DNA of 64,000 bases, taken from Craspedostauros australis. Lineage: Eukaryota. A program made the position numbers and the translations under genes. Positions within the stretch are counted from its first letter, which is position 1, and each line of letters begins with the position of its first letter. The stretch spans positions 62,001-126,000 of the forward strand of contig JALAGF010003286.1 of assembly GCA_030167865.1 (NCBI GenBank). The letters are read 5' to 3'. Below the pieces are notes generated by a model. It was given only the letters and a program-made list of their open reading frames with translations. It did no database searches and was not told the DNA's origin. Positions 1 through 64,000 of the stretch are shown here, one piece after another.

Positions 1-635
1 CGGCGATGTTTGCTCCTCGCCGCATCACCACGACCTCCACAACACATCGGGAACCAAAAAGTGAGGCGATCGGGACATCGGAGGACTCGTTGTTGTTGCG
101 GTTTTGTGAGGAACTATTTGCGTCCTTCGGTCTTGTGCCTTAAGTAAGTTGCTCAATACCACCGCGCAACATCACGCGAAAGATGCTGGATATGTCACTT
201 TGACATGTGTGATATGTCGTATACGACATGTAAATATCAAACTATGACATATCAATCACCTTTTCCGCTTCCGTCACAGACATACCATCCATGACAAGAC
301 TGGACAGGACAGAACAGAACAGTCTTGGCACAAAATGGGATGAATCCACAAGGAAATGCAAACAAGATGCTGGCAAACTGCTTGTAGTAGTGTACCAGTA
401 CCAGGCAGAGCACCACCGATCACTGTACCCGCAACCGCATCCGCAATCGCAACAGGGAGCAATGTTACAATAGATCTGAATGCAACACCATGGCTCCAAC
501 TCCCAATGGATCATGCGATGTGAGGCAATCAAACCCTTGATCTCATAATCTCGATTTCATCGACAGCAACAGCATCAGCAATCACTACAGTCGCAGTAAC
601 ACCACCAACACCAACAGCAAAAGCAACCATCAACG

Positions 636-3600
636 ATGAAGTTCTCTCTCACCGCTCTCACGTACTTGGCGTGCATGACTCGCATGCCGACATCCACCAT
701 GGCCATGATGGCAAATCCGGAACCTTTCGAAGTTGCCCAGCCTGATGGAACCAAGGTGACTGTCCGCCTCAACGGAGACGAACATTACCATGACATGACC
801 GACGTTGAGGGTACGTCTCTCTTCAGTGACCATGCAGGCATCGAATTGAGACAGTTCCTGCTTTCTGTCTTATCCATGGATCTTGGCATCATCATCCCAG
901 CAGGCGACCGTTCCTTTTTACTTGTTCTTCATATTGCCTCATTCCATTCATAAGTCTCACGCTCAAACCCGCCAACTGTGTTCCCTCGTCGCAAACACAC
1001 ATCTTGTTCGGTACCATTGCCGTCACCATCGTCACCATCGTCTTTTTCTGCGCATTAGACTATACCATCGTCAAGAACGTCGAAGGACAGTACGTCTACG
1101 CCAACCTTGATCCGCAAGGAGACATCGTTCCGACCGCACTCCTCGTCGGAAAGGCCAACCCAAAGGCCAGCCACATCCCTCGCCATGTCAAGCCTACGAA
1201 CGGACAAACGGAGAAGCACCGCCATGGACGTCGTGGAGGCACGCACGCGAACACGCACATGCGTGCGAAGGAGCATCGTGAGCATCACCCCGGTCGCCAT
1301 CTCACCGTCGATTCTCACGACGATCAGCACCACCGCCGCACTATGCAGACCACAGGCACGCTCAAGAACGTCGTTCTCCTCATTCGCTTCGCCGATCATG
1401 TCAACCGTGAGTTGCCAACAGCAGCGGGCATCTCGGAGCTCATGAACGCTGGAAAGGGTCAGTTCACGAACATCGTGCCCACCGGTTCAGTCAAGCATCA
1501 CTACCTGGAGTACTCGTACGACAAGCTCAACATCGAGTCGACCGTGTTCGACTGGGTGACTGTGTCGCGAACGGAACTCTTCGTGGCCAACGGATCGTCT
1601 GGTATCAACACCAGACTCCACGATGTCATCCGAGAGGCGTTGGGTGTGATCCAAACCCGCGATAACGTCAACTTCGGCAGCTTCGACGATGACAGCGATG
1701 GTTTCATCGATGGATTCACCGTCTTCCATTCCAGCTATTCCGCGGAGACCGGCCAAGTCGATCCCAACGGTTTGGAGTTCCCAGACCGAATCTGGTCCCA
1801 TCGTTGGAATCTCAACCAAGCCTGGGTGAGCTCCGACAACACAAGGGTGTCAGCCTACAACGTCAACCCTGCCCTTTGGAGCGTATCTGGCAGTGAGATC
1901 GGCCGCGTGGGCGTGGTGGCCCACGAACTCGGACATGTAAGTGATTGGAGCGCGCAAAAGACGAAGGCAACGATCGTGTTGAGAGGCATAGCTGGTTGCA
2001 TCTGATGACAACTCGTCGCGGTCGTTTCGATGCTAATGCGCTTTCATGCAACGATTTCTTACCCCGAAAGGGTGATTGCCCCAATCATCCATGTGTATGG
2101 TAATCGAGTGTATTCCTCACGCCGTCCCTTGCTACATCGGAACCGTAACATATCGCTTGACTTCGAATGCTGCCTACCACAATCCAACAACATCTCGCAT
2201 TCAACTATCTCCTTCGCTCCGTTATCATACTCGCACAGTTCATTGGACTTCCTGATCTGTACGACCCGGAACCCGCGGATGCACCCCCGGAAGACCGTGG
2301 AAGAGGAATCGGCATCTTTGGTCTTATGGCTGATGCTTGGGGAATCGACGGGTCTCAACGCTTCCCTCCCCACATGTCAGCATGGAGCAAGGTCCAGATG
2401 GGATGGGTGGACGCAATGAGGCCAATGGAAGGAATCAACTCCGTCGCCGCCACCCAAATCAAGACCAACCAGCCTCAGGTGTACAAGATCGGGGACGGTG
2501 AAGGTGGCTACCCACAGGGAGAGTGAGTACACGCTGCGCACAAAACACAGAAGACACAGAAAGCAAACAAGAGCCCGCAGAGCATCTTTCATAACCATCA
2601 TCGCAGCCGGTCAAGATGATGATGATGATGATGATGATGATCACGATCATGACGATGGTGTCGATTGCTCGGTGGCAGTTGGCCATCACCCCTCGATCCT
2701 CAATCTCATGTGCGCGCAGACTGATCTCACCAACTGCCTCTCCTTCAATGTCCATTCTCACACTCATCCTCGCTTCGCTTGTTCAATTCACGTTGTACCC
2801 TCTGCCTGCGCACAAATTCACGCACATGGACACAGATACCTGCTCATTGAGAATCGACAGCCCACCGGCACCGATAAGCTGCTGCCACAGGGAGGCATCT
2901 ACATTTGGCATATCGATGATCAGGCCAGCTTCACGAAGCAGGGATACCCCGGACAGAGCGGATGGCCAGCCAACGGAAACCACTACCGAGTCGCACTCCT
3001 CCCCGCCGATGGCAGATACGACCTCGAGCAGAACAGGAATGGAGGCGATTCCACCGATCCTTTCCATGCAGGTGGAGTGGCACAGTTGGGTCCATCTCAA
3101 GGCAACGCATTGACCGGCCCGTTCCCCAACACTGACCGGTACCAAGGTGGCAACGTCGCACGCACAGGCAACGTCATTTCCAACATCAGCGCGTCTGGCA
3201 CGACCATGACGTTCCGATGCACTGGCCCGGGATGTCAGGCGGCTGCAACTCAGCCAACCAGTTCACCAACGAAGGCGCCAACCAGTGCACCCACCAGCAA
3301 TCCAACGATGAAACCAACCCCGAGCAATGAAAATGATGGGACCGGAAACGGCGAGTGCAACAGCAACGAATCGCAGTTCGACCTGCGACTGGTCACAGAC
3401 AACTTCGGTGACGAGACCTCGTGGCAGATCATCAACGACGATGGCACAATTGTGAAGACAGGATCAGGATACGAGAACAACAAGGTCAATCTCATCAAGG
3501 AATGCATCCCCAAGAACGATTGCTACACGTTCGTCATCAACGATACTTGGGGAGATGGCATTTGCTGCGGACAGGGCATTGGCAGCTACACAGTTTCTCT

Positions 3601-4657
3601 CGACGGCACGTTTGTTGCAGTTGGCGGGGAATTTGGATTGACTGACTCATCCGGGCAGTTTGGAGCTGCATGTGGCGCCCCAGGCCCATCTCCAACCAGT
3701 TCACCCACGAAAGCGCCGACCGGGGCGCCCACAAAGCAACCGAGCAGACCACCGACCAAGTCGCCCACGCTGGCGCCAACGAAGGCACCAGTGGATGACG
3801 GCAATCCTAATGGATGCAGCTCCAGTCAACAGACTGTCCGCATCGAGCTCAGCACCGACAATTTCGGCGACGAGACGTCCTGGAAGATCCTCGACAACAA
3901 CGACGCGGAGCTGCACACGAACACACAGGCCTATCCAAACAACAGCAATGGGATTGTTGAAACGAGATGCATCCCGAAGGATGGGTGCTTCTCATTCCAA
4001 ATCAATGACAGCTTCGGCGATGGCATGTGCTGTGGAGAAGGCAGCGGCAGCTACCGTGTGACGGTGGATGGCAGCCAGGTTGCCGCCGGCGGCGAGTTCA
4101 CTTCGCAGGACAGCACCGTCTTTGGAAACCAATGCAACGAACCAACACCGCCACCCACGGAGGGGGATAACAACGCCAACTCCTGCGGCAATAATCAGGC
4201 CGAGCTCCGCGTCGTGATGCAAACGGACAACTTCGGCGACGAGACGTCTTGGTCTCTGGCCCGCAACAGTGACGGCACCACAATCCAGATTGGTGGGCCA
4301 TACCCCAACAACTCCCCAGTCGAAGAGAAGCGCTGCGTTCCAGCCAATGTATGCTACAAGTTCACAATGATGGATTCCTTCGGCGATGGCATGTGCTGCA
4401 ACGAAGGACAAGGCAGCTACGAGGTGTTCTGGGATAGCGTGAGCATGAACAAGGGCGGTGACTTTGGTGAGGATGAGAGCTTCTTGCTTGGCAACTGCAA
4501 CGCTGGCCGCCGTCGTGTGGCTGGCACAGATGAGGCAGCAGCAGCAGTTCGCACTGCAGACAGTGCAAGGCACGTGCGTCTCGGCAGAAATGACCGTCCA
4601 GCAGGCCAAGGCACGGATGGCCGCAGCCATCGCCGCCGCCATCACCGCCAAGTTTAA
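636..4657 (+). CDS. Secreted M6-family (immune inhibitor A-like) zinc metalloprotease with Pro/Thr linkers and three C-terminal Cys-rich repeat domains; exons 636-810, 1059-1936, 2239-2522, 2836-4657
   Basis: Signal peptide [14 protein letters not shown]; propeptide QPDGT...GDE; three GT-AG introns keep frame and give [14 protein letters not shown], GxGx[13 protein letters not shown] and EYLLIENRQ...GGIYIWHID; three copies of a [10 protein letters not shown]...DxxGDGxCC...GSY domain. Confidence 0.9.
2615..2641. repeat. (GAT)9 microsatellite in intron 3 of the M6 protease gene
   Basis: Perfect GAT run; explains the poly-Asp/poly-Met text in overlapping raw ORFs. Confidence 0.9.
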
Positions 4658-5425
4658 ATCTGCTGCCAATGACCATCGGCCATTCCCACTGAGAGTCGTG
4701 GAACCTACCCTCAAGAGTTCTGCATTAAGCATAACATCAGGATATCTAACATCATTAGCTTCGAAGTAGCTACATCAAGTACGGGAGCATCAGAAAGATA
4801 CGAGCTACGAGTAGGAAAGGGCATCGAGCCGGAACTGTGAGCGAGGCTGTTCATCGAATAGAACTACAGCGTAAACAAGGCTAGACTAAAAGTTGCGGTA
4901 AATTGTCTAATATACTTTTATATCCAAAACGACTTCATTCGTGGTCACAGCGTGACACCATGCGACACACGGGCCGAACAAAAAGGCTTTACTTTTTTGT
5001 CAAAGAGTCAATTCAGACAGAAAAAGAAGCCTCAATGACATTTGCATCCTGCTTTGCTTCCTGCTTGGTGCGGTGACGTCCCATCAGATGATACGACCAC
5101 GTCCCCTGGTACGTGGCTGAACTCAGACGCCCAAGTCCTCCTTCCTTCGTTCCTTGGCACCTTCGCAGACAGGATTCGCAAGAGCTGCAGAACAACTGAA
5201 GCGAAAGGTCCGCTCATCACATCTCTCGCCACCAGTGCCGTGCCGTGCCGTTCCGGTGGTGCTGGCCACCCCTCGTGGCTTTGTCGCCACAATTACTGTG
5301 GCTCGTAGGTAGAGACCGCGAGTAATCCAAAGATCGTCAGCAGCATTTGAGGCTTCTGATCACAAATCGAAAGATCGAACGTCCGCAAGTTGGAAGGACG
5401 ACAACAACATTAATACAATAGGAGA

Positions 5426-8400
5426 ATGGCGCACTTGGTCGATCCTTCCTCTGGTGATGGCGATTGCCAAAGCATCCCTGGGGAAGAGCTGGATCATAAT
5501 GGAAACGAGGCCGTCGTTGGATCCAACGCTGACAAAATAGCAGGTCAAGGTGACGCAACAGCAGTCTCGCATGTTTCTTCGACATCTCATCATGCCACTG
5601 CGAGCGATCTCGCGACCGCTGATACCAGCGACGCGAACTTTCGCTCGGACTCCACTTCGCTTGGACCAGCAACGCGTGATGGGAAGCTGCCACAAAGACA
5701 CATAGGTCCCTCCGTCCATGCCTCCGAGAAGACCACGAAAACGCTAACACCCGCTGGGGCTGGTGCGACGAGCAGCTACGGGCTTGCACAGAGCGGAAGC
5801 AAAGTTCCACCCACGAGGGCTACGATGAATGCCGTGTCTGCCATTGCCCCTGATGCCGATGCCGACGCTGATAAGCAGAAACATGCAATCAACAGTCCAG
5901 ATGCGAAGAAACGAAAGGACTCATCCAAGACGCGGGCAGGAATCGATGCTGACATCACCAATGGCACTCAACCCATCCGTCCCCAAAAAGGAAAGGTCAA
6001 TGAGCACGGCAACGACAACAGTGGTCAATCGACATCGCCACCTCTCGCGACTCCTAGTGCTCAAGATATCGCAGAGCGAGACGACGATGTTTCATTCGAC
6101 GCTGAGATTCACGACGAGAGACTCGTGGAGGAGACATCGCCAAGTGGCACCCATCTCACTCAACGCCGTGGCAGCACCGGCCATGCTGCAGCGCAGTCAC
6201 AAGCAGCTCTAGGTGCCTATGGCATGGATGTTATCCCATCGAACGCGATGGACAACGGCAATGCAGAAATCGCCATCATTGATGCCGACATCGAGGGCGG
6301 CCATGGCACGCTTACATCCGCACAAGTGCCCATCGCGGCTGACCTTGCCCCGGATACAGACAAGATTGTGCGTCAAGCCATCCAGCAAGATAGAGCCCGA
6401 CGAAATCTTGAGCAACCGGTCCTCGTCAATTCTCAGCCCATCGACGAGGCGCAAGCAAAACGCAATGCTCGCACCATGCGCTGTGGCTTGTTGGCCCTGT
6501 GTTTGATTGTCATCGCCGTCGCCGTATCTCTTGCGGTCACACTGACGCAAACTGATGGTGATGGTGGAAAGGCAAAGGAAGTTCCCATCATCATCGTCAA
6601 CAGAACGGAGGCTCCGACCATGAGTGCACAACCAACCGGCACGCCCACAGCTTCTCCTACCACGGCGCAGTCGATGTCGCCGAGCAGCCAGCCAAGTCAA
6701 CAACCAACCGTGTCCGACTACGGCGTGTTGGTCGAAAGGTTGGTTGCGGCGACGAACGGGAGCATGTCAGCGTTTGATGACATGTCGAGCCCTCAGTCCC
6801 GCGCAGCGCGATGGCTGTTGGAGGATGGATTCTTCGCAATTGGCGATGCCGACAGTGACGATGGAGTTGTCATCGTTGAGTTCTTCTCCTCTGCAACATC
6901 CCCAGGAGCAGATCGTGCAGACAATGCAGCAGCAGATGCAACTGTTGCTGGTCCTTCAAGTACTACGACGTTGGGCTCGGGCATCGATGATACCACCGCC
7001 GACAGCAGCAATTCCACCACGAACAGCACCACCGGCATCGATGGCCCTGCAATATTATCCATCGAATGGAATGAGACAACAACGAAACAAATCGTGGAGA
7101 GATATGCCTCCGCCGTATTTTACTACGCCACGGGCGGGGAAACGTGGGCGTCGCAGCTCAACTTTCTCACCAACAAATCAGTTTGTGACTGGGGAAGGGA
7201 CGGCTTTACTCAGATCGATACTCCCCATGGCCCAATTGTGTCACTTGACTTCTTTGGTATACGCTGCTCACCTGGTGGTCATCCCCACACGATCAATTTT
7301 CGCTGTAAGTTGCGGGTCTTGGGTCTGGCTTCACCGTTCGTATACGATGTGCGTTGCCTGCAATCTATTCATTGAAACTGTGCTTCACTGTGCGTTGCTC
7401 ATTGTGTTTGTGAAGTACTTGCGTACTTACCAACCGAATCATATCATACCGTACCGTACCATACCATGTCATACTCAACTTGGCGCACTGCAACACTTCT
7501 GAATTTCGAATCATTCCACCCACTTTGAACACGATAACAGCCTTCTACCAGGACATGCTGGTTGGCACATTACCCACGGAAATCGGTCTGCTCGAAGAGT
7601 TGATACATGTGGGATGTAAGTATGCAGCGAAAGACTGGCGCAGATCTTGGGAGAGTCGCTCCGTTGGAGCTTCGTTAGAGATTCACAACTTGTGCAATGT
7701 TCCATGCCATCCATCTCAACTTCAACCTTCTGCTGCCCGATTTTTCTGCATTCCTCTGCCGCAATTGCGTACCGCAGTCGACTCACAGGTGTGGATCCAC
7801 GGGACCATTCCAACAGAACTCGGCAATCTTAAGAAGCTCAAGGTGCTGTGGTTATGTAAGTTCCGAAATTCGAAGACGCATTGAGTGCTTGCCTGAAGAC
7901 ATGTGTGTGCTTTTCTATCCGACCTGGGACTTTGGATGTATGGTACTCGCATGCCAGTCAAAGATGCGTGCCGTCGCGCATTCAGTTTCATTGGAGCACT
8001 GTCCTCGTGCTCGCATGTTGGACCCTCGCCTGCTCGTACGTACCGTATCCATCCAATCTCAGAATCAAATCCCAACCTCACACGACAAAGGACACACACG
8101 CCATTTTACAAATATTTTTGCAGCGCTGGAACGACTGGAGGGAACCCTCCCCACAGAACTGGCGTCCTTGCCACTCCTCAGAGATCTAATACTCTGTAAG
8201 TTTGCGTGCAATACGACCAGCATGCTGCAAGCTTGGTTCGCGAACAAACTGACTTGGCATCTGACGCATTGATTGATCGCACGCGGAATATCCCACTTGC
8301 CACCGTTCTGGAGTCGTTGCCAACCATTCCACCCATGCTTCTCTCACATTCAAATGTTTGCATGTTTTGCCCTGTCACGGACGGAGATACCACGCATGCG

Positions 8401-10481
8401 CAGCCAACACCAAGTTATCTGGCAACGTCACATTTCATGAAGGCGACTTGGCATCGCTCGACAATCTTGAACTCGGTAAGCCATCAAAAGAGACCTCTCC
8501 CAAGAAACAGTAGCTGTTGATTCCTGGCAGGTCGAACGCGGCTTTTCGCTCGCCGATTGAAATGTTCCTCGTCGTCTCACCCGCTGCATCACCTGTTGCA
8601 CCACCTGTTGCACAACATCCCATTCTCCACATGTCATAATAGACGACACGAGGTGGGAATCAACTATCCCACAAGGCATCGGATACTTGACCCAGTTGAC
8701 AGAACTATCGATGAGTAAGTCAATGTGCGCATTGCGGTAATCTTGTCGAAGGCAGAATGCGAGTTGCGCCATTCTTTGGTGTGCAAGCAGTTTTGTGAAG
8801 GCGGTGGCAGAAGCATGCCCTTTCGGGCGTCCTTCAAGCCAGGGGCACTCCCAGCCTGTCTTCTCGCGGATAGATCCATCCACTCACTGAAATATGCATG
8901 TCCGTTTTAATCACTCCTTCTCTAACTTTCGTGGTGCCATCCAACATCGTTCGCATCACCTGAACCTCCAATTTGTATCTCTCTGGCAATCCGATTCAAC
9001 TCTCTTTGCACACAGGGAATACCGCGATGCAAGGGACCATTCCATCAGACATTGGAAGGCTGACATCTTTGAAGAAGCTGGTGCTGGGTGAGTGCCAAGT
9101 TCGCTGGAGTGGCGAGGACTGGACGCCATCCCTTGCCTCATGACGATGTGCTTTGCCTCAACCTTGTGCGTGGCACCACATGAAATGATCACAGAAAAAA
9201 CTCACACTTCCTTTTGCCGTACCATGTTTCCTCCCTTTCTCACAATAACTGCGTACCAATACGAATACTCCTGCCAATCGTATGCGATGCGCTGACTGGT
9301 GCATTCTATGCAACGTACTGCTCACATGTCATCGTGACTTGTGCAATACTCTAGATGGATGTCGCGTCAAAGGTCCAATTCCCACGGAAGTTGGGAACAT
9401 GACTTCACTGAGAGCATTGAGTTTTGGTAAGCATCGGTACAGCGTACCTCTCTACCATGAGAACTTGTCTCAGCTCGCTCGTGTTCGCCTATCAGATTTG
9501 GGAAGTTGGACCATGCGGTGCTTGCCGCAATGACACGACCCGTGCATACCTCCCATTGCGAGGCACACGAATCCAACTCACAATCTCATTCTCTCTATGT
9601 ACCTTCATCTGGCCACATCACATCCCACCCTTCCGTTGCAATCTCTCAACATCTCGTCGAGCAGAACACAGCCATTTTCTAGATGGGCCAATTCCAAGCG
9701 AGATTGGGCGGTTGGTCAAACTGACGCAATTGGACTTCGGTGAGTGCATACAATAGCGAATGGAAATGGGTTCTACTCGACCGGCTCTTCATCGTCTTCC
9801 TTGTGGGACTGATGTGTCTCACTTCTTATCTCTATCCTCGCCGTCAATCATGAACTCCCTTTGCTGAGCTACGTTACCACCCGTATCTACCCGATCCGCA
9901 TCCCTCTTCCTTCACTTTCAAGCTTGCACGAATATCAATGGTGTGATACCAGATACGCTCACGCAACTCACGAAACTGAAGGACTTCGATATCAGTAAGT
10001 GATCAGTGTCGCTGTTTCATCTTGTGGTCAGCGAGTGCATGTGCACGTGTATGCGTGGAAGATTGAGTGTCTCTTCTGTTTGTTGTTTCCCCTATTGATG
10101 ATGATGTCGATGTCTCGCCATTACACAGAGTATACTGATGCAATTCCTTCCATTTCGTCATTTCCACCGGACGCTTCCGCGGGCTTTCTCTCAATTTCCT
10201 CTCCAGGCGGCGCCACGCTGAACGGAAGGATACCGCAGGCCTTCTGTTCGCAACCCTCTGACCCCTTCGGGACATTTGCGAATCTGGAAATCACCAACTG
10301 CGATGTTGAATGGACTGGCTTCGGTGGATCCCTGATTTCCACATCAAGCATCAACTGCTCCCAGTTCGATGCATCTGATCCCACCATTGTGATGAATTGC
10401 TGCGAATGCTCTCCTGACCCCGACCATGTGGATATAGGAGTGCGAACTTGTGGCAACACTTTATCGTGCATCGAGGACTGA
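5426..10481 (+). CDS. Single-pass membrane LRR protein (no kinase), 11 exons: 5426-7304, 7541-7615, 7778-7855, 8124-8195, 8404-8475, 8643-8714, 9016-9087, 9355-9426, 9665-9739, 9923-9994, 10207-10481
   Basis: Low-complexity N-terminus, TM segment CGLLALCLIVIAVAVSLAVTL, P/T/S linker, cap domain (SPQSRAARWLL...ERYASAVFYYATGG..W...C.W), plant-type LRRs (GxIPxExGxL), Cys-rich C-cap. All 10 introns are GT-AG and phase 1. Confidence 0.88.
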
Positions 10482-10657
10482 AGGCTCTTGGATCATCTGG
10501 AGAGGAGGAGATTCCGTCACCAACTATCGAGGTATGCCAGAAAATAACGAAAAATAGTACTATCACTGATTTAAGACTTCCAATTCACACCATCACAACC
10601 CCCAACACACCTTCATCTGAGGACCGTACTGCCTTGACGTGAGCATCTCGCAGCACT

Positions 10658-11791
10658 TCACACTTGGGTGCCGGTCATGCCCATGATCATTCCGATCATT
10701 TTCGTGTTCTTGAACCACGGGAAGATCCATTGAGTTGTGAACCATCCAATGTTGAAGACTCCGTCATCTTTGCCGAGCGCGACGAAGTACCCACTTGGAG
10801 CGACCTCGTGCTTCTTCAGCTTGGCCTGAAGATCGGCATCCGCCTCAAGACTTGCGTCTGCGGTCGCTCCGCTCTTCACCTTTGACATGGTTGCGTCCAT
10901 GTTGGCAACGATGGTGTCAAGGTTGCCCTGGATCTGGGCGAACGAACTGTACAGCAAAGCGCAGCAGTCGCCGATCGCGAACACCGTTCCACCCGCTCCC
11001 TTGACGCGGAAGTAATCATCCACCTCAATCCAGCCCTTGTCGTTCAAGAACTTCGCGTCCATGAAGGAGTTGACGGGACGAAGTCCGGTGGTGTGCACCA
11101 CTTCGGATGCATCGAGCTCCACGCCGGAGTTCTTCGTGACGAATTTGCCGTCGTCGGACTCGATGACCTTGTCGTTCACGATGACCTTGACGCCCTTGGC
11201 TTCGAGCTTTCGCTGAATCCAATCACCGACTGAATCGTCCGTCTCCGCACACAAGTGTGGCCTGCTTTGCACCAGCGTGATCTTGTTCGTCTTGCCCAGT
11301 CGCTTCTTTTGCGTGTAGGCAATCTCGCCTGCCAACTCGCAGCCGATGAGGCCGCCGCCGACGATGAGGACGGACTCGGCATTGACCAGGCGATCGCCTT
11401 CCAGCTTGAGCTGCGCCTTGCGCTCTTCCATCGATGCGGGCGCCGTGGGTCCTCGACCGCATGCCGTCCACTGGGATCCGGCGCCGGTGGCCACCATGCA
11501 GAGGTCGAACTCGATGGTTTGGCCGTCGGCCAGATCGGCGCTTGTTGGCGTGAGCTTCGTGACGATGGAATGGATGAGTCGGATGTTGTGCTTGACCGCC
11601 CATGGCCGAAGCGGTTCCAAGGCAGTGTCTCGATCATCTTCATCGAACGGCGTGCGGAATGCGAATAGCACGAGCTCGAAGTAATTCTTGGGTTCCACAA
11701 GGATGATCTCCGTTGTCGCGTCCTTGGCTCGCAAACCCGCGGCGCACATGACGCCGGCGGCGCCGCCTCCGATGATGAGGATCTTGGTCAT
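10658..11791 (-). CDS. FAD-dependent pyridine nucleotide-disulfide oxidoreductase, AIFM2/FSP1/AMID-like
   Basis: Intronless 377 aa; ILIIGGGAAG (FAD), VATG, VLIVGGGLIGCELAGEI (NADH), VFAIGD. Confidence 0.85.
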   Translation of the reverse strand: MTKILIIGGGAAGVMCAAGLRAKDATTEIILVEPKNYFELVLFAFRTPFDEDDRDTALEPLRPWAVKHNIRLIHSIVTKLTPTSADLADGQTIEFDLCMVATGAGSQWTACGRGPTAPASMEERKAQLKLEGDRLVNAESVLIVGGGLIGCELAGEIAYTQKKRLGKTNKITLVQSRPHLCAETDDSVGDWIQRKLEAKGVKVIVNDKVIESDDGKFVTKNSGVELDASEVVHTTGLRPVNSFMDAKFLNDKGWIEVDDYFRVKGAGGTVFAIGDCCALLYSSFAQIQGNLDTIVANMDATMSKVKSGATADASLEADADLQAKLKKHEVAPSGYFVALGKDDGVFNIGWFTTQWIFPWFKNTKMIGMIMGMTGTQV

Positions 11792-11875
11792 GATGCTGGT
11801 GTCTTCTTTGGTTCCTTTTTATGATATTATGATATGATCGTAAAGCAGAGAAGAGGTGGATTTGTGCTGTGCTGT

Positions 11876-11932
11876 GTTTCGTTTCGTTTCGTTTCGATTC
11901 GTTTTGATTCGTTTTGTTTCGTTTCGTTTCGT
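11876..11932. repeat. Imperfect (GTTTC)n pentanucleotide repeat upstream of the oxidoreductase
   Basis: About 11 units of gtttc/gattc/gtttt. Confidence 0.8.
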
Positions 11933-13505
11933 CTGGATGGGTCGGATCCTGTTCTGTTGTGCTGCGCGTCCAGTACGTGCGTTGGACACAGAATTCGCAA
12001 GAACAACCGTCATCGGATCTGTTCTTTCAATGAACTTCTTGGAAGATCATGTTTCGAGTCATGTATCTTTCTGAGTCACGAACCATGGATTCCGATGACG
12101 CCATCTCGCATCATCGGCAATGATGGGACGGAGATCACCCGTCACTACCTCGCCAACAACAATTATGATTTGCCTTGACTTGGATGTGACTACTGCGGCA
12201 CATGAGGGAGCATCTTGGTCGGGGCACAATCGAATGAGTGATCGTTGGTTGGTTATTTGGTGGGATGAGCGATTGCTGATGAATGGATCCGAAATAATGT
12301 GTGCGTTGATGGAGTCTTGGTCTTGGTGCACCGAGTGGAAGCATGGCATCAGAATGGCGATTGGATGACCAGAAAGGGAGACGGAAAGCTTCTATGAATT
12401 CTATGTATGTTTGTTAAAATACCTGAAAGACATTGGGAGGATGAAAGAAAGGTGCGAAGGATCATGTTTTGAAGGGCGCCCTCGGTATTGGTAACTTGCG
12501 TTGCGCCGATTCCGAGCGGGTTAGTGGCAACATCGAATTCAGTGGCTGCGAACGAACAGAGTTGATACCATCATCATCCCTGATCCTTTCGGCATCTTGG
12601 ATGGCAACCCACTTCATTCTGTCAACGATGTTTCTTCATCTTGGATCTCTTGTGTTGTCTGTGTCCTAAGTTCTGCGCCGCTTCTGTTTCTAGGCCACAG
12701 AGCGGAAACAATCTCTGTTGCTGGTCGTAGAGACAGACGGCATGGTCGCCCATCCGTGGCAAGCCAGTGTCGTACTCGTATTCTTGCTCCTTGATCCCCG
12801 TTCGCTTGATGTTGTCTCTCGCGAAGCAATCCAAGTGAAGACCAACAGTTATCCTCGATTCCGCTTGCGCCATGGCGTAGAAAGCCATCGTCGCAAGTAC
12901 AGGACGCGTTATTGTGCATTCCACAGCCAAAGTGATCGTGCAAGAAGTGAGTTGGGAGTCATTTCGATCCATGACTGACAAAATAGCTTCTTGACGAACA
13001 GCCCATTCCATGACCAAGCGGACGATAATTCCTTCAGTATAAAAGTCTGTTGGGGTCACGAGATGTATCCGCCTGCTTCTCGTGGTTGGCCACAAGTTTC
13101 TTGATTCCACTTTCCCCCTCCAAACTGTCACAAGGAAGCACCCAAAAAGGCGAAAGAAGCACGGGATTGTTGTTGACGCCAACAGAGCAAGGCGAGCGAC
13201 GCGTTGGCTCTTCCCTGTATGTTGGCATCAAGGAGAAGTCAACGCTTGACGCAGTAATCATAGTTACCGCTTGAGCCGAAGAGGCGACGTCCTTCACCAC
13301 ACCAATAGCCACGTGCATACTTCATCTCACATGAACGCCGCCACCAACTGAGTTGCACAACCCAACACCACAACCCCTCTCTGAGAACATCTCAGCGTCA
13401 ATTGATGATTCTGCACAATCACAGGGCATCTCATTGATCATCCAACCACACCAACTGTTCTACTATTATTAGCAGCCACCAGAAAAGGCTGCAACCTATC
13501 ATACC

Positions 13506-16500
13506 ATGAACACGATGGCGACCACCACGGCCGTGCCGAGCAGCTCCGCGCCGAGCAAGACCAAGACGAAGGCCAAGACCAGCAGCAAGGGCAAGCACGG
13601 CAACAAGGAGAGCAACAAGACCTCCAAGTCCAAGACCGGCAGAGGCAGATCGAAGGGACCGTTGGAACGCAAGAAGAAGAGCGTGTCGATCGCCAGCGCG
13701 TCGAAAGGCAGCAAGAATGACACGGACGGCGAGACCGCCAAGACGGCCCGCAGCAGCGACAGCTCCTTGAGCACGGCAGGTGCCACCGACAAGTCGAAGC
13801 AGCGCACCAAGTCCAAGAAGTCGAAGCAGCGCTCCAGGAGCTTGACCAACGTGCCCCAGGCCGCTCTCGACAAGCACAAGAAGCTGTCGAAACGATCGGC
13901 CAATAAGGACAATAGCAAGGACAATAGCAAGGACAACAACAAGGACGTGCCGACAGTTGCCAGACCCAAGAAGACGAAGAATCAGGCGCCGGAGCGATCG
14001 AAGAGTCTCACGATCAATCCCAGCGCTCTCAAGATGGCGGGCATCGTTGCTGGCAGCAGCAAGGATTGCAGCAAATCGCTGTCCAAGTCAACGCATCATG
14101 AAGCCTCCAAGTCCAAGACGAAGAAGAAGCTCAAGACGGCCAGTTCGCATGCGAGTGTCACCAGGAGGTCGAGCGTGGGATCATCTGCCAAGACGCCTCA
14201 GCGCAGCATGAGTCTGGTGGAGCAGACCACCCAGATGATCGCGTCGAGCAGCGATGCTTCTTCTTTGGATGGTCAGGCATTGTCTAGCGAGCCGCAAGCA
14301 GCCGCGGAACCAGTGACGGACTCGCTTGAAACCACCGAATCCGGGACGAAAAAGAAACGCAAAGCCAGTGCGAAGACATCGAAGACCAAGAAGGCTTCCA
14401 ACTTGGCTGGTGTCATCGATGAGGATGAGAATGGCGCGAAAGATGGCGCTGATGTCATTGACAACGACAACAGCAACAACGACAACAGTAGCAACGACAA
14501 CAGCGAGAATGAGCAGAAGGCGTCTGCTGAACAGACGTCCGACGCACCCTCATGCGACGACGCGCCAACATCGCATCTCCCCTCGTCCGCCATCCAAAGC
14601 GAAGTCCTGACGATGCTCAACGAAGACGGCAGCACGCACGACCAGTCTTCCAAACCGCGACCGCTCATGCGAGGACGCAAACCACAAGTCAACGCACGAC
14701 TCATGCGCAAGCCGGATGCCCTGGGAGCACAGTCGATGCATACGCGACGCCGCCGCAGCCGGGACAGGACCAAATGCAAGTACGATCGTTCCAGACCGGC
14801 CATGCGAGGTCGCAAGCCCAAGCGGTCGCAGAGTTTGACGCGCGATGATGTCGAACGCGATGACGATTTGTCGCAGCTGCCGCCGATGCGTGGCAGGAAG
14901 CCGTTGCGGCGCGTTAACAGTATGTCGGATTGCCACAGTTTGCTGCAGCAAACGCAGGAGATGGAGACGCAGTCGGAAGATTCCAACTCGATGGCGGAAG
15001 AAGAGGCCGAGACGCAGGCGGAGGCTCCATCCACGTCTGTTCATGGAGAGCAGGACAGTGCGATGGACCGCGGGCCCAACGCGCTGAGGCGCACAAAGAG
15101 TTTGGAGATGATGCAGACCGTCCCATCCACGAAAGCGGACCAGCCTGTCCACGCCAACAAAGACGGCAGCGACAACAGCGGCGACGACGACATTGATGAT
15201 GATGATCATAACGATAATGATAACGATTTTGGAGACTACGAGATGGATCTCAGCGGCGACAGCGCACATGGTGCCGCGACGGCGGTGCCGCCACCACGCG
15301 AGCCAAAGCGAGGGACGAAGCCACCTGTCAGGTCCAAGAGTCTCACGGGGGAATTCGGTGCTACTGACCAATCGAGCCTGTTCGTCAAGAACGCGCCTGA
15401 CGACGACACCAGCAACAGCGAGGAGCAGCATGACACCATCGAAAACTCCAGCCACCAACGTGCCCATTCCACCGACGAGACCAACGCAACCAAGTCCAAA
15501 TCGTCATCCAAGAAGGATTCCAAGCGAAAGAGCCTGAAGCAGTCCAAGAGCTTGATCGTAAACCCCACCAGCGAACAGGATACGACAACGCAGGCGTCGA
15601 AGGATGGAGATGAAGCAGCGTTGGACAAGGATCATCGCGACGGTGAATACGAAATGGCACTCTCGGGCAACAGCGAGCATGGGCCGCCAGAGAAGAAGGA
15701 CAAGAAGAAGCGATCCAAGTCCACCAAGCGGTCTGGCACTGGTGAGAATTCAAAACGTGAGTCACGATCCCTCGACGGCAAGAGCAGCCACTCGAAACGT
15801 GCCTCCCGGTCTGTTGACACCAAAAGCAATCACTCAAAACGCGCCTCTCGATCTGTTGACAAGAGCAGCCACTCCAAGAGGGCGTCTCGTTCCCTAGACA
15901 AGAGCAGCCACTCGAAACGAACAGCTCGGTCGATGGACAAGAGTGGCCACTCAAAGAGGACATCTCGGTCCCTCGACAAGAGCAGCCACTCCAAGAGGGC
16001 AACTAGGTCGCTGGAGAAGAAGAGCAGCCACTCGAAGCGGAAAACCCGATCACTGGACAAGAGCACGCACTCCAAACCGGTGTCTGGAAGTTCCGACAAG
16101 GAGCCGTCAAAGCGGCAACCGAGAAGCCTCGAAAAAGGCAGCTCGATCCGCAGCTCGCGCAGCACGGATTCGGGATGCTCCAAACGTGCAGGACGAAGCA
16201 TCGATGGCAACTCCATGCGCAGCACCCGCAGCGAGGAATCTCTCATCTCCATGAGAGCATCAAGGAGCGTCACCATCGGAGCTGATTCTTCTTCTCGGCG
16301 TGGGCCGCGGTCGTCCAGCAAAAGCCGCAGCTCGAGCCGCTCGCGGCGTGCTTCCCGCTCCGGCGACGTCACCCTGTCCGAGAAGGATATTGAAGACGCA
16401 TTCATGCTGAGCAACGTCAATTTCATCAATAAGTTGGATGAGTGCGCATCCGCACCTCGCATGCGATCATGTACGTCAGAGGGCTCGCTCAGAAACACCA

Positions 16501-17567
16501 AGTCGTCACTGTCTGCATCCAAACACACGCAGAGGCACAACTGGTACGCCAAGAAGAATGAATCGGATGATGAAGATGGCTCCGTCAAGAGCGCCACCAA
16601 GAAGGACAGGTCGATGATGAGCGGGCTGCATTACCGTCCCGGTCAGGGCTTGCGCCCCAAACGCAACAAGTCCATGACGCGAGAGAACCAGGTGACGAAG
16701 GTGAAATGGATGATGGAGCGCATCATCGATGACGACTTTGACATGAGCCAGCAGGCGAAGGGGGCATCAACTCTGAGCCTGGCAGCGACCATCCGAGGGA
16801 ATGCGTCGAATCGCCGACTGGGCGACGGCGGCATGAACAGCCGTCGTAACCTTGCGAGAGATAGTATGAGATCCGTGACCGGCGGCGAAGAGCAGCAATA
16901 TCCGTCTCAGCGCAGGCCGTTTGGTGTGAGGCGACAGGATGCGCCGGATACTGACCATGTCTTCGCCCCACCAAGTCGCCGTCGCGTCGTTGATAGGCGC
17001 CAGCATGACTGGATGTACCAGGACGATCCATGGGGCGAGGACTTCAAGGGGAGGAACGCAGTCAGTCTCGAAGATTCCGACGGTGCTTCCATCCGAAGCT
17101 TTGGAGATGACGATGAGGAGGGGGAATGCAACTTCGATGACAGCTTGCTGTTCAACGAATCACCCATTCATAAGCCGGTCAAGTTCGTTCCGAAGTCCCA
17201 GCTCGCCGCGCCTATTCTGGAAGAAGAACCCAAACCGGTCAACAACGCCCCAATCCCCATTGGCAAGGCGCTTGATCCATCAGAGCTGCGGGCCTTGCTG
17301 AACCTGCCCAGAACAAAACCCCAAAAGAGTGCGACGGACGATGATATTCCCGCGTACTTCCGTGATGATTACAACAACAACGAGGCCATGCCGAAAGCGT
17401 TCGCGCTATCCAAAGGTGACGAGCCGCTGACGTCCAGATCGGACCATGGCCCGCCGGGTGCATCCTCTCTCTTCTCCCCCGGCAATGGAGCTGCTGCTCG
17501 TGTTCCCATGCGTATGAAACGCGGGGACTTTCGAGCCTCCAATACGGAGCATGTGCGCCGATGCTAA
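13506..17567 (+). CDS. Large Lys/Ser/Arg-rich, probably disordered protein with internal repeats; function unknown
   Basis: Uninterrupted 1353-aa ORF with ATG start; no globular domain recognised; repeated RSxSL and MRGRKP motifs. Confidence 0.7.
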   Translation: MNTMATTTAVPSSSAPSKTKTKAKTSSKGKHGNKESNKTSKSKTGRGRSKGPLERKKKSVSIASASKGSKNDTDGETAKTARSSDSSLSTAGATDKSKQRTKSKKSKQRSRSLTNVPQAALDKHKKLSKRSANKDNSKDNSKDNNKDVPTVARPKKTKNQAPERSKSLTINPSALKMAGIVAGSSKDCSKSLSKSTHHEASKSKTKKKLKTASSHASVTRRSSVGSSAKTPQRSMSLVEQTTQMIASSSDASSLDGQALSSEPQAAAEPVTDSLETTESGTKKKRKASAKTSKTKKASNLAGVIDEDENGAKDGADVIDNDNSNNDNSSNDNSENEQKASAEQTSDAPSCDDAPTSHLPSSAIQSEVLTMLNEDGSTHDQSSKPRPLMRGRKPQVNARLMRKPDALGAQSMHTRRRRSRDRTKCKYDRSRPAMRGRKPKRSQSLTRDDVERDDDLSQLPPMRGRKPLRRVNSMSDCHSLLQQTQEMETQSEDSNSMAEEEAETQAEAPSTSVHGEQDSAMDRGPNALRRTKSLEMMQTVPSTKADQPVHANKDGSDNSGDDDIDDDDHNDNDNDFGDYEMDLSGDSAHGAATAVPPPREPKRGTKPPVRSKSLTGEFGATDQSSLFVKNAPDDDTSNSEEQHDTIENSSHQRAHSTDETNATKSKSSSKKDSKRKSLKQSKSLIVNPTSEQDTTTQASKDGDEAALDKDHRDGEYEMALSGNSEHGPPEKKDKKKRSKSTKRSGTGENSKRESRSLDGKSSHSKRASRSVDTKSNHSKRASRSVDKSSHSKRASRSLDKSSHSKRTARSMDKSGHSKRTSRSLDKSSHSKRATRSLEKKSSHSKRKTRSLDKSTHSKPVSGSSDKEPSKRQPRSLEKGSSIRSSRSTDSGCSKRAGRSIDGNSMRSTRSEESLISMRASRSVTIGADSSSRRGPRSSSKSRSSSRSRRASRSGDVTLSEKDIEDAFMLSNVNFINKLDECASAPRMRSCTSEGSLRNTKSSLSASKHTQRHNWYAKKNESDDEDGSVKSATKKDRSMMSGLHYRPGQGLRPKRNKSMTRENQVTKVKWMMERIIDDDFDMSQQAKGASTLSLAATIRGNASNRRLGDGGMNSRRNLARDSMRSVTGGEEQQYPSQRRPFGVRRQDAPDTDHVFAPPSRRRVVDRRQHDWMYQDDPWGEDFKGRNAVSLEDSDGASIRSFGDDDEEGECNFDDSLLFNESPIHKPVKFVPKSQLAAPILEEEPKPVNNAPIPIGKALDPSELRALLNLPRTKPQKSATDDDIPAYFRDDYNNNEAMPKAFALSKGDEPLTSRSDHGPPGASSLFSPGNGAAARVPMRMKRGDFRASNTEHVRRC
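15762..16076 (+). repeat. Coding tandem repeat, about 8 copies of a 13-14 aa unit (RS[LV]DKSSHSKRxx)
   Basis: SRSLDGKSSHSKRASRSVDTKSNHSKRASRSVDKSSHSKRASRSLDKSSHSKR... with recurring aagagcagccactc. Confidence 0.85.
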
Positions 17568-18075
17568 AGCATGATCATGAGCGTGATCATGAGCAGGCAG
17601 GCATGAGTATGAGTACGGACACCCAAGCTTGGAGAAGAAGCTGTGCCTTGCAACGTCTGCATGCTCGCACCCGTACCATGCAACAGCAACTGACCATGAG
17701 GAGAGGGATACATTGAATGATCCCGAGAGAGAACGATACGAGCACCGTTGCGGCATGTGAACACTGAATGCCATTGTGGCCCATTACACATATAAGTAGA
17801 ATAGTATGTCATGATATGTATTACACAGTCTGTTGCTGTGAACGTTGCCAAGGTTGCTACGGACTGACCACGAAAGGCAAAGCAGCACTGCATGACACCA
17901 ATGCACAAACACTGTGCGATGCTGTACTTGATACTCGATGCTTGACCGGTGAGCAGGGAGCATCAGAGTCGTACTCTATTCCCCTTGAGGAACTTGATGA
18001 ATCATGCGAGAGCGAGTACGTTGCAAACAGCGTACGAATACGTGCACTCGTACCATACGAGCTACACCACCAACT

Positions 18076-19182
18076 TCACTCCTGCTCCATCTTCTTCGCC
18101 AAATCATCCAACACGGCTTCCGCATGCTCAAAGTAGAGCGAGTGACCAGCCTCGACCTTGTGCAAGGTGGAATCGGAGAGGATGGAATGCAACCATCCTG
18201 CGGATGCCATTGGAACTGTCCCGTCCTTGGTGCCGTACCACAACCCCACGGGAACGTCGATACGGCCGTACGCTGCCACCGCGCTGTCGGCATCGGGCGC
18301 ATTGGGTCGCGCGAACATGGGCGAGAGACCCTGCTGACAGTCGATGGCCGCACCGTACCCCCAGTTCTTTTGCGCATCCTGTATCCATTGTCGCAGCGTG
18401 TCCTTCGAATCGGGTGCATTCTTTGCCATCTGTGGGAACATGCTTTGGAATCCACCCAGGCGGAACATCGCGAAGGACATGGCGCTGAGGCCCATGGCGG
18501 TGAGCGGTCCCGACAGAAAGACGGGCATGGAGTTGTACATGCCCTCGAAGACTCCGCTGGGATGTCGCCATGAGAAGTAGCCGGAGGCGCTGACGTCGCT
18601 GACGCCGACGATATTGGCAGCAGCGCGCACTCGATTGCGGATGGTCGGGTCTGAATGACTGAGGCACGCCATGACGTACGGCCCGCCGTTGCTCATTCCC
18701 ATGACACCGTACCTCGATGTGATGTTGAGATGCGTGGCGACCGAATCGATGAGCCTGGGCCAATCGTCCTGGATGGAGTACTTGGTGTAGTACCCGGTTG
18801 GCAAGGACGTGCCGCCAAATCCCGGCTTGTCGACGCACACCAGATGGATCTTGCGTTCCTTGTAGACGTCCTTCATTGCGGCGACGCTGTGCAAGGCCGG
18901 TTCTTCTGCCGACGCCGGCATGCCGCCAAAGTAGAAGACGACGTGCTTGGCATCGTGCAGCGCAGATCCCCATTGCGTGACCTTGACCTGCGATATGCCA
19001 CGCAGGAAGCTTTCCTGGATGCTCGTGGATGCTTGGCCATCGCCTGCGCTGCTCTGGTTCGTCAGCAACGACGCGGCGTCGATCACCGTGCGTGCCAACG
19101 GGGTGGGAAGGTGGAATGTTGGTCGGTCCTGCTCCGCGCCATCGTCCATGTTGTTGGAATCATCGCCAGGTGGAGAGGACAT
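18076..19182 (-). CDS. Alpha/beta-fold hydrolase
   Basis: DKPGFGG, nucleophile elbow GMSNGG, GTKDGTVP (acid), AGH (His); first ATG at 19182. Confidence 0.85.
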   Translation of the reverse strand: MSSPPGDDSNNMDDGAEQDRPTFHLPTPLARTVIDAASLLTNQSSAGDGQASTSIQESFLRGISQVKVTQWGSALHDAKHVVFYFGGMPASAEEPALHSVAAMKDVYKERKIHLVCVDKPGFGGTSLPTGYYTKYSIQDDWPRLIDSVATHLNITSRYGVMGMSNGGPYVMACLSHSDPTIRNRVRAAANIVGVSDVSASGYFSWRHPSGVFEGMYNSMPVFLSGPLTAMGLSAMSFAMFRLGGFQSMFPQMAKNAPDSKDTLRQWIQDAQKNWGYGAAIDCQQGLSPMFARPNAPDADSAVAAYGRIDVPVGLWYGTKDGTVPMASAGWLHSILSDSTLHKVEAGHSLYFEHAEAVLDDLAKKMEQE

Positions 19183-19809
19183 GTTCGCACAAGAAGCAGA
19201 CAACTTGGTGGTATTGCAGCACGTGTGGAGTATTGGCAGATTATTGGCAGATTATTGGTAGAGAAGCTACGAATACAATGGCATGGTCCTGGAGAGGATC
19301 AGCATCATCTGGGAAAGAACAAGTGTCGCAAGGCAACGCAACGCAACGCAACACAACACAAGCAACATCCCTTGGTTTTGGGCTGCTCGTTGGTGCCGAT
19401 GTTGTTGGAGATGGATCGGAACAACATCGTCGATCAACGAACACTGCACACGAAACACGAAGGTGATATTCGTGAATGAAGTTGACCGCATGACTCAATT
19501 CTTGGACGTGGAAAGTACTGTAATAGTGTCATTTTGAAGAATCCAGATTTTCTGGTCTGTCCAGAAAGATCTTTGATGTGTCATTCCGCGAAGAACAAGA
19601 TCGAGAGGGAGGAATTGCGCATGATGTCAACGCAAGGACTCGCTTCAGATCCCCACACAAATTGGAAAGGCAATCCATCCAACAAGGAAGGAAGCACAAG
19701 CACAAGCGACCATACGAATAGAGAGTGAAGTGCCAACCAAGCGGGAAACAATCCATCCTTCACTGAGACCAGCACCAAGAACAACACCAAGAAGAAAGAA
19801 GCAAGAAGC

Positions 19810-21417
19810 ATGAAGTTGTCTGCCATCGTCGCCTCTGCGCTGTCTGTGCTCTGCACTGCTGATCAGATTGCGCCAGCAACGACCGCGCACACGGGTCCGC
19901 TCTCCAACCAACCGGCGACCGTCACCATCACGCAGAAATCCTTCCGATCCTGGCTGAACCAACATGGCAAGCAGTACGAATCGCAGGAGGAGCACGAGCG
20001 ACGCTTCGCTATCTACCAACGCAACGGCCAGTTGGCGGCGCAGCACAATCGTGCCTTCCGTGCAGGATACACCTCGTACTCCATGTCGTTGGATGGTCCC
20101 TTTGCGGATATGACTGCGGATGAATTCCGATCGTCCCATATCATGGAGCCGCAGGACTGCTCGGCGACGACGCACAAGTCGTCTGGCACCATCGATTCAC
20201 TGAAGGCAGTACGGTGAGACTTTGTGTTGATGGTACTAGTATGGCGGTTGGAGCGTGTGTTGGCGAGGTTGCTGTTCCATTCTTGCCCCATTGCTTTGGA
20301 TGATTGTTTTCTCACGTTGCCCAACCTATTTCACTCAACCTCTCCTCACACAACTCGACTCTACTCACTCTACTCTAATTTATTGTTCACTGCAAACTGC
20401 ACGCTAATCTACCCTGCCATTGATTGCTGCAGAGGCATGATTGCCGAAGAATGGTGCAAACCGACGGAGGTGGACTGGCGCAACAAGGGCATCATCACCC
20501 CCATCAAGAATCAGGCGCATTGTGGTTCCTGCTGGACCTTCTCCACGACGGGCTGCCTCGAGTCGCACGTCTGTCTGGAGAAGCGCCGATCGATGCAACA
20601 TGCCGCTGCCCAACAGGGTGGCGATGCTAGCCTCACCGATCATGACTTTGATTGCACGCAATGGACCGGGCTGGCAGAGCAGCAGCTTGTGGATTGTGCG
20701 CAAGATTACAACAACAACGGCTGCGACGGTGGTTTGCCAAGTCAGGCATTCGAGTACATCTACTACAACGGTGGCATCGACACGGAGGTTGCGTATCCGT
20801 ACCAGGCAGAGGAGACCGGCACATGCAGCTACAAACGCAAGGGCAAAGGAGCCAAGGTGGTGGGCGTCTACAACATCACCAGCGGCGACGAAAAGGAGCT
20901 GGTGCAAGCCGTCAAGGAGATTGGACCTGTCAGCATCGCCTACCAAGTCTCGCCAGATTTCCGCCTCTACGAGCACGGCATCTACGACAGCTTCAACGCC
21001 ACGAGCAATCAGACCATGTGCCACAACACCCCGCACGACGTCAACCACGCGGTCGTTGCCGTTGGGTTGGGAACCACCGACGATGGCAGGGACTATTACA
21101 TCGTTCGCAACTCCTGGAGCAAGACCTGGGGCATGGAGGGGTACTTCTGGATGCTGCGTGGAGAGAACCTATGCGGAGTCAGCGACTGCGCGTCCTTCCC
21201 CTTGGTGCCAACGTCTGTTGGTCACTCGACTCCCACCAATGGCGGCAACCATGATGAAAATGTTGCAGGTTCTCACATGCACAGTCACATGCACAATCAC
21301 ATGTACGATCACATGTACGATGAAGCTTCAGTTGCAGATGGACGTTCTTCTTCAAACAGCGAATCCTACCTTCGCAAGGGTAGTTCAAACAAGGAAGTCG
21401 AAGCTGAGAAGTTGTAG
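19810..21417 (+). CDS. CTSH: Papain-family (C1A) cysteine protease, cathepsin H-like; exons 19810-20213, 20433-21417
   Basis: Signal peptide, I29 prodomain (EEHERRFAIY..N, FADMTADEF), mini-chain EPQDCSAT, VDWR, QAHCGSCWTFS, GCDGGLPSQAFEYI, NHAV, RNSW; phase-2 GT-AG intron restores frame. Confidence 0.9.
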
Positions 21418-21906
21418 CGAAACACTAGTGAATAACCAATGAAGAACTAGTGAACACCTATTATGCGTATGAGATGAGATGGATTGCGAGTAGTGTCGAA
21501 GTAGCAACTTCTATTGCTGAATGGAATGGATTGGATCATAGACTGATATCTCCCTCTAGCTTTGCAATGTTACCGCCTGTTTGTACTGGAAGAGCGCATA
21601 GAAGTGAATTTTCGATGCCTCGGAGTGTCAACGCCACGACTAACCAGTTACACACAAAAGAGAAGGGAGAAAGATCCATTCCGGGAACAGAGAGGAATAA
21701 CCAGTCCACGAACAGAGCACGTCGTACATCAGCCACTGTAACCGGCTTGTCTCCGAGGACCGCAGAGCCGATGCACCTCAAGAGACACCAACAGCACACA
21801 ATTTATTCGATCGCCCATCAACATCACCAACCACAGCCACCAACCACAGTCACCAACAACAGTCGCCAACTGCAGTCACCAACCACAGTCACCAACAACA
21901 GTCACC

Positions 21907-22464
21907 ATGGGTAATTCATCCTCCTCGTCGTACCACCAATACCACAACGACTTTGAGCTCGTGATCCGCGTCGCCAAGGATTTGGAGCACACCTTGGAGC
22001 AGGCATGCGACGTCGATCTCGATGACCGAACCATCGGCTTGCAAGACAAGATCACCATCGCCGAACGGCAGCTTAGTTTGAGCCGAGAGACGATCAAGCA
22101 GCTGCGCTATCTCGTCACCTGTGAGTACGATGTGGTGCTGTTTGTTGTGTCGTCTGTGGTGCGGAGCCATGCATGATGCTTGTGTATTGTGCATGATGTG
22201 AAGGCACGAGTCTTTTTTCTCAGTTTGGCGAAACGATACTTTCTTACATCCCGGACCTTTTTCTGACCCGCTGCTTTGCTGCTCGTACTATTTGGTACAG
22301 TGAGGAATAAATTGGTGCATGACCCCACATTCAACAAGTTGCCCGACCGCAAAGCATTTGCGACCACCTACGAAAAGGCGGGCGTGGAGCTGCACCAGAA
22401 GATCAAGGAACATGGCCGTGGCGGTGGCGGATCGTCGGAAAGCTCCGGTTGCGTCATTTCATAA
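21907..22464 (+). CDS. 125-aa protein with HEPN/DUF4145-like RxxxxH motif, N-myristoylation motif and C-terminal CaaX; exons 21907-22120, 22301-22464
   Basis: Phase-1 intron (gtgagt...tacag) joins LRYLVT to LRNKLVHD; protein starts MGNSSS and ends CVIS-stop. Confidence 0.75.
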
Positions 22465-24990
22465 GAATGCAGGGAATGATGTGTGGTGGTCATGTTTGGC
22501 ACAGCACTGATTGCTGGGTGGACATGCCACGCGGCACGAATTGATGCGGCGTAGATTAATGCCATGCGATTCCTGGCCGAGGAAAGACGTCAGGTGTTGG
22601 AAGAGAGCGAGAGATGGAAACGAAGATGAAGTGAAAGGAGGAGGAGAGATGGCAGAAACGGGCTTCAATCAGCGAAACAAAGGCTGTTCGCGAAGAACAA
22701 CCACCAAGATTGGTTAGCTTGATTGCATCACATCCAACAGCTCATGCCACAAGCGCAGTTCTCCTGCAAAGGCCCACTGAGTCCATCGCAAAAGCAAATG
22801 CCAAGCGCTCCGCGTCACTCGAACATTGGTTGGTGTTATCTTTCTCGGATTTCTGTACCAGGCACAAGCCAATAGTTATTCTCTCTACTCTGTCACACTC
22901 TCTCTTTTCGTCCATTCCCCATACATACGTCATTGCGTTCTGGATATGCGGGGCACGAAGAGCACACCAAGTTGTGAGATTCGTTCCCTGCTCTGCACCT
23001 GCCATTCCGACCATCCGAGCATCCACCAAGATCATCTCCGCCTATTCAGAGGCATCGTGACGACCCGAATGTCAACATAGATGACCAATGCGCACCATCG
23101 ACCATCAGACAAGAAACCATTCGACGCATGATTCCAGTCCGCCCACATCGTACCGGACATCCAAAAGCTGCACACCACCGATTCGAGTGATCCGACCACA
23201 GTCCTTCCACACCTATTCGGAGAGATTGGCGCCAATGTGCAGCACGTTCGGCACGACTTGGTGGTGTATTGCCCCACGTGAATACAAGGAGGTCTGATGC
23301 CATTGTTCGCCACCACCTCGCCATACCGAATCGATCCGTCTTCCGAGTACAAATGTCCTTCCTGCGATGCTGCCATCGTTTCGATGTTCTGAAGATTGAC
23401 ATCAAGGCGAAGGGTGTCACCCAAAAGTGGAAGAATGAAAACGAGATCCTGATGGGGTGCTGTGTTCCCATGTTGAACTCGATCTCATCGTCGTCTTCCT
23501 GGTGACTTTCATGTCTGTGCGAGAAACCTCGCGGCGAGAAGACGGATCCATCGTTCCAGATTTCCGCATTTTCTTGTGGTTGTGATGCCGTGCGAGTCGT
23601 GGATAATGGTCCGAAGAAAAAGAACGCTAATTGGTTCTCGTGTGACACGTTGCGGGACTGCAAGTCGGCTGATCCAATCGGAGAAGATTCGTGATAATTT
23701 GGCCGTGATGACGATGTTCTTTGGTGAAATGCCAACTGCTTTTCCATTGGCTGCGCGAGTGGTGATGTGTTGGTGGCCGCGTCGTTGCTTGTCACTGAGA
23801 CGGACTCTGTTGCGGACAATTATTGGAGGGGGCTTCAACTCACGGCGGTGGAACTAAAGTGGTGGATTGAACGATGGAATCATGGCGTCGAAGTGCGGTT
23901 ACTCGCGTGGGAGAAGAGAGAAAAGAGACATGGGTGTGACAACCACGTCTTTTCCCGCCTCAGGACAGAACCGCCATCACCTCCGACACAGAAAAGGGAG
24001 AGAAGGCGCGTGGAAAATGCCAGAAATGTGGAAGAGAAGTGTCGACGTGTGTCTTTGAGGGCAGATGCGTGCCAGCAGTGGAGTACAAGTGATCGTGTAT
24101 TGCGTGTTTTGGCTCGCACAGTGTCCGTGATGCGCTGATGGAGGAACACCAAAGCGTCTGGAAGTGCGAGTTGGCACACGTGTATTCTTCGGCATCAGTC
24201 TTGCTTTTTCCACGCACCACCAATCAATCAGCCTCGATCGGAATCCGTGGCAGATCCGCACGCGATGTCAACGTTGATCGATCGTTGCCCAATAACAATC
24301 GCATGCGTGCGGTTCTCACACAAGTGCAGCCACGCGAGTAGGCTGTGTGCCTTGGCCAATCGTCCCATAAGCCAAAACACCCGTAAACTGCCTGCTCCAC
24401 ACGTACTCAACCCGCAATCTATTATACAATACTCTATTGCACCAACCTGATAGGCTCTTCCCAGAACCAAAGCAGAACCGATTGGTCTCCGTTGCAACGA
24501 TACCGTGCTTCCAGCATTCCCGCATTCCAACATTCCAGCCTGCCTTCACTCTCCACCAGAGACATCAACAACTTCACTGGCATCGAAAACGATCGCGATT
24601 GCTCGTACGTCGGCATCGAAGAAGTCAACATCAACGTTGACGTCAACATCACCCGCAACATCAACATCAGCACGGCATCAGCACAGTATCAACAGGATCA
24701 GCATCAGCTGCGGAAACGGACATCACTTCCGATTCAAATACCTCGTATTGCCTCATAGCCATCCCCAGACTAGTCCGGATACCATACTCGCACACTACAA
24801 AGCAGTACGCCACTCTTTCTCACAGAGGATTAGTACCGCACACCTTGCGTGGAAGCAATCAAACACGGTGGCATTGCAGATTGGATCAGCATCGGTCACA
24901 ATCCTGGATCGAGCATCAACAGGAACACCCCCACACAATACAACCGCACAACAATACAACAGAACAATACAACAACTGCACAATACAACC

Positions 24991-25773
24991 ATGTGCAACC
25001 ACTCCACCACGCTGCTGCTATCAACCACCGAACCATGGTCCTCACCCGCACGCCAGAAGAAGCGACGCCTCATGATCCTGACGAACCGTCCACAACGAGA
25101 ACGCGAATCTGCAAAGCGCGTGCGATTCGGTGCTGTCGATGTTTTGCATCCTGCCACATCGGATGCTTCTCATGACAGACTCGACACGGAGCTCAAGCAG
25201 TCCTGCTGGTACTCCTCCGACGAACTGGAGGACTGCCGTGAGGATGCCCGCTTTGCGTTGGAGGCGCTGCACGAGCCGCACGCCATCGACGAGCGCATCA
25301 CGTGCATCCGGGGGTTGGAGAAGTACGGTGACATGATGGGCCGCATCATGGGGCAGCGGCGCTTGGTGGCCTCCATCCTCGCCCAGCAGGCCAACGATCG
25401 GTCTGCGGCAGCGGCGAGCAGCAAGCAATCTCCCGAGGAGGGCCTTGCGGCCATCTCGCGTGTCCTGTCGCAACCTTCCGTGCAGATCGCGCACTATTAC
25501 GCCGTGCAGAGTTACGCTCAGTCTCGTCAGGGTCAGCAGCAATGTCGCGATTCCAGCGCAGATCCAGCGCCGCGCACGGTATCGCCTTCCTCGGTTCCGA
25601 GACAGACGGTCGGAGGAGAACAACAGCAGCAGCAGAAGTGTCTGAAACGAAAGTTCGCTGCAACACAGACGGATCCCCAACACGCTGATGCCCAGGGTGT
25701 TGCGGTCGTGGAAGATGCGCGCTCGCCTGTGAGACGGTGTACCAAGCAATGCAGATGCAGCGACGATCAATAG
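24991..25773 (+). CDS. Uncharacterised diatom-type protein with KRVRF / WYS / CxRGLE motifs
   Basis: 260 aa from ATG 24991; motif order KRVRF...CWYSSDEL...CIRGLE...IL.QQ resembles a large diatom family; the upstream part of the raw ORF is A/C-rich UTR-like sequence. Confidence 0.7.
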   Translation: MCNHSTTLLLSTTEPWSSPARQKKRRLMILTNRPQRERESAKRVRFGAVDVLHPATSDASHDRLDTELKQSCWYSSDELEDCREDARFALEALHEPHAIDERITCIRGLEKYGDMMGRIMGQRRLVASILAQQANDRSAAAASSKQSPEEGLAAISRVLSQPSVQIAHYYAVQSYAQSRQGQQQCRDSSADPAPRTVSPSSVPRQTVGGEQQQQQKCLKRKFAATQTDPQHADAQGVAVVEDARSPVRRCTKQCRCSDDQ

Positions 25774-27580
25774 ACATCGTCGCCGTTCGTGGCACACAAT
25801 CGTATCTCACATGAACTAATAGAGAACAAACTACTAACATACCAATAGAGATCTCAACCAAACACGTTGCAGCTCGCATCAAGCAGAGGATAGAATATCA
25901 CACTACAGTGGATCAAGTTAGAGCAGCGCACAGCAGTTCTCAAGGTTGTCAGAATTCGATGGCAGGTCACGAGTATCTGGAACAGGAGGTCTCTTGGGAG
26001 AACATGCCCGAAGACTTGCGAAGGAGGCGCACACACCCTACCCGCCCCTTCACACCAAAGTGTGGATTGAGTATGGATGGATGCATGCATGCATCTATCT
26101 AGATTCGAGCAACGATCGTCACCCATCGGTTAACTTCACGAGGAACCCATCATCATCGTCATCGTCATCATCATCACAACCACGCAAGGAGACTGTCTTC
26201 ACCGGTGCTTCTGTGGAAACCGCGACAATCCATCCCAAAGAAACAATCGCCATCGTCGCCTTTCCCTCGTGCAATAAATCTACGTCACGGTTTTGTGAGG
26301 CTGATGGGTCGTGTCACGCAACTTCGTGCAGATCCGATGGCAGTTTGGATGACGCCAAGGCAACGTCATCAGCATCTGGCCCAATCGCTTCAAGCAGGTG
26401 ACAACTGTCCTTGACATGTCCTGACAAGCTTTTTTGCTCGCACGTGACGACATCACCACACGCTTGCGTGTTCGGGTTGCATTCCGAAGAGTATGCGGAG
26501 TAGCACGGCTGTTAGTGTGGCCTGTGCGAGATGATGGAGCTCGTACAGTAGATACAACGGAGATAGCTTGATGCGCCAATGGCCGTACAACGCACTATCT
26601 TTCACTAGTCTAAATTGTGGAGAATAGTTGTTAGCATGATACTCTACACACTTCTGCCAACCTGAGAGGCTTCGCCTACCTGTGGCAAAGCGCAGAAGAG
26701 CGGAAGTACGAGAAGGACTCCAGTGGAGTAGGTATTCAATTGCTGTGCACCAAACATTCACTCGCACACGTCACACTCAGTGTTGGGGACAAGGGTGGTC
26801 ATGATGTGAACGTTTGCTCCATTGGAAACTGCGCAGCTTTGTGAAGTTGCTCGTTGGCAGCTTGCCTTACTGCCCTGCCAGAGATACCTCTGACTACTAT
26901 ATGTCCCTATTCTCTTTCTCTCTCTCGACAGTAGTGAGTACTCAATCCTCTTGGAATGACAGTCGACGCGCTCTCTAGCTCGTGGAATACGACTACGCCT
27001 ACGCGTACCGCAAATACCATCGTCTCCATGGCGTGTTGCCGAGCGACTGTTTTTTTCTTCGGTTCTGGTGATTGTCGACGTGTTGGTTGTTTGGTTCGCC
27101 ATCGTCGCCCTCTTGCCACAGCGTGTCAGAGGGAAAGAAGCGCCATTCTGTTGTATTTTCGACCTCCTCGTCACAAACAAGCGACAGCGCTGGCAGAACA
27201 TCAAGGAAGAAAGTGGCCGTCCCCATGCACAGCAACACTCTTTCCACATTCTCTCCCTCTCCGCAAACAATTCGCATTTGCAGCCAGTGCGCCACCATGG
27301 ATGGGGCATCAAGGAGCAGACTCGCATGTGGAGTAGATCGTACGGATACCAATGCCCCAAGCACAGCATTGTGCAGATCGATGGGTTCCAACTCCCAACA
27401 TGCTTCTTCGTGCACGCACCAATACTAACGAGCAGAGTTGACAGTGCAGAGTAGAAGAAATGGAACTGGAGAACTCTATGCATTATCATTGCTACGCACA
27501 TGTTGACTACCATACGACTCCCAACGCAGCAATGCGAGGAAGGTCTTCCCATCATGAAACTCCAGAGAGCATTCCAAACT

Positions 27581-28495
27581 CTACATGTAGACATCACCGA
27601 CATGATTGATGAGTGCAAGGAATGTATCCACGTCCAGCTCCTGCGACGCTGCCTGTTCCGACAGATTTTTGGACGCAGTGTAGATCCCCTGATCGGCGGA
27701 AAACGAACATGAAGAAGATGCCAGATGGCGTCCCGTGTTCCGGATCATTTCAAATTCCCGTTTGATCGCGTAACATTGGAATGAAGTAGAGGAGAGCGGA
27801 GTGGAGATGGTTGTCCGTGAGATGATGTGGTGCAGAGCCCCAATGTGATCAGAACAGAAACGCACAGAAGAAGCGAGCAAATGAGTGAGTATTTTGCTTG
27901 CTGATCGAGCGCAGAGTACAGGCAACAAAGTTGCCACGACGCCGCTCTACTCGTACCATACTCCGCAGCCACAGCCGCACAAGTTTTCGTTGAGGTGTCG
28001 GAGGAAACACAACGCAACAATGGCAACAATGGCAACCACAACCACACCAAGTTTCCTTACCTCCGGATTGAGCTGATTTTCGCCTTCCGCGACGCTGTCC
28101 ATCATTTCTTGCGAACTGATGCTTCCCGCCTCCTTGTTGAGAGCGACGACGGGCGGTGGGGCTGGCCCATCCATGGCCCGCTGTTCTCGAGCCTGTAGGT
28201 ACTGCTCAACCTCGTCCTCATAGTGCTGCGCCTGCTGCGACGTATCCTTGGCAAACCACAGGCTGTCTTGGCTGGCGCTGTTGCCATCGTCAGCGGGGTT
28301 GGCGTTGTACGCGTCATGGTGGTTGTGGTTGTTGTTCCAGTCAAACATCTGGTTGAAGGATACCATGTCCATCGCAACTTCACGGCGGTGTGCAGCTTGC
28401 CTGGGCAACGTGAGGCCTGGTGCGAACGCAGCGCATGGTACGGCTGCGGTGGAGAGCCAGGCGAGGCAGACGATGGATTTGGGAGCTGTCGGCAT
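27581..28495 (-). CDS. Plastid-targeted protein of unknown function; exons 28495-28061, 27688-27581
   Basis: Signal peptide ending CAA-FAP (ASAFAP-type); donor GTAAGG after NPE and acceptor CAG before GIYTASK, phase 0. Confidence 0.65.
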
Positions 28496-29490
28496 GGTGA
28501 TGGTCGTGTTGTGCTTATACTTGTGTGTGTCGGAGCAGGTGTGTGTATGGATGTGCGTGACAAGTTGAGATGAACAGAATTATGATAGAAGTGCGAACAG
28601 ACAGCCACTAAAAGAGAAGTTGGTTGGAGCGATGGAGTGTTCGTGCGAGTGTTGTGGCTCTGCTGTTTGGTCGACCAAACAGAACGAGGAGTTGCGAAGG
28701 GATGCTATACCGTGCAAGGTGGTGGTGTGTGCTCTATTCGTGTGCTTCAATGTTTGCTTGCCTCTTGGGAGTTGTGCGGAAGCGGAGCGATCCCAAGCCC
28801 TCAACCGCCTTTCATCTTCAACCATAGCCAACCAGCGACATCACGGCCCCGCCACCATCTCCCCTTCACATGGGTGGCCACCGCTGCCTTCGTCACCGCC
28901 GCTGCCGTTTCGTTTTTGGGTGGATGCGCTGCCATCGTCATGGTCGTTCTTTCCACGTCAAATACCCCTGCACCCGAACCGCGCGAGTACCTGTTCTTGT
29001 CGGCAGAGTTCGGGTTTTGGCCATCAATCAACAAGATCGCTTGGTGCGCCTGCCGCCAATCAATCTGTTCACTCACCTCCCAGAACGCCCTCCACGCTGC
29101 TATTAGTCGAACGGGTCAAGTCCAGTCACCAATGTTTGTCTCTTCCAATCGCGAACCACAAAAAGACGGCTGATGTCAAACCCGAACGCTGCCTTCACCA
29201 CGAGCGAGTGCGAGCAGATCGCGGAATCCCATCAACAGAGGGAGAGAGAGGCAACTGACGCCAATGCCAATCGCAAAAGATGTGGCGTCCCATCGCCGCA
29301 ACCATGTTGGTTGCAGATTCGGGTGGCTGACCGACCATCGCATCTTCTTGCCATCAAACAATCAATCGACAGAAGAGGCATCCATTGATCATACTCCTCG
29401 CACATACTCGAGTACAACAACAATCATAGGTAAAGAGCCCGAGAGATCCAGATTGATAACATTGGCGGAGCCGCACATTTCACATTTGCA

Positions 29491-32400
29491 ATGGCGGATA
29501 ACAGCAGCAATGACGGCCATCACGATGTTGATGACGTCAAGATTCATGACAGCAATGACGACAATGACGACAATGACAGGAATGCCAACAGCGACAACGC
29601 AGGTGATGAAAACGTCCATGATCGCAGCATCGAAGACATCGAATCGAATGGCAACAATGGCGACGTAGATGATGACAACGCCCACGATCCCGGCATCGAA
29701 GACAACGACTCAAATGGCGACAACGTGGATGGACACGGTGAAGCCAGAAGTGGAGACATTGAAGAAGACATCAGTGACGACATCCCACCACAGGCAGCTC
29801 CTTCGACCGTGGACGATGAGGCACCGCAAGAACAGCCAACAGAAGAACAAGAAGTGAAGGAGGAAGAAGAGGATCGGCAGGAACAAGAACTGCAGGAGCA
29901 CCAACAACCGCTCCCACCCGCACTGCCGAATCCGTACGCACCAGGAGAGACAGGTGATGAGTCTGGCAGCCGCATGACCGCGGACTACGGCACCAGCGAC
30001 GACGAGGCGTACGATTTCTCCTACAGTGTCGACGAAGTGGAGAGCATCGACGAGCTATTGCAGGCACCGCCGTCTCCACAACGGGCCGATGCGAAGCGCG
30101 AGAAGAAGTCGTACGATGATACCATCAGCGTCGATAACGACGACGACGATGATGATCGCAAAACTGGCACCATGGGATCCAGTCCTGTCCCGGTACCGAC
30201 GTCCACACCAGCCAGCAACGTAGCATCCCTAACTGCTGCGGCGCGCGCTGAAACTGCAAAGACCGGGGCACCAGAGAAGAAGCAGACTTCGGCCTGGCAG
30301 GTCTTCTTGGGTGGTTTCGTGGCCGGCGTGCTCGCGCTGGGCATCGTCCTTGCTGCCGTCTTTAGTGACAGTGACGACAGTGCCGATGAGGCCACAAATG
30401 CCATCGCACAATCAACGCAGCCGCCCTCTAAAATTCCAGAAGCAGCGAGCAACGACACATCACTGTTACCCTCCATGCAGCCGGCTGATAGCCCCACCGA
30501 AACCTCACCTCCTAGTGCTGCCGTCGACGATCCAGAAGCTCAATTCTACGACCACTTTGAAACCCTTATGGGGCCCCTCATTCGTAGCCCTAGCACACCG
30601 CACAAGGCGGCTGCAGATTGGATCTTGATGGACGATCCACGCATCACGGCAACATCCACCAGTCGGATCCAACTACCATCAGTATCCGCATCCGCATCAG
30701 CCAAGCAACTCGATTTCAGCGATCCACTGTCCATTCCGCCGGAACAGCTCGAGCAGCGATACCTCATGGCCTTTTTCTATTTTGCATTCAGCGATACCGG
30801 ACTTGCGCCGTGGGAATTCTGCTCACCACCATCACAGCTCTCTAATACGTCCACGCGATGCGAATACTTTGAATATCGCGACGGACCAAACGTGAAAGTT
30901 GAAGCCAGTCGATGGCTGACAGCAGACAGCGAGTGCCAATGGGCCGGAGTGGTATGCAACGAAGCATTGCAAGTGGGATCCGTCTCTCTGCGTAAGTACT
31001 TATGTATCCTTGATGTGCTTCTGCGACATCACCATACAAATGCATCTTTCTCGTTGTGTTGTTCCTTCTTTGCACCGTCAGACTCACGCTTGAACTCGTT
31101 CTCGCACTTACGTACAATCGTGCGGCAACTTGCCGAACCACCCGCTGATCACGCGCCATGCCGATCCCATCCTTGTCTCTGATTTTGCATCTGCTCCTGC
31201 CTACCTACCTCTATGCTTGCCTTCTCCTTTGCTTCATCGCAGACGACTTCGCGTTGGTCGGTAGCCTTGCATCGGAGATCATGCTCCTCCCAACACTCGC
31301 ACATCTCAGCTTGACAGCCAGCAAACTTGGCGGCACGATCCCTCTCGAATACTCCAAATTGGTATCCCTCAACTTGACCAACAACGAGGTGACTGGCGAA
31401 ATCCCAGCCGCCTTCTTCACTGTGGCATCATCCATGACGGATTTCGACCTAGCCAACAACACCCTCGTTGGCCCGATCCCCCCACAAATTGGTAGCGCCG
31501 GTGCCCTCCAAATATTTAACGTCGCCAACAACTCCCTAACTTCTTTCCTTCCAACCGAAATCGATCAGCTCCAATCTCTCAAAGTCTTCAACGTTGCCAA
31601 CAACGGTTTGGTCGGATCCATCCCTGCCATTTTCGGCAGTTTCGATTGGACTGCCAACTTGGTAGAGCTAGTGCTGTCGGGAAATGGACTTGAGGGGGAA
31701 CTTCCATCCCTGAACGGTCTCGCCAGGGCGTTGGAGCGTTTCGAGGTGGCTGACAACGGACTGGATGGCCGGATCCCGATCAGCCTAGGAAGCCTCACCC
31801 ATTTGGTCGTGGCGCGCTTGGACAACAATCTTCTCACCGGGCCCATCCCAACTGAACTTGGTGTTTTCAAGCGCTTGGAACGGTTGTGGCTCAACGACAA
31901 TCCGATCTCTTTCACCATTCCATCTGAACTGGGGTGGTTGTCGTCATTGAAAGAGGCCCGATTCGGCAACACTCTCATCTCCGGCAGTGTGCCCACAGAG
32001 CTCTGCAGCCTGGATCTCACCACGCTATCTGCTGACTGCTTCCGCGTCAACTGTACCTGCTGCACGGTCTGCACGGTGGATCCTCGCGTGTCCGACATCC
32101 GCAATGGCCTTGCGAAACTGCTGGGTGGCGAAGACAAGATATCCAATGACAATCAGCCGTTGGGACGTGCCATGGCCTGGATCATCAGTCAGGATCCGGC
32201 TCAGCTGTTGTTCTCGTCTCCGAACTTCGTCCAGCGTTTCGTGTTGGCAGCTTTCTACTTTCAAATGTCCCAACTTGGCTCGAAGCCGTGGCGCAGTTGC
32301 AACCCCAACTTTTCCGACTACAACGACGAAACCTGCGACTTTGAGCAGATCACTGAAGATTCGGCAACGTCGACAGCCAGCAAAAGATGGCTGTCGTCAG

Positions 32401-34147
32401 CGCCGGAAACCACCTGGAGCGGCGTTAACCACAACGCATCGCAGTCCTTGAAAGTGGAACGGCTCTACCTCCGTGAGTCCTTTTCACTCTTGTGCGTCTT
32501 CTACTCTGTGTGCGACTATTTGCACTCTGCGAACCTTTTCAATCCCATTCTGTTCTGTTACGGTAGCGCTTCCAGCTGGCTTGGTGGTGCATGCTGTGCG
32601 TTTCATTTTACATTCGTTTGCGTGAAAACGAAGGAGACAGCGATCGACTTCCCACATCATCATCTACCAAGTGCTCACATCATCTCTCATCCTCGCTGCT
32701 GCTACTGCGACTGCTATTGCCTCCTAATACATGTCAATTTCTTTCCACACTCTGCTCACCCACACCCTGGCGCACAGCCGGACAAGAGCTGCTCGGTCAT
32801 CTCCCGGATGAGTTGACGCTCCTCAGCGATTTAACGCATCTGCTGCTCCCGCATAATTCCATCCAAGGTACCTTGCCTCCTGCATACGGCGACAGCAGCA
32901 AATTCCCTCTGGTCGCATTAGACCTCCGTGACAACATGATCATTGGAACCCGTGAGTCGAAGCATGTCCTGCCGATGATTGCTGGTTGCTGGTTGCAGCT
33001 CATGGTGCAGCTCATGGTGCAAACACAACTACTCTACCATACGCTATTGCACATTTTCGCATGCTCTTTGGAATACTATTCGTTCGATGTGTGACATCAA
33101 CCACTACTCGGATCTGCTCACTAACATTTCCTACTCTGATCATCACCTTTACGCGTAACGTGTCCTCATTTTTCGTACACCATCTCTCTCACAACCTGAA
33201 CAGTTGCGGACGGCTTCTTCGCCAATTCGCAGACCTTGGAGAAGCTGAATCTTGGAGTCAACATGCTTGTGGGCCGCTTGCCGAGCAGTATCTTCACAAC
33301 GCAAAGTTTGCAGTCTCTCAATCTCACTCACAACAATCTGACTGATGAGGTACCTGTTGAGATTTCGTATCTTGCATCGCTGACGTCGCTGGATTTATCT
33401 TACAACTTGTGGCGCGGGGAAGTTCCAACTGAACTTGGAGTGCTGAGCAGGCTGGAACATCTCATTGTCGGCGGCTACAGAGGAATCACAGGGCAACTTC
33501 CGACGGAGATCGGAAAGCTGACACGCTTGCGGTTGTTGGATATCTCCAACACGAAAATGAGGGGGAAGCTACCAGCCGAGATCGGGAACCTGTTACGCTT
33601 GCAATCTCTGGATGTGTCCAACTCAGAGATGACGGAACAAGTGCCGTCAGAGTACGGCCTGCTCTCCAATCTTCAGTTTCTGAACATGGCGCAGAACAAG
33701 CTCGCAGGGTCCATTCCCACAACCTTGGGTCTCTTGACGGAGTTGGTGGATCTGCGGCTCAATGGCAACAACCTCATCGGTCCGATACCAACAGAGTTTG
33801 GCCTACTGACAGATCTAGAAGTGCTGCACATGCAAGCAAACGAGCTCAACGGGATAATTGGGGCAGAGCTCGGCTTGATGACCAGCCTGATGGATTTGCG
33901 GTTGAATCACAACAATTTCAATGGCACATTGCCAATATCTTTCGTCCTGCTCGGGGACTTGAGAGTTGCGTTATTCCATGCCAATTCCATTGTCGGTCCG
34001 ATCCCAACCGGCGTCTGTTCAATCCTGATATTGGAGCAGTTCATGACGGACTGTAATTCACAACCACCCACCGTGGATTGCAGTTGCTGCACGCAATGCT
34101 GCGTCCCGCAGGTATTTGACTCGTGTCCAGTGGACTTTGATTTCTGA
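29491..34147 (+). CDS. Single-pass membrane LRR protein with two tandem cap+LRR modules; exons 29491-30991, 31243-32472, 32778-32951, 33204-34147
   Basis: Acidic N-terminus, TM VFLGGFVAGVLALGIVLAAVF, cap domain twice (AADWI..D...QRYLMAFFY / AMAWI..D...QRFVLAAFY), more than 20 LRRs, Cys-rich C-caps (CTCCTVC, CSCCTQC); three phase-1 GT-AG introns. Confidence 0.88.
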
Positions 34148-34347
34148 ACATCTCGTAACACGCTCGTGCATACAATGAGGTGTTTTGTTTACCTATGATA
34201 GTTTTAAGAAAGGATTTTACAATGTGTACATGTCATAGCAGGTGTATCGCAACCCTATCTGCTCTCCTTGAGACATGTTGGCATGCACGAGTCCACTGGA
34301 TGCACGCATTGCTGCGTGGATGGTGTAGTGGGATTGCCGCAACCCTA

Positions 34348-36135
34348 TCAACTCTGCTCAGGATCAGCTCCATTTTGAGGAGTTGCTGAGACGTCGGGAG
34401 CGGCGTGCGGCTGCTTGCGGCAAATGTAGATGTAGTCGGCCCTGTTGAGGTCGAAGCCAAGTGCGCGCGCATGAGCGAAGGTTGACGAAAGAGTGAGAGT
34501 GAGCGAAGCGTGAGGATAAGACTTTCGATCATTGATGCAGCAAGACAAGTGCGATCGACGGACGCTTGGCGCTGTGCATGATAGTCGACTTTGTGTGCTT
34601 GCCACAACATGTTCGGCTGCAGTGATCATATATTTGTATTGCTTCCATTGCTTCCATTGCTTCCATTGCTTCCATTGTTTTCATCGAGCACGCCGAAGCA
34701 CGATCAACATACTGTTTTGAGAATCACATCAACATGAGCATCACCACAGGATGGGATACGTCGCACTCACTTCGTCTGCCCTTCACGGTTCACTCGGTGT
34801 GTACTGAGTTCCTTCCAATAGTGCGAAATGTCGTTGCCGTGTTCCAAAAAGACGACGCGGGAGTCCGGGTTGCCATGCGTGACGAGGAAGAAGACGCCTA
34901 GATGATCCGAAAGCAATCGATGGCACTCAGCGACCATGTGCCGCGCGCTGACGACAGAGCCGATGGAACAAAGGACCGCATCCATGGTTCCCTTGCAAAT
35001 GATGAGATCGAAGCTTCCGTCTGGGAACGGCAACCGTTGCGTCACATCTGCGCACACGAATTTCATGTTGAACAACGACGGAGGTAGCTTCTTGTTGCCC
35101 TTGTTGCTTTGGGTGGTTTTGCTTTTGCGCGTCTTGTTGTTGTTCTCTTTGTTGTTGTTGCTGCTGCGGTTGCCATTGCCACTCTTGCTGTTGTGACCAT
35201 CGTGTTGCTTCTTGTGTTGATGGTACTTCGCATTGGCCCTGTTGTACTTGTGTTTCATTCTGTATGGAGTATTGCGATGAAGGGCAATGCGTTGAATCGG
35301 CGTTTCCAATCATGAAGTGGGAGGAGGACGACGTGAGACCAGCTGCTGCTGAGTTGGAGTTGTGGGCTGGAGGTTGCATCATGGTTCCAGGCGACAACTT
35401 CAAAAGCGTGCAATGCGGGATGATATCATGCCATACTCGACACAGGAAGCAACACACACAAGGGAGAGATGAGGCACAAGGTGGCATTTCAAGTGTTCGT
35501 AGGATAGAACTTACTGCTCAATAACGACCTCAGAGAAATCAACGTTCGTAATCTCTCCAGTCCATCCATCATGGATCATGTCTTCAGCGAAAGTGGAATT
35601 GCCACAACCCAAAAATAGTATTCGGCATGTCTGCTTGTCAAGTGCAGCGTGCTTATTTGCTCCTTGCGGCGAAGACGGCTGCGATGGGGCAGCCTTTCGA
35701 TATTGGTATCGCTTGTGCGCTTCTTCGGTGTTGCTACGATTCGTTGGCGCCAGCATCGGCGGCGCTGCTGGTTCTGCTGCTGCCGCAGCTTTTGTTGCCT
35801 GCGACGAGGCTGATGCCGTGTTGGAGCTTGCTTTGAGAAAATCCGGCATCAGCAAGTGCTTCAACGTTGGGTACGACTGCTTGTACCATTCATACGGACC
35901 GTTCTCTCTGCAGACCGATGCATTGCATTCAGGTTGATAGATCAGTGATGTGTGCGTACGACGGGCAAGGAAGATTGAGAGCATTGTTTGAGATCAGGTA
36001 CGAATTTGTTGCGAGAACAGGAGCATGGAAGGAACAGACGCTCGCAATCATCTCCGCACCACGTTTTCAAACGCGCACTCACTGGGTTGCTTTGTAGCGC
36101 TCATCCCAGTAATCGACTCTCCCATACATCGCCAT
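34348..36135 (-). CDS. Class I SAM-dependent methyltransferase, EEF1AKMT4/METTL13-N-like; exons 36135-36083, 35907-35515, 35259-34771, 34441-34348
   Basis: Spliced product MAMYGRVDYWDERY...YEWY...ILFLGCGNS...ITNVDFSEVVIEQM...SFDLIICKGTMDA...YIYICRK; three phase-2 GT-AG introns with consistent exon lengths. Confidence 0.85.
34638..34677. repeat. (ATTGCTTCC)4 tandem repeat in the last methyltransferase intron
   Basis: Four perfect 9-nt units. Confidence 0.85.
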
Positions 36136-37152
36136 GATTTCAATTGCAATTGTGAAATGATAGACCAGAGTAAGTGAAAGTCCAGCAAGTGACCACGTGA
36201 TGAAATGGAGGAATGAGTGGACGGACAATGATTGAGATTGATCATCTGACGCCGTTTGGAACTTGTGTCGAAGTCATCACGCACATGCCATCGAAGCCAT
36301 CCAAGTACGCATATAAGGAAGACAAGGCACAGCAATAGCGTGCATGGCATTGGAATGGATCGGACTGGATGGCTTCATGATGTCGCAAGACGTTGTGATG
36401 CTTGCAATGGATCCCGCTGAACGCATCGATCACGTGTGGGAGAAGGGGGAGACTCCACAATCGTACTCGCACGAGCAGCCCACATCGATGGAACACTGGC
36501 GCAGTTGATCTTGTGGGATTCCGCCTCCGAATCTTCAGCCACGCCAGCGTGGATGATCGACGAGGAGTGTTTGCGATGAGTCATGCTGCAGACTGTATCC
36601 GCTGTGACACCCACGAGAGGTTTCATTGCCATTCCTCCTTCATCACTTTCGTCCCTGCTCCTCTTCCTTTCGGCAATGTGGTCGTTGCAACTGGCGATGA
36701 CTCCGTCAACAGAAGATCGTGGCAACTCTCCCCACAACCAGCTTGGGGGCACCCGCGATGTTCTGCTCGTTTCGTTTTGCGGTGATGGGTTCTGGTAATA
36801 ATGCGAACTTGGTATCGACGACATCATCCACATGCGCGGTACTATGTGAAGTGTACCTTTTCAACCCCAACCAAACGATGTGACGCCAACAATGCTCGTT
36901 TCTGTGCTTCTGTTTTTGCACACAAACCGAGCAACATCGTCATCCCAAACACAAGGCATCATCACCACAAGAGAGGCACAACCAAACAACTCGACGTACG
37001 TACCATACGACTAGCCGTATCCTTATACCATACACTTCCATAGCCATCTGTCTATTCCTACCATACCTACTCGTACATTGCACACAGCGCGCGCGAGTAC
37101 AGTGCAAAGAAGGCAATTGCCACACAACGCATACAGCTCGTCATATTCGGCC

Positions 37153-37968
37153 ATGTTGCCGGTGCACTCCATATCGACCACAATCGCTCGATCGGCACGA
37201 ACGATCGCGTTGCGAGGCGCACCGATGCGCTGCCACAGACAAATCGTCGCATGCTTCGCGTCATGGAACCGATGCGATCGGCTTGATTCAATACTGCCGC
37301 AGCTTCGTGCACGATTCGACGAAGTGAAGGACGACGATGACGACTGCGTGTACGTCATGCCGAAGAAGACGCATGAGTCGGTGTGGGCAGAGGTCGATCG
37401 GCTGCGACAAGAACAAGAACAGCAGGAAGAAGCCATTGCCAGCGCATCCCGCCAGGCCGCGATCCTCGTTCCTCTCATCACCTGCAACGGCGTGCCATCC
37501 TTGGTGTACACGACGCGATCCAGCAACCTCCACTCTCACGCCTCCGAAGTCAGCTTCCCTGGTGGCCATTTCGAAGACGACGTCGATGTGACGCTGGAAG
37601 ATACCGCCTTGCGAGAAACGAGCGAGGAGTTGCTGAGCGCGTACCCCTTCGAAGATATGGAGATCCTGGGACGCGCCTCCGCCGTTCCTTCCATCCGCGG
37701 CGCCCCCGTGACACCGATTGTTGCGGTCATGCCGTATGAAATCGAGGATGCTTCCACCACGTTTCCAGGCAACCCGGACGAAGTGAAAGAAGTCTTTTGC
37801 GTGGGACTGGAGGAGCTGCTGGAGATTGAAACCAGCGAGTATTCGCCGCGGTTTGGATGCTCCATTCCGGTGTTTCCTACCAAGGATGGTCAGCGAATTT
37901 GGGGATTGACTGCCATCGTGACACGGCCGTTGCTGCATCGATTGTTCAAGCCCGTTTTCGGGCTATGA
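37153..37968 (+). CDS. Nudix hydrolase, CoA pyrophosphatase subfamily (NUDT7/NUDT8-like)
   Basis: AAILVPL, TRSSNLHSHASEVSFPGG, TALRETSEEL, NPDEV, IWGLTA; Arg-rich N-terminus may be a mitochondrial presequence. Confidence 0.88.
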   Translation: MLPVHSISTTIARSARTIALRGAPMRCHRQIVACFASWNRCDRLDSILPQLRARFDEVKDDDDDCVYVMPKKTHESVWAEVDRLRQEQEQQEEAIASASRQAAILVPLITCNGVPSLVYTTRSSNLHSHASEVSFPGGHFEDDVDVTLEDTALRETSEELLSAYPFEDMEILGRASAVPSIRGAPVTPIVAVMPYEIEDASTTFPGNPDEVKEVFCVGLEELLEIETSEYSPRFGCSIPVFPTKDGQRIWGLTAIVTRPLLHRLFKPVFGL

Positions 37969-38459
37969 AAGTGGGAGCAGACGGTGGCGACAACAAATGC
38001 AAACGTGATGAAACGTGGAAGGAACCGTGGCAAGGAAGCCGAGACAGCGATGCATGGACACAACGAGTATCGAATCCGAAGTTGCTCGTGAATCAACGAT
38101 GGTTTACTCGGGAATGAAAACGGCGCCAAAAATGAGGAAAATACTCTCTTTGATTCGTTCGACTACATGCGAATGACCCTCGTTCCGAACATCAAGAACG
38201 AACGATCGGAACAACACAGCCACGCGAGAGGCATCAAGGGGTGAATGCGGGTGCTTCCGATCCATGGACGCACTGCGCAATTCATCGCGTTGTTGATGGC
38301 CGATAGGACGCCCCTTCCAAAGAGGCACACTGATCCGAGGTATCTGCATTTGCATTCACTGCTGCATCTGCATCTGCACGTTCGTCGTTGACGATATCAG
38401 CGATAACAGCAGCAACAGCAGCAACAACGGAAGTAGAAGCCAAAACGACAACGACAACC

Positions 38460-40151
38460 ATGGTCTCCCAGCCAGGCATCGGCAGCACCAGCACGAACGC
38501 AAATCCTCACGAGAGGACTGGTCAGCACATCCGATCATCTTTGGAGCAGGAGGCATCGGATGATCGCGTTGCCGCGTATCATTCCACCGCCGATCATCAT
38601 GGAGGCGATCACGAGAGCGATGGAGGCGATGGCATGGACAGACAGCCGAGCATCCGACGCAGACAACCCGGGATCAAACCCAAGCAGCTGCTGGCGCTGT
38701 TCTTCGTGTTGGGACTCCTCAATAACGCCTCCTACGTAATCATGATCGCGTGCGCCAAGAGCATCAGCGAGGGCGGGACGGCGTTGGTCTTCATCGCCAA
38801 CGTCATGCCATCCCTCCTCGTCAAGCTCAGTGCGCCCTACTGGTTCGACCGCGTGTCCTACCAAACACGTTTGATGGCAGCCACCGTCTCCATGGTTGCC
38901 TCCTTCACGTTGGTTGCTGTTGGTGCGACCATCAGCATACCCTCCGCGGCGTTGCAAATGCAGCTGCTGGGGGTGGCCCTCGCCAGTCTGCAATGCGGGC
39001 TGGGCGAAGCCTCGGCGCTGGCGTTGGCCGGTCGATTTGACTCCTACTTAGGCGCGGCACAGTCGCCAGCATCACCTTCCACGGTCGAAGCCGATCCTGC
39101 TGAGAGCTCCACCGGATTCTGCCTCACGGGCTTCTCCTCGGGCACAGGACTGGCAGGAGTGTTCGGATTTCTGTGGAAGTTCGTCTTCAGCGATTTCTTG
39201 GGCTGGTCCCTTTCGGCAACGCTATGGAGCGCAATGACTCTTGCGGTGGGGTATTGCCTATCCTCGTACCAATTGGTTCGGTTGGATCATCGTCTCAGTG
39301 AAGGTGTGGGGACGGTCTCGGTAACGGTGCCCGGGGGAGACGCCAGCATTCACATCAGCGACGGCGGCGACATTGATAGTGACTGCGATGACCATGTCGT
39401 CACCATCGGTTCGGATGATGTCAACATTGATGAGATCCGTCCTCTCCATGCATCGTCACATTCCACAGCAACTGCCACGCAGATGACAGCGACGACGTCC
39501 ACGGCGGCGACTTCCAGGCAGAACAGCGCGTCGCACGACACAATGGCAGTGCGAACAACGACGGAAGTCTCTGACATGGACGCAATGCAAAGATTCCGAC
39601 TATTCCTCTCGCTGTGGCCCTACATGATCCCGCTCTTTCTTGTCTACGTCGCCGAGTACTCCTTGCAGGCAGGGACCTGGACTGCCATCGGCTTTCCAGT
39701 CACGAACGTGGCTTCCCGCGATCGCTTCTTCGAGTACGGCAACTGGATGTACCAGGCCGGTGTCTTCGTTTCGCGATCGTCCGGCACCATCTTCACGGCT
39801 TCGATGTTCTCCCTGTGGCTGATGCCGCTCCTGCAAGTTCTCAACGTCTTTCTCTTTGGGTGGTACGCCATGCACCAAAGTGACAGCATGTCCCAAGCGA
39901 TGCTCCTCCCCGCTTGCTTTTACGTGGGATTGTTGGGTGGTGGTGTCTACATCCATGGCTACAAACGGATTTGCATAGACCTCCCGCCGCAGCATCGTGA
40001 ATTCGCGTTAGCAGCTACCAGCGTCGCCGAAGGCGTCGGCACATTGATGGCGGATCTGTTGGGACTGGTTATTCAGGGCTGTTTGTACCAATGGAATCAT
40101 CTGGAGGGTGCTCTCGTGGCATGCCCCGCACACTTTGACGTGAGCAACTGA
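38460..40151 (+). CDS. CLN3: CLN3/battenin (BTN1) lysosomal/vacuolar membrane protein
   Basis: FFVLGLLNNASYVIM, GLGE, FSSGTGLAG, YMIPLFLVYVAEY, YQAGVFVSRSS, GLLGG, REFAL; many TM segments. Confidence 0.9.
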   Translation: MVSQPGIGSTSTNANPHERTGQHIRSSLEQEASDDRVAAYHSTADHHGGDHESDGGDGMDRQPSIRRRQPGIKPKQLLALFFVLGLLNNASYVIMIACAKSISEGGTALVFIANVMPSLLVKLSAPYWFDRVSYQTRLMAATVSMVASFTLVAVGATISIPSAALQMQLLGVALASLQCGLGEASALALAGRFDSYLGAAQSPASPSTVEADPAESSTGFCLTGFSSGTGLAGVFGFLWKFVFSDFLGWSLSATLWSAMTLAVGYCLSSYQLVRLDHRLSEGVGTVSVTVPGGDASIHISDGGDIDSDCDDHVVTIGSDDVNIDEIRPLHASSHSTATATQMTATTSTAATSRQNSASHDTMAVRTTTEVSDMDAMQRFRLFLSLWPYMIPLFLVYVAEYSLQAGTWTAIGFPVTNVASRDRFFEYGNWMYQAGVFVSRSSGTIFTASMFSLWLMPLLQVLNVFLFGWYAMHQSDSMSQAMLLPACFYVGLLGGGVYIHGYKRICIDLPPQHREFALAATSVAEGVGTLMADLLGLVIQGCLYQWNHLEGALVACPAHFDVSN

Positions 40152-40481
40152 ATTGCGTGTTAGTATAGTACGTGTGCTTTCAGTCGTTTTTGGACTTAGA
40201 AACGTTCGATCTTGATGCCGTGTGTTTGCACCATGTTGCACGATGCAATCCTTCTGAATCAAAGCAGCATAAACAGAGCATAGAATCAACTGCTACGTAC
40301 ATGTTGTTACATGCATAATGTGACTCTCCTAACTTTACTCCACGACTGTGCGCGTACAGAGGATCTGCAGTCCTGGAAAATCTCATGCCGATGCTGATGA
40401 CAATGACACGAGTACGCATAGTACTTTGGTAGATGGCATGGACTGGTGCGATGCTTGTGGCTGAGCGAATGTGTCACCACA

Positions 40482-41669
40482 TCAACTGAGCGCCAATGTT
40501 CTGATACGTCCTTCGATGATCTCAGCGTTGTGGATCTCGAATTCCATGCAAAATTCTTCATTTTCACGAAGCTGTAGCTTCTTCACGGCTTGCCCGTCCC
40601 GGAAAATGATGGTCAGCAGCTTGCTGCGATGAGGACACGGGTCCCCGAACAACCGAATATACCAATATCTGAGCGTGGCGGGTTGGTATTCGTTGATTGT
40701 TCCGTGCGCTGTCGTTGCCAATCGCGGTGGGAGGAGCTTCAGCTTTCCGTTATTGTCGGCAATCATCTTTCTCAGAACATGAGTAACATCGAAGACATGA
40801 GGAGTACTGCCGAATGATGCGCGTAGCAACTTTGTTGTTGCGCCCTTCTTCGTTCCTGCTGAGCAGTTTGGAGGTTCCAAGCAAACCTCAGACTGACCTG
40901 TCTCGTTGAAATGAGGAGACAAACGAATTGCGCCAGAATATGCTTCAATCAACGCCTTCACCATCTCGTACTCGCCTGGATGGTACAGCTTGGCCCAAAA
41001 CATCACTCCACTGTTTCCCGCTTCAATACGCCTTGGCCGAAGCTTGATTTTCCGACAGTACTTGAAGACGGTTCCCATCACCTTTGTACCAAGTGCAATT
41101 CGATGTTCACGTGACATGTGAGCCAATCCCAATTCTCGAAGGATGTCCGGGACCGTGTACGTTCTGCACAAGCGATGCAGATCACGGCCGGCCTGGGCGC
41201 AGTTCAAGACGTCTTTCATGCTCAAAAAGGAACGAATTCCATTTTCCCTGACAAAGAGTTGAGGACCAACAGTACCGCGATCAAAGAAGTTGCTGAAGGG
41301 ACCAATGATTGTTTTCTTTGGCTGATTTCTCTTGGGGCGAACAGGTACGGAGAGCTGTGCTGGACTGCATGATGTACGCAGCGGCGTGATTCGTTTACCT
41401 TGACCTCGACCTCCACCTCGACCCCGTCCTTTACCCCGACTTTGGCTCCGACCACGGCCAGGAACTTGCGCACGGCCCCGTCCACGACCTCTGCCTCGAC
41501 CACCACCTCGACCACGACCTCGACCACCACCTCGACCACGACCTCGACCACCACCTCGACCACGACCTCGACCCTGAGTTTGACCAGGCTGACGACCAGC
41601 TGTGCCTGACACCGTTGGTGGTACCGCTGGTGTATCGGATGCGGGTGTACTGTTAGGTGTCATTTCCAT
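40482..41669 (-). CDS. Uncharacterised protein: RGG/RG repeat, F-box-like segment, C-terminal DUF3395-like (DPCP) domain
   Basis: Intronless ORF; GRGRGGGR repeats; SFLSMKDVLNCAQAGRDLHRLC; ASFG...DVT..L...FGDPCP..SKLL.I. Start codon uncertain. Confidence 0.6.
   Translation of the reverse strand: MEMTPNSTPASDTPAVPPTVSGTAGRQPGQTQGRGRGRGGGRGRGRGGGRGRGRGGGRGRGRGRGRAQVPGRGRSQSRGKGRGRGGGRGQGKRITPLRTSCSPAQLSVPVRPKRNQPKKTIIGPFSNFFDRGTVGPQLFVRENGIRSFLSMKDVLNCAQAGRDLHRLCRTYTVPDILRELGLAHMSREHRIALGTKVMGTVFKYCRKIKLRPRRIEAGNSGVMFWAKLYHPGEYEMVKALIEAYSGAIRLSPHFNETGQSEVCLEPPNCSAGTKKGATTKLLRASFGSTPHVFDVTHVLRKMIADNNGKLKLLPPRLATTAHGTINEYQPATLRYWYIRLFGDPCPHRSKLLTIIFRDGQAVKKLQLRENEEFCMEFEIHNAEIIEGRIRTLALS
41497..41568 (-). 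repeat. Three perfect 24-nt tandem copies encoding GRGRGGGR
   Basis: Unit cgaccaccacctcgaccacgacct x3 on the + strand. Confidence 0.9.
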
Positions 41670-42151
41670 GTTGAATACTCTTGACTTGCGAGTGTGGAAG
41701 GTTGTGAAGTGCTGTTGCCTCTCTGTGATTGCTGCACAATATCCAAGGGACAATGAGAGCTTACCAACACCACGGCTCTTGATCGTTGCCATTTTCAGGT
41801 TTTCTTGTAACCACTCCTCCAACAGAGAGATGTGTGGATATTGAACGCTTCAAGCTGTCGGACCTACGTACATTTCCTACCGGAATGAATTTTCTTGGTT
41901 TGGGTGCTTCGCATGAGCCCCATGGAAGAAGGTTGCCTCCGGATGCGCAGCGATGAAGCAAAAATCGTCTCGAAGTGTTGGCACTCTCTGGAGTTTCTCT
42001 TCATCACATATATATACACACACACACACGCAGTGCTGAGAAAGCGTTTGGACGTGTGGTCGAAAATGTTGGCAGGTCTATTGTGCATACGTGTATGTAT
42101 GGCACGATCTAATCAATGCACTCGTACACGTGTGATGTACCGTTCCAAAAA

Positions 42152-45100
42152 TCACTGCAATCTCTGGAGAAGGTCAACAAGGCTCTCCGGTGACATGGCC
42201 TTGGAACGCTTGATGATTCGTTCGGGGATCCCTTGTCCCAATTCAATGTACAGATCCTTGAGTGTCTTCTTGTCCTGCGAATCGAAGAGTGTCACGAATT
42301 CCTGCAGCGTGCATCTCGCGTCCGTCAGCTTGTTCAGGGTGTGGTATCCGAACAGCTTGACGGTGTGGTCGTAATCCAGCCGTTTGATCGTGAACGTATC
42401 CTCCATCCACCTCGACGATCTGCGGACGTTTGACTTCTTCTTGCCATCCACGGGTTGCTGGTTGATGAGGATGGCTTTTGTGATGGTTGCACCCGCATTC
42501 TGTTGGAACAGATCGCCCAGGAAATCTGTCAAGATGGGAGAGTTGATGTCAACACCTGCCATGTCCACAACGATGAGATTCTTGCGACCAGCCAAGGCCC
42601 GTTGCGATCGTTCCAACAGCTTGGCCTCATCAACGACCTCATCCACGCCGGTGGCCTGTTGTAGATCTGCCTTCGACTCGCCATCAGATGCAATGCTGGA
42701 AGATGTGGCGCGAGCAAGGCGGAATCGAAGGAGATCCTTGATGTCCACCCAAGGATCGTTGTAGTAGGTGTCGGGCGAGTCTTCGCCACTCAGCCAAATC
42801 ACGTTGCCCAGCGTCATATCTTTGCGTCTCCAAAGCATGTATCTACAGGCCGCGGCCACGAAGGAGCTCTTGCCAATGCCAGATCGTTTGGCTTGCACCT
42901 TGACGACGTCGTTGTTCTTGATCGCGCGGATCAAGTCGTACAGCTCCTTCTCCCGCCCGACGAAGTGATTGACCTCGACCGGGATTCGCGGGTCGTTCAA
43001 ACCGCGGATCGAAACCTGGAACTTCCATGCTGGGCACTCAGCTGTGAAGAAGACGTCTGAGTTGCTGTCCCTCGAGAGCAAATGGTACTTCGACGCTTCC
43101 TGCTGGGCCCCTTCCAACGTCCCTGTGGCAACTTCATTCGTTGCCACCTGGAATGCTTCTTTCACCGTCTTGCCAAGTGCCAACTCGCGATAAAACCGCC
43201 CGGCGAATTTGATGGAGCTGCCGTCGTGCAGACCGTAATCCTGCTTGCAACATATCACGTGCGGCACGCCAGCCTGGAAGATGGCCTCAGCGCATTGCTG
43301 CGAGTTGCAAGCGGACAAGAACACCAGATCGAGACGAGCGTTGTTCTCTCGGCCCAATGTCTTCTCGATCTCTGCCTTGAACTTGGGGACGTAGATCTTG
43401 TGGATCCCACCGTTGCCATCCTCGAGCGCGAGGTACTCCGGATCGCCGTGGCATGAGAGATGCAGTATCCTGCCCCTCCCTTCGCTCAAGAATTCGCAGA
43501 TGCGGTTCCACGTCGCTGGTTCGTACGAGATCTCGATGTCGCCGGGAATATCGGACTGCGCGAGCGCATTGTCGAGAGCCTCTCGTTCGCCCTTGCAGTT
43601 CAGCAACGGAAGCTGCTCCATCTCCTTGCTCTCTTCGTTGCGATACACGAGTGGCTGGGCTTGGAACACGAACAGACGATCGAACTTGCCAGTGTAGTTG
43701 AGACTTTCCAGCACGATGTTCCAATCACGAGGACGACGATGCGGGTCCTTGTCCAACAACGAATTGATAAGAGTCCTGGGCCATCCCGGCTTGACGAGCG
43801 ATAGCTTCTTCTCCTTCGTGTCATCTGTCCAATCGATGAGCTGCTGCATCTCGTCATGTTCGATGTTGTCTTGAGTATCAACGTTGAATAACGTCCTCCC
43901 AGTACACAGTTGATACAGCAGAACTCCAAAGCTCCACATATCCTGTGAGAGGGATGCGCGCAGAACAGTGCCGCGATCGATTCGTCCCACCGCAGCTTCC
44001 GGAGGTATGCAGCCTGAGCTCGTGTTCTTGTCAAACGACGACTCGCGTTCTTTGATGGATACCGCGGTGTCGAGATCAATGACCGCGAAGTCATGCCCGT
44101 CCCTTGCGACGAAGTTTCTACAATCGAAACGGTACATATATGGTGGTTGTGACAATGTCCGTGTATAGTAGATTATCAGAGTGTTGCGGCGGTTGATTGA
44201 GTTGATCAAGATATAAATGAAACGAAGAGACAGTGAGTGCGCACGTACGGTCACAAGTGGATTATTCTGTCATAAGTTGCCGCAACAAGTAGAGTCTGCT
44301 CCAATCGCCAACACCAAGAGCAACCCCCGACAACCATAACTCATGGAGCAGAGTACTTGCACTCTCTCTATCCGCACTCGCGCTTGCACGAGAGGCGAGT
44401 CAAATGAATCCATGCACCGGCGGCTTCATGTTCGCCACATGCCACAACACGCAGCTGCAGTCCAAGCTTTACGTACCGTGCCTTGACGTCTCCATGCATG
44501 ATGCCTTTGGTTTCATTCAAGTACTTGAGGGACAGCGCGACGTTCTTCGCAATTGCCATGGCAGCGGGTGCATCCTTGCCGGCGATGTTTTGGGTGTCGA
44601 TGAGTTTGTGCAAATCGCCGCCGTACCCGTACTCCATGACGATGAGATGGTCGAGGGTGGCGGTGGCCTTCGTCATTTCGCCGATCCCACCAGTGCCGGG
44701 TGCCTTCAGATGAATCTTGGGATACGTCGAAAGGTGATCCGCAATGTCGATGCCGAACTTCGTGACCGCCACATGCGAGGTGTCAAAGTCGCAGCCACCC
44801 GATTTGGAATACATGGCCTTGATGGGGACGACGTACTTGCCGTCCATGCCGATGCGGCGCCTTACTTCCTGCTGGAAGACATCCTGCGATGTCATGAACT
44901 TGAGCACGACGCGCGTTTCCTTGCCTTTGCGTAATTCCGTCGCAACGATGATGATGCAGGATTCGGACACGTGCAACGGATCCTCGTCTTCTTCGATGCG
45001 ATAAGTCTCCAAGAAACGTCCAAACACCTGTCCCCACCTGCTAAGATCTTCCGACGAGGTTGATATGCGAGATCGCCTCGCAACCTCCGTCAGCGTGCGC

Positions 45101-47913
45101 CTTGATGCTGGTTTGCCACCAAAGGAAAATCTGAACGTGCGGTCGCCGCTGGTGCTCGTTGTGTTGCCGTTGCTGACCCCGCTGATGGACACTTCCTCAG
45201 CCGGCGAGGCTCGCTGATGATGAATGAGTTGAAGCAACATACTTGCGGCATCCGGAGTGTCAAAGTCCGCGAGGATCTCCAACAACGTCCAGTCGGGCCG
45301 GAATTGCAGATTCAGATCGAGGTTCATGACGTCATCCGCTCCTCCATCTTGCTGATCTTGTATGATGTGGATGAACGCTCTCAGAGACGTTGGATTGTCA
45401 AATGAAAAGAGGGGCCTCAAGCGACGCGCGTCCTTCTGGTTTTGAAGGAGGATCTTCAGTCGCTGCACAGCGTGGGATTGCTGCAGGGTCGCCCAATCTT
45501 GAGAATTGATGCATTGCGACAGCAGGATGGTGATGGGAGATGCCCCCATGTAGTTGATGGTGTCCGCCGTTTCGGGATCGGCGTTGAACATCTCGCGGAT
45601 GAATTCGGTCGTTTCAGCGGGCGACTCTACGTGCGTGCGATCTCCAGTGTTGCCGTCTTCTGTTGAATCAGAAGTGGTCGGACGATTGCCGAATTGGTAC
45701 AACTGCTCCAGCAAATTGAACATCGCCGTGTTACCTCGGTTGTCCTGCATGCTGCAGATGGCGGGTCTGCCACGCATGACTGCACGCAGAAGCGGAACCG
45801 GCGCTCGCGAAACGGCACCGAGATGCATCGGAGTTGCGCGTTGCCGGTTTGTCATCCTCGCTGTTTTATCGTCGAGCAATAGACCGATTACGTCCATGCT
45901 GGCCAAGTTCTTCATGGCAAGATGCAGCGGACAGTTCAAGTCGCGATCCAGTTGCACCTTCAGTTGCGGACCACGTCGCAGCAATCTGGCGATGACGTCT
46001 GAGGATGCACCGCATGCCACGCCGACATGCAACGCCGTCGATCCCTCAAAGTTCGTCACATCCAATTGATCGTCGCCGCTGTGATTGAGGATGGCATCCA
46101 CCACGTCCACGCTGGCATCGTGCTGCATCGCCAAGTGCAACGGGATGCTCCGGCTTGCGCTGCGCTTCATCAGCACCAAGTCAGGGAACGTGCGGATGAT
46201 GAGCTCGATGGTTTCCACAGATGCATGATGCAGCAAGGCCAGATGCAGCGCCGTCCAATGATCGTCGTTGTCCACGTCGATCTGCACCGCGTAGGGATTG
46301 TACTCCAGGAGGATGCGGATGATCGGGAACGGCGCATTGTACTCCAGGGCCCAATGCAGCGGGATCTTGCCGTCGCCATCCGGGATGGTGCAGGCCCGCG
46401 GGAAGGCGCGGATGAGAACGTGGGCAAGGTCGGGATGGTGCAGGAAGGATGCCATGAGATGAAGCGGCGATCGGTCGGACCCATCCACCACCGAGGCAAC
46501 CTGGGGATGCAGCGAGATCATGTTGAGGATGATGTCGACCGGCACCCTCTCGCGGATGCCGACGTGCAGCGGGGTTTGGCCTGCGCTGTCCTTGCGGAAC
46601 ACGGCCCTGGGGTTGTCCGCGAGGAGGGCGCGGATGGTGGAGTCGGTGCAGTGCCGCGACATGGCCAAGTGCAACCTGCTGCGTCCCGTCCCGCTAATCT
46701 CGGTCATGCGTTGCAGCATGCAATCGAAGAGTTCGTCTGGGGCATTGAACTGCTCCCCCAGATCCAACGGGGTGCGGTGTAGGAAGTCCTGGACGTGCAC
46801 GGCGTTGGGATGCGCGCGAAAGACCAAGGCGAGGGTCTCGACAGACACCGCATTCCTCATCGCGACGTGCAGCGGATGTCGTTTGTTGTTGTCCTGCTGA
46901 CTGGCGGCCTTGGGATGGTACCGGATCAGAATGTCCGTCTCTTCCGCCGACGCGCGCTTGCACATGGCTCGGTGCAAGGGATTCCAGCCCAGGGGACGGT
47001 TGGGATTCTCCGATTCCACGTCCAGCATGATGTCGTACTTCTCCAGCACGTCGCGTTCGTCGTCGTCCTTGACGTCCCTCCACCTGGCCTGCCGATTCAT
47101 CGAGTCCAGGCGCTTGTTGAGCTGTTCCGGTTCCACCCCCAGCTGGATGAGGAGGTTCTTGCGTTCGCGCGTCGTGCCGTGATTCATGATGTGATCGATG
47201 GGCGTCATGTCGTTGGCGTCCGTCTTCAGGCAGGCCCCGGGGAAGAGGTTGAAGACGCGCACCACGAGGTCGACGTTGCGGTTGTGGATCATGCAGAGAT
47301 GCAGCACCGTGAACTGGCGCAGATCAATGACCTTCGCCGCGTCTGGATTGGCCTCCAGAACGGGCAGCAGCGACTCGTACGGCGCCGCGACCTCCACGCC
47401 GATGTGCAGCGCCGTGCGGTTGAGGCTGTCCAGGTGCCACGCCGCCGATGGGTTGCTCTGCAGCAGACGGCGCACGGTGTCCTCGTTGCAGCGATGCTCC
47501 ATGGCGATGTGCAGGCGCAAGGCGCGACGTTCCCCGCCCGTCGTTTCGGGACATGCCGGCAGCAGGCAGTCGAACAAGCGCGTGGGGGCGTGGAATTGGA
47601 TTCCGATCTCGATGGGCGTGCGCTCGTAGCGTTCCTTGGCCATGAGCTCGTTGGGGTGGATCGATTCCAGGATGGCCATCATGAGCTCGGTCGTGATCAT
47701 GTTGCGCATCGCGAGATGCAGAACGTTGCGTCCCGTGCTGTCCCTGCGATTCAGCGACTCCGGATCGCCCTGCACCAGCAGGCGGAACGTCGCGACATCC
47801 GCATCGCGGATCACCGCCCTGTGCACCGGCATCAAGCCCAGATCCTCATCGGTCTCGAGTTCCGGGATGCGCTGGCTGTGCTCACGCACTGCGAGTTCGT
47901 ATGCTGACGACAT
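42152..47913 (-). CDS. 1800-aa ankyrin-repeat / protein kinase / CHAT (caspase-like) protease / P-loop NTPase fusion; exons 47913-44477, 44117-42152
   Basis: Many TPLH-type ankyrin repeats; kinase VVLK, HGDVKAR|NFV across a phase-2 intron, IDLD, PPE, DMWSFG; CHAT ILHLSCHG, LALED, VFLSACNS; FVGREKEL, SGIGKS, NLIVVD. Confidence 0.85.
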
Positions 47914-48029
47914 GACACCGATGCGCGCGTTTGGTATGCACGGTTCACAGCGACAATGTGATGAGATTGGATGAGACTGGATGAGACTGGATGGGATGTG
48001 ACCACAGTGCTCTCTTTTGCTTCCTTTCG

Positions 48030-48032
<3 letters not shown>

Positions 48033-48060
<28 letters not shown>
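48033..48060. repeat. (CT)14 microsatellite upstream of the ankyrin-kinase-CHAT gene
   Basis: Perfect CT run; accounts for RERERE in the raw ORF extension. Confidence 0.9.
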
Positions 48061-48063
<3 letters not shown>

Positions 48064-48548
48064 CCGTGGATGCGAACAGAATGAAGGAGGTGTTGTGGCT
48101 GAATGGATTCGGATTCCGTTCCGTCCTGTGCAGGTTTGGATTTTGTGCGGTCCTGTGGCTGTTCCTTCGCCACTTTGATGCCATTCGCTTTGCTCCTTGT
48201 CGAGTTTGTTTGCATCGCAGAACGCCGCAGAATCACCGTTGCCGTAATACCCGTGTCTGGACTGATTGGACCAATTGTCAGTACCTGCGACATCAAGACG
48301 ACGAGTGTTATCCACGTCTGTGTATCATTTGGAGAAGCTACTCACGAATGAGAAGTGCTTGAATCGATGGTGTTCTTTCAGGGATGCTTGAATCCATTGA
48401 GTCAATGGTATGTCTGAAACATAGACATGGTTGTTGCAGACAGACAGACGGACAGTGTCAGTCTCCTACAAACAGACAGACAATCGAGAATGCTGCCCTT
48501 TTCGACATTCAATAGAGAGCCTCAAACATGAAACCTATGCACATTACA

Positions 48549-50609
48549 TTACTCGACAACAGATGCACAACCAACTCGCGGCCCCTCCAGGGTGCTCCAA
48601 TGCGCCAAGGACTCCGCAAAGACGTCCGGATCGTCCATGGCGTGCTGCCAAAAGGCTTGATTCAAGGCATCGCCGGTCTTCTGCCACCGCCGATGGCATT
48701 GGTTGTACATGATGGCCGGGATGCCGACAGTGAGAGCGCCGTACGCGCCGAGGGCAGGGATGACGTAGGGATTGGACGCCGCGAGGGAGATCTTGGTCGT
48801 GTATCCCATCCATCCCCAGACTCCGCTAGCCGGGACGCTGACCTGGACGTGCGCGGCGGCTGCTGCCAGCGTGGATGTGGATTTGATTTGGCTGGCTGCA
48901 GTGCTTTCAAGCAACGACGCTGCCTGCAGCGTGGACCAATGCCCCGTCTTGCACCACACGGCGACGCATTCGCAGTTGGAGTAGAGGACGTGGTAGTTGG
49001 GGATGGCGGTCGGGTGCGTCAAGAGGAAATGGACTCGCGCCAGGATGAGGCCGACTGCGTCTCCCTTTTTGCTTGTGGACGTGCCAGCCCTTGACAGGAA
49101 GTGCCGTTTCCAAAACGGTGCCTCGTACTGGACCTTATGCCATGTGTTGATGTGATTGTGCTTGTCCTGATCGGAGCTGGTGATGGTGCGGATGATGCCT
49201 GGTTGCGCCATGGAGAACAGTGACTTTTGTTGCTGATCGAATTGCATTTGTTCCTGCCGTTGCTGTTCGTCCTCCTGAACCTGCTTGGTCTGCGATTGCA
49301 GATTGGAAAAGTCGGCGATTGTGACCTTGTACCTTCCTTTTGTGGCGGTTGTGGTAGCTATTGATTGCGTTTGAGTTTCAGCGACATTGGCATTGGCAGT
49401 ACCATCGGCATTGGAACTGCTTGTCTCTTCTGCGTCTTCCACATGTGATCGAAGGTTGATGGATTCGATAGAGGTCTCCTTGTCATTGTCTGCAACAGTG
49501 GGAGATGCTTGTTCTCTGTCGCGATTCGCATCGCTCTCATCCTTGCTGATTGGAGCGTTTCTGACTACATCACCGTCGCCTTTGTTGTCGATATTCGTCC
49601 CAGCATCACCGCTTACATCAGGCGCTGCACCCGATGAAGCATCATCGTTCTCGTCACATGCAATCTCCTCTTCGATATTGACGACAATCCCGTGATGCTG
49701 GAAGACGTAGGGCACACCCAGCAGGGATCTCCATTGGTAGACATGGTCACCAATCTCCAGCTGATCGAGCGGCACGGGCGGCTCTGGGATGATCTCCATG
49801 CGTTCCCATTGTGCTTCGCTGGCATCCTCGAAGACTCGCTCGCACGACGACATGATCTGCTCCTTCTGCTGTTGCTCGATCGTGACCTCGTTCGGTGGCG
49901 CATGATCCGTGTGTTCAGCGTATAGAGGATGTTGTACAAGGTCATTGTCACACGATCGCGCGTGTTCGGAAATCGCCTCATGCTGGTCCATCGAAGGAGC
50001 ATGATAAAACTGCAAAGATTGCTTGCGAGACGTCTTGGTGGCATCGAGATGCAGCACTTCGGATTCCGTCATGGAATGCGCAAAGGAGTAGGATCGCGTG
50101 GCCTGCAGGCTCAGCGATGGTCGAAAGGTAGGGTCCTCGTCTTCGGAATCGGAGGACACCACGGGCATCGGGTACATGTGATTGTGGATGCCGCTGCGTC
50201 GTGCGGGGGTCGTCATGGGTGGCTGTTGATGGCGTTGTGGCGCAGACTGTCCTCGAGGATCGTACTGTGCTGCTCGTTGCAGGAGGAATGCCTGGATGCT
50301 GTTGTCGCTGCCCTGCTGATTTCCACGATGATGCCGATTGCTGCCTCCGCCATCCGCAACGCCTCGATGGTGCAATGCTGCGCTGGATGTGTCAGGCCGC
50401 GTGCTGCCTCCGAACTTCACGAAGCCAAATCCGAAGCCTCCACGGTTACTCTCGTTATTGTTTGCACGCCCATCGTTGCCATCGCTATCGAAGGAACCAT
50501 CATCGCTGCCATCCGCATTGCCACCATCAATGGTGATGTCAATCAAGGACGATGAAACGTCATTGACCGAAGCAACCGGAGCCATCGTTTGCCGTGTCAG
50601 CAACGCCAT
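48549..50609 (-). CDS. LRAT/NC-domain (permuted NlpC/P60) acyltransferase/phospholipase-like protein
   Basis: GDHVYQW...FQHHGIV and YHVLYSNCECVAVWCKTG, hydrophobic C-terminal segment; long low-complexity N-terminus and insert. Confidence 0.85.
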   Translation of the reverse strand: MALLTRQTMAPVASVNDVSSSLIDITIDGGNADGSDDGSFDSDGNDGRANNNESNRGGFGFGFVKFGGSTRPDTSSAALHHRGVADGGGSNRHHRGNQQGSDNSIQAFLLQRAAQYDPRGQSAPQRHQQPPMTTPARRSGIHNHMYPMPVVSSDSEDEDPTFRPSLSLQATRSYSFAHSMTESEVLHLDATKTSRKQSLQFYHAPSMDQHEAISEHARSCDNDLVQHPLYAEHTDHAPPNEVTIEQQQKEQIMSSCERVFEDASEAQWERMEIIPEPPVPLDQLEIGDHVYQWRSLLGVPYVFQHHGIVVNIEEEIACDENDDASSGAAPDVSGDAGTNIDNKGDGDVVRNAPISKDESDANRDREQASPTVADNDKETSIESINLRSHVEDAEETSSSNADGTANANVAETQTQSIATTTATKGRYKVTIADFSNLQSQTKQVQEDEQQRQEQMQFDQQQKSLFSMAQPGIIRTITSSDQDKHNHINTWHKVQYEAPFWKRHFLSRAGTSTSKKGDAVGLILARVHFLLTHPTAIPNYHVLYSNCECVAVWCKTGHWSTLQAASLLESTAASQIKSTSTLAAAAAHVQVSVPASGVWGWMGYTTKISLAASNPYVIPALGAYGALTVGIPAIMYNQCHRRWQKTGDALNQAFWQHAMDDPDVFAESLAHWSTLEGPRVGCASVVE

Positions 50610-51274
50610 GATACTACAGAGAGAGTATGGCCTCAACAGATAGATGTCACGTATTGGAGTATGGTGTGATCGTGTTGTGTACGACAGAATGGAATGTCGA
50701 GTATGGTGCCAAATGTGATGCGTGGAACGACCAAGATGGATGATGCCAAACCATGGCGATGCAGAAGCAACTTCGGTCCCACAGAACGTGGCTCTTCAAT
50801 TGCCTGCCTTCGTGGGTTTCGTTGGTCCATGTGCAACAGCAATTCGCTTCGTTTGTTTTTGTCACGCTGTTTGCTTCCGCCAAATTTGAATTGTTTCGTA
50901 TTTGGGTCTAACGAAGTGCATTTTGAAAGTATCCGTGACTGAGTGAATCATGCGCTCGGATCTGACTCATCTTTCGCCGTCGTCGATTTCGTTGTGCTTC
51001 ATCGTGTGCGATGAGAACTGTGGAACCAACATCGAAAGTGCTGTTCATCAGGCCGCCCACGACGATGATGACGATGATGATGGTGATGGTGATGACGGCA
51101 ACGTCGTTCATGTGTGCATTCCTTGCAACTGACGAATCCATTGCGCCCCCATCGTGAACAGAGTACCATGCAAATACGATTGCTCCCTTTGCTCGTTCCA
51201 TTCCGTCACGTTCTCATTGTTCATCCATCCATCACAACCATCACAACCATCACAACCAACTCAATTCAGCAACC

Positions 51275-52555
51275 ATGAGACTCACGTTCGCTTTACTCAG
51301 CACCTGCCTGGTGATGGCACCCGCATTCCAGATGCTGTCCACGACGCAGCGCGGCACTGCCACAGCGTTGCAGGACACGGCGACCGAAGAACTCGAACTC
51401 CAGAAGTCCAAGCTGCTGCAACTGATTGGCCCCAAATCGTACGAGGATCCCGTCCTCATGGATCCCCTCACGAAGGAAGCCCTGCAGATTTCCGAAACCA
51501 AATCGGTGCGATTCGGCGACCGCCGCATGGGCGGCAATGCCAAGATCACCGTGCGCTCCGCGTCGAACGTATTCGACGTGACGCCGAGTTACACGGATCT
51601 GTTGCAAGCGTCGACGCCATCCATTGCGCGACAACTGCTGCCGTTGATTCCGGTGGCATTGCGCTCGCGCCTTTCGTCGGGCAATGGCGATGAAATCATT
51701 CCGATGCGCGATCTCTTCACGTCGCCGGCCGTGTCGTTCGCCTACGAGCGTGGTTGGCGTCAGAACTTCATAGCCGCAGGATTTCCAGGTCCAGATAAGG
51801 AGGCCGAGCTGGCCATGGAGTTCTTTGGCAACAAGGATGATTCGACCGTGTTGGTTGACATGAGCTGCGCGACAGGTACGCATGGATGTAGTGGGTGCTG
51901 CGGATGTTGTGGATGTTGTGGATGCTGTGGATTGGATGGTGCTATTGTGGTTGTATGAGTATTCCGCACGACATGACTTTCCTTGAATTCAATTCAATTC
52001 AACGCTCACAACCCTCTCATCCATCTCAACTCCATTCCCAAACACCCAATACCTCAATACTCCACAGGCCTCTTCACACGCCGCTTCGCCCAAACCAACA
52101 AATACAACCGCGTGCTGGGTTGCGACTATTCCGATTCCATGTTGAACGAAGCGCGCCGCCGCATCAACGCGCAACCCGACCTCGACGACAACCTGGAATT
52201 GATCCGCCTCGATGTCGGCAACATCCCCATGCAAAACAACACGATCGATTATCTGCACGCCGGCGCCGCGATGCACTGCTGGCCCGAGTTGGATCGCGCC
52301 GCGTCCGAGATATACCGCGTGCTGAAACCGAATGGCGGCAAGTACTTCGCGACGACCTTCCTGGCCGAATACTTTCGGATATTGCAGCGCAGCGATGGAG
52401 CACAAGCAAGTTCGGGGCCGTCGAAGCAGGCCTTTCAGTATTTCTCGTCGACGCAGTCGTTGAAGGATCTCATGGTGCGCGGCGGATTCGATGCCGATAA
52501 GGTGTCCGTCGAGGTGTTGGGATCGGCGTGCGTTGTGATTCGGGCGGAGAAGTGA
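51275..52555 (+). CDS. Plastid-targeted class I methyltransferase (UbiE/Methyltransf_11-like); exons 51275-51875, 52068-52555
   Basis: Signal peptide ending APA-F; LFTSPAVSFAYERGWRQNF..AGFPGPDKE, VDMSCATG|LFTRRF, HAGAAMHCWP, RVLKP.GG; phase-1 GT-AG intron. Confidence 0.88.
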
Positions 52556-53168
52556 TGGGCTGTAGTCGTGCTGAGTGCGGATACGAGCGGCGTCCGTACG
52601 CAGACTGTTGCTCATACATGAAAGAATTCAATTCAATGACAATGACAATGAAATACTGTTGCCATGGTCGTACTCGATGACATACAATAAGTACTCCGCA
52701 TCACTTGACCCGCAACAACACCATGTCCTTGACAAGGCTGATGAAGTGGATAGGATAGCATGTAAAGGTTGGCTTAGGCGTTTATTCTACTAAAATCTTC
52801 AAGACAAGACATGATGCATCGCTGGGTCTGTGCTCTGCCATACTCCAGAGTAATCGCTGTTGTCACTGGAATCATTTGATGAGGGTCGACATTGATCTGA
52901 TGCAATTGGAGAAGCGCCGCAGGGGTATTGTGTTTATCCCCGGCACTGTTTGTTCTGTGCTGGTTCATTTGCATGCGTGTTCACATGCGTTGAGAGTACT
53001 CGCACAGCTCGTCATCCAACGCAAGATTCCGATGCACCAAGTCGCACACTCCAAGTAGGATGCACGCCAGCATGCGAAGCACCGCGCGTTTACCCCCATA
53101 TCCATCTGAACGACGTGCACAGATGGTGGCGTTTCGACGCGTGTTCCACTGCAACAGAACCAAGCGCA

Positions 53169-53912
53169 TCACAGAAAGGGAATCGGGCCGCTGCCGCCAT
53201 CGGGATAGACGGTCTTGTAGGCCGCGTAGTACTTGGGCGCGACGATGCCGACAAAGCCAATGAGGAATCCCGCCAGCAGCGTGAGGACGGTCTCGAAGCC
53301 CGCCTCGGCCTGCGCCACGGAGTAGGCCCGCATCTCTAGGTACTTCTCGGAGCGCTCCTGGTCGGACAGGAAGAGATCGACCTCGACCTCGGCCTCCTGC
53401 GCGGAAATGCCCTGGTCGAGGTACTTCTGGATGAGCTCTTGTCGCACTTCGAGCATCATTTTGCTGTCTAATATCTCCTTCCAGGATGGCTCGCTGGTTG
53501 TGGTCGCGGCCACGCTGGTTGTGGCATCCTCGTTGCTGCTGCTGCTGCTATTTCCATTGCTGTTGCCATTGCCGTTCGCGACGTTGTCCTCATCGATGTT
53601 GGAGGTCATGACTCGCAGCGTCTGCATGCTGTGAACGCGTTGCTGCTGCTGTTGGTTGCTGTTGCTGTTGATCATGTTGTTGATCACGTTGCTGCTGCTG
53701 CTGTGGATGAAGCTGCGCGATGGACGCACTTGCGGAGTGACCAGCGCATCCGCAGTGAAAGAGCGCTGCGGCTGCAGGCACAGACCCAAGCACAGCACTG
53801 CGAGGCATGCTGCTGGAGCTATTCTGCGTGCGGGGGTGCGTCTGGATGCTGTCATTGTCGCCGTCTTTGTGGGTGTTGCCGTCATTGCCAGGGTCTTCTC
53901 TTCGCTTCTCAT
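53169..53912 (-). CDS. Uncharacterised, probably plastid membrane protein
   Basis: 247-aa ORF with hydrophobic signal-like stretch, S/N/Q-rich transit-like region, helical domain (AEVEVDLFLSD.ERSEKYLEMR) and a C-terminal TM segment. Confidence 0.6.
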   Translation of the reverse strand: MRSEEKTLAMTATPTKTATMTASRRTPARRIAPAACLAVLCLGLCLQPQRSFTADALVTPQVRPSRSFIHSSSSNVINNMINSNSNQQQQQRVHSMQTLRVMTSNIDEDNVANGNGNSNGNSSSSSNEDATTSVAATTTSEPSWKEILDSKMMLEVRQELIQKYLDQGISAQEAEVEVDLFLSDQERSEKYLEMRAYSVAQAEAGFETVLTLLAGFLIGFVGIVAPKYYAAYKTVYPDGGSGPIPFL

Positions 53913-54157
53913 TGATGTCAGGTTGCTTGTCAGGTTGGTTGTTGGTGTATTAGTATGGCAGGGTGTTGTTTGAGTATCTGTGGACTGGTTCGGCTTGGTT
54001 GGAGTACCCTGTTCTGCTCTGCTCTGCTCTACTTCAGACTATTGGTATTGTAGTTGCGCTTGTTGTGGTTCTTGTTGTCAGATTGCTGTACGAATGCCAT
54101 ACAACGACGAGTATCAATGCCGTCAGTGTGCGAGTAAGAACTCTTTGCTTTGCTCAG

Positions 54158-54200
54158 GTTGTTGTTGTTGTTGCTGTTGTTGTTGTTGTTGCTGTTGTTG
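54158..54200. repeat. Imperfect (GTT)n microsatellite
   Basis: gtt run with two gct interruptions. Confidence 0.85.
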
Positions 54201-54925
54201 TAGGTTGCCGTATCAGCAGCACAGGAGAAGGATGATGAAGATGCCCAATCTTTCTTCCTCTCTCTCTTTGCACTTTCCTTTGTTTGACAGCTGTCTCTGC
54301 TCACAGCGATTCGACTGATGTGCTTGTCACTCCTGTCGTGGTCTTTGTTCCTGTTCTTGCTTCCGCATCCATCACGAAGCAGAACTTGTGATGTCTTCTC
54401 TTGTTTGACACCTGCCTGTTGGCCGCAAGATCTCTTCAACACTGTGGCGCGGTATTGTGGTCGTTCTAGTCCAAAGAATATAACCGTTTATTAACGTCTC
54501 TAGGTCGATCTCTTCCATCAAATCGTGTTGGCGACATTCTAATCGACAAGAGTGTAGACATCCAAAGTGTCAAGAAGGCTTCGGACGAATGGGATCTCCA
54601 TCAACAACGGCGACAGCAGTGACAACAAATGATGGTCATGGTCTGGGCAGTTCCCCCTCTCCACCCCCTGATTCATTCGTACAGAACATCCAGGCATGCA
54701 TGCCATCGATTGCCCGCCACATGGCATCCACAGCGGATGAGCACGATGTCGACATGCCTAATCCAACAATGGTGTACAGCGTTGATTGTCCAAGTGTAAC
54801 AATAATCGTACTCTACTTCTAATGAATTCAAAATCTGTGTATTGGAGAGCATGCCGCGGCTGTGCTCCTTTCTTCATCGTCCGACTTGAGCGTCCTCTCT
54901 CGCGAATGTCATGAGCTTGACGTCA

Positions 54926-55150
54926 TCACGGCTCTTCCGCAATGCCCGCGGCCTTGGCCAATTCTTCGGAGATCTTTTCGATCATGGGATCATGCGTCAA
55001 GTCTGCCAGCTGCGCCCAGCGATCTGCGATGACGCTTGGATCGGCGGATGCGTCGATCTGCACTGTCGGTTCGGGCGCGGCAGCCGCCATCGATGCCACG
55101 TGACGTCGCAGCATGCGGAAACTGTGTTGGCTTCTCACGATGGTGTTCAT
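54926..55150 (-). CDS. Small (74 aa) protein with mitochondrial presequence-like N-terminus
   Basis: ATG preceded by an A/C-rich leader as in neighbouring genes; MNTIVRSQHSFRMLRRHVAS is Arg-rich and acid-free; no family recognised. Confidence 0.4.
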   Translation of the reverse strand: MNTIVRSQHSFRMLRRHVASMAAAAPEPTVQIDASADPSVIADRWAQLADLTHDPMIEKISEELAKAAGIAEEP

Positions 55151-56223
55151 TGTCGTGTGTTTGTGTTTGTGTTGCGTTGTTGAGATGGTGCTTCGTTGTG
55201 ATTGTGAATCAGCGATGTCAGATGGCGAACCTGGCGCGTTCTCGTTTTATGAGGAAGATCTGTGATGTGTGTTGCCTCGTGCAGTGTTGACGGCGTCTTT
55301 TGTGTGCACTTTGGCTTTCTCGCTCGTTGATGTGTGGTGTTCTTTGGCACAGAACAGTGTGTCATGTTTCAACTTCTGGTTCGTCGTCGGATGTAAGTTA
55401 GTGTGAAAATTTGATTACTATTTCAATACGGCAGAACGATATGAAGTTACTTTTCTATTCGCGGGTTTACGATGTAATTAAAAATTGCCGCAACTCCGTA
55501 AACACCATCAAGCAAAGTTCTTGTCGCGCACGTGTCCATCCCAAGAGGCGACATCATGCTTCTCCACCAGTCTCGCAGGGATGTCCGAGATTGATTCATT
55601 CGTTTCATTCAGCATATTGCCAAACACACACGAGTATAGTACTACACATCAGTTGGTATTGGGATAGAGCATGCTGTGAACAGCAGCTTGCTCCCTGTTC
55701 ACTCCTACATTCTTCCGCACTCTCTTGCACTAACGCAATTGGAAACAAACATGTGACTTCTCTCGAGTTGCTGTTCGTTCCCCTTGTTTCTTCTGGACCA
55801 AGAATGATGAGCTGGAGATGAATCCAAGAAGTCTTTCGAGAGAGTTGGAACATATGGCATGATATGTTATGACATGATATGGAATGGTCTGGCACTTCAC
55901 TCCTCTTCTTCAGCAGCACCGTCCGTCTCAATCATTTTGGATGAGTTGGTACTCACAGAGCGGACGAAGTCCACCAATGTTGTTCGATCTATGTATGAAT
56001 CCATTTGTGCTGTCCCCTCGTCTTCACCCACAACCTTGTACAGCTCCACCATGGACATGTGGCTGTACTCATCATCGATACCATCACTCTCCATTCTCCC
56101 ACTGCAGAGGACATGGATGCCTCCCATCAGTTTATAGGTTCGGAACTCCGACAACTCGAACAGCACACAAATAAAATCTAAATCAGTACCAAAAAGACAG
56201 CAAACAACACGAAAGTCATCACG

Positions 56224-58836
56224 ATGTCAAGCAACGAACCGACCATGGCGGACCTCGAAAAAGGGCCACCTTCCAGCCGCAACAACGGCGATACGGAGCA
56301 GCCTCCACACAGTATCCCCCATGCTCAGGAACCACCTCATCGCACCAGTGTCACAGCCAAAAGAGCGGAGGCAAACGGTGGAGTAATGGTTGAACTGGCT
56401 CCCGAAGAGTTCACCACCGAGTACAAGCCCAGAACAAGCACGTGGAAAACGACGCTGAGGAAATACGGCGACAACATCGAGCCGTTCGCGACAGCCTCTG
56501 GTGCCCATTCTATTGACTACATGGCAGGACAGATGTGGAGCGCCAGAGCCAAATGGTACGGCAAAGACGAGACGGAGGCAACAGCCGCAAACCCCTCAGT
56601 CAAGGATTGGGAACTGTTTTTCCGGCGAGTTCTCAATGGGCGACACACGCAGTACGGCCCGATGAGTCTCCCGTCCGACGACCCAAGGCGCAAGCGAGTG
56701 TGCATGGCGATCATGCGGATGGCGTCCACCGATCCACGGAAAGTCTTCCAGGTCAAGCCAAGTGGGGGCGTCAGCTCCAGATCCAGGCCAGCCAGAGCTT
56801 GGGAGGCAGCGCGTAGGGTGCTGGGCACCAACTACGACGTGGGAACGGCCCCAGATCTCTCCGTCACAAGCCTTACTGACAGTGAGGATGAAGAACGGGA
56901 CCCAGACAACGTGCCAAAGCTGCCAGTCATGGCAGGCCAAGATGCATCCAAAGGATCCCCAGGCGGCCCCAACCCGGCCAAACGGTCCAAGATCTCGAAA
57001 TCTCCGAATCGCAGCACATCAGTGCTGGGCACAAGCACCAACAGATTCGCGGCACTAGCGGGCGAAGAGCCAGAAACGCAGCCGGAGCCAACCAGTGACG
57101 TGCCAATGCAACTGAACGATGAAGGCTCCAAACAACCCCCGCAACCAGCGGCGCACGCACCAACAGCCCCTGCCCCAAGCGGCAGCCGGAAGACGGCAGC
57201 ACGACGCGCAGGCGTCACGTTCAGCCAGGTGGCCTCCACAATTGCCATGGACGACCAGTCCTCGGAATCCGACACAAGCCAAATCCTGATCGGGCTGCCC
57301 AGCCTCCAGCACACCACCAGGTTCATGTTCAAGATCAAGGCTGACCAAACTGAGCCTGACACCACCAAAGCACTCCGTGACAGAATTGTGGCATGGTTCC
57401 GGCAGGTCAGAATTGTTGATCCATCGGCCATCATCCTGCCGTGGAAAGATACACTCGACGAGCGTCGGTACATCCAGCACGTGGGTCAAATCCCAGTGGA
57501 ACTACAGGATCTCCGCGTGTTCTTCAAAGGCATTCGAGCATCCACGATGGACAGTGGCCTGGCATATACCAACGTCAGAATCACAACAGACATGCACCCC
57601 ACCAACATCACTGCGGAAAGAGATGCGGAGATGAATCCGTACTACTACAAGCACCAGGAAGGACTGTACATCAGCATGCTACAGGTCGAGAGTACCAAGG
57701 AGATCGGGTTCCTGCTATATTCTGGAGGCTTCAACGATGTCAAGGGCACCATGGAGCTACTCAACCGCGAGTTCCGCAGACGCCACAAGAACACCAGAGT
57801 CGGCGGGAAGCTCAAAAACATAGTCATGGTGTGCGACAGCACAAGAGAAGCCTACAAGAACAGCGGCAAGCATTGGACGATGCAGCCCTGGCGTGCTATC
57901 AAGGTCGAAACGGAGAGTTCGCAAGCAGCCATCGCGGTGGAGCGAATGTGTGCGCTCCTCAACGAAGACGACAACCGGCCAGCAGGGCTCCGCCTCCGGT
58001 TCCTTCCGGAAGCCAGGTACGAGCAGATGACGGAGAAGAAGCGACGGCACCGTACAAACCTGGTGCAAAAACATCAGGCAGTGCTGTCGAGTCTCAAGTA
58101 CGTGGACACGGCGGGGGTCACCAAGCTGGACGACCCAGTTCATGGGGACAACCGGGAGCACGTCACGCTCCGGTCCCATATAATGAGCATGCGGGATGAT
58201 CAAGGACGGCCGATCTTTCAAAGCCTTGACATGGCACGTGCACATGACGACCAGCTCATTGGCCACGTGTTTGAGGAGAACATGGCCCAAGCCTCTGCCA
58301 TCATGAGCCTCCTGCCAGCCGTTGCGCGCATTCAGCTGGGCACCAAGACAGAGAAGTGGTTCAGCGTCGATGCGTGGCATGCAAATCTCAACGTCACGTA
58401 TGACAGCACGACTAAAGAATACAATGCGCCAGACCACAGCAACCTCGAGCACCTCCTTGAGGAGGAGTTTCCGGCGAGTGTGGTCATCACCAATCTACCA
58501 CCAGACCTTGCCTCCGTGGAGAATCACCGACCGGCAGCGCTCGACTACAGAAGCCTGTTTGGTTCAGGAACTACGGTGGGATCCCACATGACCATGAACT
58601 CCGCAGTGACAGGAGTTCCCGGCTCAGGCGACGCAGCGTCCATCGCGACAACAGACTCCGAGAAACGCAGGGAGGCCACTAGAGCAGCGGCGCGAGAGCA
58701 GGAACGACAAAGAAAGGAGTCCCTCAACCAGGCCAGGCTCGAAATTCAGCGCGCGGAGATCGACAAGCTACGCAAGGAGCTCGACGCCCAGCGCAGCAAC
58801 GCCAACCCCGGGGCCGGGGCTCTCCCGCAATGTTAG
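56224..58836 (+). CDS. Retrotransposon ORF1 protein (870 aa) with C-terminal coiled-coil-like segment
   Basis: Long intronless ORF immediately upstream of the pol ORF; REQERQRKESLNQARLEIQRAEIDKLRKELD near the C-terminus. Confidence 0.8.
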   Translation: MSSNEPTMADLEKGPPSSRNNGDTEQPPHSIPHAQEPPHRTSVTAKRAEANGGVMVELAPEEFTTEYKPRTSTWKTTLRKYGDNIEPFATASGAHSIDYMAGQMWSARAKWYGKDETEATAANPSVKDWELFFRRVLNGRHTQYGPMSLPSDDPRRKRVCMAIMRMASTDPRKVFQVKPSGGVSSRSRPARAWEAARRVLGTNYDVGTAPDLSVTSLTDSEDEERDPDNVPKLPVMAGQDASKGSPGGPNPAKRSKISKSPNRSTSVLGTSTNRFAALAGEEPETQPEPTSDVPMQLNDEGSKQPPQPAAHAPTAPAPSGSRKTAARRAGVTFSQVASTIAMDDQSSESDTSQILIGLPSLQHTTRFMFKIKADQTEPDTTKALRDRIVAWFRQVRIVDPSAIILPWKDTLDERRYIQHVGQIPVELQDLRVFFKGIRASTMDSGLAYTNVRITTDMHPTNITAERDAEMNPYYYKHQEGLYISMLQVESTKEIGFLLYSGGFNDVKGTMELLNREFRRRHKNTRVGGKLKNIVMVCDSTREAYKNSGKHWTMQPWRAIKVETESSQAAIAVERMCALLNEDDNRPAGLRLRFLPEARYEQMTEKKRRHRTNLVQKHQAVLSSLKYVDTAGVTKLDDPVHGDNREHVTLRSHIMSMRDDQGRPIFQSLDMARAHDDQLIGHVFEENMAQASAIMSLLPAVARIQLGTKTEKWFSVDAWHANLNVTYDSTTKEYNAPDHSNLEHLLEEEFPASVVITNLPPDLASVENHRPAALDYRSLFGSGTTVGSHMTMNSAVTGVPGSGDAASIATTDSEKRREATRAAAREQERQRKESLNQARLEIQRAEIDKLRKELDAQRSNANPGAGALPQC

Positions 58837-61800
58837 CAAGCACTGCAAGCCGCGCGCAGTCCGGCCGGCAGAGCAACAGGCAAGACAACACCGATCGATC
58901 AGGCACGGAAGAGGTGATCGATCAATTCGCCTCCATAGGTGGGGACACCCAAAACATCGTCCCAGGTCACATTCGGGTCGCAGCGCTCAACCTCGGCGGC
59001 CTACCCATGGACGAGACCGACCCCAAGTATCAGGACCTCTGGGAGACAATCCGCAAGTACAACGTCGACGTCATGCTCCTAACCGAGGTTGGTATCAACT
59101 GGAGCAAGGTGCCGCGGCACAAACGGCTCCACGAAATCGTCCAGCAGAACGTACCCCAGTCACGCACCGTCACGTCGCACAATCAGTCCAACCCGATGCG
59201 GGTGAGGCAGTGGGGTGGGACAGCAATCCTTATCAAAGGCAGCACCCGAGGCCGCATATTGACAAGCGAGAAAGACACCCACCAATGGGGCAGATGGGTC
59301 AGCGTGCTTCTACAGGGCAAAGGCCACATCAAGGTGCGGCTGGTGGCTACCTACGTAGCAAACCGGTCAACCAAAACCCCAGGAACGGTGTACAACCAAC
59401 AGGCGTCCAATGCGGCTGCAGTGGGCATCGACGCGGATCCCATCGACCTCCACCTGAGTGAGTTGCAAAGCCAGCTTCATCAATGGCGTCAAGCGGGTGA
59501 GACGATCATCCTGGGTGGCGATGTCAATATGGACGTGAGGAAGTCCCGAGTGAGTGCGATGTTGGCTGACGAAGGAATGACAGAGGCACTTTCCACGCAG
59601 CACCCACAGTCAGCAGCCACCCACATTCGGAACCGCAGCAACGTACAGATCGATGGCATCTGGTCCACTCCGGAGGCGATGGCTACTCAATCAGGGGCCA
59701 CACCATTCGGTCCGTGGGACCATCGCATGGTATGGGTGGACTACGCAACCCAACAGCTCATGGGCAGAGGCCGCAGTCCAACACAACCATTCCGCGGTCG
59801 CAGGCTTCAGCTGCAAAGGCCGGCCACGGTCAGCCGGTATCTCGACTCGTACGCCGAAGCGGCTCGACAGAGCAGGTTGCTGGAGCGCGCCAACGCGCTG
59901 GAGCGGGAGGTGACAGGGGCGCCCCTCACCCAGGAGCAAGCGAGAGCAATCGAGGACATTGATGCGGATCGCACGAAGGCTATGCTCAAAGCAGAGCGAT
60001 CGTGCCGCAAAATCCGAGTGGGAAACGTCCCGTACTCGCCACTGGTGAACCGCATTCAGAAAGCCCATCAGTTCTGGACCGAGTCCCTGCGGCGAAGGTC
60101 GGGCCACCAGGTCAAAGGATCCACCATCGACAGGCTGAAGAAGAAGGCGCACCTGGAGCACGTCCGCACCCGTGACATGAGCACGGCAGACATGACAGTC
60201 GAGCGAAACAAGACGTGGCGTCAGCTCAAGAAGGAGAAACGGCTGGCGGCGCAACACCGAGTCGATTTCCTCCGAGCGAATGAGGGATTCATCCAAGAAG
60301 GTGGCGGGGATCCCCTAAAATACAGGAAGCAGATGGCCGAACGGGAGGAGACCCGTGCGACGTTCAGACGCATCAAGCAAGCTCTGGCAGGCACGGCCAG
60401 CGACTCACAGGTCAGCATGGTCGTCCACGACGGGCCAGGCGGCAGCGGGGAGATTCTCACAGACTCCGAAGAGGTAGCAGGAGCATGCTGTGCGACGAAC
60501 ATCGCCAAATACCAACAAGCGTGGTCCTCCGAACTGTGCCAGCCAGGCCTGAGCCAACTCGTGGGCAAGTACGGCACGACCGCGGGCGCCGACGCCATCA
60601 TCATGGGGCTGGTGCCGACACAAGTCCAGCACGGCACGTCAGAGCTTCTCATAGCTCTCCAGCAGTCGCCTCGAGTCACTCCGTGGCGCCCGTCCGACAC
60701 CGTCATCTCCACGGAGTGCCACACAGACGGGTGGCGGAAGATCAAGGAGCGCACGTCTTCCGGTCCGTCCGGCATTCATTTTGGTTGTTGGAAGGCGAAC
60801 ACAAGGCGCCCAGAGCTGGCGGCCATCGACGCGATCATGCGGTCGATTCCGTACTGCACAGGCTACAGTCTGCGGAGGTGGCAACAGTGCACCGACATTC
60901 AGTTGCGCAAGCAGCCAGGAAATCTGTCTGTCACCAAGACCCGCACGATAGGGCTAATGGAAGGGGACTTCAATATGAACACCAGGCAGCTTGGCCGGGC
61001 TGCCAGGGGCCACGCTGAGCTCACTGGGACCATTGCCGAGGACCAATACGGCAGCCGCCAGAACCATACCGCTCAGGAGGTGCTCGCCAACGTCTGCATG
61101 GCGGACGACATTATGAGGATCTCTGGGAGAGCGACGGCGGTATGCTCCAACGATGCCAAAGGGTGTTACGACCGCATCTCACACCCCGCGTTCGGCATGG
61201 CCATGCGCCGCCAAGGCGTCCCCAAAGCTCCCATTGAAAGCGTGCTGCGCACACTGCAGCGCATGGAGCATCGCATCAGCATGGGGTCAGGTGTATCCAA
61301 TACCAGCTATTCGGGTGCAGGTCTCTCCAACCCGATCCAAGGCCTCGTCCAAGGCCTGGGAGCTGCCCCCACGGGATGGCTCATGATCAGCTCGGCGCTG
61401 ATCGAGCGAATGCAGAACAAAGGCTATGGGTTCCAGTACGGCGAGACGGGCCAAAGGGAGCACCGGGTGGTCTGCTTCGCATATGTGGACGACACCAATC
61501 TCGTTCACTCGCTCGAGAGTTCCGACGCAGCATCGCAGTCACGCGAGTTCCAACACATGGTTTCCTTGTGGGAGAACATGCTCTCCGCTTCAGGAGGCTG
61601 CCTGGCACCTGAGAAAAGCTTCTGGCAGCTTGTCCGCTTCCGGTGGGGCAACTACAGATGGCAATACGACAGGCGAACCCAGCCCCAAGACATAACAATG
61701 CGGGGCGACGGCGAGCAAGGGCAGGTTCTCCAACACAAGCCAGTGGACGAGGCCAGCAAATACCTTGGAATGATGTCGCGCCGTGACGGCAACCAGAGGG

Positions 61801-64000
61801 AGCACGCCGAATATCTTCGGGCGAAGGCTGCCGAGTGGGCTGCCCACATCCAGACGGCCCGGATTTCGAAGCAGGACACCGAGATTGCGCTCAAGGCGGT
61901 CCTGTGGCCGGCCCTCACATACTCGCTAGCTGCCACCACGCTCACCCGCGGCCAGTGCGAGACCATAATGAGGCCCGCGCTCAGTGTGGCGCTTCCACAC
62001 ATGGGGATCGTGAGGTCCATTGCAAGGCCGTATGTGCACGGGCCCCGGCGGCTGAATGGCCTTGGCATACCTCACCTGTTCACAGTGCAATGCAAAGCGC
62101 ACTTGGAGCTGGTTTGGCGACACTTTGAGGCTGACACCACCACAGGACGGCTCCTACGGTCATCTCTATTGCAGCTTCAACTGTGGTCTGGAGTCGTCGA
62201 TCGGATCCAGCAGCTCCATCGCCGTTGGCGGAAGTGGACCCACGACACGTGGTGGTCACATACCTTTGACATGATGAGCCAGTCCGAGCTTCACATGCGA
62301 CAGGTGTCACCAGCCTTACAGCCCCCTCGCGTGGGCGATGTCACTATCATGAGCCGGTTCCTCGACTGCACGAGCGACGAAGTGGAGCTCCGCAAGGCCA
62401 ACGCAGTCCGGGTGCATCTGCAAGCACTGTGGCTGTCGGACATCTGCGATGCCGAAGGGGGCAAGATACACCCCATGGTGCTGCGCCATCTACCCGCTAC
62501 ACGTGCGGACAGTGACCTCCCATGGCCGAAGACGGTGCCCCCGTCACAAGCTGCGTGGCACGCGTGGGATGCCTTGGTGTTGCACTTGCTGGCCAGGGAC
62601 CGGCCGGGCGCCGCACTGCGCAAGCCTCTGGGGCCGTGGCACAGCGCGGACAGATTCCGCGTGCGGCAGAGCCAGTCCGGCCTGCTCGAGAGCCATCGGC
62701 CAAGGCAATCGCCGCAGCAAATTCTCCACACGGAGTACAGATGTCGTCGAGTCCGCGGGGAGGCCGTCGCAGACGCCCATGCACACCGAGGCACCACGGT
62801 GGTGCTCTCGCTGGGACAAGTCCTGCGCCCTGCGCTGGCGACCACGCTCCGAGAGCACATCGTCGGCATGGGAGGCCTCGCAGACCAAATGCTCCGCCAC
62901 GTGCGCATCCACGGGTCGACAGCATCCATCTCGACTGCCATCGCAAGCGGGCAGTGCGTGGCATGCTGCGATGCGTCGGCCAAAGACAACAGAGGCGCCG
63001 CTGCGGTGGTGATTCAGGACAGCCTCGTCCAACCCACTTCAGGTATCTTGCTCTGCTCTGAGGTCCCGGAAGGTTCCCAGCCAATGACGTCGAACAGAGC
63101 CGAGACAGCGGGAGTGCTACTGGCCATGCAGTTCCTGCGGGCCTTCGCAGCGTGGGCGGACGTGAAGGGGTCTGCCACCATTGCGTGTGACAACATGCAA
63201 GCAATACGGTCCAGCGCGAGGGCACGGCTCATCCCATCCGACGAAGCCGACTTCGATCTGCGGCAGGAGATCCAGCGTCAGCTGCAGTCGACAGCAGTGC
63301 GGTTCAAGGTCCAGCACGTCAAGGGGCATGCGGACGCACGGGCGAACCACCAGTTGTCGGACTGGGAGGTTCTCAATGTCGTGGCGGATCACGAGGCCGG
63401 CAGACATTGGCGGGCCATCGACCAAGCCCAATCGTGGGGCTCGGTCTCCGGGGCGCCACAGTCAGCGGGCTGGGTAGTTGCAGACCTCAGCGGGCCAGTT
63501 TCAGAGGCCAGCTACGAGGCCGTCTCCCAAGCGGCGGCAACTCAGGGCCTGCGCAACAAGTGGCGCCAGCGCTGGGGGTCCGCCGCAAGCCACGCAGTCG
63601 ATTGGAGGCCCATGATGAGGGCGTCGTCCCGATGGAGAGGCGGCCAGCAACGGGCCATCCTCAAGTTGGCGTCCGGGAACGCGGCGTCCGGCAGGAACAT
63701 GTGCCGGCGTGGGCAGTCTGCCTCCGGGGCCTGCCCCAGGTGCGGGGCCGTCGAAGACAATTGGCATGTGGTGCGCTGCCCAAGCGATGACAGCAAGGCC
63801 ATATGGGAAGACGCAGTTCAACGAATTCGGAAAGTGATCCAGCCTCCTCGGGTCCGACGAGAGGCGGCCCAACTGCTGGTCAAAGCCCTCCGCATCCTCC
63901 AGCAAGGCGGCAACCCGCCGCAAGGCATTCGGCGCACGGCGACGCATGGCATTGAGGTGGCGCAGCATGGTGTCGGTTGGGACGGACTTCTTTGGGGAGG
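58830..64000 (+). CDS. Retrotransposon ORF2 (APE endonuclease - reverse transcriptase - RNase H - CCHC), 3' partial, more than 1720 aa; absent from the supplied ORF track
   Basis: One frame from ATG 58830 contains ALNLGG, LTEVGINW, GGDVN, IDGIW, DHR (APE); QYGSR, SNDAKGCYDRI, QGL.QG, AYVDD at 61479-61493, KYLG (RT); CDAS, SNRAE, CDN, HVKGH, NVVAD (RNase H); CPRCG..EDNWHVVRC. Confidence 0.92.
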   Translation, partial: MLASTASRAQSGRQSNRQDNTDRSGTEEVIDQFASIGGDTQNIVPGHIRVAALNLGGLPMDETDPKYQDLWETIRKYNVDVMLLTEVGINWSKVPRHKRLHEIVQQNVPQSRTVTSHNQSNPMRVRQWGGTAILIKGSTRGRILTSEKDTHQWGRWVSVLLQGKGHIKVRLVATYVANRSTKTPGTVYNQQASNAAAVGIDADPIDLHLSELQSQLHQWRQAGETIILGGDVNMDVRKSRVSAMLADEGMTEALSTQHPQSAATHIRNRSNVQIDGIWSTPEAMATQSGATPFGPWDHRMVWVDYATQQLMGRGRSPTQPFRGRRLQLQRPATVSRYLDSYAEAARQSRLLERANALEREVTGAPLTQEQARAIEDIDADRTKAMLKAERSCRKIRVGNVPYSPLVNRIQKAHQFWTESLRRRSGHQVKGSTIDRLKKKAHLEHVRTRDMSTADMTVERNKTWRQLKKEKRLAAQHRVDFLRANEGFIQEGGGDPLKYRKQMAEREETRATFRRIKQALAGTASDSQVSMVVHDGPGGSGEILTDSEEVAGACCATNIAKYQQAWSSELCQPGLSQLVGKYGTTAGADAIIMGLVPTQVQHGTSELLIALQQSPRVTPWRPSDTVISTECHTDGWRKIKERTSSGPSGIHFGCWKANTRRPELAAIDAIMRSIPYCTGYSLRRWQQCTDIQLRKQPGNLSVTKTRTIGLMEGDFNMNTRQLGRAARGHAELTGTIAEDQYGSRQNHTAQEVLANVCMADDIMRISGRATAVCSNDAKGCYDRISHPAFGMAMRRQGVPKAPIESVLRTLQRMEHRISMGSGVSNTSYSGAGLSNPIQGLVQGLGAAPTGWLMISSALIERMQNKGYGFQYGETGQREHRVVCFAYVDDTNLVHSLESSDAASQSREFQHMVSLWENMLSASGGCLAPEKSFWQLVRFRWGNYRWQYDRRTQPQDITMRGDGEQGQVLQHKPVDEASKYLGMMSRRDGNQREHAEYLRAKAAEWAAHIQTARISKQDTEIALKAVLWPALTYSLAATTLTRGQCETIMRPALSVALPHMGIVRSIARPYVHGPRRLNGLGIPHLFTVQCKAHLELVWRHFEADTTTGRLLRSSLLQLQLWSGVVDRIQQLHRRWRKWTHDTWWSHTFDMMSQSELHMRQVSPALQPPRVGDVTIMSRFLDCTSDEVELRKANAVRVHLQALWLSDICDAEGGKIHPMVLRHLPATRADSDLPWPKTVPPSQAAWHAWDALVLHLLARDRPGAALRKPLGPWHSADRFRVRQSQSGLLESHRPRQSPQQILHTEYRCRRVRGEAVADAHAHRGTTVVLSLGQVLRPALATTLREHIVGMGGLADQMLRHVRIHGSTASISTAIASGQCVACCDASAKDNRGAAAVVIQDSLVQPTSGILLCSEVPEGSQPMTSNRAETAGVLLAMQFLRAFAAWADVKGSATIACDNMQAIRSSARARLIPSDEADFDLRQEIQRQLQSTAVRFKVQHVKGHADARANHQLSDWEVLNVVADHEAGRHWRAIDQAQSWGSVSGAPQSAGWVVADLSGPVSEASYEAVSQAAATQGLRNKWRQRWGSAASHAVDWRPMMRASSRWRGGQQRAILKLASGNAASGRNMCRRGQSASGACPRCGAVEDNWHVVRCPSDDSKAIWEDAVQRIRKVIQPPRVRREAAQLLVKALRILQQGGNPPQGIRRTATHGIEVAQHGVGWDGLLWG

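What the first reader, a model, noticed from the sequence alone, without database searches (positions are those of the whole stretch)
7541..9994. LRR receptor gene built as one repeat per symmetric micro-exon
Seen: nine consecutive exons of 75, 78, 72, 72, 72, 72, 72, 75 and 72 nt, each encoding one LRR, flanked by phase-1 GT-AG introns (162-301 nt) at the same position after LxxLxL. Any exon could be skipped, duplicated or swapped without frameshift. Known: one-LRR-per-exon layouts occur in plant ERECTA-family receptors and Ectocarpus LRR-ROCO genes, where exon shuffling was proposed to diversify recognition; diatom genes are usually intron-poor. Inference: a possible combinatorial diversification system for a diatom surface receptor.
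Basis: partly seen in the sequence, partly recalled or inferred. Interest (0 to 1): 0.75.

Follow-up and report, generated by a model that had tools for sequence, protein, structure and literature searches.

The report
Diatom LRR gene, one repeat per exon
A real, expressed diatom-type gene for a membrane-anchored leucine-rich-repeat surface protein has each repeat on its own small in-frame exon, an unusual layout for an intron-poor genome, but nothing found here shows that the exons are mixed or skipped to create diversity.

Summary
Nine exons of 75, 78, 72, 72, 72, 72, 72, 75 and 72 nt (7541-9994) each encode one 24-26-residue LRR. They lie between ten GT..AG phase-1 introns of 162-301 nt. 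All ten splice joints appear exactly in transcript-like contigs of one public run.

The full gene (5426-10481) encodes a 937-aa protein. It has an N-terminal tail without a known domain, one transmembrane helix, an N-cap, 10 LRRs and a Cys-rich C-cap. It is a distant member (24-31% identity) of a large family whose named members come from the diatoms Seminavis robusta and Cylindrotheca fusiformis.

The layout is rare in that family. None of 13 informative metagenome loci, and neither module of a paralog in this window, has an intron between every repeat. What the family does share is a phase-1 intron in the same register right after the N-cap.

The diversification idea gained no support:
- No LRR pseudo-exons lie in the introns.
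- Exons and introns are no more alike than chance.
- Repeats are not homogenised.

One-LRR-per-exon genes are already known in plants, brown algae, ciliates and vertebrates, all described as phase 2. This is a phase-1 case in a different register. It is most likely an old structural relic that is spliced constitutively.

The parts
5426..7304 (+). Exon 1. ATG at 5426, frame open from 5414. It encodes an N-terminal tail of about 350 aa with no Pfam domain, the TM helix, a Ser/Thr/Pro-rich linker and the N-cap. It ends with 1 nt of a split codon.
   Evidence: Transcript contigs cover only 6871-7304 of it, so the start codon and the N-terminal tail are inferred from the open frame.
6479..6547 (+). 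Single transmembrane segment (about aa 352-374). Basic residues stand before it and acidic residues after it, which predicts N-in/C-out (type II) topology.
   Evidence: Kyte-Doolittle maximum 2.99, the only window above 1.6. The family consensus also has a basic stretch before its hydrophobic segment.
6773..7303 (+). N-cap module (P..A..W...D...QRY..A.FYYA..G..W...C.W...G..C...LxL) that precedes the LRRs.
   Evidence: Aligned with the two N-caps of the paralog. The profile finds 1262 representative proteins at E<=0.001.
7305..7540 (+). Intron 1 (236 nt, GT..AG, phase 1).
   Evidence: joint 7304>7541.
7541..7615 (+). Exon 2, 75 nt, LRR 1 (irregular).
7778..7855 (+). Exon 3, 78 nt, LRR 2. The intron before it is 7616-7777: 162 nt, a multiple of 3, with no in-frame stop.
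8124..8195 (+). Exon 4, 72 nt, LRR 3. The intron before it is 7856-8123 (268 nt).
8404..8475 (+). Exon 5, 72 nt, LRR 4 (lacks the IP motif). The intron before it is 8196-8403 (208 nt). It is spliced in one contig and retained in two low-depth contigs.
8643..8714 (+). Exon 6, 72 nt, LRR 5. The intron before it is 8476-8642 (167 nt).
9016..9087 (+). Exon 7, 72 nt, LRR 6. The intron before it is 8715-9015 (301 nt).
9355..9426 (+). Exon 8, 72 nt, LRR 7. The intron before it is 9088-9354 (267 nt).
9665..9739 (+). Exon 9, 75 nt, LRR 8. The intron before it is 9427-9664 (238 nt). Relative to the 11-repeat homologs, one 24-aa repeat is missing at this point.
9923..9994 (+). Exon 10, 72 nt, LRR 9. The intron before it is 9740-9922 (183 nt, AAG acceptor).
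10207..10481 (+). Last exon: LRR 10, the Cys-rich C-cap and the stop codon. The intron before it is 9995-10206 (212 nt).
   Evidence: It aligns with the family C-cap.
29434..34147 (+). Paralog used as an internal control. It is a two-module LRR gene of the same architecture, with arrays of 11 and 14 repeats that contain no per-repeat introns. Its introns are 30992-31242 and 32473-32777 (both LxL + 1 nt, phase 1, right after an N-cap) and 32952-33203 (a different register).
   Evidence: This model rests on sequence only; no reads were laid here.

Best explanation
This is an ordinary, constitutively spliced gene. It encodes a type II single-pass membrane protein with an extracellular solenoid of 10 plant-type (24-residue) LRRs between an N-cap and a Cys-rich C-cap. 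It is a divergent member of the large diatom LRR family that is expanded in Seminavis robusta. Its likely job is to bind a ligand or a surface at the cell exterior (inferred).

The one-repeat-per-exon layout is an old evolutionary by-product, not a working diversity generator. The family carries a conserved phase-1 intron right after the 'LxL' of the N-cap. In this gene's lineage, an intron in that same register and phase came to stand after every repeat. The route may have been duplication of an exon-plus-intron unit or spread of the intron to the equivalent site of each repeat, and the evidence does not say which. The copies have since diverged beyond recognition.

Shown: the gene model, the splicing of all ten introns, family membership, the rarity of the layout, and the shared N-cap intron register. 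Inferred: topology, surface-binding function, constitutive splicing, and the route by which the introns arose.
For: - Gene model and phases.
- Splicing: 10 of 10 joints are seen in the contigs of run X1, and no other joint is listed.
- Membrane anchor: one hydrophobic segment, with positive charges on its N side.
- Family size: the N-cap profile finds 1262 representative proteins at E<=0.001 and 158 at E<=1e-10.
- Family match: the spliced protein matches these hits from N-cap to C-cap (BLASTP E down to 1.6e-29, 24-31% identity) and aligns colinearly with 23 single-module members whose tails are 293-334 aa, i.e. 11 LRRs plus C-cap.
- Family identity: of the 10 hits looked up, the 4 named ones come from Seminavis robusta (3) and Cylindrotheca fusiformis (1), and homologs carry Pfam LRR families but no kinase.
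- Age: exon pairs are 51% identical against 49 +/- 5% for shuffles, and introns share nothing better than E=0.017 over 16-30 nt.
- No homogenisation: mean repeat-to-repeat identity is 0.297, 17th of 24 proteins compared.
- No relic exons: no LRR-like piece lies in any intron on either strand.
- Strong donors: the ten are GTAAGT (6), GTGAGT (2) and GTAAGC (2).
- Rarity: 0 of 13 informative metagenome loci and 0 of 2 paralog modules have an intron between every repeat.
- Shared register: the same register and phase (LxL + 1 nt) occurs after the N-cap in this gene, in both paralog modules and in L002, L003 and L005.
Against: - Contigs drop rare variants, and only one run was available, so exon skipping is not excluded.
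- The run's RNA nature is the tool's guess. The exon-only cover and the ten GT..AG joints fit RNA.
- No whole genome was available, so paralogs with the same layout, swapped exons or strain differences could not be looked for.
- The protein has one repeat fewer (10) than the common 11, and the paralog modules have 11 and 14. Repeat number does therefore change in this family.
- Only 1 of our 10 repeats best matches its colinear position in the family. Eight family members tested leave-one-out scored 4-9 of 11. This could mean a rebuilt or scrambled array, but the intron-free paralog module scores only 3 of 11, so plain divergence may explain it.
- If the introns spread by unit duplication, the near-standard repeat count would be a coincidence.
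- Some intron-free metagenome contigs may be metatranscripts, which weakens the count of intron-free relatives.
Confidence: 0.68

Rival explanations
1. Working cassette system. The symmetric phase-1 exons are used, by regulated or stochastic exon skipping or by frequent genomic exon gain, loss or exchange with paralogs, to vary the length and surface of the LRR solenoid. This would be as proposed for Ectocarpus ROCO genes and shown for human NLRP3.
For: - Every exon from 2 to 10 can be removed or doubled without a frameshift, and each equals one structural repeat.
- The layout is an outlier in an intron-poor setting. Neighbouring genes sit in long single ORFs with near-complete Pfam domains, and diatoms average 1.8-2.6 exons per gene (PMC5485032 table).
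- Repeat number varies in the family: 10, 11 and 14.
- Precedents exist: PMC3341825 (section 15 read), PMC11378527 (passages) and PMC6642158 (abstract and passages).
- A contig 90-95% alike shares the end of exon 10 and then diverges at 10001. It could be a paralog or allele sharing an exon.
Against: - No skipping joint is listed among the contigs.
- No intronic LRR pseudo-exons were found.
- No nucleotide similarity above chance exists among exons or among introns, so there has been no recent duplication or conversion.
- The repeats are not homogenised.
- All splice donors are strong.
- The only other LRR gene in the window has intron-free arrays.
- 0 of 13 related loci share the layout.
Confidence: 0.12
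2. Ancestral retention. The founder of the family had an intron after every repeat, having been built by exon duplication as proposed for plant LRR kinases. Most members lost the array introns, for instance by cDNA-mediated loss that spares the 5'-most intron. This gene is a relic that kept them all.
For: - The 5'-most (N-cap) intron in the same register and phase survives in many members, and 79 of 150 family representatives end within 25 aa of the N-cap, as expected if an unspliced ORF call stops in an intron there.
- The array is colinear with the family's.
- The age of the exons and introns fits an old origin.
Against: - The sporadic introns seen inside arrays of relatives are not in this register. 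These are the second intron of L005, both introns of L012 and the paralog's third intron: 0 of 4 match. The first introns of L010, L013 and L014 lie in yet another register.
- No second gene with the layout was found (0 of 13 loci, 0 of 2 modules).
Confidence: 0.2

Closest known systems
Ectocarpus and other brown-algal LRR exon arrays (ROCO GTPases, some LRR kinases, LRR-only loci). Sources: Zambounis et al. 2012, PMC3341825; Teng et al. 2024, PMC11378527.
   Same: A stramenopile gene with one 24-residue LRR per 72-nt symmetric exon, where skipping or duplicating an exon keeps the frame.
   Different: - Brown-algal exons are phase 2 (PMC11378527, passage). Their registers are GxxPxxLxxxxxLxxLxLxxNxLx (type I) or xLxxNxLxxxxxGxxxxxxxLxxL (type II) (PMC3341825, section 15). 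Here the phase is 1 and the cut falls after LxxLxxLxL.
- The brown-algal hallmarks of shuffling are intronic pseudo-exons on both strands and recombined recent paralogs. Pseudo-exons are absent here, and recent paralogs could not be examined.
- There is no ROC-COR or kinase domain here.
- The protein is a type II membrane protein with an N-cap and a C-cap.
Plant LRR receptor kinases with 72-nt LRR exons. Rice LRR kinases: PMC3050792, passages.
   Same: Plant-type 24-residue LRRs (LxGxIP motif), short exons each encoding one repeat, and an intron position conserved along the array.
   Different: - The rice introns are phase 2 and split the first Leu of xxLxLxx.
- Those proteins are type I, with a signal peptide, a C-terminal TM and a kinase.
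- Here there is no kinase, and the anchor is N-terminal to the LRRs.
Diatom LRR family, such as Seminavis robusta 'leucine Rich Repeat' proteins CAB9506035.1 and CAB9503640.1. LRR families are noted as tandem-expanded in PMC7335047 (passages).
   Same: The same architecture (tail, TM, N-cap, about 11 LRRs, Cys-rich C-cap), a colinear alignment, and the phase-1 intron after the N-cap.
   Different: - Relatives examined have intron-free or nearly intron-free arrays.
- The two S. robusta single-module mRNA spans exceed their coding lengths by only about 350 and 180 nt (computed from the coordinates in the names).
- This gene has 10 repeats, a degenerate C-cap motif and only 24-31% identity.
Tetrahymena 90-bp LRR exon arrays (PMC6564038, passages), and vertebrate NLR and gonadotropin-receptor LRR exons (PMC6642158, passages; PMC11378527, passage on the LH receptor).
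   Same: Exon borders at a fixed place in each repeat, which is a precondition for in-frame alternative splicing or shuffling.
   Different: - The repeat types and exon sizes differ (90 bp in Tetrahymena; 28-29-aa repeats in NLRs).
- Tetrahymena and the LH receptor are phase 2.
- Those are massive families with clear recent expansion. Here a single old gene is seen.

Membership tests
Diatom N-cap/LRR/C-cap membrane protein family (S. robusta 'leucine Rich Repeat' type) | N-cap module before the LRRs (A..W...D, QRY..A.FY, C.W.GV.C, LxL) | tested here: met
   - Aligned with two further modules of the window.
- BLASTP of the spliced protein covers the N-cap of family members, for example query 541-921 against P0117 427-833, E=4e-27.
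- The C.W.GV.C part is degenerate here.
Diatom N-cap/LRR/C-cap membrane protein family (S. robusta 'leucine Rich Repeat' type) | Array of about 11 plant-type 24-residue LRRs | tested here: met
   - There are 10 repeats, colinear with the 11 of 23 single-module members, with one repeat missing.
- Single exons alone give no Pfam LRR hit (0 of 9 LRR exons, nor the last exon). The model spans exon borders and single repeats are too short.
- The spliced protein could not be sent to Pfam.
Diatom N-cap/LRR/C-cap membrane protein family (S. robusta 'leucine Rich Repeat' type) | Cys-rich C-cap (L.ADC ... C.CC..CC...C) | tested here: inconclusive
   The last exon aligns there and has C...CCEC...C...C, but it lacks the second CC pair and carries an insertion. 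It gives no Pfam hit.
Diatom N-cap/LRR/C-cap membrane protein family (S. robusta 'leucine Rich Repeat' type) | Hydrophobic anchor N-terminal to the ectodomain, preceded by basic residues | tested here: met
   for this gene. The consensus of six members shows RNRRFRLY followed by a hydrophobic stretch.
Ectocarpus-type shuffled LRR exon arrays | Each LRR on one symmetric 72-nt exon | tested here: met
   Six exons are 72 nt, two are 75 and one is 78. All are flanked by phase-1 introns.
Ectocarpus-type shuffled LRR exon arrays | Same exon register and phase (type I or II, phase 2) | tested here: not met
   Here the phase is 1 and the cut falls after LxxLxxLxL. The comparison is with PMC3341825 section 15 and a PMC11378527 passage.
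Ectocarpus-type shuffled LRR exon arrays | Non-coding LRR exons in introns, on either strand | tested here: not met
   An HMM of the nine exons was run against all six-frame pieces of the window. Inside 7305-10206 it hit only the nine exons, plus one piece at E=680.
Ectocarpus-type shuffled LRR exon arrays | Recently duplicated paralogs that differ in LRR exon number and order; exchange between loci | not testable with these tools
   - No genome is held.
- Word-based protein searches found no close relative.
- The first metagenome scan found none.
Ectocarpus-type shuffled LRR exon arrays | Several splice variants with different LRR exon sets | not testable with these tools
   Only assembled contigs of one run could be laid, and contigs drop rare forms.
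Plant LRR receptor kinases / receptor-like proteins | Signal peptide, LRRs, C-terminal TM, with or without a kinase (type I) | tested here: not met
   The TM lies N-terminal to the LRRs and nothing follows the C-cap. No kinase is found in exon 1 or in homologs.

The most novel reading that the evidence does not exclude
This would be an independently evolved LRR exon-cassette gene in a diatom, in phase 1 and in a register different from every described phase-2 array. Under this reading, the family's N-cap intron was copied to the equivalent site of every repeat, for example by reverse splicing or by unit duplication. The cell would then use the resulting symmetric exons, through exon skipping or repeat-number change, to vary a surface recognition protein. 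That would give unicellular algae a way to diversify receptors.
Probability: 0.1. Interest if true: 0.7.

Novelty: new member of a known kind. Interest (0 to 1): 0.33.

Why it matters
LRR surface proteins are among the most expanded and fastest-changing gene families in diatoms, and their ligands are unknown. A family member whose repeats are all separate in-frame exons is a natural test case. It can show whether exon modularity of LRRs, which has arisen repeatedly in plants, brown algae, ciliates, vertebrates and apparently fungi, is only a footprint of how repeat arrays grow or is used to vary binding surfaces. It also bears on how an intron can come to occupy the same site in every repeat of a gene in an otherwise intron-poor genome. 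On present evidence it adds a phase-1 example from a new lineage and no new mechanism.

Tried and rejected
- Whole genome: none is held. No genome-wide search for paralogs or shuffled exons was possible.
- RNA evidence: no listed holder is on record as RNA. The single run listed is labelled 'RNA?' by guess. No exon-skipping joint was listed in its contigs, but contigs cannot show absence.
- Word-based protein searches with exon 1 (residues 400-626) and with the last exon (longer proteins) gave no hit at E<=0.001.
- The first metagenome scan, with part of exon 1, gave 215 pattern matches but no relative. A 22-sequence family alignment was too diverse for the scan. A 6-sequence alignment worked, but it samples a subfamily far from this gene.
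- Pfam: exon 1 gave 0 families. The nine single LRR exons and the last exon gave no LRR family.
- Rfam over 5000-11000 gave no match at E<=0.1, so no known RNA gene lies in the introns.
- Introner-like or repeated introns: rejected. All-against-all BLASTN of the ten introns gave only 8-30-nt matches, best E=0.017.
- Positional orthology of repeats: inconclusive. This gene scored 1 of 10, family members 4-9 of 11 (8 tested of 18 clean ones), and the intron-free paralog module 3 of 11.
- The loose end at 10001 (30 letters of its consensus) was not found in the window with up to 3 mismatches. It remains unexplained.
- Literature: four searches of the held library looked for a diatom one-LRR-per-exon report. 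The term sets were: diatom + leucine-rich repeat + receptor + intron; diatom + LRR + exon shuffling; diatom + LRR + alternative splicing + exon skipping; each LRR + separate exon + receptor. None described such a gene. Subscription journals are not covered.


Full report
**1. The observation**

The region holds ten strong donor sites (GTAAGT, GTGAGT or GTAAGC) at 7305, 7616, 7856, 8196, 8476, 8715, 9088, 9427, 9740 and 9995. The exons are 7541-7615 (75 nt), 7778-7855 (78), 8124-8195 (72), 8404-8475 (72), 8643-8714 (72), 9016-9087 (72), 9355-9426 (72), 9665-9739 (75) and 9923-9994 (72).

With a first exon 5426-7304 and a last exon 10207-10481, the joined frame is open for 937 codons. All ten introns (236, 162, 268, 208, 167, 301, 267, 238, 183 and 212 nt) are phase 1.

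Each small exon encodes one repeat of the form xxxxLxGxIPxxIGxLxxLxxLxL. For eight of the ten introns the split codon directly follows the last hydrophobic residue of LxxLxxLxL. Introns 1 and 2 sit one codon later and one codon earlier, beside irregular first repeats.

**2. Transcript evidence**

One public run holds 32% of the sampled words of 6900-10500. That is close to the exonic share of the stretch, about 38% by my count. Its contigs, laid on 5000-10700, show all ten joints at exactly these coordinates, each GT..AG, and no other joint. Bins lying wholly in introns 3 and 6 have no depth.

The run is labelled RNA only by guess, but exon-only cover with ten canonical joints is what RNA gives. 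Two low-depth contigs (8186-8345 and 8328-8433) run through intron 4, as unspliced precursor or DNA would. Cover starts at 6871, so the start codon and the N-terminal 480 residues rest on the open frame alone (open from 5414).

Exons of 72-78 nt are short but are not micro-exons in the usual sense (recalled usage).

**3. What the protein is**

Exon 1 gives about 350 residues without any Pfam family. Then comes the only strongly hydrophobic segment (about residues 352-374), with basic residues before it and acidic ones after it. A Ser/Thr/Pro-rich stretch with N-x-S/T sites follows, and then an N-cap module. Ten LRRs and a Cys-rich tail complete the protein. The predicted topology is N-in/C-out, with the LRR domain outside; this is inferred.

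A second gene in the window (29434-34147) has the same plan twice over: an acidic tail, a TM, then two modules of N-cap, LRRs and C-cap.

A profile of the three N-caps found 1262 representative proteins at E<=0.001 and 158 at E<=1e-10 among 1.84 billion. In scripts, the spliced protein matches these from N-cap to C-cap (BLASTP E down to 1.6e-29 at 24-31% identity; phmmer).

It also aligns colinearly with 23 single-module members whose length after the N-cap is 293-334 residues. That length corresponds to 11 LRRs plus a C-cap of the form L.ADC...C.CC..CC...C. This gene lacks exactly one 24-residue repeat near exon 9.

Of the 10 hits looked up, the 4 that carry a name are Seminavis robusta 'leucine Rich Repeat' proteins (CAB9506035.1, CAB9503640.1 and CAB9505242.1, the last auto-named as a receptor-like kinase) and a Cylindrotheca fusiformis protein. 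Homologs carry Pfam LRR families and no kinase.

Atlas look-alikes of the N-cap are clusters that are mostly Bacillariophyta (scores 0.89 and 0.87, a lead only). A neighbouring CLN3 gene is nearest to an oomycete cluster. The window is thus stramenopile and very probably diatom, and the protein belongs to the diatom LRR family noted as tandem-expanded in S. robusta (PMC7335047, passages seen).

**4. How unusual the layout is**

In the window, genes mostly sit in long single ORFs that hold nearly whole Pfam domains: CLN3 2-393 of 395, Pyr_redox_2 2-278 of 291, and Peptidase_C1 47-219 of 220. Published diatom genomes average 1.8-2.6 exons per gene (table in PMC5485032).

The paralog has three introns. 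Two stand right after an N-cap, at LxL + 1 nt in phase 1, which is the same register as here. One lies elsewhere. Its arrays of 11 and 14 repeats are uninterrupted.

A metagenome scan with a six-member family alignment returned 14 loci.
- One locus (L009) is cut at the N-cap.
- Six loci (L001, L004, L006, L007, L008, L011) are continuous. Some of these may be metatranscripts.
- Seven loci (L002, L003, L005, L010, L012, L013, L014) have one or two introns. L013 and L014 are nearly the same.
- None has an intron between every repeat.

The intron after the N-cap in L002, L003 and L005 is again at LxL + 1 nt in phase 1. L010, L013 and L014 have theirs inside the first repeat. The array introns of L005 and L012 are in other registers.

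Of the 150 best family representatives, 79 end within 25 residues of the N-cap. That is what an ORF caller produces when it runs into an intron there (inference).

So the register is a family trait at one place, and this gene alone, among those seen, has it after every repeat.

**5. Tests of the diversification idea**

The paper on Ectocarpus bases its shuffling claim on non-coding LRR exons inside introns on both strands, and on recent paralogs with rearranged arrays (PMC3341825, section 15 read). The results here were as follows.
- A profile of the nine exons, run over all six-frame pieces of the window, hits only the nine exons within the gene.
- Exon pairs are 51% identical at the nucleotide level, against 49 +/- 5% for shuffled exons.
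- The ten introns share only chance-level matches.
- The repeats of this protein are no more alike than those of its relatives: mean identity 0.297, 17th of 24.
- Donor sites are uniformly strong.
- No known RNA family lies in the introns.

All of this fits an old, stable arrangement.

Some things cut the other way. Repeat number differs in the family (10, 11, 14). Only the last of our ten repeats best matches its colinear position in position-specific profiles, whereas eight family members tested leave-one-out scored 4-9 of 11. However, the intron-free paralog module reaches only 3 of 11, so divergence alone may explain the poor match. One contig, 90-95% alike, follows exon 10 to 10001 and then continues with 255 unlike letters that are not in the window. 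Alternative isoforms, strain differences and genome-wide exon sharing could not be tested.

**6. How the layout arose**

Three routes fit parts of the data.
- (a) Tandem duplication of an exon-plus-intron unit seeded by the N-cap intron. This explains the register and the uniqueness of the layout, but not the near-standard repeat count or the lack of internal similarity.
- (b) Spread of the N-cap intron to the equivalent site of each repeat. This explains the register, the uniqueness and the colinearity, but has no direct support, since the introns are unrelated now.
- (c) Ancestral per-repeat introns kept here and lost elsewhere. This explains colinearity and the survival of the 5'-most intron. 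It predicts leftover array introns in this register in relatives, and 0 of the 4 seen are.

I favour a lineage-specific, ancient origin from the family's N-cap intron (routes a or b) over retention (route c). The question remains open.

**7. Comparison with what is known**

One LRR per short symmetric exon is documented in several groups:
- rice LRR kinases: 72 nt, phase 2, splitting the first Leu of xxLxLxx (PMC3050792, passages);
- brown-algal ROCO genes: 72 nt, phase 2, with alternative splicing (PMC3341825; PMC11378527, passages);
- Tetrahymena: 90 bp, phase 2 (PMC6564038, passages);
- vertebrate NLRs and gonadotropin receptors (PMC6642158; PMC11378527, passages).

Earlier notes of this scan report two fungal cases, unchecked by me. 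Four library searches found no such report for diatoms.

The present gene differs in phase (1), in register (after LxxLxxLxL), in protein architecture (type II anchor, N-cap and C-cap, no kinase or GTPase) and in host lineage. This points to an independent origin of the same kind of layout.

**8. Verdict**

The layout is rare for its family and host. The proposed diversification role is possible in principle but unsupported by every test that could be run. I rate it a new member of a known kind, of moderate-to-low interest, worth one long-read cDNA experiment and a genome-wide exon scan.

Noticed in passing
window 29434-34147 (+): A second LRR gene of the same family has two N-cap/LRR/C-cap modules in one 1301-aa model. 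Its arrays of 11 and 14 repeats carry no per-repeat introns. Its introns are 30992-31242, 32473-32777 and 32952-33203, and the 174-nt exon 32778-32951 is also symmetric (phase 1 on both sides).
   Followed up: partly
window 8186-8433: Two low-depth contigs of run X1 run unspliced through intron 4, while another contig shows it spliced. This is intron retention, precursor RNA or DNA carry-over. Read-through hits a stop after 25 codons.
   Followed up: no
window 9995-10001: One contig (90-95% alike) follows exon 10 seven bases into intron 10 and then continues for 255 letters unlike the stretch. The first 30 of those letters do not occur in the window. It may be a paralog, an allele or an assembly chimera.
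   Followed up: partly
window 7616-7777: Intron 2 is 162 nt (54 codons) with no in-frame stop, so retaining it would keep the reading frame. It is spliced in the contigs.
   Followed up: no
window 10481-11818: A 2095-nt contig spans the 3' end of the LRR gene and runs on beyond 10700, towards the convergent Pyr_redox_2 (NDH-2-like) ORF on the minus strand (10658-11818). The 3' ends of the two genes appear to abut or overlap.
   Followed up: no
window 42152-48324 (-): Two adjacent long ORFs carry signalling and defence-like domains. One (42152-44269) has Pkinase + CHAT + nSTAND1. The other (44368-48324) has ankyrin repeats and a kinase fragment.
   Followed up: no
window 58683-63998 (+): An open frame of 1772 aa, running off the window end, carries endonuclease/exonuclease/phosphatase and reverse-transcriptase domains. 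It is a LINE-like retroelement in a GC-rich stretch (59-64% GC).
   Followed up: no
window 830-2005 (+): An ORF matches the catalytic domain of Peptidase_M6 (immune inhibitor A). As recalled, that family is mostly bacterial, so a transfer into this eukaryote is possible.
   Followed up: no
P0001-P0150 (family representatives): 79 of the 150 predicted proteins stop within 25 residues after the N-cap. This suggests that many database entries of this family are ORF calls truncated at the conserved N-cap intron.
   Followed up: partly
L005 1531-1615 and L012 2479-2621: Two unrelated metagenome loci have a phase-1 intron in the same other register, after LxxL of a repeat. This hints at a second recurrent intron site in the family.
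   Followed up: no

Follow-up and report, generated by a model that had tools for sequence, protein, structure and literature searches.

HEPN RNases typically build a composite active site at a dimer interface (PMC13017515), and the two motifs by which they are recognised, R-x4-6-H and E-x3-[KR], were defined in a 2013 survey of the superfamily (PMC3710099). The widely conserved eukaryotic families named in that survey are the KEN domains of Ire1 and RNase L, Las1, C6orf70 and Swt1. Those families that have been studied are central in RNA processing or stress, and the survey contrasts conserved families of this kind, which serve core RNA processing, with lineage-specific expansions, which serve defence (PMC3710099). 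Among small HEPN proteins, the HepT or HEPN-M toxins (PF01934; PDB 5yep, 6m6w, 7ae2 and 1ylm) combine a four-helix fold with an R-x4-H motif and a homodimeric assembly.

The gene that we describe here occupies positions 21907 to 22464 on the forward strand of a 64,000-nt stretch of Craspedostauros australis DNA (the window, meaning the whole of that stretch), and its two exons encode a 125-aa protein. HepT toxins provide both the best Foldseek matches and the best Pfam match of this protein (E 0.0023), and the fold and assembly listed above are predicted for the C. australis product, in which the motif is also seen. However, the protein falls below the cut-offs for these toxins (18.1 versus 23.5 bits for PF01934 and 13.5 versus 60 bits for NF047751), shares only 14 to 21% identity with them, and belongs to a eukaryotic family that carries membrane-anchor signals. 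The nucleotidyltransferase partner of the HepT-MntA pair was found neither among the neighbours of the gene in the window nor among 20 scanned proteins that represent selected clusters of recurrent neighbours of the bacterial relatives.

A second comparison is with DUF4145 (PF13643), the group that includes RAZR, and the original prediction had proposed a link of this type. Relatives do exist in bacteria, and members of the family are named in databases as 'hypothetical' or 'DUF4145 domain-containing', the latter in several UniRef and RefSeq entries. Pfam matches at E ≤ 0.01 among 119 members comprise nine to HepT-like and eight to DUF4145 models (best 4e-5). The proposed link to bacterial proteins, some of them labelled DUF4145, is thus supported. 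Nevertheless, the C. australis protein passes no Pfam or NCBIfam cut-off and has no match to PF13643 even at E ≤ 10. In the survey, DUF4145 is recorded solely from bacteria, archaea and viruses, and its membrane-bound members possess a helix at the N-terminus that bears a WP signature (PMC3710099), whereas the bacterial relatives found here have a C-terminal tail. A typical member of the present family also lacks the zinc finger or restriction-enzyme fusion of DUF4145 proteins.

HepS, encoded by the Gifsy-1 prophage of Salmonella, likewise has a single HEPN domain and no antitoxin, but it is tetrameric, with 218 residues in the matched chain, and prophage-borne, whereas members of the present family have about 115 to 125 residues and anchor signals and are chromosomal and conserved. 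The KEN domain of Ire1 and C6orf70/DUF4209 would be analogous in working at a membrane and in being conserved across eukaryotic groups. These are large proteins, either transmembrane or fused to a kinase, and no sequence match between them and the C. australis protein was seen, which instead has lipid signals at both ends and no sensor domain. Finally, MtlR-type proteins, which are found in mannitol operons, retain the motif in about 60% of members (PMC3710099, Table 1).

Neither a lipid-anchored eukaryotic HEPN family nor a HEPN protein with a single C-terminal tail anchor is described in Table 1 or sections 5, 6, 7, 9 and 15 of the survey, and the words 'myristoyl', 'prenyl', 'diatom' and 'oomycete' do not occur in its main text, although the family could still figure in its Additional file (PMC3710099). 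A description was likewise not found in the titles and abstract openings of the open-access literature. Thus, the family is apparently undescribed and would represent a lipid-signal-bearing variant within the HEPN superfamily, for which we found no precedent with such signals at both ends.

Gene structure, transcript and conserved core

As the original prediction held, the gene is visible only after splicing. The intron has a GTGAGT donor, a branch-like CTGAC site at 22263, a YAG acceptor and a T content of 37%. Enumeration over the gene yields 115 GT/GC..AG pairings that leave the frame open, and therefore the splice form is not fixed by enumeration alone. A contig from what is presumed to be an RNA run (X1), however, joins 22120 directly to 22301, omitting exactly the intervening 180 nt. 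Moreover, EukProt/MMETSP contains, under the truncated diatom label 'Craspedostaur...', a 125-aa protein that agrees with this splice form at every residue (P0004). Because the contig and the recorded protein possibly derive from the same sample, we count them as a single line of transcript evidence. Independently of this line, twelve relatives depart from the family alignment directly after the same V-T, continuing with C, G, R or S. These are the four residues that an N|GT codon gives, which suggests that gene callers read through the same intron. The gene is therefore real. Searches of Pfam and Atlas conducted exon by exon gave no match, and signal was obtained from the spliced protein only.

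Features of the C. australis gene and its product, in window coordinates
Feature	Position	Strand	Basis or remark
5′ UTR	21823–21906	+	start of run X1 contig 2 at 21823
Exon 1, residues 1–71 and first base of codon 72	21907–22120	+	ATG at 21907
Phase-1 spliceosomal intron, 180 nt, just before the catalytic motif	22121–22300	+	contig joint
Exon 2, remainder of codon 72 to TAA stop	22301–22464	+	contig joint
3′ UTR	22465–22856	+	contig coverage
N-myristoylation-type start MGNSSSS, with Gly2 and Ser6	21907–21927	+	conserved in family
E17-x3-R21, second HEPN motif Ex3[KR]	21955–21969	+	helix 1, predicted dimer axis
G-L-Q-D-K-I (family consensus G-L-H-E-K-I)	22036–22053	+	Q46 replaces second conserved His
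R73-N-K-L-V-H78, HEPN R-x4-H motif	22303–22320	+	end of helix 3 (60–78)
CaaX box CVIS, preceded by Gly/Ser linker	22450–22461	+	conserved in family

The protein starts with MGNSSS, carries DLEHTLE at residues 25 to 31 and RNKLVH at residues 73 to 78, and ends with CVIS. For an assessment of conservation, 276 family proteins were gathered (P0015, a repeat-rich false match, was removed), and 246 of these have a complete core as judged by a filter. The 30 that were set aside comprise 14 proteins that keep R-N-x3-H yet miss the N-terminal pattern and 16 that end no later than the motif, in 11 cases at the intron position. Among 234 eukaryote-type rows, R73 is present in all (the filter required an R), N74 in 230 and H78 in 231. 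Thus, R-N-x3-H is nearly invariant, and R73-N74...H78 has the arrangement expected of the HEPN superfamily, in which R-x4-6-H closes helix 3 and the arginine is followed by a polar residue.

The E-x3-[KR] feature is also present, with E17 in 229 and R or K at position 21 in 219 of the same 234 rows, although the acidic residue belongs to helix 2 according to the survey (PMC3710099), whereas the model of the C. australis protein has E17 in helix 1. Conservation extends to K24 (233/234) and E27 (215/234), and to many other surface residues beyond the R-x4-H motif. A second histidine, within G-L-H-E-K, is found in 201 of these 234 rows and in 90 of 92 from bacteria, and is replaced by Gln (Q46) in the C. 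australis protein.

The number of open-frame splice pairings and the failure to reach any Pfam or NCBIfam cut-off could be taken to mean that the gene model is an artefact, in which the splice is misplaced or the terminal motifs arose by chance on a helical protein of some other kind. This explanation is ruled out by the observed splice joint, the recorded protein and the hundreds of homologs that keep all three motifs, which reduce its probability to a negligible level. Neither another splicing pattern nor a non-HEPN fold nor a lack of motif conservation, any of which would have spoken against the original prediction, was found.

The C. australis genome contains at least one diverged paralog in addition to the gene studied here, and no large expansion in copy number was found by a search that gives a lower bound. 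The paralog (202 aa, P0056 on record; G000:C5792, L003 1737–956 on the reverse strand) has an intron at the same position and retains RNKLVH. It lacks Ser6 and has a long charged tail where the CaaX box would be. By eye, it is flanked by a nucleotide-cyclase-like gene and an ankyrin-repeat-like gene. A separate minor observation concerns the 5′ UTR of the gene studied here, where several imperfect short direct repeats can be read between 21828 and 21906, reaching the ATG.

Predicted fold and dimer

An AlphaFold2 model of the protein (pLDDT 84.6) has four helices, formed by residues 15 to 34, 45 to 56, 60 to 78 and 88 to 111, and low-confidence ends. HepT toxins fill the first 10 rows of the Foldseek list, with E values from 0.04 to 0.15, and no match falls below 0.001. 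When the model was compared with 48,161 chains by VIA-align, the top match was 2hsb (Z 9.7, rmsd 3.1, 101 aligned), followed by YutE, HepS (third; Z 9.2, rmsd 5.0, 122 aligned), MtlR and YggD (Z 8.7 to 9.1, rmsd 2.7 to 2.8, 9 to 13% identity) and a HEPN toxin, where a Z near 9 lies in a range that, as the tool warns, is not decisive for helical bundles. Eight of the 10 best VIA rows belong to the HEPN superfamily, either by title or according to Table 1 of the survey (PMC3710099). Because HEPN structures head both fold lists, the motif is present, and weak Pfam matches to HepT and DUF4145 occur among members, the protein is predicted to adopt a four-helix HEPN fold, in agreement with the fold first proposed for it.

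Several other searches were without result. The family profile gave no meaningful match to PDB sequences, and no viral fold in BFVD matched at E ≤ 0.001, where the best hit was an uncharacterised phage protein (E 0.056). An Atlas lead to DUF6548 (score 0.90) was dropped, as Pfam bears it out for a single member among 119.

Dimer formation, likewise anticipated from the motif, was modelled with two copies of residues 8 to 112. The resulting complex has an ipSAE of 0.74 versus 0.00 for the best control, a contact agreement between runs of at least 92% and a pLDDT of at least 88. In tests on eukaryotic proteins, 17 of 29 solved homodimers and none of 30 solved monomers attained the mark used. Among homodimers that lack an older solved relative, only one of seven did so, and the score may therefore reflect memory of solved HEPN dimers. 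The predicted interface involves residues 14 to 28 and 76 to 83, and places H78 beside K24′ and E27′ and V77 beside V77′ on the axis. Thus, the model predicts a HEPN-type homodimer with His78 at its interface.

Membrane-anchor signals and distribution of the family

The N-myristoylation consensus consists of Gly2 with Ser or Thr at position 6, and farnesylation is specified by a terminal C-a-a-X in which a2 is aliphatic and X is S, M, C, A or Q. Both signals are widespread among the 232 complete members that have an N-terminal extension. An MG is located 6 to 52 residues ahead of the core in 211 of these proteins and at residue 1 in 183, and Ser6 is present in 198 of the 211 that bear an MG. 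A CaaX end is found in 194 members, and MG and CaaX occur together in 180 of the 232. The a2 residue is aliphatic in 196 of 197 CaaX boxes, and 186 of the 197 have one of the five listed residues at X. These frequencies are far above the chance levels estimated from 1602 bacterial control ORFs (4.3% for MG and 0.25% for C-x-[VIL]-x), with a slight sample bias possible from search queries that contained both ends. Sharp preferences at Ser6 and a2 are what selection for recognition by myristoyl- and farnesyltransferases would leave. Together with the near invariance of the motif, they match the expectation, set out before homologs were collected, that R-x4-H, Gly2 and CaaX are conserved together. 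Double lipid tethering is known in other proteins, for example in some protist Rheb GTPases (PMC5869587).

Six eukaryote-type members (P0052, P0088, P0111, P0117, P0129 and P0159) have an MG start and a hydrophobic tail, Gly/Ala-rich, without CaaX. P0129 carries an additional ZZ zinc finger.

Bacterial relatives were sought by a scan of GTDB contigs with a 12-row bacterial-type alignment, as a broad alignment gave no usable pattern. The scan confirmed 216 of 221 pattern matches, and 80 loci were taken up. Because the pattern fixes R-N-K, conservation of R and N is built in for these 80 loci, and divergent bacterial members are under-sampled. The loci comprise 49 of Vibrionaceae type (one from a MAG labelled Kordiimonas), 29 from Planctomycetota, one from Verrucomicrobiota and one from another gammaproteobacterium. 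They begin directly at helix 1 and lack CaaX, and a C-terminal hydrophobic helix is present in 78 of the 80. Considered together with the six eukaryote-type members that combine MG with a hydrophobic tail, this pattern shows that the tether has changed form, between lipid signals and a hydrophobic tail, while the core stayed. The different anchoring device of the bacterial members, like the breadth of the family across eukaryotes, was missed in the original prediction.

In remoter bacterial members, the core is accompanied by an extension of periplasmic type, by a CFI-box-CTERM domain or by a hydrophobic segment at the N-terminus. In P0157, for example, the HEPN core is fused to a CFI-box-CTERM domain, and at L089 (1501–3285) it is fused to a membrane helix and a 450-residue repeated extension. 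Members of Gemmataceae type (L004, L008–L011, L013, L018, L019, L030 and L041), which are often located after a YciI gene, have a conserved G-C just ahead of the membrane tail. This dipeptide sits about where the eukaryotic G-C-a-a-X does, and may point to a link between the two anchors.

Of 101 Vibrionaceae genomes, 98 carry the gene, with one strong match apiece. It is flanked by an acyltransferase/DUF2500 pair on one side and by yhhN, rsmD and ftsY on the other. Its median identity of 61.5% equals that of RsmD over the same 780 genome pairs. The ortholog is more conserved than four of seven neighbours (YhhN, DUF2500, DUF2492 and the acyltransferase) and less conserved than DUF1145 and MarC. 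Among the 12 weakest orthologs, which were picked by low score, R-x4-H is lost in 11 and the second His in all 12, and the open frame, tail and gene order are retained. Catalysis thus appears to be dispensable in some lineages, which speaks against a simple interpretation of the protein as an essential enzyme. The motif-less orthologs (L096 and L102–L111) include several sequence types, an observation suggestive of more than one loss.

Elsewhere in bacteria the gene is sparse. It was found in 14 of 401 Pseudomonadota, nine of which are Vibrionaceae and five lie beyond, and in 1 of 151 Planctomycetota, the one being the seed genome. The distribution outside the Vibrionaceae is thus patchy, as that of defence genes often is. 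The family occurs on seven plasmid records. Phage records gave no match, and none of 43 pattern matches in viral contigs was confirmed.

A phmmer search against a 50% library gave 214 representatives at E ≤ 0.001. A profile was then built from 119 full-length members chosen by hand, and with it the number of clusters rose to 537 at E ≤ 1e-6. Among the matches listed, labels include diatoms (Cyclostephanos, Thalassiosira, Ditylum, Seminavis, Fragilaria and Nitzschia), oomycetes (Achlya, Aphanomyces, Saprolegnia, Thraustotheca and Bremia), a cryptophyte (Rhodomonas), green algae (Tetraselmis, Pyramimonas and Prasinoderma), the chytrid Globomyces, the ichthyosporean Amoebidium and the bryozoan Bugula. 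Atlas clusters add Haptophyta. Because most members have no taxon label, this range is a lower bound. The Bugula and Amoebidium members pair in the tree (SH-aLRT 96), which argues against a stray contaminant. Judged from these sequences, the family is widespread in eukaryotes and spans several supergroups. Pennate diatoms, Prasinoderma and Amoebidium are non-flagellated lineages, and a ciliary role was set aside because the carriers include lineages of this kind.

Trees were built from about 100 columns by a quick search and are unrooted, with no outgroup. In these trees, 20 of 21 bacterial rows cluster (SH-aLRT 93), and a constraint that places 30 bacterial rows in one group is not rejected (p-AU 0.81, with nine long or fragmentary rows dropped). 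The pattern is compatible with one transfer between domains, in either direction. The wide eukaryotic and narrow bacterial spread makes a transfer from eukaryotes to bacteria possible.

Possible roles and surroundings of the gene

The reading that we favour, although we regard it as evenly poised, is that the protein is a HEPN RNase that forms homodimers tethered by lipids, stays latent and acts specifically on RNA near the membrane, with a conserved housekeeping or stress role rather than an antiviral one. We infer that it would be myristoylated on Gly2 and farnesylated on Cys122, such that up to four lipids would attach a homodimer to the cytosolic side of a membrane. At the dimer interface, the R-N-x3-H motifs of the two subunits would come together as one metal-independent RNase site. 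The substrate would most likely be a specific membrane-proximal RNA, such as a tRNA or an mRNA on membrane-bound ribosomes. Because a spliced transcript is present and no antitoxin gene is in sight, the RNase is likely to be latent until triggered. Bacterial members may do an equivalent job by means of their C-terminal transmembrane tail. The exchange of lipid for transmembrane anchors with retention of the core suggests that membrane position belongs to the function. By analogy, the family looks more like the conserved HEPN kind engaged in core RNA processing than like the expansion kind, though with gaps. Points that weigh against the favoured reading are the modest fold scores, the motif-less Vibrionaceae orthologs, the replacement of the second conserved His by Q46 in the C. 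australis protein and the patchy spread in other bacteria.

The antiviral role suggested in the original prediction is the likeliest of the alternatives. The protein would then be a membrane-tethered antiviral or cell-suicide RNase, latent until it senses an incoming or assembling virus particle, that cuts tRNA or another RNA and stops translation in the manner of HepS or RAZR. Conflict systems account for most of the characterised HEPN RNases (PMC3710099). HepS, activated by phage tail tips, demonstrates that a single-domain HEPN protein without antitoxin can be an antiviral effector (PMC13043305), and RAZR is a DUF4145-type HEPN protein activated by phage rings (PMC13017515). The patchy bacterial distribution and the plasmid records are also consistent with such a role. 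Nevertheless, this alternative appears rather unlikely. The Vibrionaceae gene has a fixed chromosomal position among housekeeping genes, and its single copy, conserved gene order and slow evolution accord better with a housekeeping or stress role. No defence gene was found among the 20 recurrent bacterial neighbours scanned (one representative each of selected clusters), and PADLOC defence models gave nothing better than E 0.002 with nine family proteins. The marks of an anti-phage system, namely a defence model, a defence island or a mobile element, were not seen beyond the seven plasmid records; the synteny is of the housekeeping kind, the phage and viral collections hold no confirmed copy, and large expansion was not found in the C. 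australis genome, for which the copy count is a lower bound. A family that is slowly evolving and low-copy, and is a Vibrionaceae core gene outside any recognisable defence context, thus offers little to the antiviral proposal.

Catalysis itself could be questioned. The HEPN dimer might act as a membrane adaptor, of MtlR or Swt1 type, that binds RNA, a nucleotide or a partner through the conserved cleft. The persistence of motif-less orthologs in place in several Vibrionaceae lineages, the MtlR-family proteins among the best fold matches, and the many conserved surface residues beyond the motif are all consistent with an adaptor. However, R, N, H and E-x3-[RK] are conserved together in nearly all complete eukaryote-type members, RNase activity is predicted for HEPN families that keep the motif (PMC3710099), and decay of the motif also fits the slow loss of a dispensable enzyme. 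We therefore consider an adaptor unlikely. Alternatively, HEPN chemistry might be directed at small nucleotides, either cyclic oligonucleotides or 2′,3′-cyclic phosphates, in membrane signalling. The HEPN domains of CRISPR Csm6 degrade cyclic oligoadenylates and offer a precedent, and a tiny protein with no RNA-binding accessory domain and with lipid anchors typical of signalling proteins would suit this activity. The scanned recurrent bacterial neighbours, among which no nucleotide cyclase or related gene was found, argue against it, and we consider it quite improbable.

A broader form of the favoured RNase reading, which we put forward only tentatively and hold to be doubtful, is that the family is a eukaryotic RNase system of great age, possibly dating back to LECA, which work on model organisms has missed. 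A minimal HEPN dimer clamped by four lipids would cut a defined RNA at the membrane and would be switched by membrane state, clustering or anchor release. The Vibrionaceae would have a counterpart with a transmembrane tail, the gene having perhaps passed from eukaryotes to marine bacteria. If the favoured reading is true, it would add a conserved HEPN family found in stramenopiles, cryptophytes, haptophytes, green algae, fungi and holozoans, and would hint at a mode of RNA cleavage at cell membranes that has escaped study. Because the protein has only 125 residues and a near-universal ortholog in the tractable Vibrionaceae, which RNA is cut, and when, is directly testable.

The neighbours of the gene in the window encode a papain-type protease and an alpha/beta hydrolase. 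The papain-family cysteine protease gene (19813–21417, +; PF00112, E 7e-64) lies just upstream and has an intron at about 20213–20431, for which the splice joint was observed. In its product, the region of the catalytic Cys is followed by an insertion, and the C-terminus is extended by a segment that contains short His/Met repeats. Farther away, inspection by eye identifies a 1353-aa low-complexity ORF with Ser/Lys/Arg-rich repeats (13506–17567, +) and a multi-exon gene whose product has a membrane helix and leucine-rich repeats (29491–34147, +).

What the first reader, a model, noticed from the sequence alone, without database searches (positions are those of the whole stretch)
42152..47913. 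Ankyrin-kinase-CHAT protease-STAND-like NTPase fusion: candidate immune/cell-death switch
Seen: splicing out 44118-44476 joins two long ORFs into one 1800-aa protein and rebuilds the kinase catalytic loop (HGDVKAR|N). After the kinase is a CHAT domain with an intact His (CHG, 43448-43450) and Cys (SAC, 43307-43309), then FVGRE..L, a GIGKS Walker A and an NLIVVD Walker B. Known: CHAT/caspase-HetF proteases fused to STAND NTPases and repeat sensors act in bacterial anti-phage defence and gasdermin activation, and NLRs place the repeat sensor C-terminal to the NTPase. Inference: here the repeats are N-terminal, a kinase is interposed and the NTPase is last, an inverted NLR-like arrangement that may couple sensing, phosphorylation and proteolysis in one chain. 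I do not know of a characterised protein with this order.
Basis: partly seen in the sequence, partly recalled or inferred. Interest (0 to 1): 0.85.

Follow-up and report, generated by a model that had tools for sequence, protein, structure and literature searches.

The report
Ankyrin-kinase-protease-NTPase fusion gene, diatom-type
One spliced gene encodes an 1800-residue protein that strings together ankyrin repeats, a protein kinase, a caspase-like CHAT protease and a shortened NLR-type ATPase; it belongs to a large, uncharacterised family found mostly in diatoms and is a plausible but untested cell-death or immune switch.

Summary
Removing 44118-44476 (GT..AG, 359 nt) joins two minus-strand ORFs into an open 1800-codon CDS. 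Of 44 frame-preserving GT..AG pairs, only this one gives HGDVKARNFVA, which homologs carry uninterrupted. The joined protein aligns in single HSPs with a Bacillariaceae MAG protein (E 3e-162) and a Pseudo-nitzschia transcriptome protein (E 4e-146).

All four domains are confirmed:
- about 19-20 Ank repeats;
- a divergent non-RD kinase with all core catalytic residues but no Gly-rich loop;
- a CHAT protease with His1369/Cys1416 (Z 25.9 to SAVED-CHAT);
- a STAND-type NBD-HD1 (Z about 14.7 to Apaf-1/CED-4/NRC).

The protein stops after HD1, with no winged helix and no C-terminal repeats.

It is not unique. The 700-aa ORF has 97 representatives at E<=1e-30, and at least 13 of 147 module-bearing ones carry a kinase before CHAT-NOD. 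Every named close member is a diatom. 'Inverted NLR' is half right: CHAT-then-NOD is the canonical order shared with bacterial CHAT-STAND-TPR proteins, and only the sensor side has moved.

Function is inferred, not shown. No RNA evidence was obtained. Verdict: a new variant of a known kind; interest 0.55.

The parts
44477..47913 (-). Coding exon 1 (residues 1-1145 plus two bases of codon 1146). The ATG at 47913 is the first in-frame ATG after the upstream stop.
44118..44476 (-). Intron, 359 nt, GTACGT...TAG, phase 2.
   Evidence: It is the only one of 44 frame-keeping GT..AG pairs that restores HGDVKARNFVA. GC is 0.487 and there are stops in all three frames. No Rfam match.
42152..44117 (-). 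Coding exon 2 (third base of codon 1146 to residue 1800, plus the stop at 42152-42154).
   Evidence: The C-terminus matches the family's end point: 9 of 29 homologs that align this far stop within 25 residues of it.
47143..47829 (-). Ankyrin block 1, about 7 repeats of about 35 residues (residues 29-257).
   Evidence: Pfam Ank_2 3.2e-36; motif period; helix pairs in the AF2 model.
45691..46980 (-). Ankyrin block 2, about 12-13 repeats (residues 312-741). It follows a low-confidence insert at residues 272-308.
45208..45621 (-). Helical linker (residues 765-902), probably degenerate Ank-like repeats.
   Evidence: AF2 helices with block pLDDT about 76-90 over residues 761-850, lower after. ESM-feature leads point to Ank clusters, but recognition is below the reliable level. 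No Pfam hit.
44477..45102 (-). Kinase N-lobe through the catalytic loop (residues ~938-1146): beta3 Lys1005 (VVLKFM), alphaC Glu1016, HGD Asp1142. There is no Gly-rich loop.
43685..44117 (-). Kinase C-lobe (residues 1146-1290): Asn1147, DLD Asp1160, PPE, DMWSFG, RRP.
   Evidence: Pkinase 36.0 bits against cut-off 31.7; motif alignment.
43040..43693 (-). CHAT caspase-like protease (residues 1288-1505). Catalytic His1369 is at 43448-43450 and Cys1416 at 43307-43309.
   Evidence: Pfam CHAT 46.5 bits against cut-off 24. His and Cys columns are at least 90% conserved and kept in 144 of 162 and 150 of 162 segments. Z 25.9, rmsd 2.2 A, 200 residues aligned to SAVED-CHAT 8tl0_C.
42155..43024 (-). STAND-type NOD, NBD plus HD1 only (residues 1511-1800): FVGRE 42950-42964, Walker A GIGKS 42866-42880 (Lys1562), Walker B NLIVVD 42563-42580 (Asp1664), GxP GQGIP 42224-42238.
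   Evidence: The family profile hits Roq1 1.9e-6, Sr35 1.1e-5 and Apaf-1 1.1e-3. Z 14.7 to Apaf-1 chain residues 108-343, 14.6 to CED-4, 14.6 to NRC2. Motif conservation.

Best explanation
This is one two-exon gene of a diatom-like alga. It encodes a single-chain, NLR-like switch.

Shown: the domain order is about 19-20 ankyrin repeats, a helical linker, a divergent non-RD protein kinase, a CHAT (caspase-fold) cysteine protease with an intact His/Cys dyad, and a terminal minimal STAND nucleotide-binding oligomerisation module (NBD + HD1).

Inferred mechanism:
1. The ankyrin array, possibly together with the kinase, binds a trigger: a foreign or a stress-modified protein.
2. This releases the NOD to bind ATP and self-associate.
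3. Oligomerisation brings the adjacent CHAT domains together and switches on proteolysis. Filament formation does this for SAVED-CHAT, and the Apaf-1/CED-4 apoptosome does it for caspases.
4. The protease then cleaves downstream substrates, leading to a cell-death or defence response.
5. The kinase either transmits or gates the signal by phosphorylation, or serves as part of the sensor.

Confidence is about 0.9 for the gene model and domain identities, and about 0.45-0.5 for the functional reading.
For: Gene model:
- The splice is frame-exact and unique.
- The joined protein aligns in one HSP with P0018 (query 26-1736, E 3e-162), with transcriptome-derived P0163 (query 639-1588, E 4e-146), with P0017 (999-1777) and with P0016 (1002-1588). 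All of these span junction residue 1146.

CHAT protease:
- Pfam score is above the cut-off.
- The family profile hits 8tl0 at 3.4e-14, and Foldseek gives 5e-14.
- VIA gives Z 25.9 (rmsd 2.2 A, 200 residues aligned), and 13-15 to gingipain and caspases-3/6/7.
- The dyad is conserved.

NOD:
- Walker A, Walker B and GxP motifs are present, and GxP is kept in 34 of 34 segments.
- The profile hits the NB-ARC domains of Roq1, Sr35, ADR2 and MLA13, plus Apaf-1 and DARK.
- Z is 14.0-14.7 to Apaf-1, CED-4, NRC2/3/4 and ZAR1.
- Homologs pass curated NACHT, NB-ARC, nSTAND1 or AAA_16 cut-offs: 6 of 31 and 4 of 18.

Fold quality: mean pLDDT 85.7, pTM 0.87.

Kinase: Lys1005, Glu1016, Asp1142, Asn1147 and Asp1160 are all present and conserved.

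Context for an immune-type role:
- The CHAT-FxGR-P-loop unit is homologous to that of bacterial-type CHAT-STAND-TPR proteins.
- Sister kinases are fused to TIR (P0005).
- Family members swap N-terminal LRR, Ank, SPRY and HA modules, and the kinase label needs at least 4 changes on the tree.
- CHAT activation by oligomerisation is shown for SAVED-CHAT (abstract of 10.1101/2023.06.23.546230).
- Fungal CHAT-NLRs and repeat- or kinase-linked proteases control gasdermins (passages of PMC12881547).
Against: - No expression or splicing data were obtained. The only run listed is guessed to be RNA, shows no joint, and has one contig lying wholly inside the intron (44243-44455).
- No experiment of any kind exists on any member of this family.
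- The NOD lacks the winged-helix domain and the C-terminal sensor that give canonical STAND proteins their ADP-locked autoinhibition, so the switch logic is extrapolated.
- Walker B has a single acidic residue (VVDM).
- Cdc6/Orc1 scores nearly as well by fold (Z 13.5).
- The query alone fails every Pfam STAND cut-off.
- About 30% of family members have Arg or Cys in place of the Walker A Lys (Lys in 109 of 155 segments), so nucleotide hydrolysis may not be central to the family.
- The kinase has no Gly-rich loop.
- The neighbourhood holds no paralog cluster and no gasdermin-like or other obvious substrate gene.
- The query's CHAT-NOD branch is long (1.1-1.45 against a median of 0.43-0.53), and its position differs between the two trees.
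- Self-association was not tested, because the complex-prediction queue stayed full.
Confidence: 0.5

Rival explanations
1. It is a housekeeping or developmental signalling protease-kinase scaffold. The same protein would act in normal physiology (cell cycle, stress acclimation, sexual cycle), with CHAT processing a specific endogenous substrate and no role in non-self recognition or death.
For: Metazoan TPR-CHAT (TTC28) is linked to cytokinesis rather than immunity (passage of PMC12314368). The gene is single in this window and sits among ordinary genes such as CLN3, NUDIX and papain. No diversifying-selection or induction data exist.
Against: The CHAT-NOD unit is shared with bacterial-type CHAT-STAND-TPR/TIR proteins. 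The family is large and shuffles sensor-type repeats. Sister kinases carry TIR.
Confidence: 0.22
2. The setting is the same immune-type one, but the kinase is an integrated decoy or sensor surface rather than a signalling enzyme. A pathogen factor that targets host kinases would bind or modify it, and that event would trigger the CHAT-NOD.
For: The kinase lacks a Gly-rich loop and is very far from solved kinases (best match RAD53, 2e-5, for homolog P0017). Kinase presence is patchy on the CHAT-NOD tree, with at least 4 changes forced, as expected of an exchangeable add-on. Plant NLRs with integrated decoy domains are a precedent (recalled, not from a call).
Against: All catalytic residues (Lys, Glu, Asp, Asn, Asp) are conserved across the subfamily, which argues for retained phosphotransfer.
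Confidence: 0.1
3. The NOD is a degenerate, nucleotide-independent structural module. The protein would then be a constitutive oligomer or scaffold, with regulation lying elsewhere, for example in phosphorylation or in Ank-mediated recruitment.
For: The NOD is truncated after HD1. Walker B has one acidic residue. Walker A Lys is replaced in 46 of 155 family segments. The query's Pfam scores are sub-threshold.
Against: The query itself keeps GIGKS, a Walker B Asp and the GxP motif, which is invariant in 34 of 34 segments.
Confidence: 0.1
4. These are two separate genes, or a decaying pseudogene, and the 'fusion' is an artefact of reading through.
For: There is no transcript evidence. One contig of a possibly-RNA run lies inside the proposed intron.
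Against: The kinase domain would be cut in half at its catalytic loop. Collinear single HSPs with four homologs cross the junction. 1800 codons are open. The catalytic residues are intact.
Confidence: 0.03

Closest known systems
KAL3918524.1 (P0018), hypothetical protein of a Bacillariaceae sp. MAG, and Pseudo-nitzschia delicatissima MMETSP0327 protein P0163
   Same: They share the Ank - kinase (HGDVKARN) - CHAT - P-loop order and are collinear over query residues 26-1736 and 639-1588.
   Different: Identity is only 27-33%. They carry an insert after the PPE motif that the window protein lacks. Both are uncharacterised.
Bacterial-type CHAT-STAND(AAA_16/NB-ARC)-TPR proteins, some with TIR (P0006, P0011-P0015, P0179, P0181, P0183, P0184; the 2 named ones are a Thermoanaerobaculia bacterium and a Streptomyces)
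   Same: CHAT, the FxGR linker and the P-loop align as one unit (family profile positions about 30-290). The effector sits N-terminal of the NOD.
   Different: They carry C-terminal TPR sensors, and their Pfam lists show no Ank or kinase. They form a separate side of a 99% SH-aLRT branch.
SAVED-CHAT of the Haliangium type III-B CRISPR/CBASS system (PDB 8tl0)
   Same: It is the closest solved CHAT domain (Z 25.9, rmsd 2.2 A, 27% identity). Its protease is switched on by oligomerisation (abstract).
   Different: Its sensor is a cA3-binding SAVED domain. It has no NTPase, kinase or Ank repeats.
Apaf-1 / CED-4 apoptosomes and plant NB-ARC resistosomes (NRC2/3/4, ZAR1, Sr35, Roq1)
   Same: The NBD-HD1 fold (Z 13.7-14.7) and profile-level sequence similarity. 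The logic is a NOD that activates a caspase-fold protease by proximity.
   Different: Here the protease is fused in cis. There is no CARD, CC or TIR, no winged helix or HD2, and no WD40 or LRR after the NOD.
Fungal CHAT-NLRs and repeat- or kinase-linked proteases that activate gasdermins
   Same: CHAT serves as the N-terminal module of NLRs, and protease domains are fused to ANK, TPR or WD40 repeats or to kinase-like domains (passages of PMC12881547).
   Different: The fungal genes sit next to gasdermin genes. No such neighbour is seen here. The domain order and the truncated NOD also differ.
ROCO proteins (brown-alga LRR-ROCO candidate receptors; LRRK2 and DAPK1, recalled)
   Same: Repeats lie N-terminal of a P-loop NTPase. 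Passages of PMC3341825 describe Ectocarpus LRR-Roc-COR proteins as stramenopile candidate immune receptors. That LRRK2 and DAPK1 also carry a kinase in the same chain is recalled.
   Different: Their NTPase is a Ras-like Roc GTPase with COR, not a STAND. They have no protease.

Membership tests
CHAT (Pfam PF12770, caspase-fold clan CD peptidases) | Profile match above the curated cut-off | tested here: met
   46.5 bits against cut-off 24, E 4.2e-12.
CHAT (Pfam PF12770, caspase-fold clan CD peptidases) | Caspase/hemoglobinase fold | tested here: met
   Z 25.9 to SAVED-CHAT (rmsd 2.2 A, 200 residues aligned). Z 15.1 to gingipain RgpB and 13-14 to caspases-3/6/7. Model pLDDT 85.7.
CHAT (Pfam PF12770, caspase-fold clan CD peptidases) | Catalytic His-Gly and Cys at the conserved positions | tested here: met
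   SCHG His1369 and SAC Cys1416. Both columns are at least 90% conserved. His is kept in 144 of 162 segments and Cys in 150 of 162.
CHAT (Pfam PF12770, caspase-fold clan CD peptidases) | Proteolytic activity | not testable with these tools
   Needs a biochemical assay.
STAND NTPases (NB-ARC / NACHT / nSTAND1) | Profile match of the query above a curated cut-off | tested here: not met
   nSTAND1 20.8-22.1 bits against 27.1; AAA_16 17.2 against 32.6. Homologs do pass: 6 of 31 and 4 of 18. The family profile hits NB-ARC chains at 1.9e-6 to 3e-5.
STAND NTPases (NB-ARC / NACHT / nSTAND1) | Walker A GxGK[ST] and Walker B hhhhD | tested here: met
   GIGKS (Lys1562) and LIVVD (Asp1664). Only one acidic residue is present in Walker B.
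STAND NTPases (NB-ARC / NACHT / nSTAND1) | GxP motif in the helical domain HD1 (that this motif defines the class is recalled) | tested here: met
   GQGIP at residue 1773. The Gly and the Pro are each kept in 34 of 34 aligned family segments.
STAND NTPases (NB-ARC / NACHT / nSTAND1) | NBD-HD1 fold closest to AP-ATPases/NLRs rather than to other AAA+ proteins | tested here: inconclusive
STAND NTPases (NB-ARC / NACHT / nSTAND1) | Winged-helix domain after HD1 | tested here: not met
   The protein ends at the end of HD1 (Apaf-1 chain range 108-343 aligned; model residue 515 is the last residue). 9 of 29 homologs that reach this point stop within 25 residues of it.
NLR (tripartite effector - NOD - C-terminal repeat sensor) | Effector domain N-terminal of the NOD | tested here: met
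   CHAT at residues 1288-1505 directly precedes the NOD at 1511-1800.
NLR (tripartite effector - NOD - C-terminal repeat sensor) | Repeat sensor C-terminal of the NOD | tested here: not met
   The stop codon follows HD1. The repeats are N-terminal. No TPR, LRR or WD40 was found in the tails of the 18 homologs scanned.
Eukaryotic protein kinase (Pfam PF00069) | Profile match above the cut-off | tested here: met
   The C-lobe ORF scores 36.0 bits against 31.7. The N-lobe ORF alone scores 19.8 bits. Profile positions 73-126 and 136-252 abut across the intron.
Eukaryotic protein kinase (Pfam PF00069) | Catalytic residues: beta3 Lys, alphaC Glu, HxD Asp, Asn, DxG Asp | tested here: met
   Lys1005, Glu1016, Asp1142, Asn1147 and Asp1160 (DLD). 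HGD makes it a non-RD kinase.
Eukaryotic protein kinase (Pfam PF00069) | Gly-rich ATP-binding loop GxGxxG | tested here: not met
   It is replaced by PLHVSESC, a pattern shared with P0003 and P0005.
Ankyrin repeats | Profile match and repeated helix-turn-helix units of about 33-35 residues | tested here: met
   Ank_2 124.2 bits. The period is 35-37 residues. There are 19-20 helix pairs in the AF2 model.

The most novel reading that the evidence does not exclude
Diatoms possess their own expanded class of NLR-analogous receptors. In these, a caspase-fold CHAT protease is hard-wired to a minimal NBD-HD1 oligomerisation module, while exchangeable sensors (Ank, LRR, SPRY, kinase) sit on the N-terminal side. 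These single-chain 'apoptosomes' would be the unidentified source of caspase-like activity and regulated death in diatom responses to viruses, algicidal bacteria, parasites or nutrient stress. This gene would be the Ank-kinase-sensing member.
Probability: 0.25. Interest if true: 0.8.

Novelty: new variant of a known kind. Interest (0 to 1): 0.55.

Why it matters
Diatoms show regulated cell death with caspase-like protease activity. A review of non-metazoan caspase homologues reports activation of metacaspases in Thalassiosira under iron starvation and culture ageing (passages of PMC5756287). That the executing proteases and their upstream sensors remain unsettled is my own reading, not something a call showed.

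This family has 97 representatives at E<=1e-30, and every named close member is a diatom. It joins a caspase-fold protease to an NLR-type NTPase and to sensor-like repeats, so it offers concrete candidate genes for that pathway and for algal innate immunity.

It also shows a different way of building an NLR-like machine. The bacterial CHAT-NOD core is kept, the winged helix and the C-terminal sensor are lost, and sensors and a kinase are attached at the N-terminus.

None of seven full-text searches found a paper describing this family.

Tried and rejected
- RNA evidence: no RNA holder was listed. The single run X1 is 'RNA?' by guess and holds 0.14 of the sampled words. When laid, it gave two contigs, at 42100-42860 and at 44243-44455 (inside the intron), and no joints. 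This cannot decide splicing either way.
- Whole genome: none is held for this window, so paralog counts in the source organism could not be made.
The job never ran, so NOD self-association is untested.
- PADLOC and NCBIfam gave only weak kinase and SAVED_CHAT matches.
- The Rfam scan of 41800-48500 gave only one chance-level miRNA match, far below its gathering score, and nothing in the intron.
- ESM Atlas on the 790-999 linker gave Ank-like leads below the reliable recognition level. On the downstream neighbour 40485-41822 it gave no usable hit.
- A gasdermin-like or other substrate gene next to the protease was looked for and not found. 20 ORFs of the window were scanned.
- The profile search restricted to longer proteins returned 16 hits, of which one carried an organism name. 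The second name look-up added only one named diatom.
- Tree with outgroups: the careful search did not finish, so the quick tree is reported. It places the query at the base of the eukaryote-type set with only 80% support. I read this as long-branch instability, not as a finding.
- A single origin of the kinase fusion is rejected. The tree needs 6 changes, at least 4 of them forced by well-supported branches.

Full report
1. THE OBSERVATION

Two long minus-strand ORFs lie head to tail: 44368..48315 and 42152..44254. On the minus strand the sequence reads ...GAC GTC AAG GCA CG|GTACGT ... TTGTAG|A AAC TTC. So 44476..44118 is a 359-nt GT..AG intron in phase 2.

A script joined 47913..44477 to 44117..42152. 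The product is 1800 residues with one terminal stop. I add GQGIP at 1773. No in-frame ATG lies upstream of 47913 before the preceding stop.

As a control, I listed every GT..AG pair in the zone that keeps one open frame. There are 44, and only 44476/44118 yields HGDVKARNFVA. The intron has lower GC (0.487 against 0.593 and 0.548) and stops in all three frames. The CDS has GC3 of 0.744.

2. INDEPENDENT SUPPORT FOR THE JUNCTION

Pfam matches Pkinase profile positions 73-126 at the end of the upstream ORF and 136-252 at the start of the downstream one.

Homolog P0003 reads MHGDVKARNFVA without interruption. In an alignment of 15 kinase-bearing homolog rows, HGDVKARNFV is contiguous in 7 rows from 4 distinct clusters, and an eighth row has V->I.

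The joined protein gives single HSPs that cross junction residue 1146:
- P0018: query 26-1736, E 3e-162.
- P0163: query 639-1588, E 4e-146.
- P0017: query 999-1777.
- P0016: query 1002-1588.

P0163 comes from a Pseudo-nitzschia delicatissima transcriptome (MMETSP0327). At least one relative is therefore known as a transcript with kinase, CHAT and P-loop on one molecule.

Direct RNA evidence for this locus was not obtained. See Tried and rejected.

3. THE DOMAINS

Ankyrin repeats. Ank_2 scores 124 bits. A PLH[LV]A-type motif recurs every 35-37 residues. An AF2 model of residues 1-1145 (10-row alignment, mean pLDDT 71.0, pTM 0.47) shows about 7 helix-pair repeats at residues 29-257, a low-confidence insert at 272-308, and 12-13 repeats at 312-741. 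A helical stretch follows at 765-902, and the kinase N-lobe starts at about 938. The 790-999 stretch has no Pfam match and gives only weak Ank-like leads in the ESM Atlas.

Kinase. The beta3 Lys (VVLKFM, Lys1005), alphaC Glu1016, HGD Asp1142, Asn1147, DLD Asp1160, PPE, DMWSFG and the subdomain XI Arg are present and conserved in the subfamily. The Gly-rich loop is replaced by PLHVSESC. Gly instead of Arg before the catalytic Asp makes it a non-RD kinase. That non-RD kinases are common in innate-immune receptor signalling is recalled, not tested here. The subfamily is far from solved kinases: the unspliced homolog P0017 has RAD53 at 2e-5 as its best PDB match.

CHAT protease. The Pfam score is 46.5 bits against a cut-off of 24. 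In a 41-row alignment the His-Gly and Cys columns are at least 90% conserved. Across 190 aligned segments from 163 proteins, His is kept in 144 of 162 and Cys in 150 of 162. The family profile hits PDB 8tl0 at 3.4e-14.

An AF2 model of residues 1286-1800 is confident (mean pLDDT 85.7, pTM 0.87). Its residues 3-220 superpose on SAVED-CHAT with Z 25.9, rmsd 2.2 A, 200 residues aligned and 27% identity. They superpose on gingipain RgpB and DdvA at Z 15.1, and on caspases-3/6/7 at Z 13-14 (Foldseek 5e-14).

NTPase. The query alone reaches only nSTAND1 at 20.8-22.1 bits (cut-off 27.1) and AAA_16 at 17.2 bits (cut-off 32.6). The family profile, however, hits plant NB-ARC domains (Roq1 1.9e-6, Sr35 1.1e-5, ADR2 1.5e-5, MLA13 3e-5), Apaf-1 (1.1e-3), the STAND proteins PH0952 and AfsR, and DARK. 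Several homologs pass curated NACHT, NB-ARC, nSTAND1 or AAA_16 cut-offs: 6 of 31 and 4 of 18.

Model residues 226-515 superpose on Apaf-1 (Z 14.7, chain residues 108-343), CED-4 (14.6), NRC2 (14.6), ZAR1 (14.0) and Sr35 (13.7). Cdc6/Orc1 is close behind at 13.5.

Conservation of the motifs:
- FxGR: Gly in 142 of 155, Arg in 144 of 155.
- Walker A Gly: 151 of 154.
- Walker A Lys: 109 of 155 (Arg in 32, Cys in 8).
- Walker B Asp: 28 of 35.
- GxP: Gly 34 of 34, Pro 34 of 34.

The aligned Apaf-1 range corresponds to NBD plus HD1 (the domain boundaries are recalled), and the protein ends there. Of 29 homologs that align to within 40 residues of the query's C-terminus, 9 stop within 25 residues of the same point, including a complete transcript ORF (P0001). 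The truncation after HD1 is therefore a family trait and not an annotation accident.

4. THE FAMILY

An exhaustive HMMER search with the 700-aa ORF found 2944 representatives at E<=1e-3, 786 at <=1e-10 and 97 at <=1e-30. The weaker tiers include plain kinases.

Of the 150 listed, 147 carry the CHAT-NOD module. Of the 143 whose CHAT start is aligned, 67 have more than 300 residues in front of it. At least 13 have a kinase there, and P0098 adds one more by Pfam.

Pfam on 56 homologs shows these N-terminal architectures:
- LRR in at least 16.
- Ank in P0018 and P0124, with a weak hit in P0129.
- SPRY in P0131.
- HA in P0120.
- Weak ARM-like hits.

C-terminal additions are rare: Macro, UVR and LANC-like domains. 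None of the 18 tails examined has TPR, LRR or WD40.

Named members are all diatoms: Seminavis robusta, Nitzschia inconspicua, Nitzschia sp. Nitz4, a Bacillariaceae sp. MAG, Pseudo-nitzschia delicatissima, Pseudictyota dubia (twice) and Odontella aurita. A more distant CHAT-NACHT-TPR protein comes from Phytophthora. Most members are unnamed metagenome or transcriptome proteins, so the true range may be wider.

On a 126-row tree of the CHAT-to-Walker-A segment, the kinase label needs 6 changes, at least 4 of them forced by well-supported branches, and 0 of 500 shuffles score as low. The query lies in a 35-row set (SH-aLRT 97) that also holds the kinase-bearing trio P0016/P0017/P0018 (of which P0018 also carries Ank repeats), but its end branch is long (1.45 against a median of 0.43).

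With ten TPR-type rows added, those rows form one side of a 99% branch. Two of the ten are named, and both are bacteria. Phytophthora nests among the eukaryote-type rows. The query moves to the base with only 80% support (quick tree, the careful search did not finish). I treat the query's exact position as unresolved.

The TPR-type proteins align to the family profile from about position 30 to about 290, that is, through CHAT, the FxGR linker and the P-loop as one unit.

5. NEIGHBOURHOOD

Twenty other ORFs of the window were scanned. They include a CLN3 homologue (38334-40148 +) and an RGG-rich protein of no known family just downstream on the same strand (40485-41849 -; the Atlas gave nothing). 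There is also an LRAT-like hit below its cut-off (48552-50795 -), two LRR genes, a papain-family peptidase, an M6 peptidase, NUDIX and a LINE-type retroelement. There is no CHAT paralog and no gasdermin-like gene.

6. HOW IT MOST LIKELY WORKS

Shown: the order and integrity of the parts.

Inferred: the CHAT-NOD core behaves like its bacterial and apoptosome counterparts. Nucleotide-dependent self-association of the NOD brings protease domains together and activates them. The closest solved CHAT protease is activated by ligand-induced filament formation and then cleaves a second protease (abstract of 10.1101/2023.06.23.546230). In fungi, CHAT-NLRs and proteases fused to ANK, TPR or WD40 repeats or to kinase-like domains activate gasdermins (passages of PMC12881547).

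Because there is no winged helix and no C-terminal sensor, autoinhibition and sensing must come from the N-terminal side: the Ank solenoid and the kinase. The high pTM of the CHAT-NOD model (0.87) suggests that the two domains pack in a defined way. That could be the resting state, but the interface was not inspected.

Whether the kinase signals or is a bait is open. Its intact catalytic residues favour signalling, and its missing Gly-rich loop and patchy distribution favour an exchangeable sensor.

Evidence against the immune reading is listed under Best explanation. Chiefly, there are no expression, selection or functional data, and the Walker A Lys is lost in about 30% of the family.

7. 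COMPARISON AND NOVELTY

The parts are all known, and the idea of a caspase-fold protease on a STAND NTPase is known from bacteria and fungi. N-terminal repeats ahead of an NTPase are known in stramenopiles from the Ectocarpus LRR-ROCO proteins (passages of PMC3341825). That ROCO proteins such as LRRK2 and DAPK1 also carry a kinase in the same chain is recalled.

What is new:
- the combination of repeats, kinase, CHAT and a NOD cut after HD1;
- its recurrence as a large diatom family;
- the fact that no paper found here describes it.

The seven searches gave:
- 'CHAT domain' + diatom: 1 irrelevant paper.
- CHAT/STAND/NTPase/stramenopiles: 15 of 748 listed, none relevant by title or abstract start. 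In the one I opened (PMC8195603, passages), stramenopiles appear only in connection with SPRY/NPCBM ubiquitin ligases.
- NB-ARC + diatoms + NLR: 5 papers, none on this by title or abstract start.
- CHAT domain + NLR + eukaryotes + NACHT: 8 papers, on fungi, corals and bacteria.
- CHAT + protein kinase + ankyrin + STAND NTPase: 3 papers.
- diatom + NACHT + caspase-like + LRR: 1 paper.
- NLR + protists + STAND + domain architectures + algae: 1 paper.

Supplements were closed and subscription journals are mostly absent from the library, so a passing mention elsewhere is possible. Public records name members only as 'CHAT domain-containing', 'NB-ARC domain containing', 'expressed unknown protein' or 'serine/threonine protein kinase'.

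8. VERDICT

This is a new variant of a known kind. Interest is 0.55: a sound, well-delimited candidate for algal cell-death and immunity research, but without any functional evidence and not unexpected given how these domains shuffle.

Noticed in passing
window 44243-44455: A 213-nt contig of run X1 (kind guessed as RNA, depth 11.5) lies wholly inside the proposed intron. A second contig covers the gene's 3' end (42100-42860) and runs 43 nt beyond 42100. If X1 is RNA, this could mean intron retention or an internal transcript. If it is DNA, it means nothing.
   Followed up: partly
window 48024-48070: A GA/TC dinucleotide repeat (it reads RERERERE in the open frame) lies about 110-160 nt upstream of the start codon, in the likely 5' UTR or promoter. 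The read-laying tool skipped it as a repeat.
   Followed up: no
window 40482-41849 (-): A same-strand downstream neighbour, about 300 nt after the stop, encodes an RGG/RGR-rich N-terminus followed by a C-terminal region of about 290 residues. It has no Pfam family and no ESM Atlas lead. It was checked as a possible substrate gene, and nothing supports that.
   Followed up: partly
window 58683-63998 (+): A long ORF with endonuclease/exonuclease/phosphatase and reverse-transcriptase domains, that is, a LINE-type non-LTR retroelement, runs to within two bases of the window's end.
   Followed up: no
window 31149-32813 and 33200-34144 (+): Two adjacent leucine-rich-repeat ORFs (LRR_1/LRR_4/LRR_8/LRR_14). 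They may be exons of one LRR gene.
   Followed up: no
window 46003-47907 (+): Long antisense ORFs (259 and 374 codons, stop to stop) lie opposite the Ank-coding region, where GC reaches 0.62. They are most likely by-products of GC-rich codon usage and not genes.
   Followed up: no
window 13473-17564 (+): A 1364-codon open frame with no Pfam match at E<=1e-3.
   Followed up: no
P0005, P0047, P0122, P0030 (homologs, not in the window): Relatives fuse the same kinase subfamily to a TIR-type domain (PF13676, P0005). Others fuse the CHAT-NOD module to a C-terminal Macro domain (P0047, P0122) or a LanC-like domain (P0030). These partners are typical of conflict systems.
   Followed up: partly
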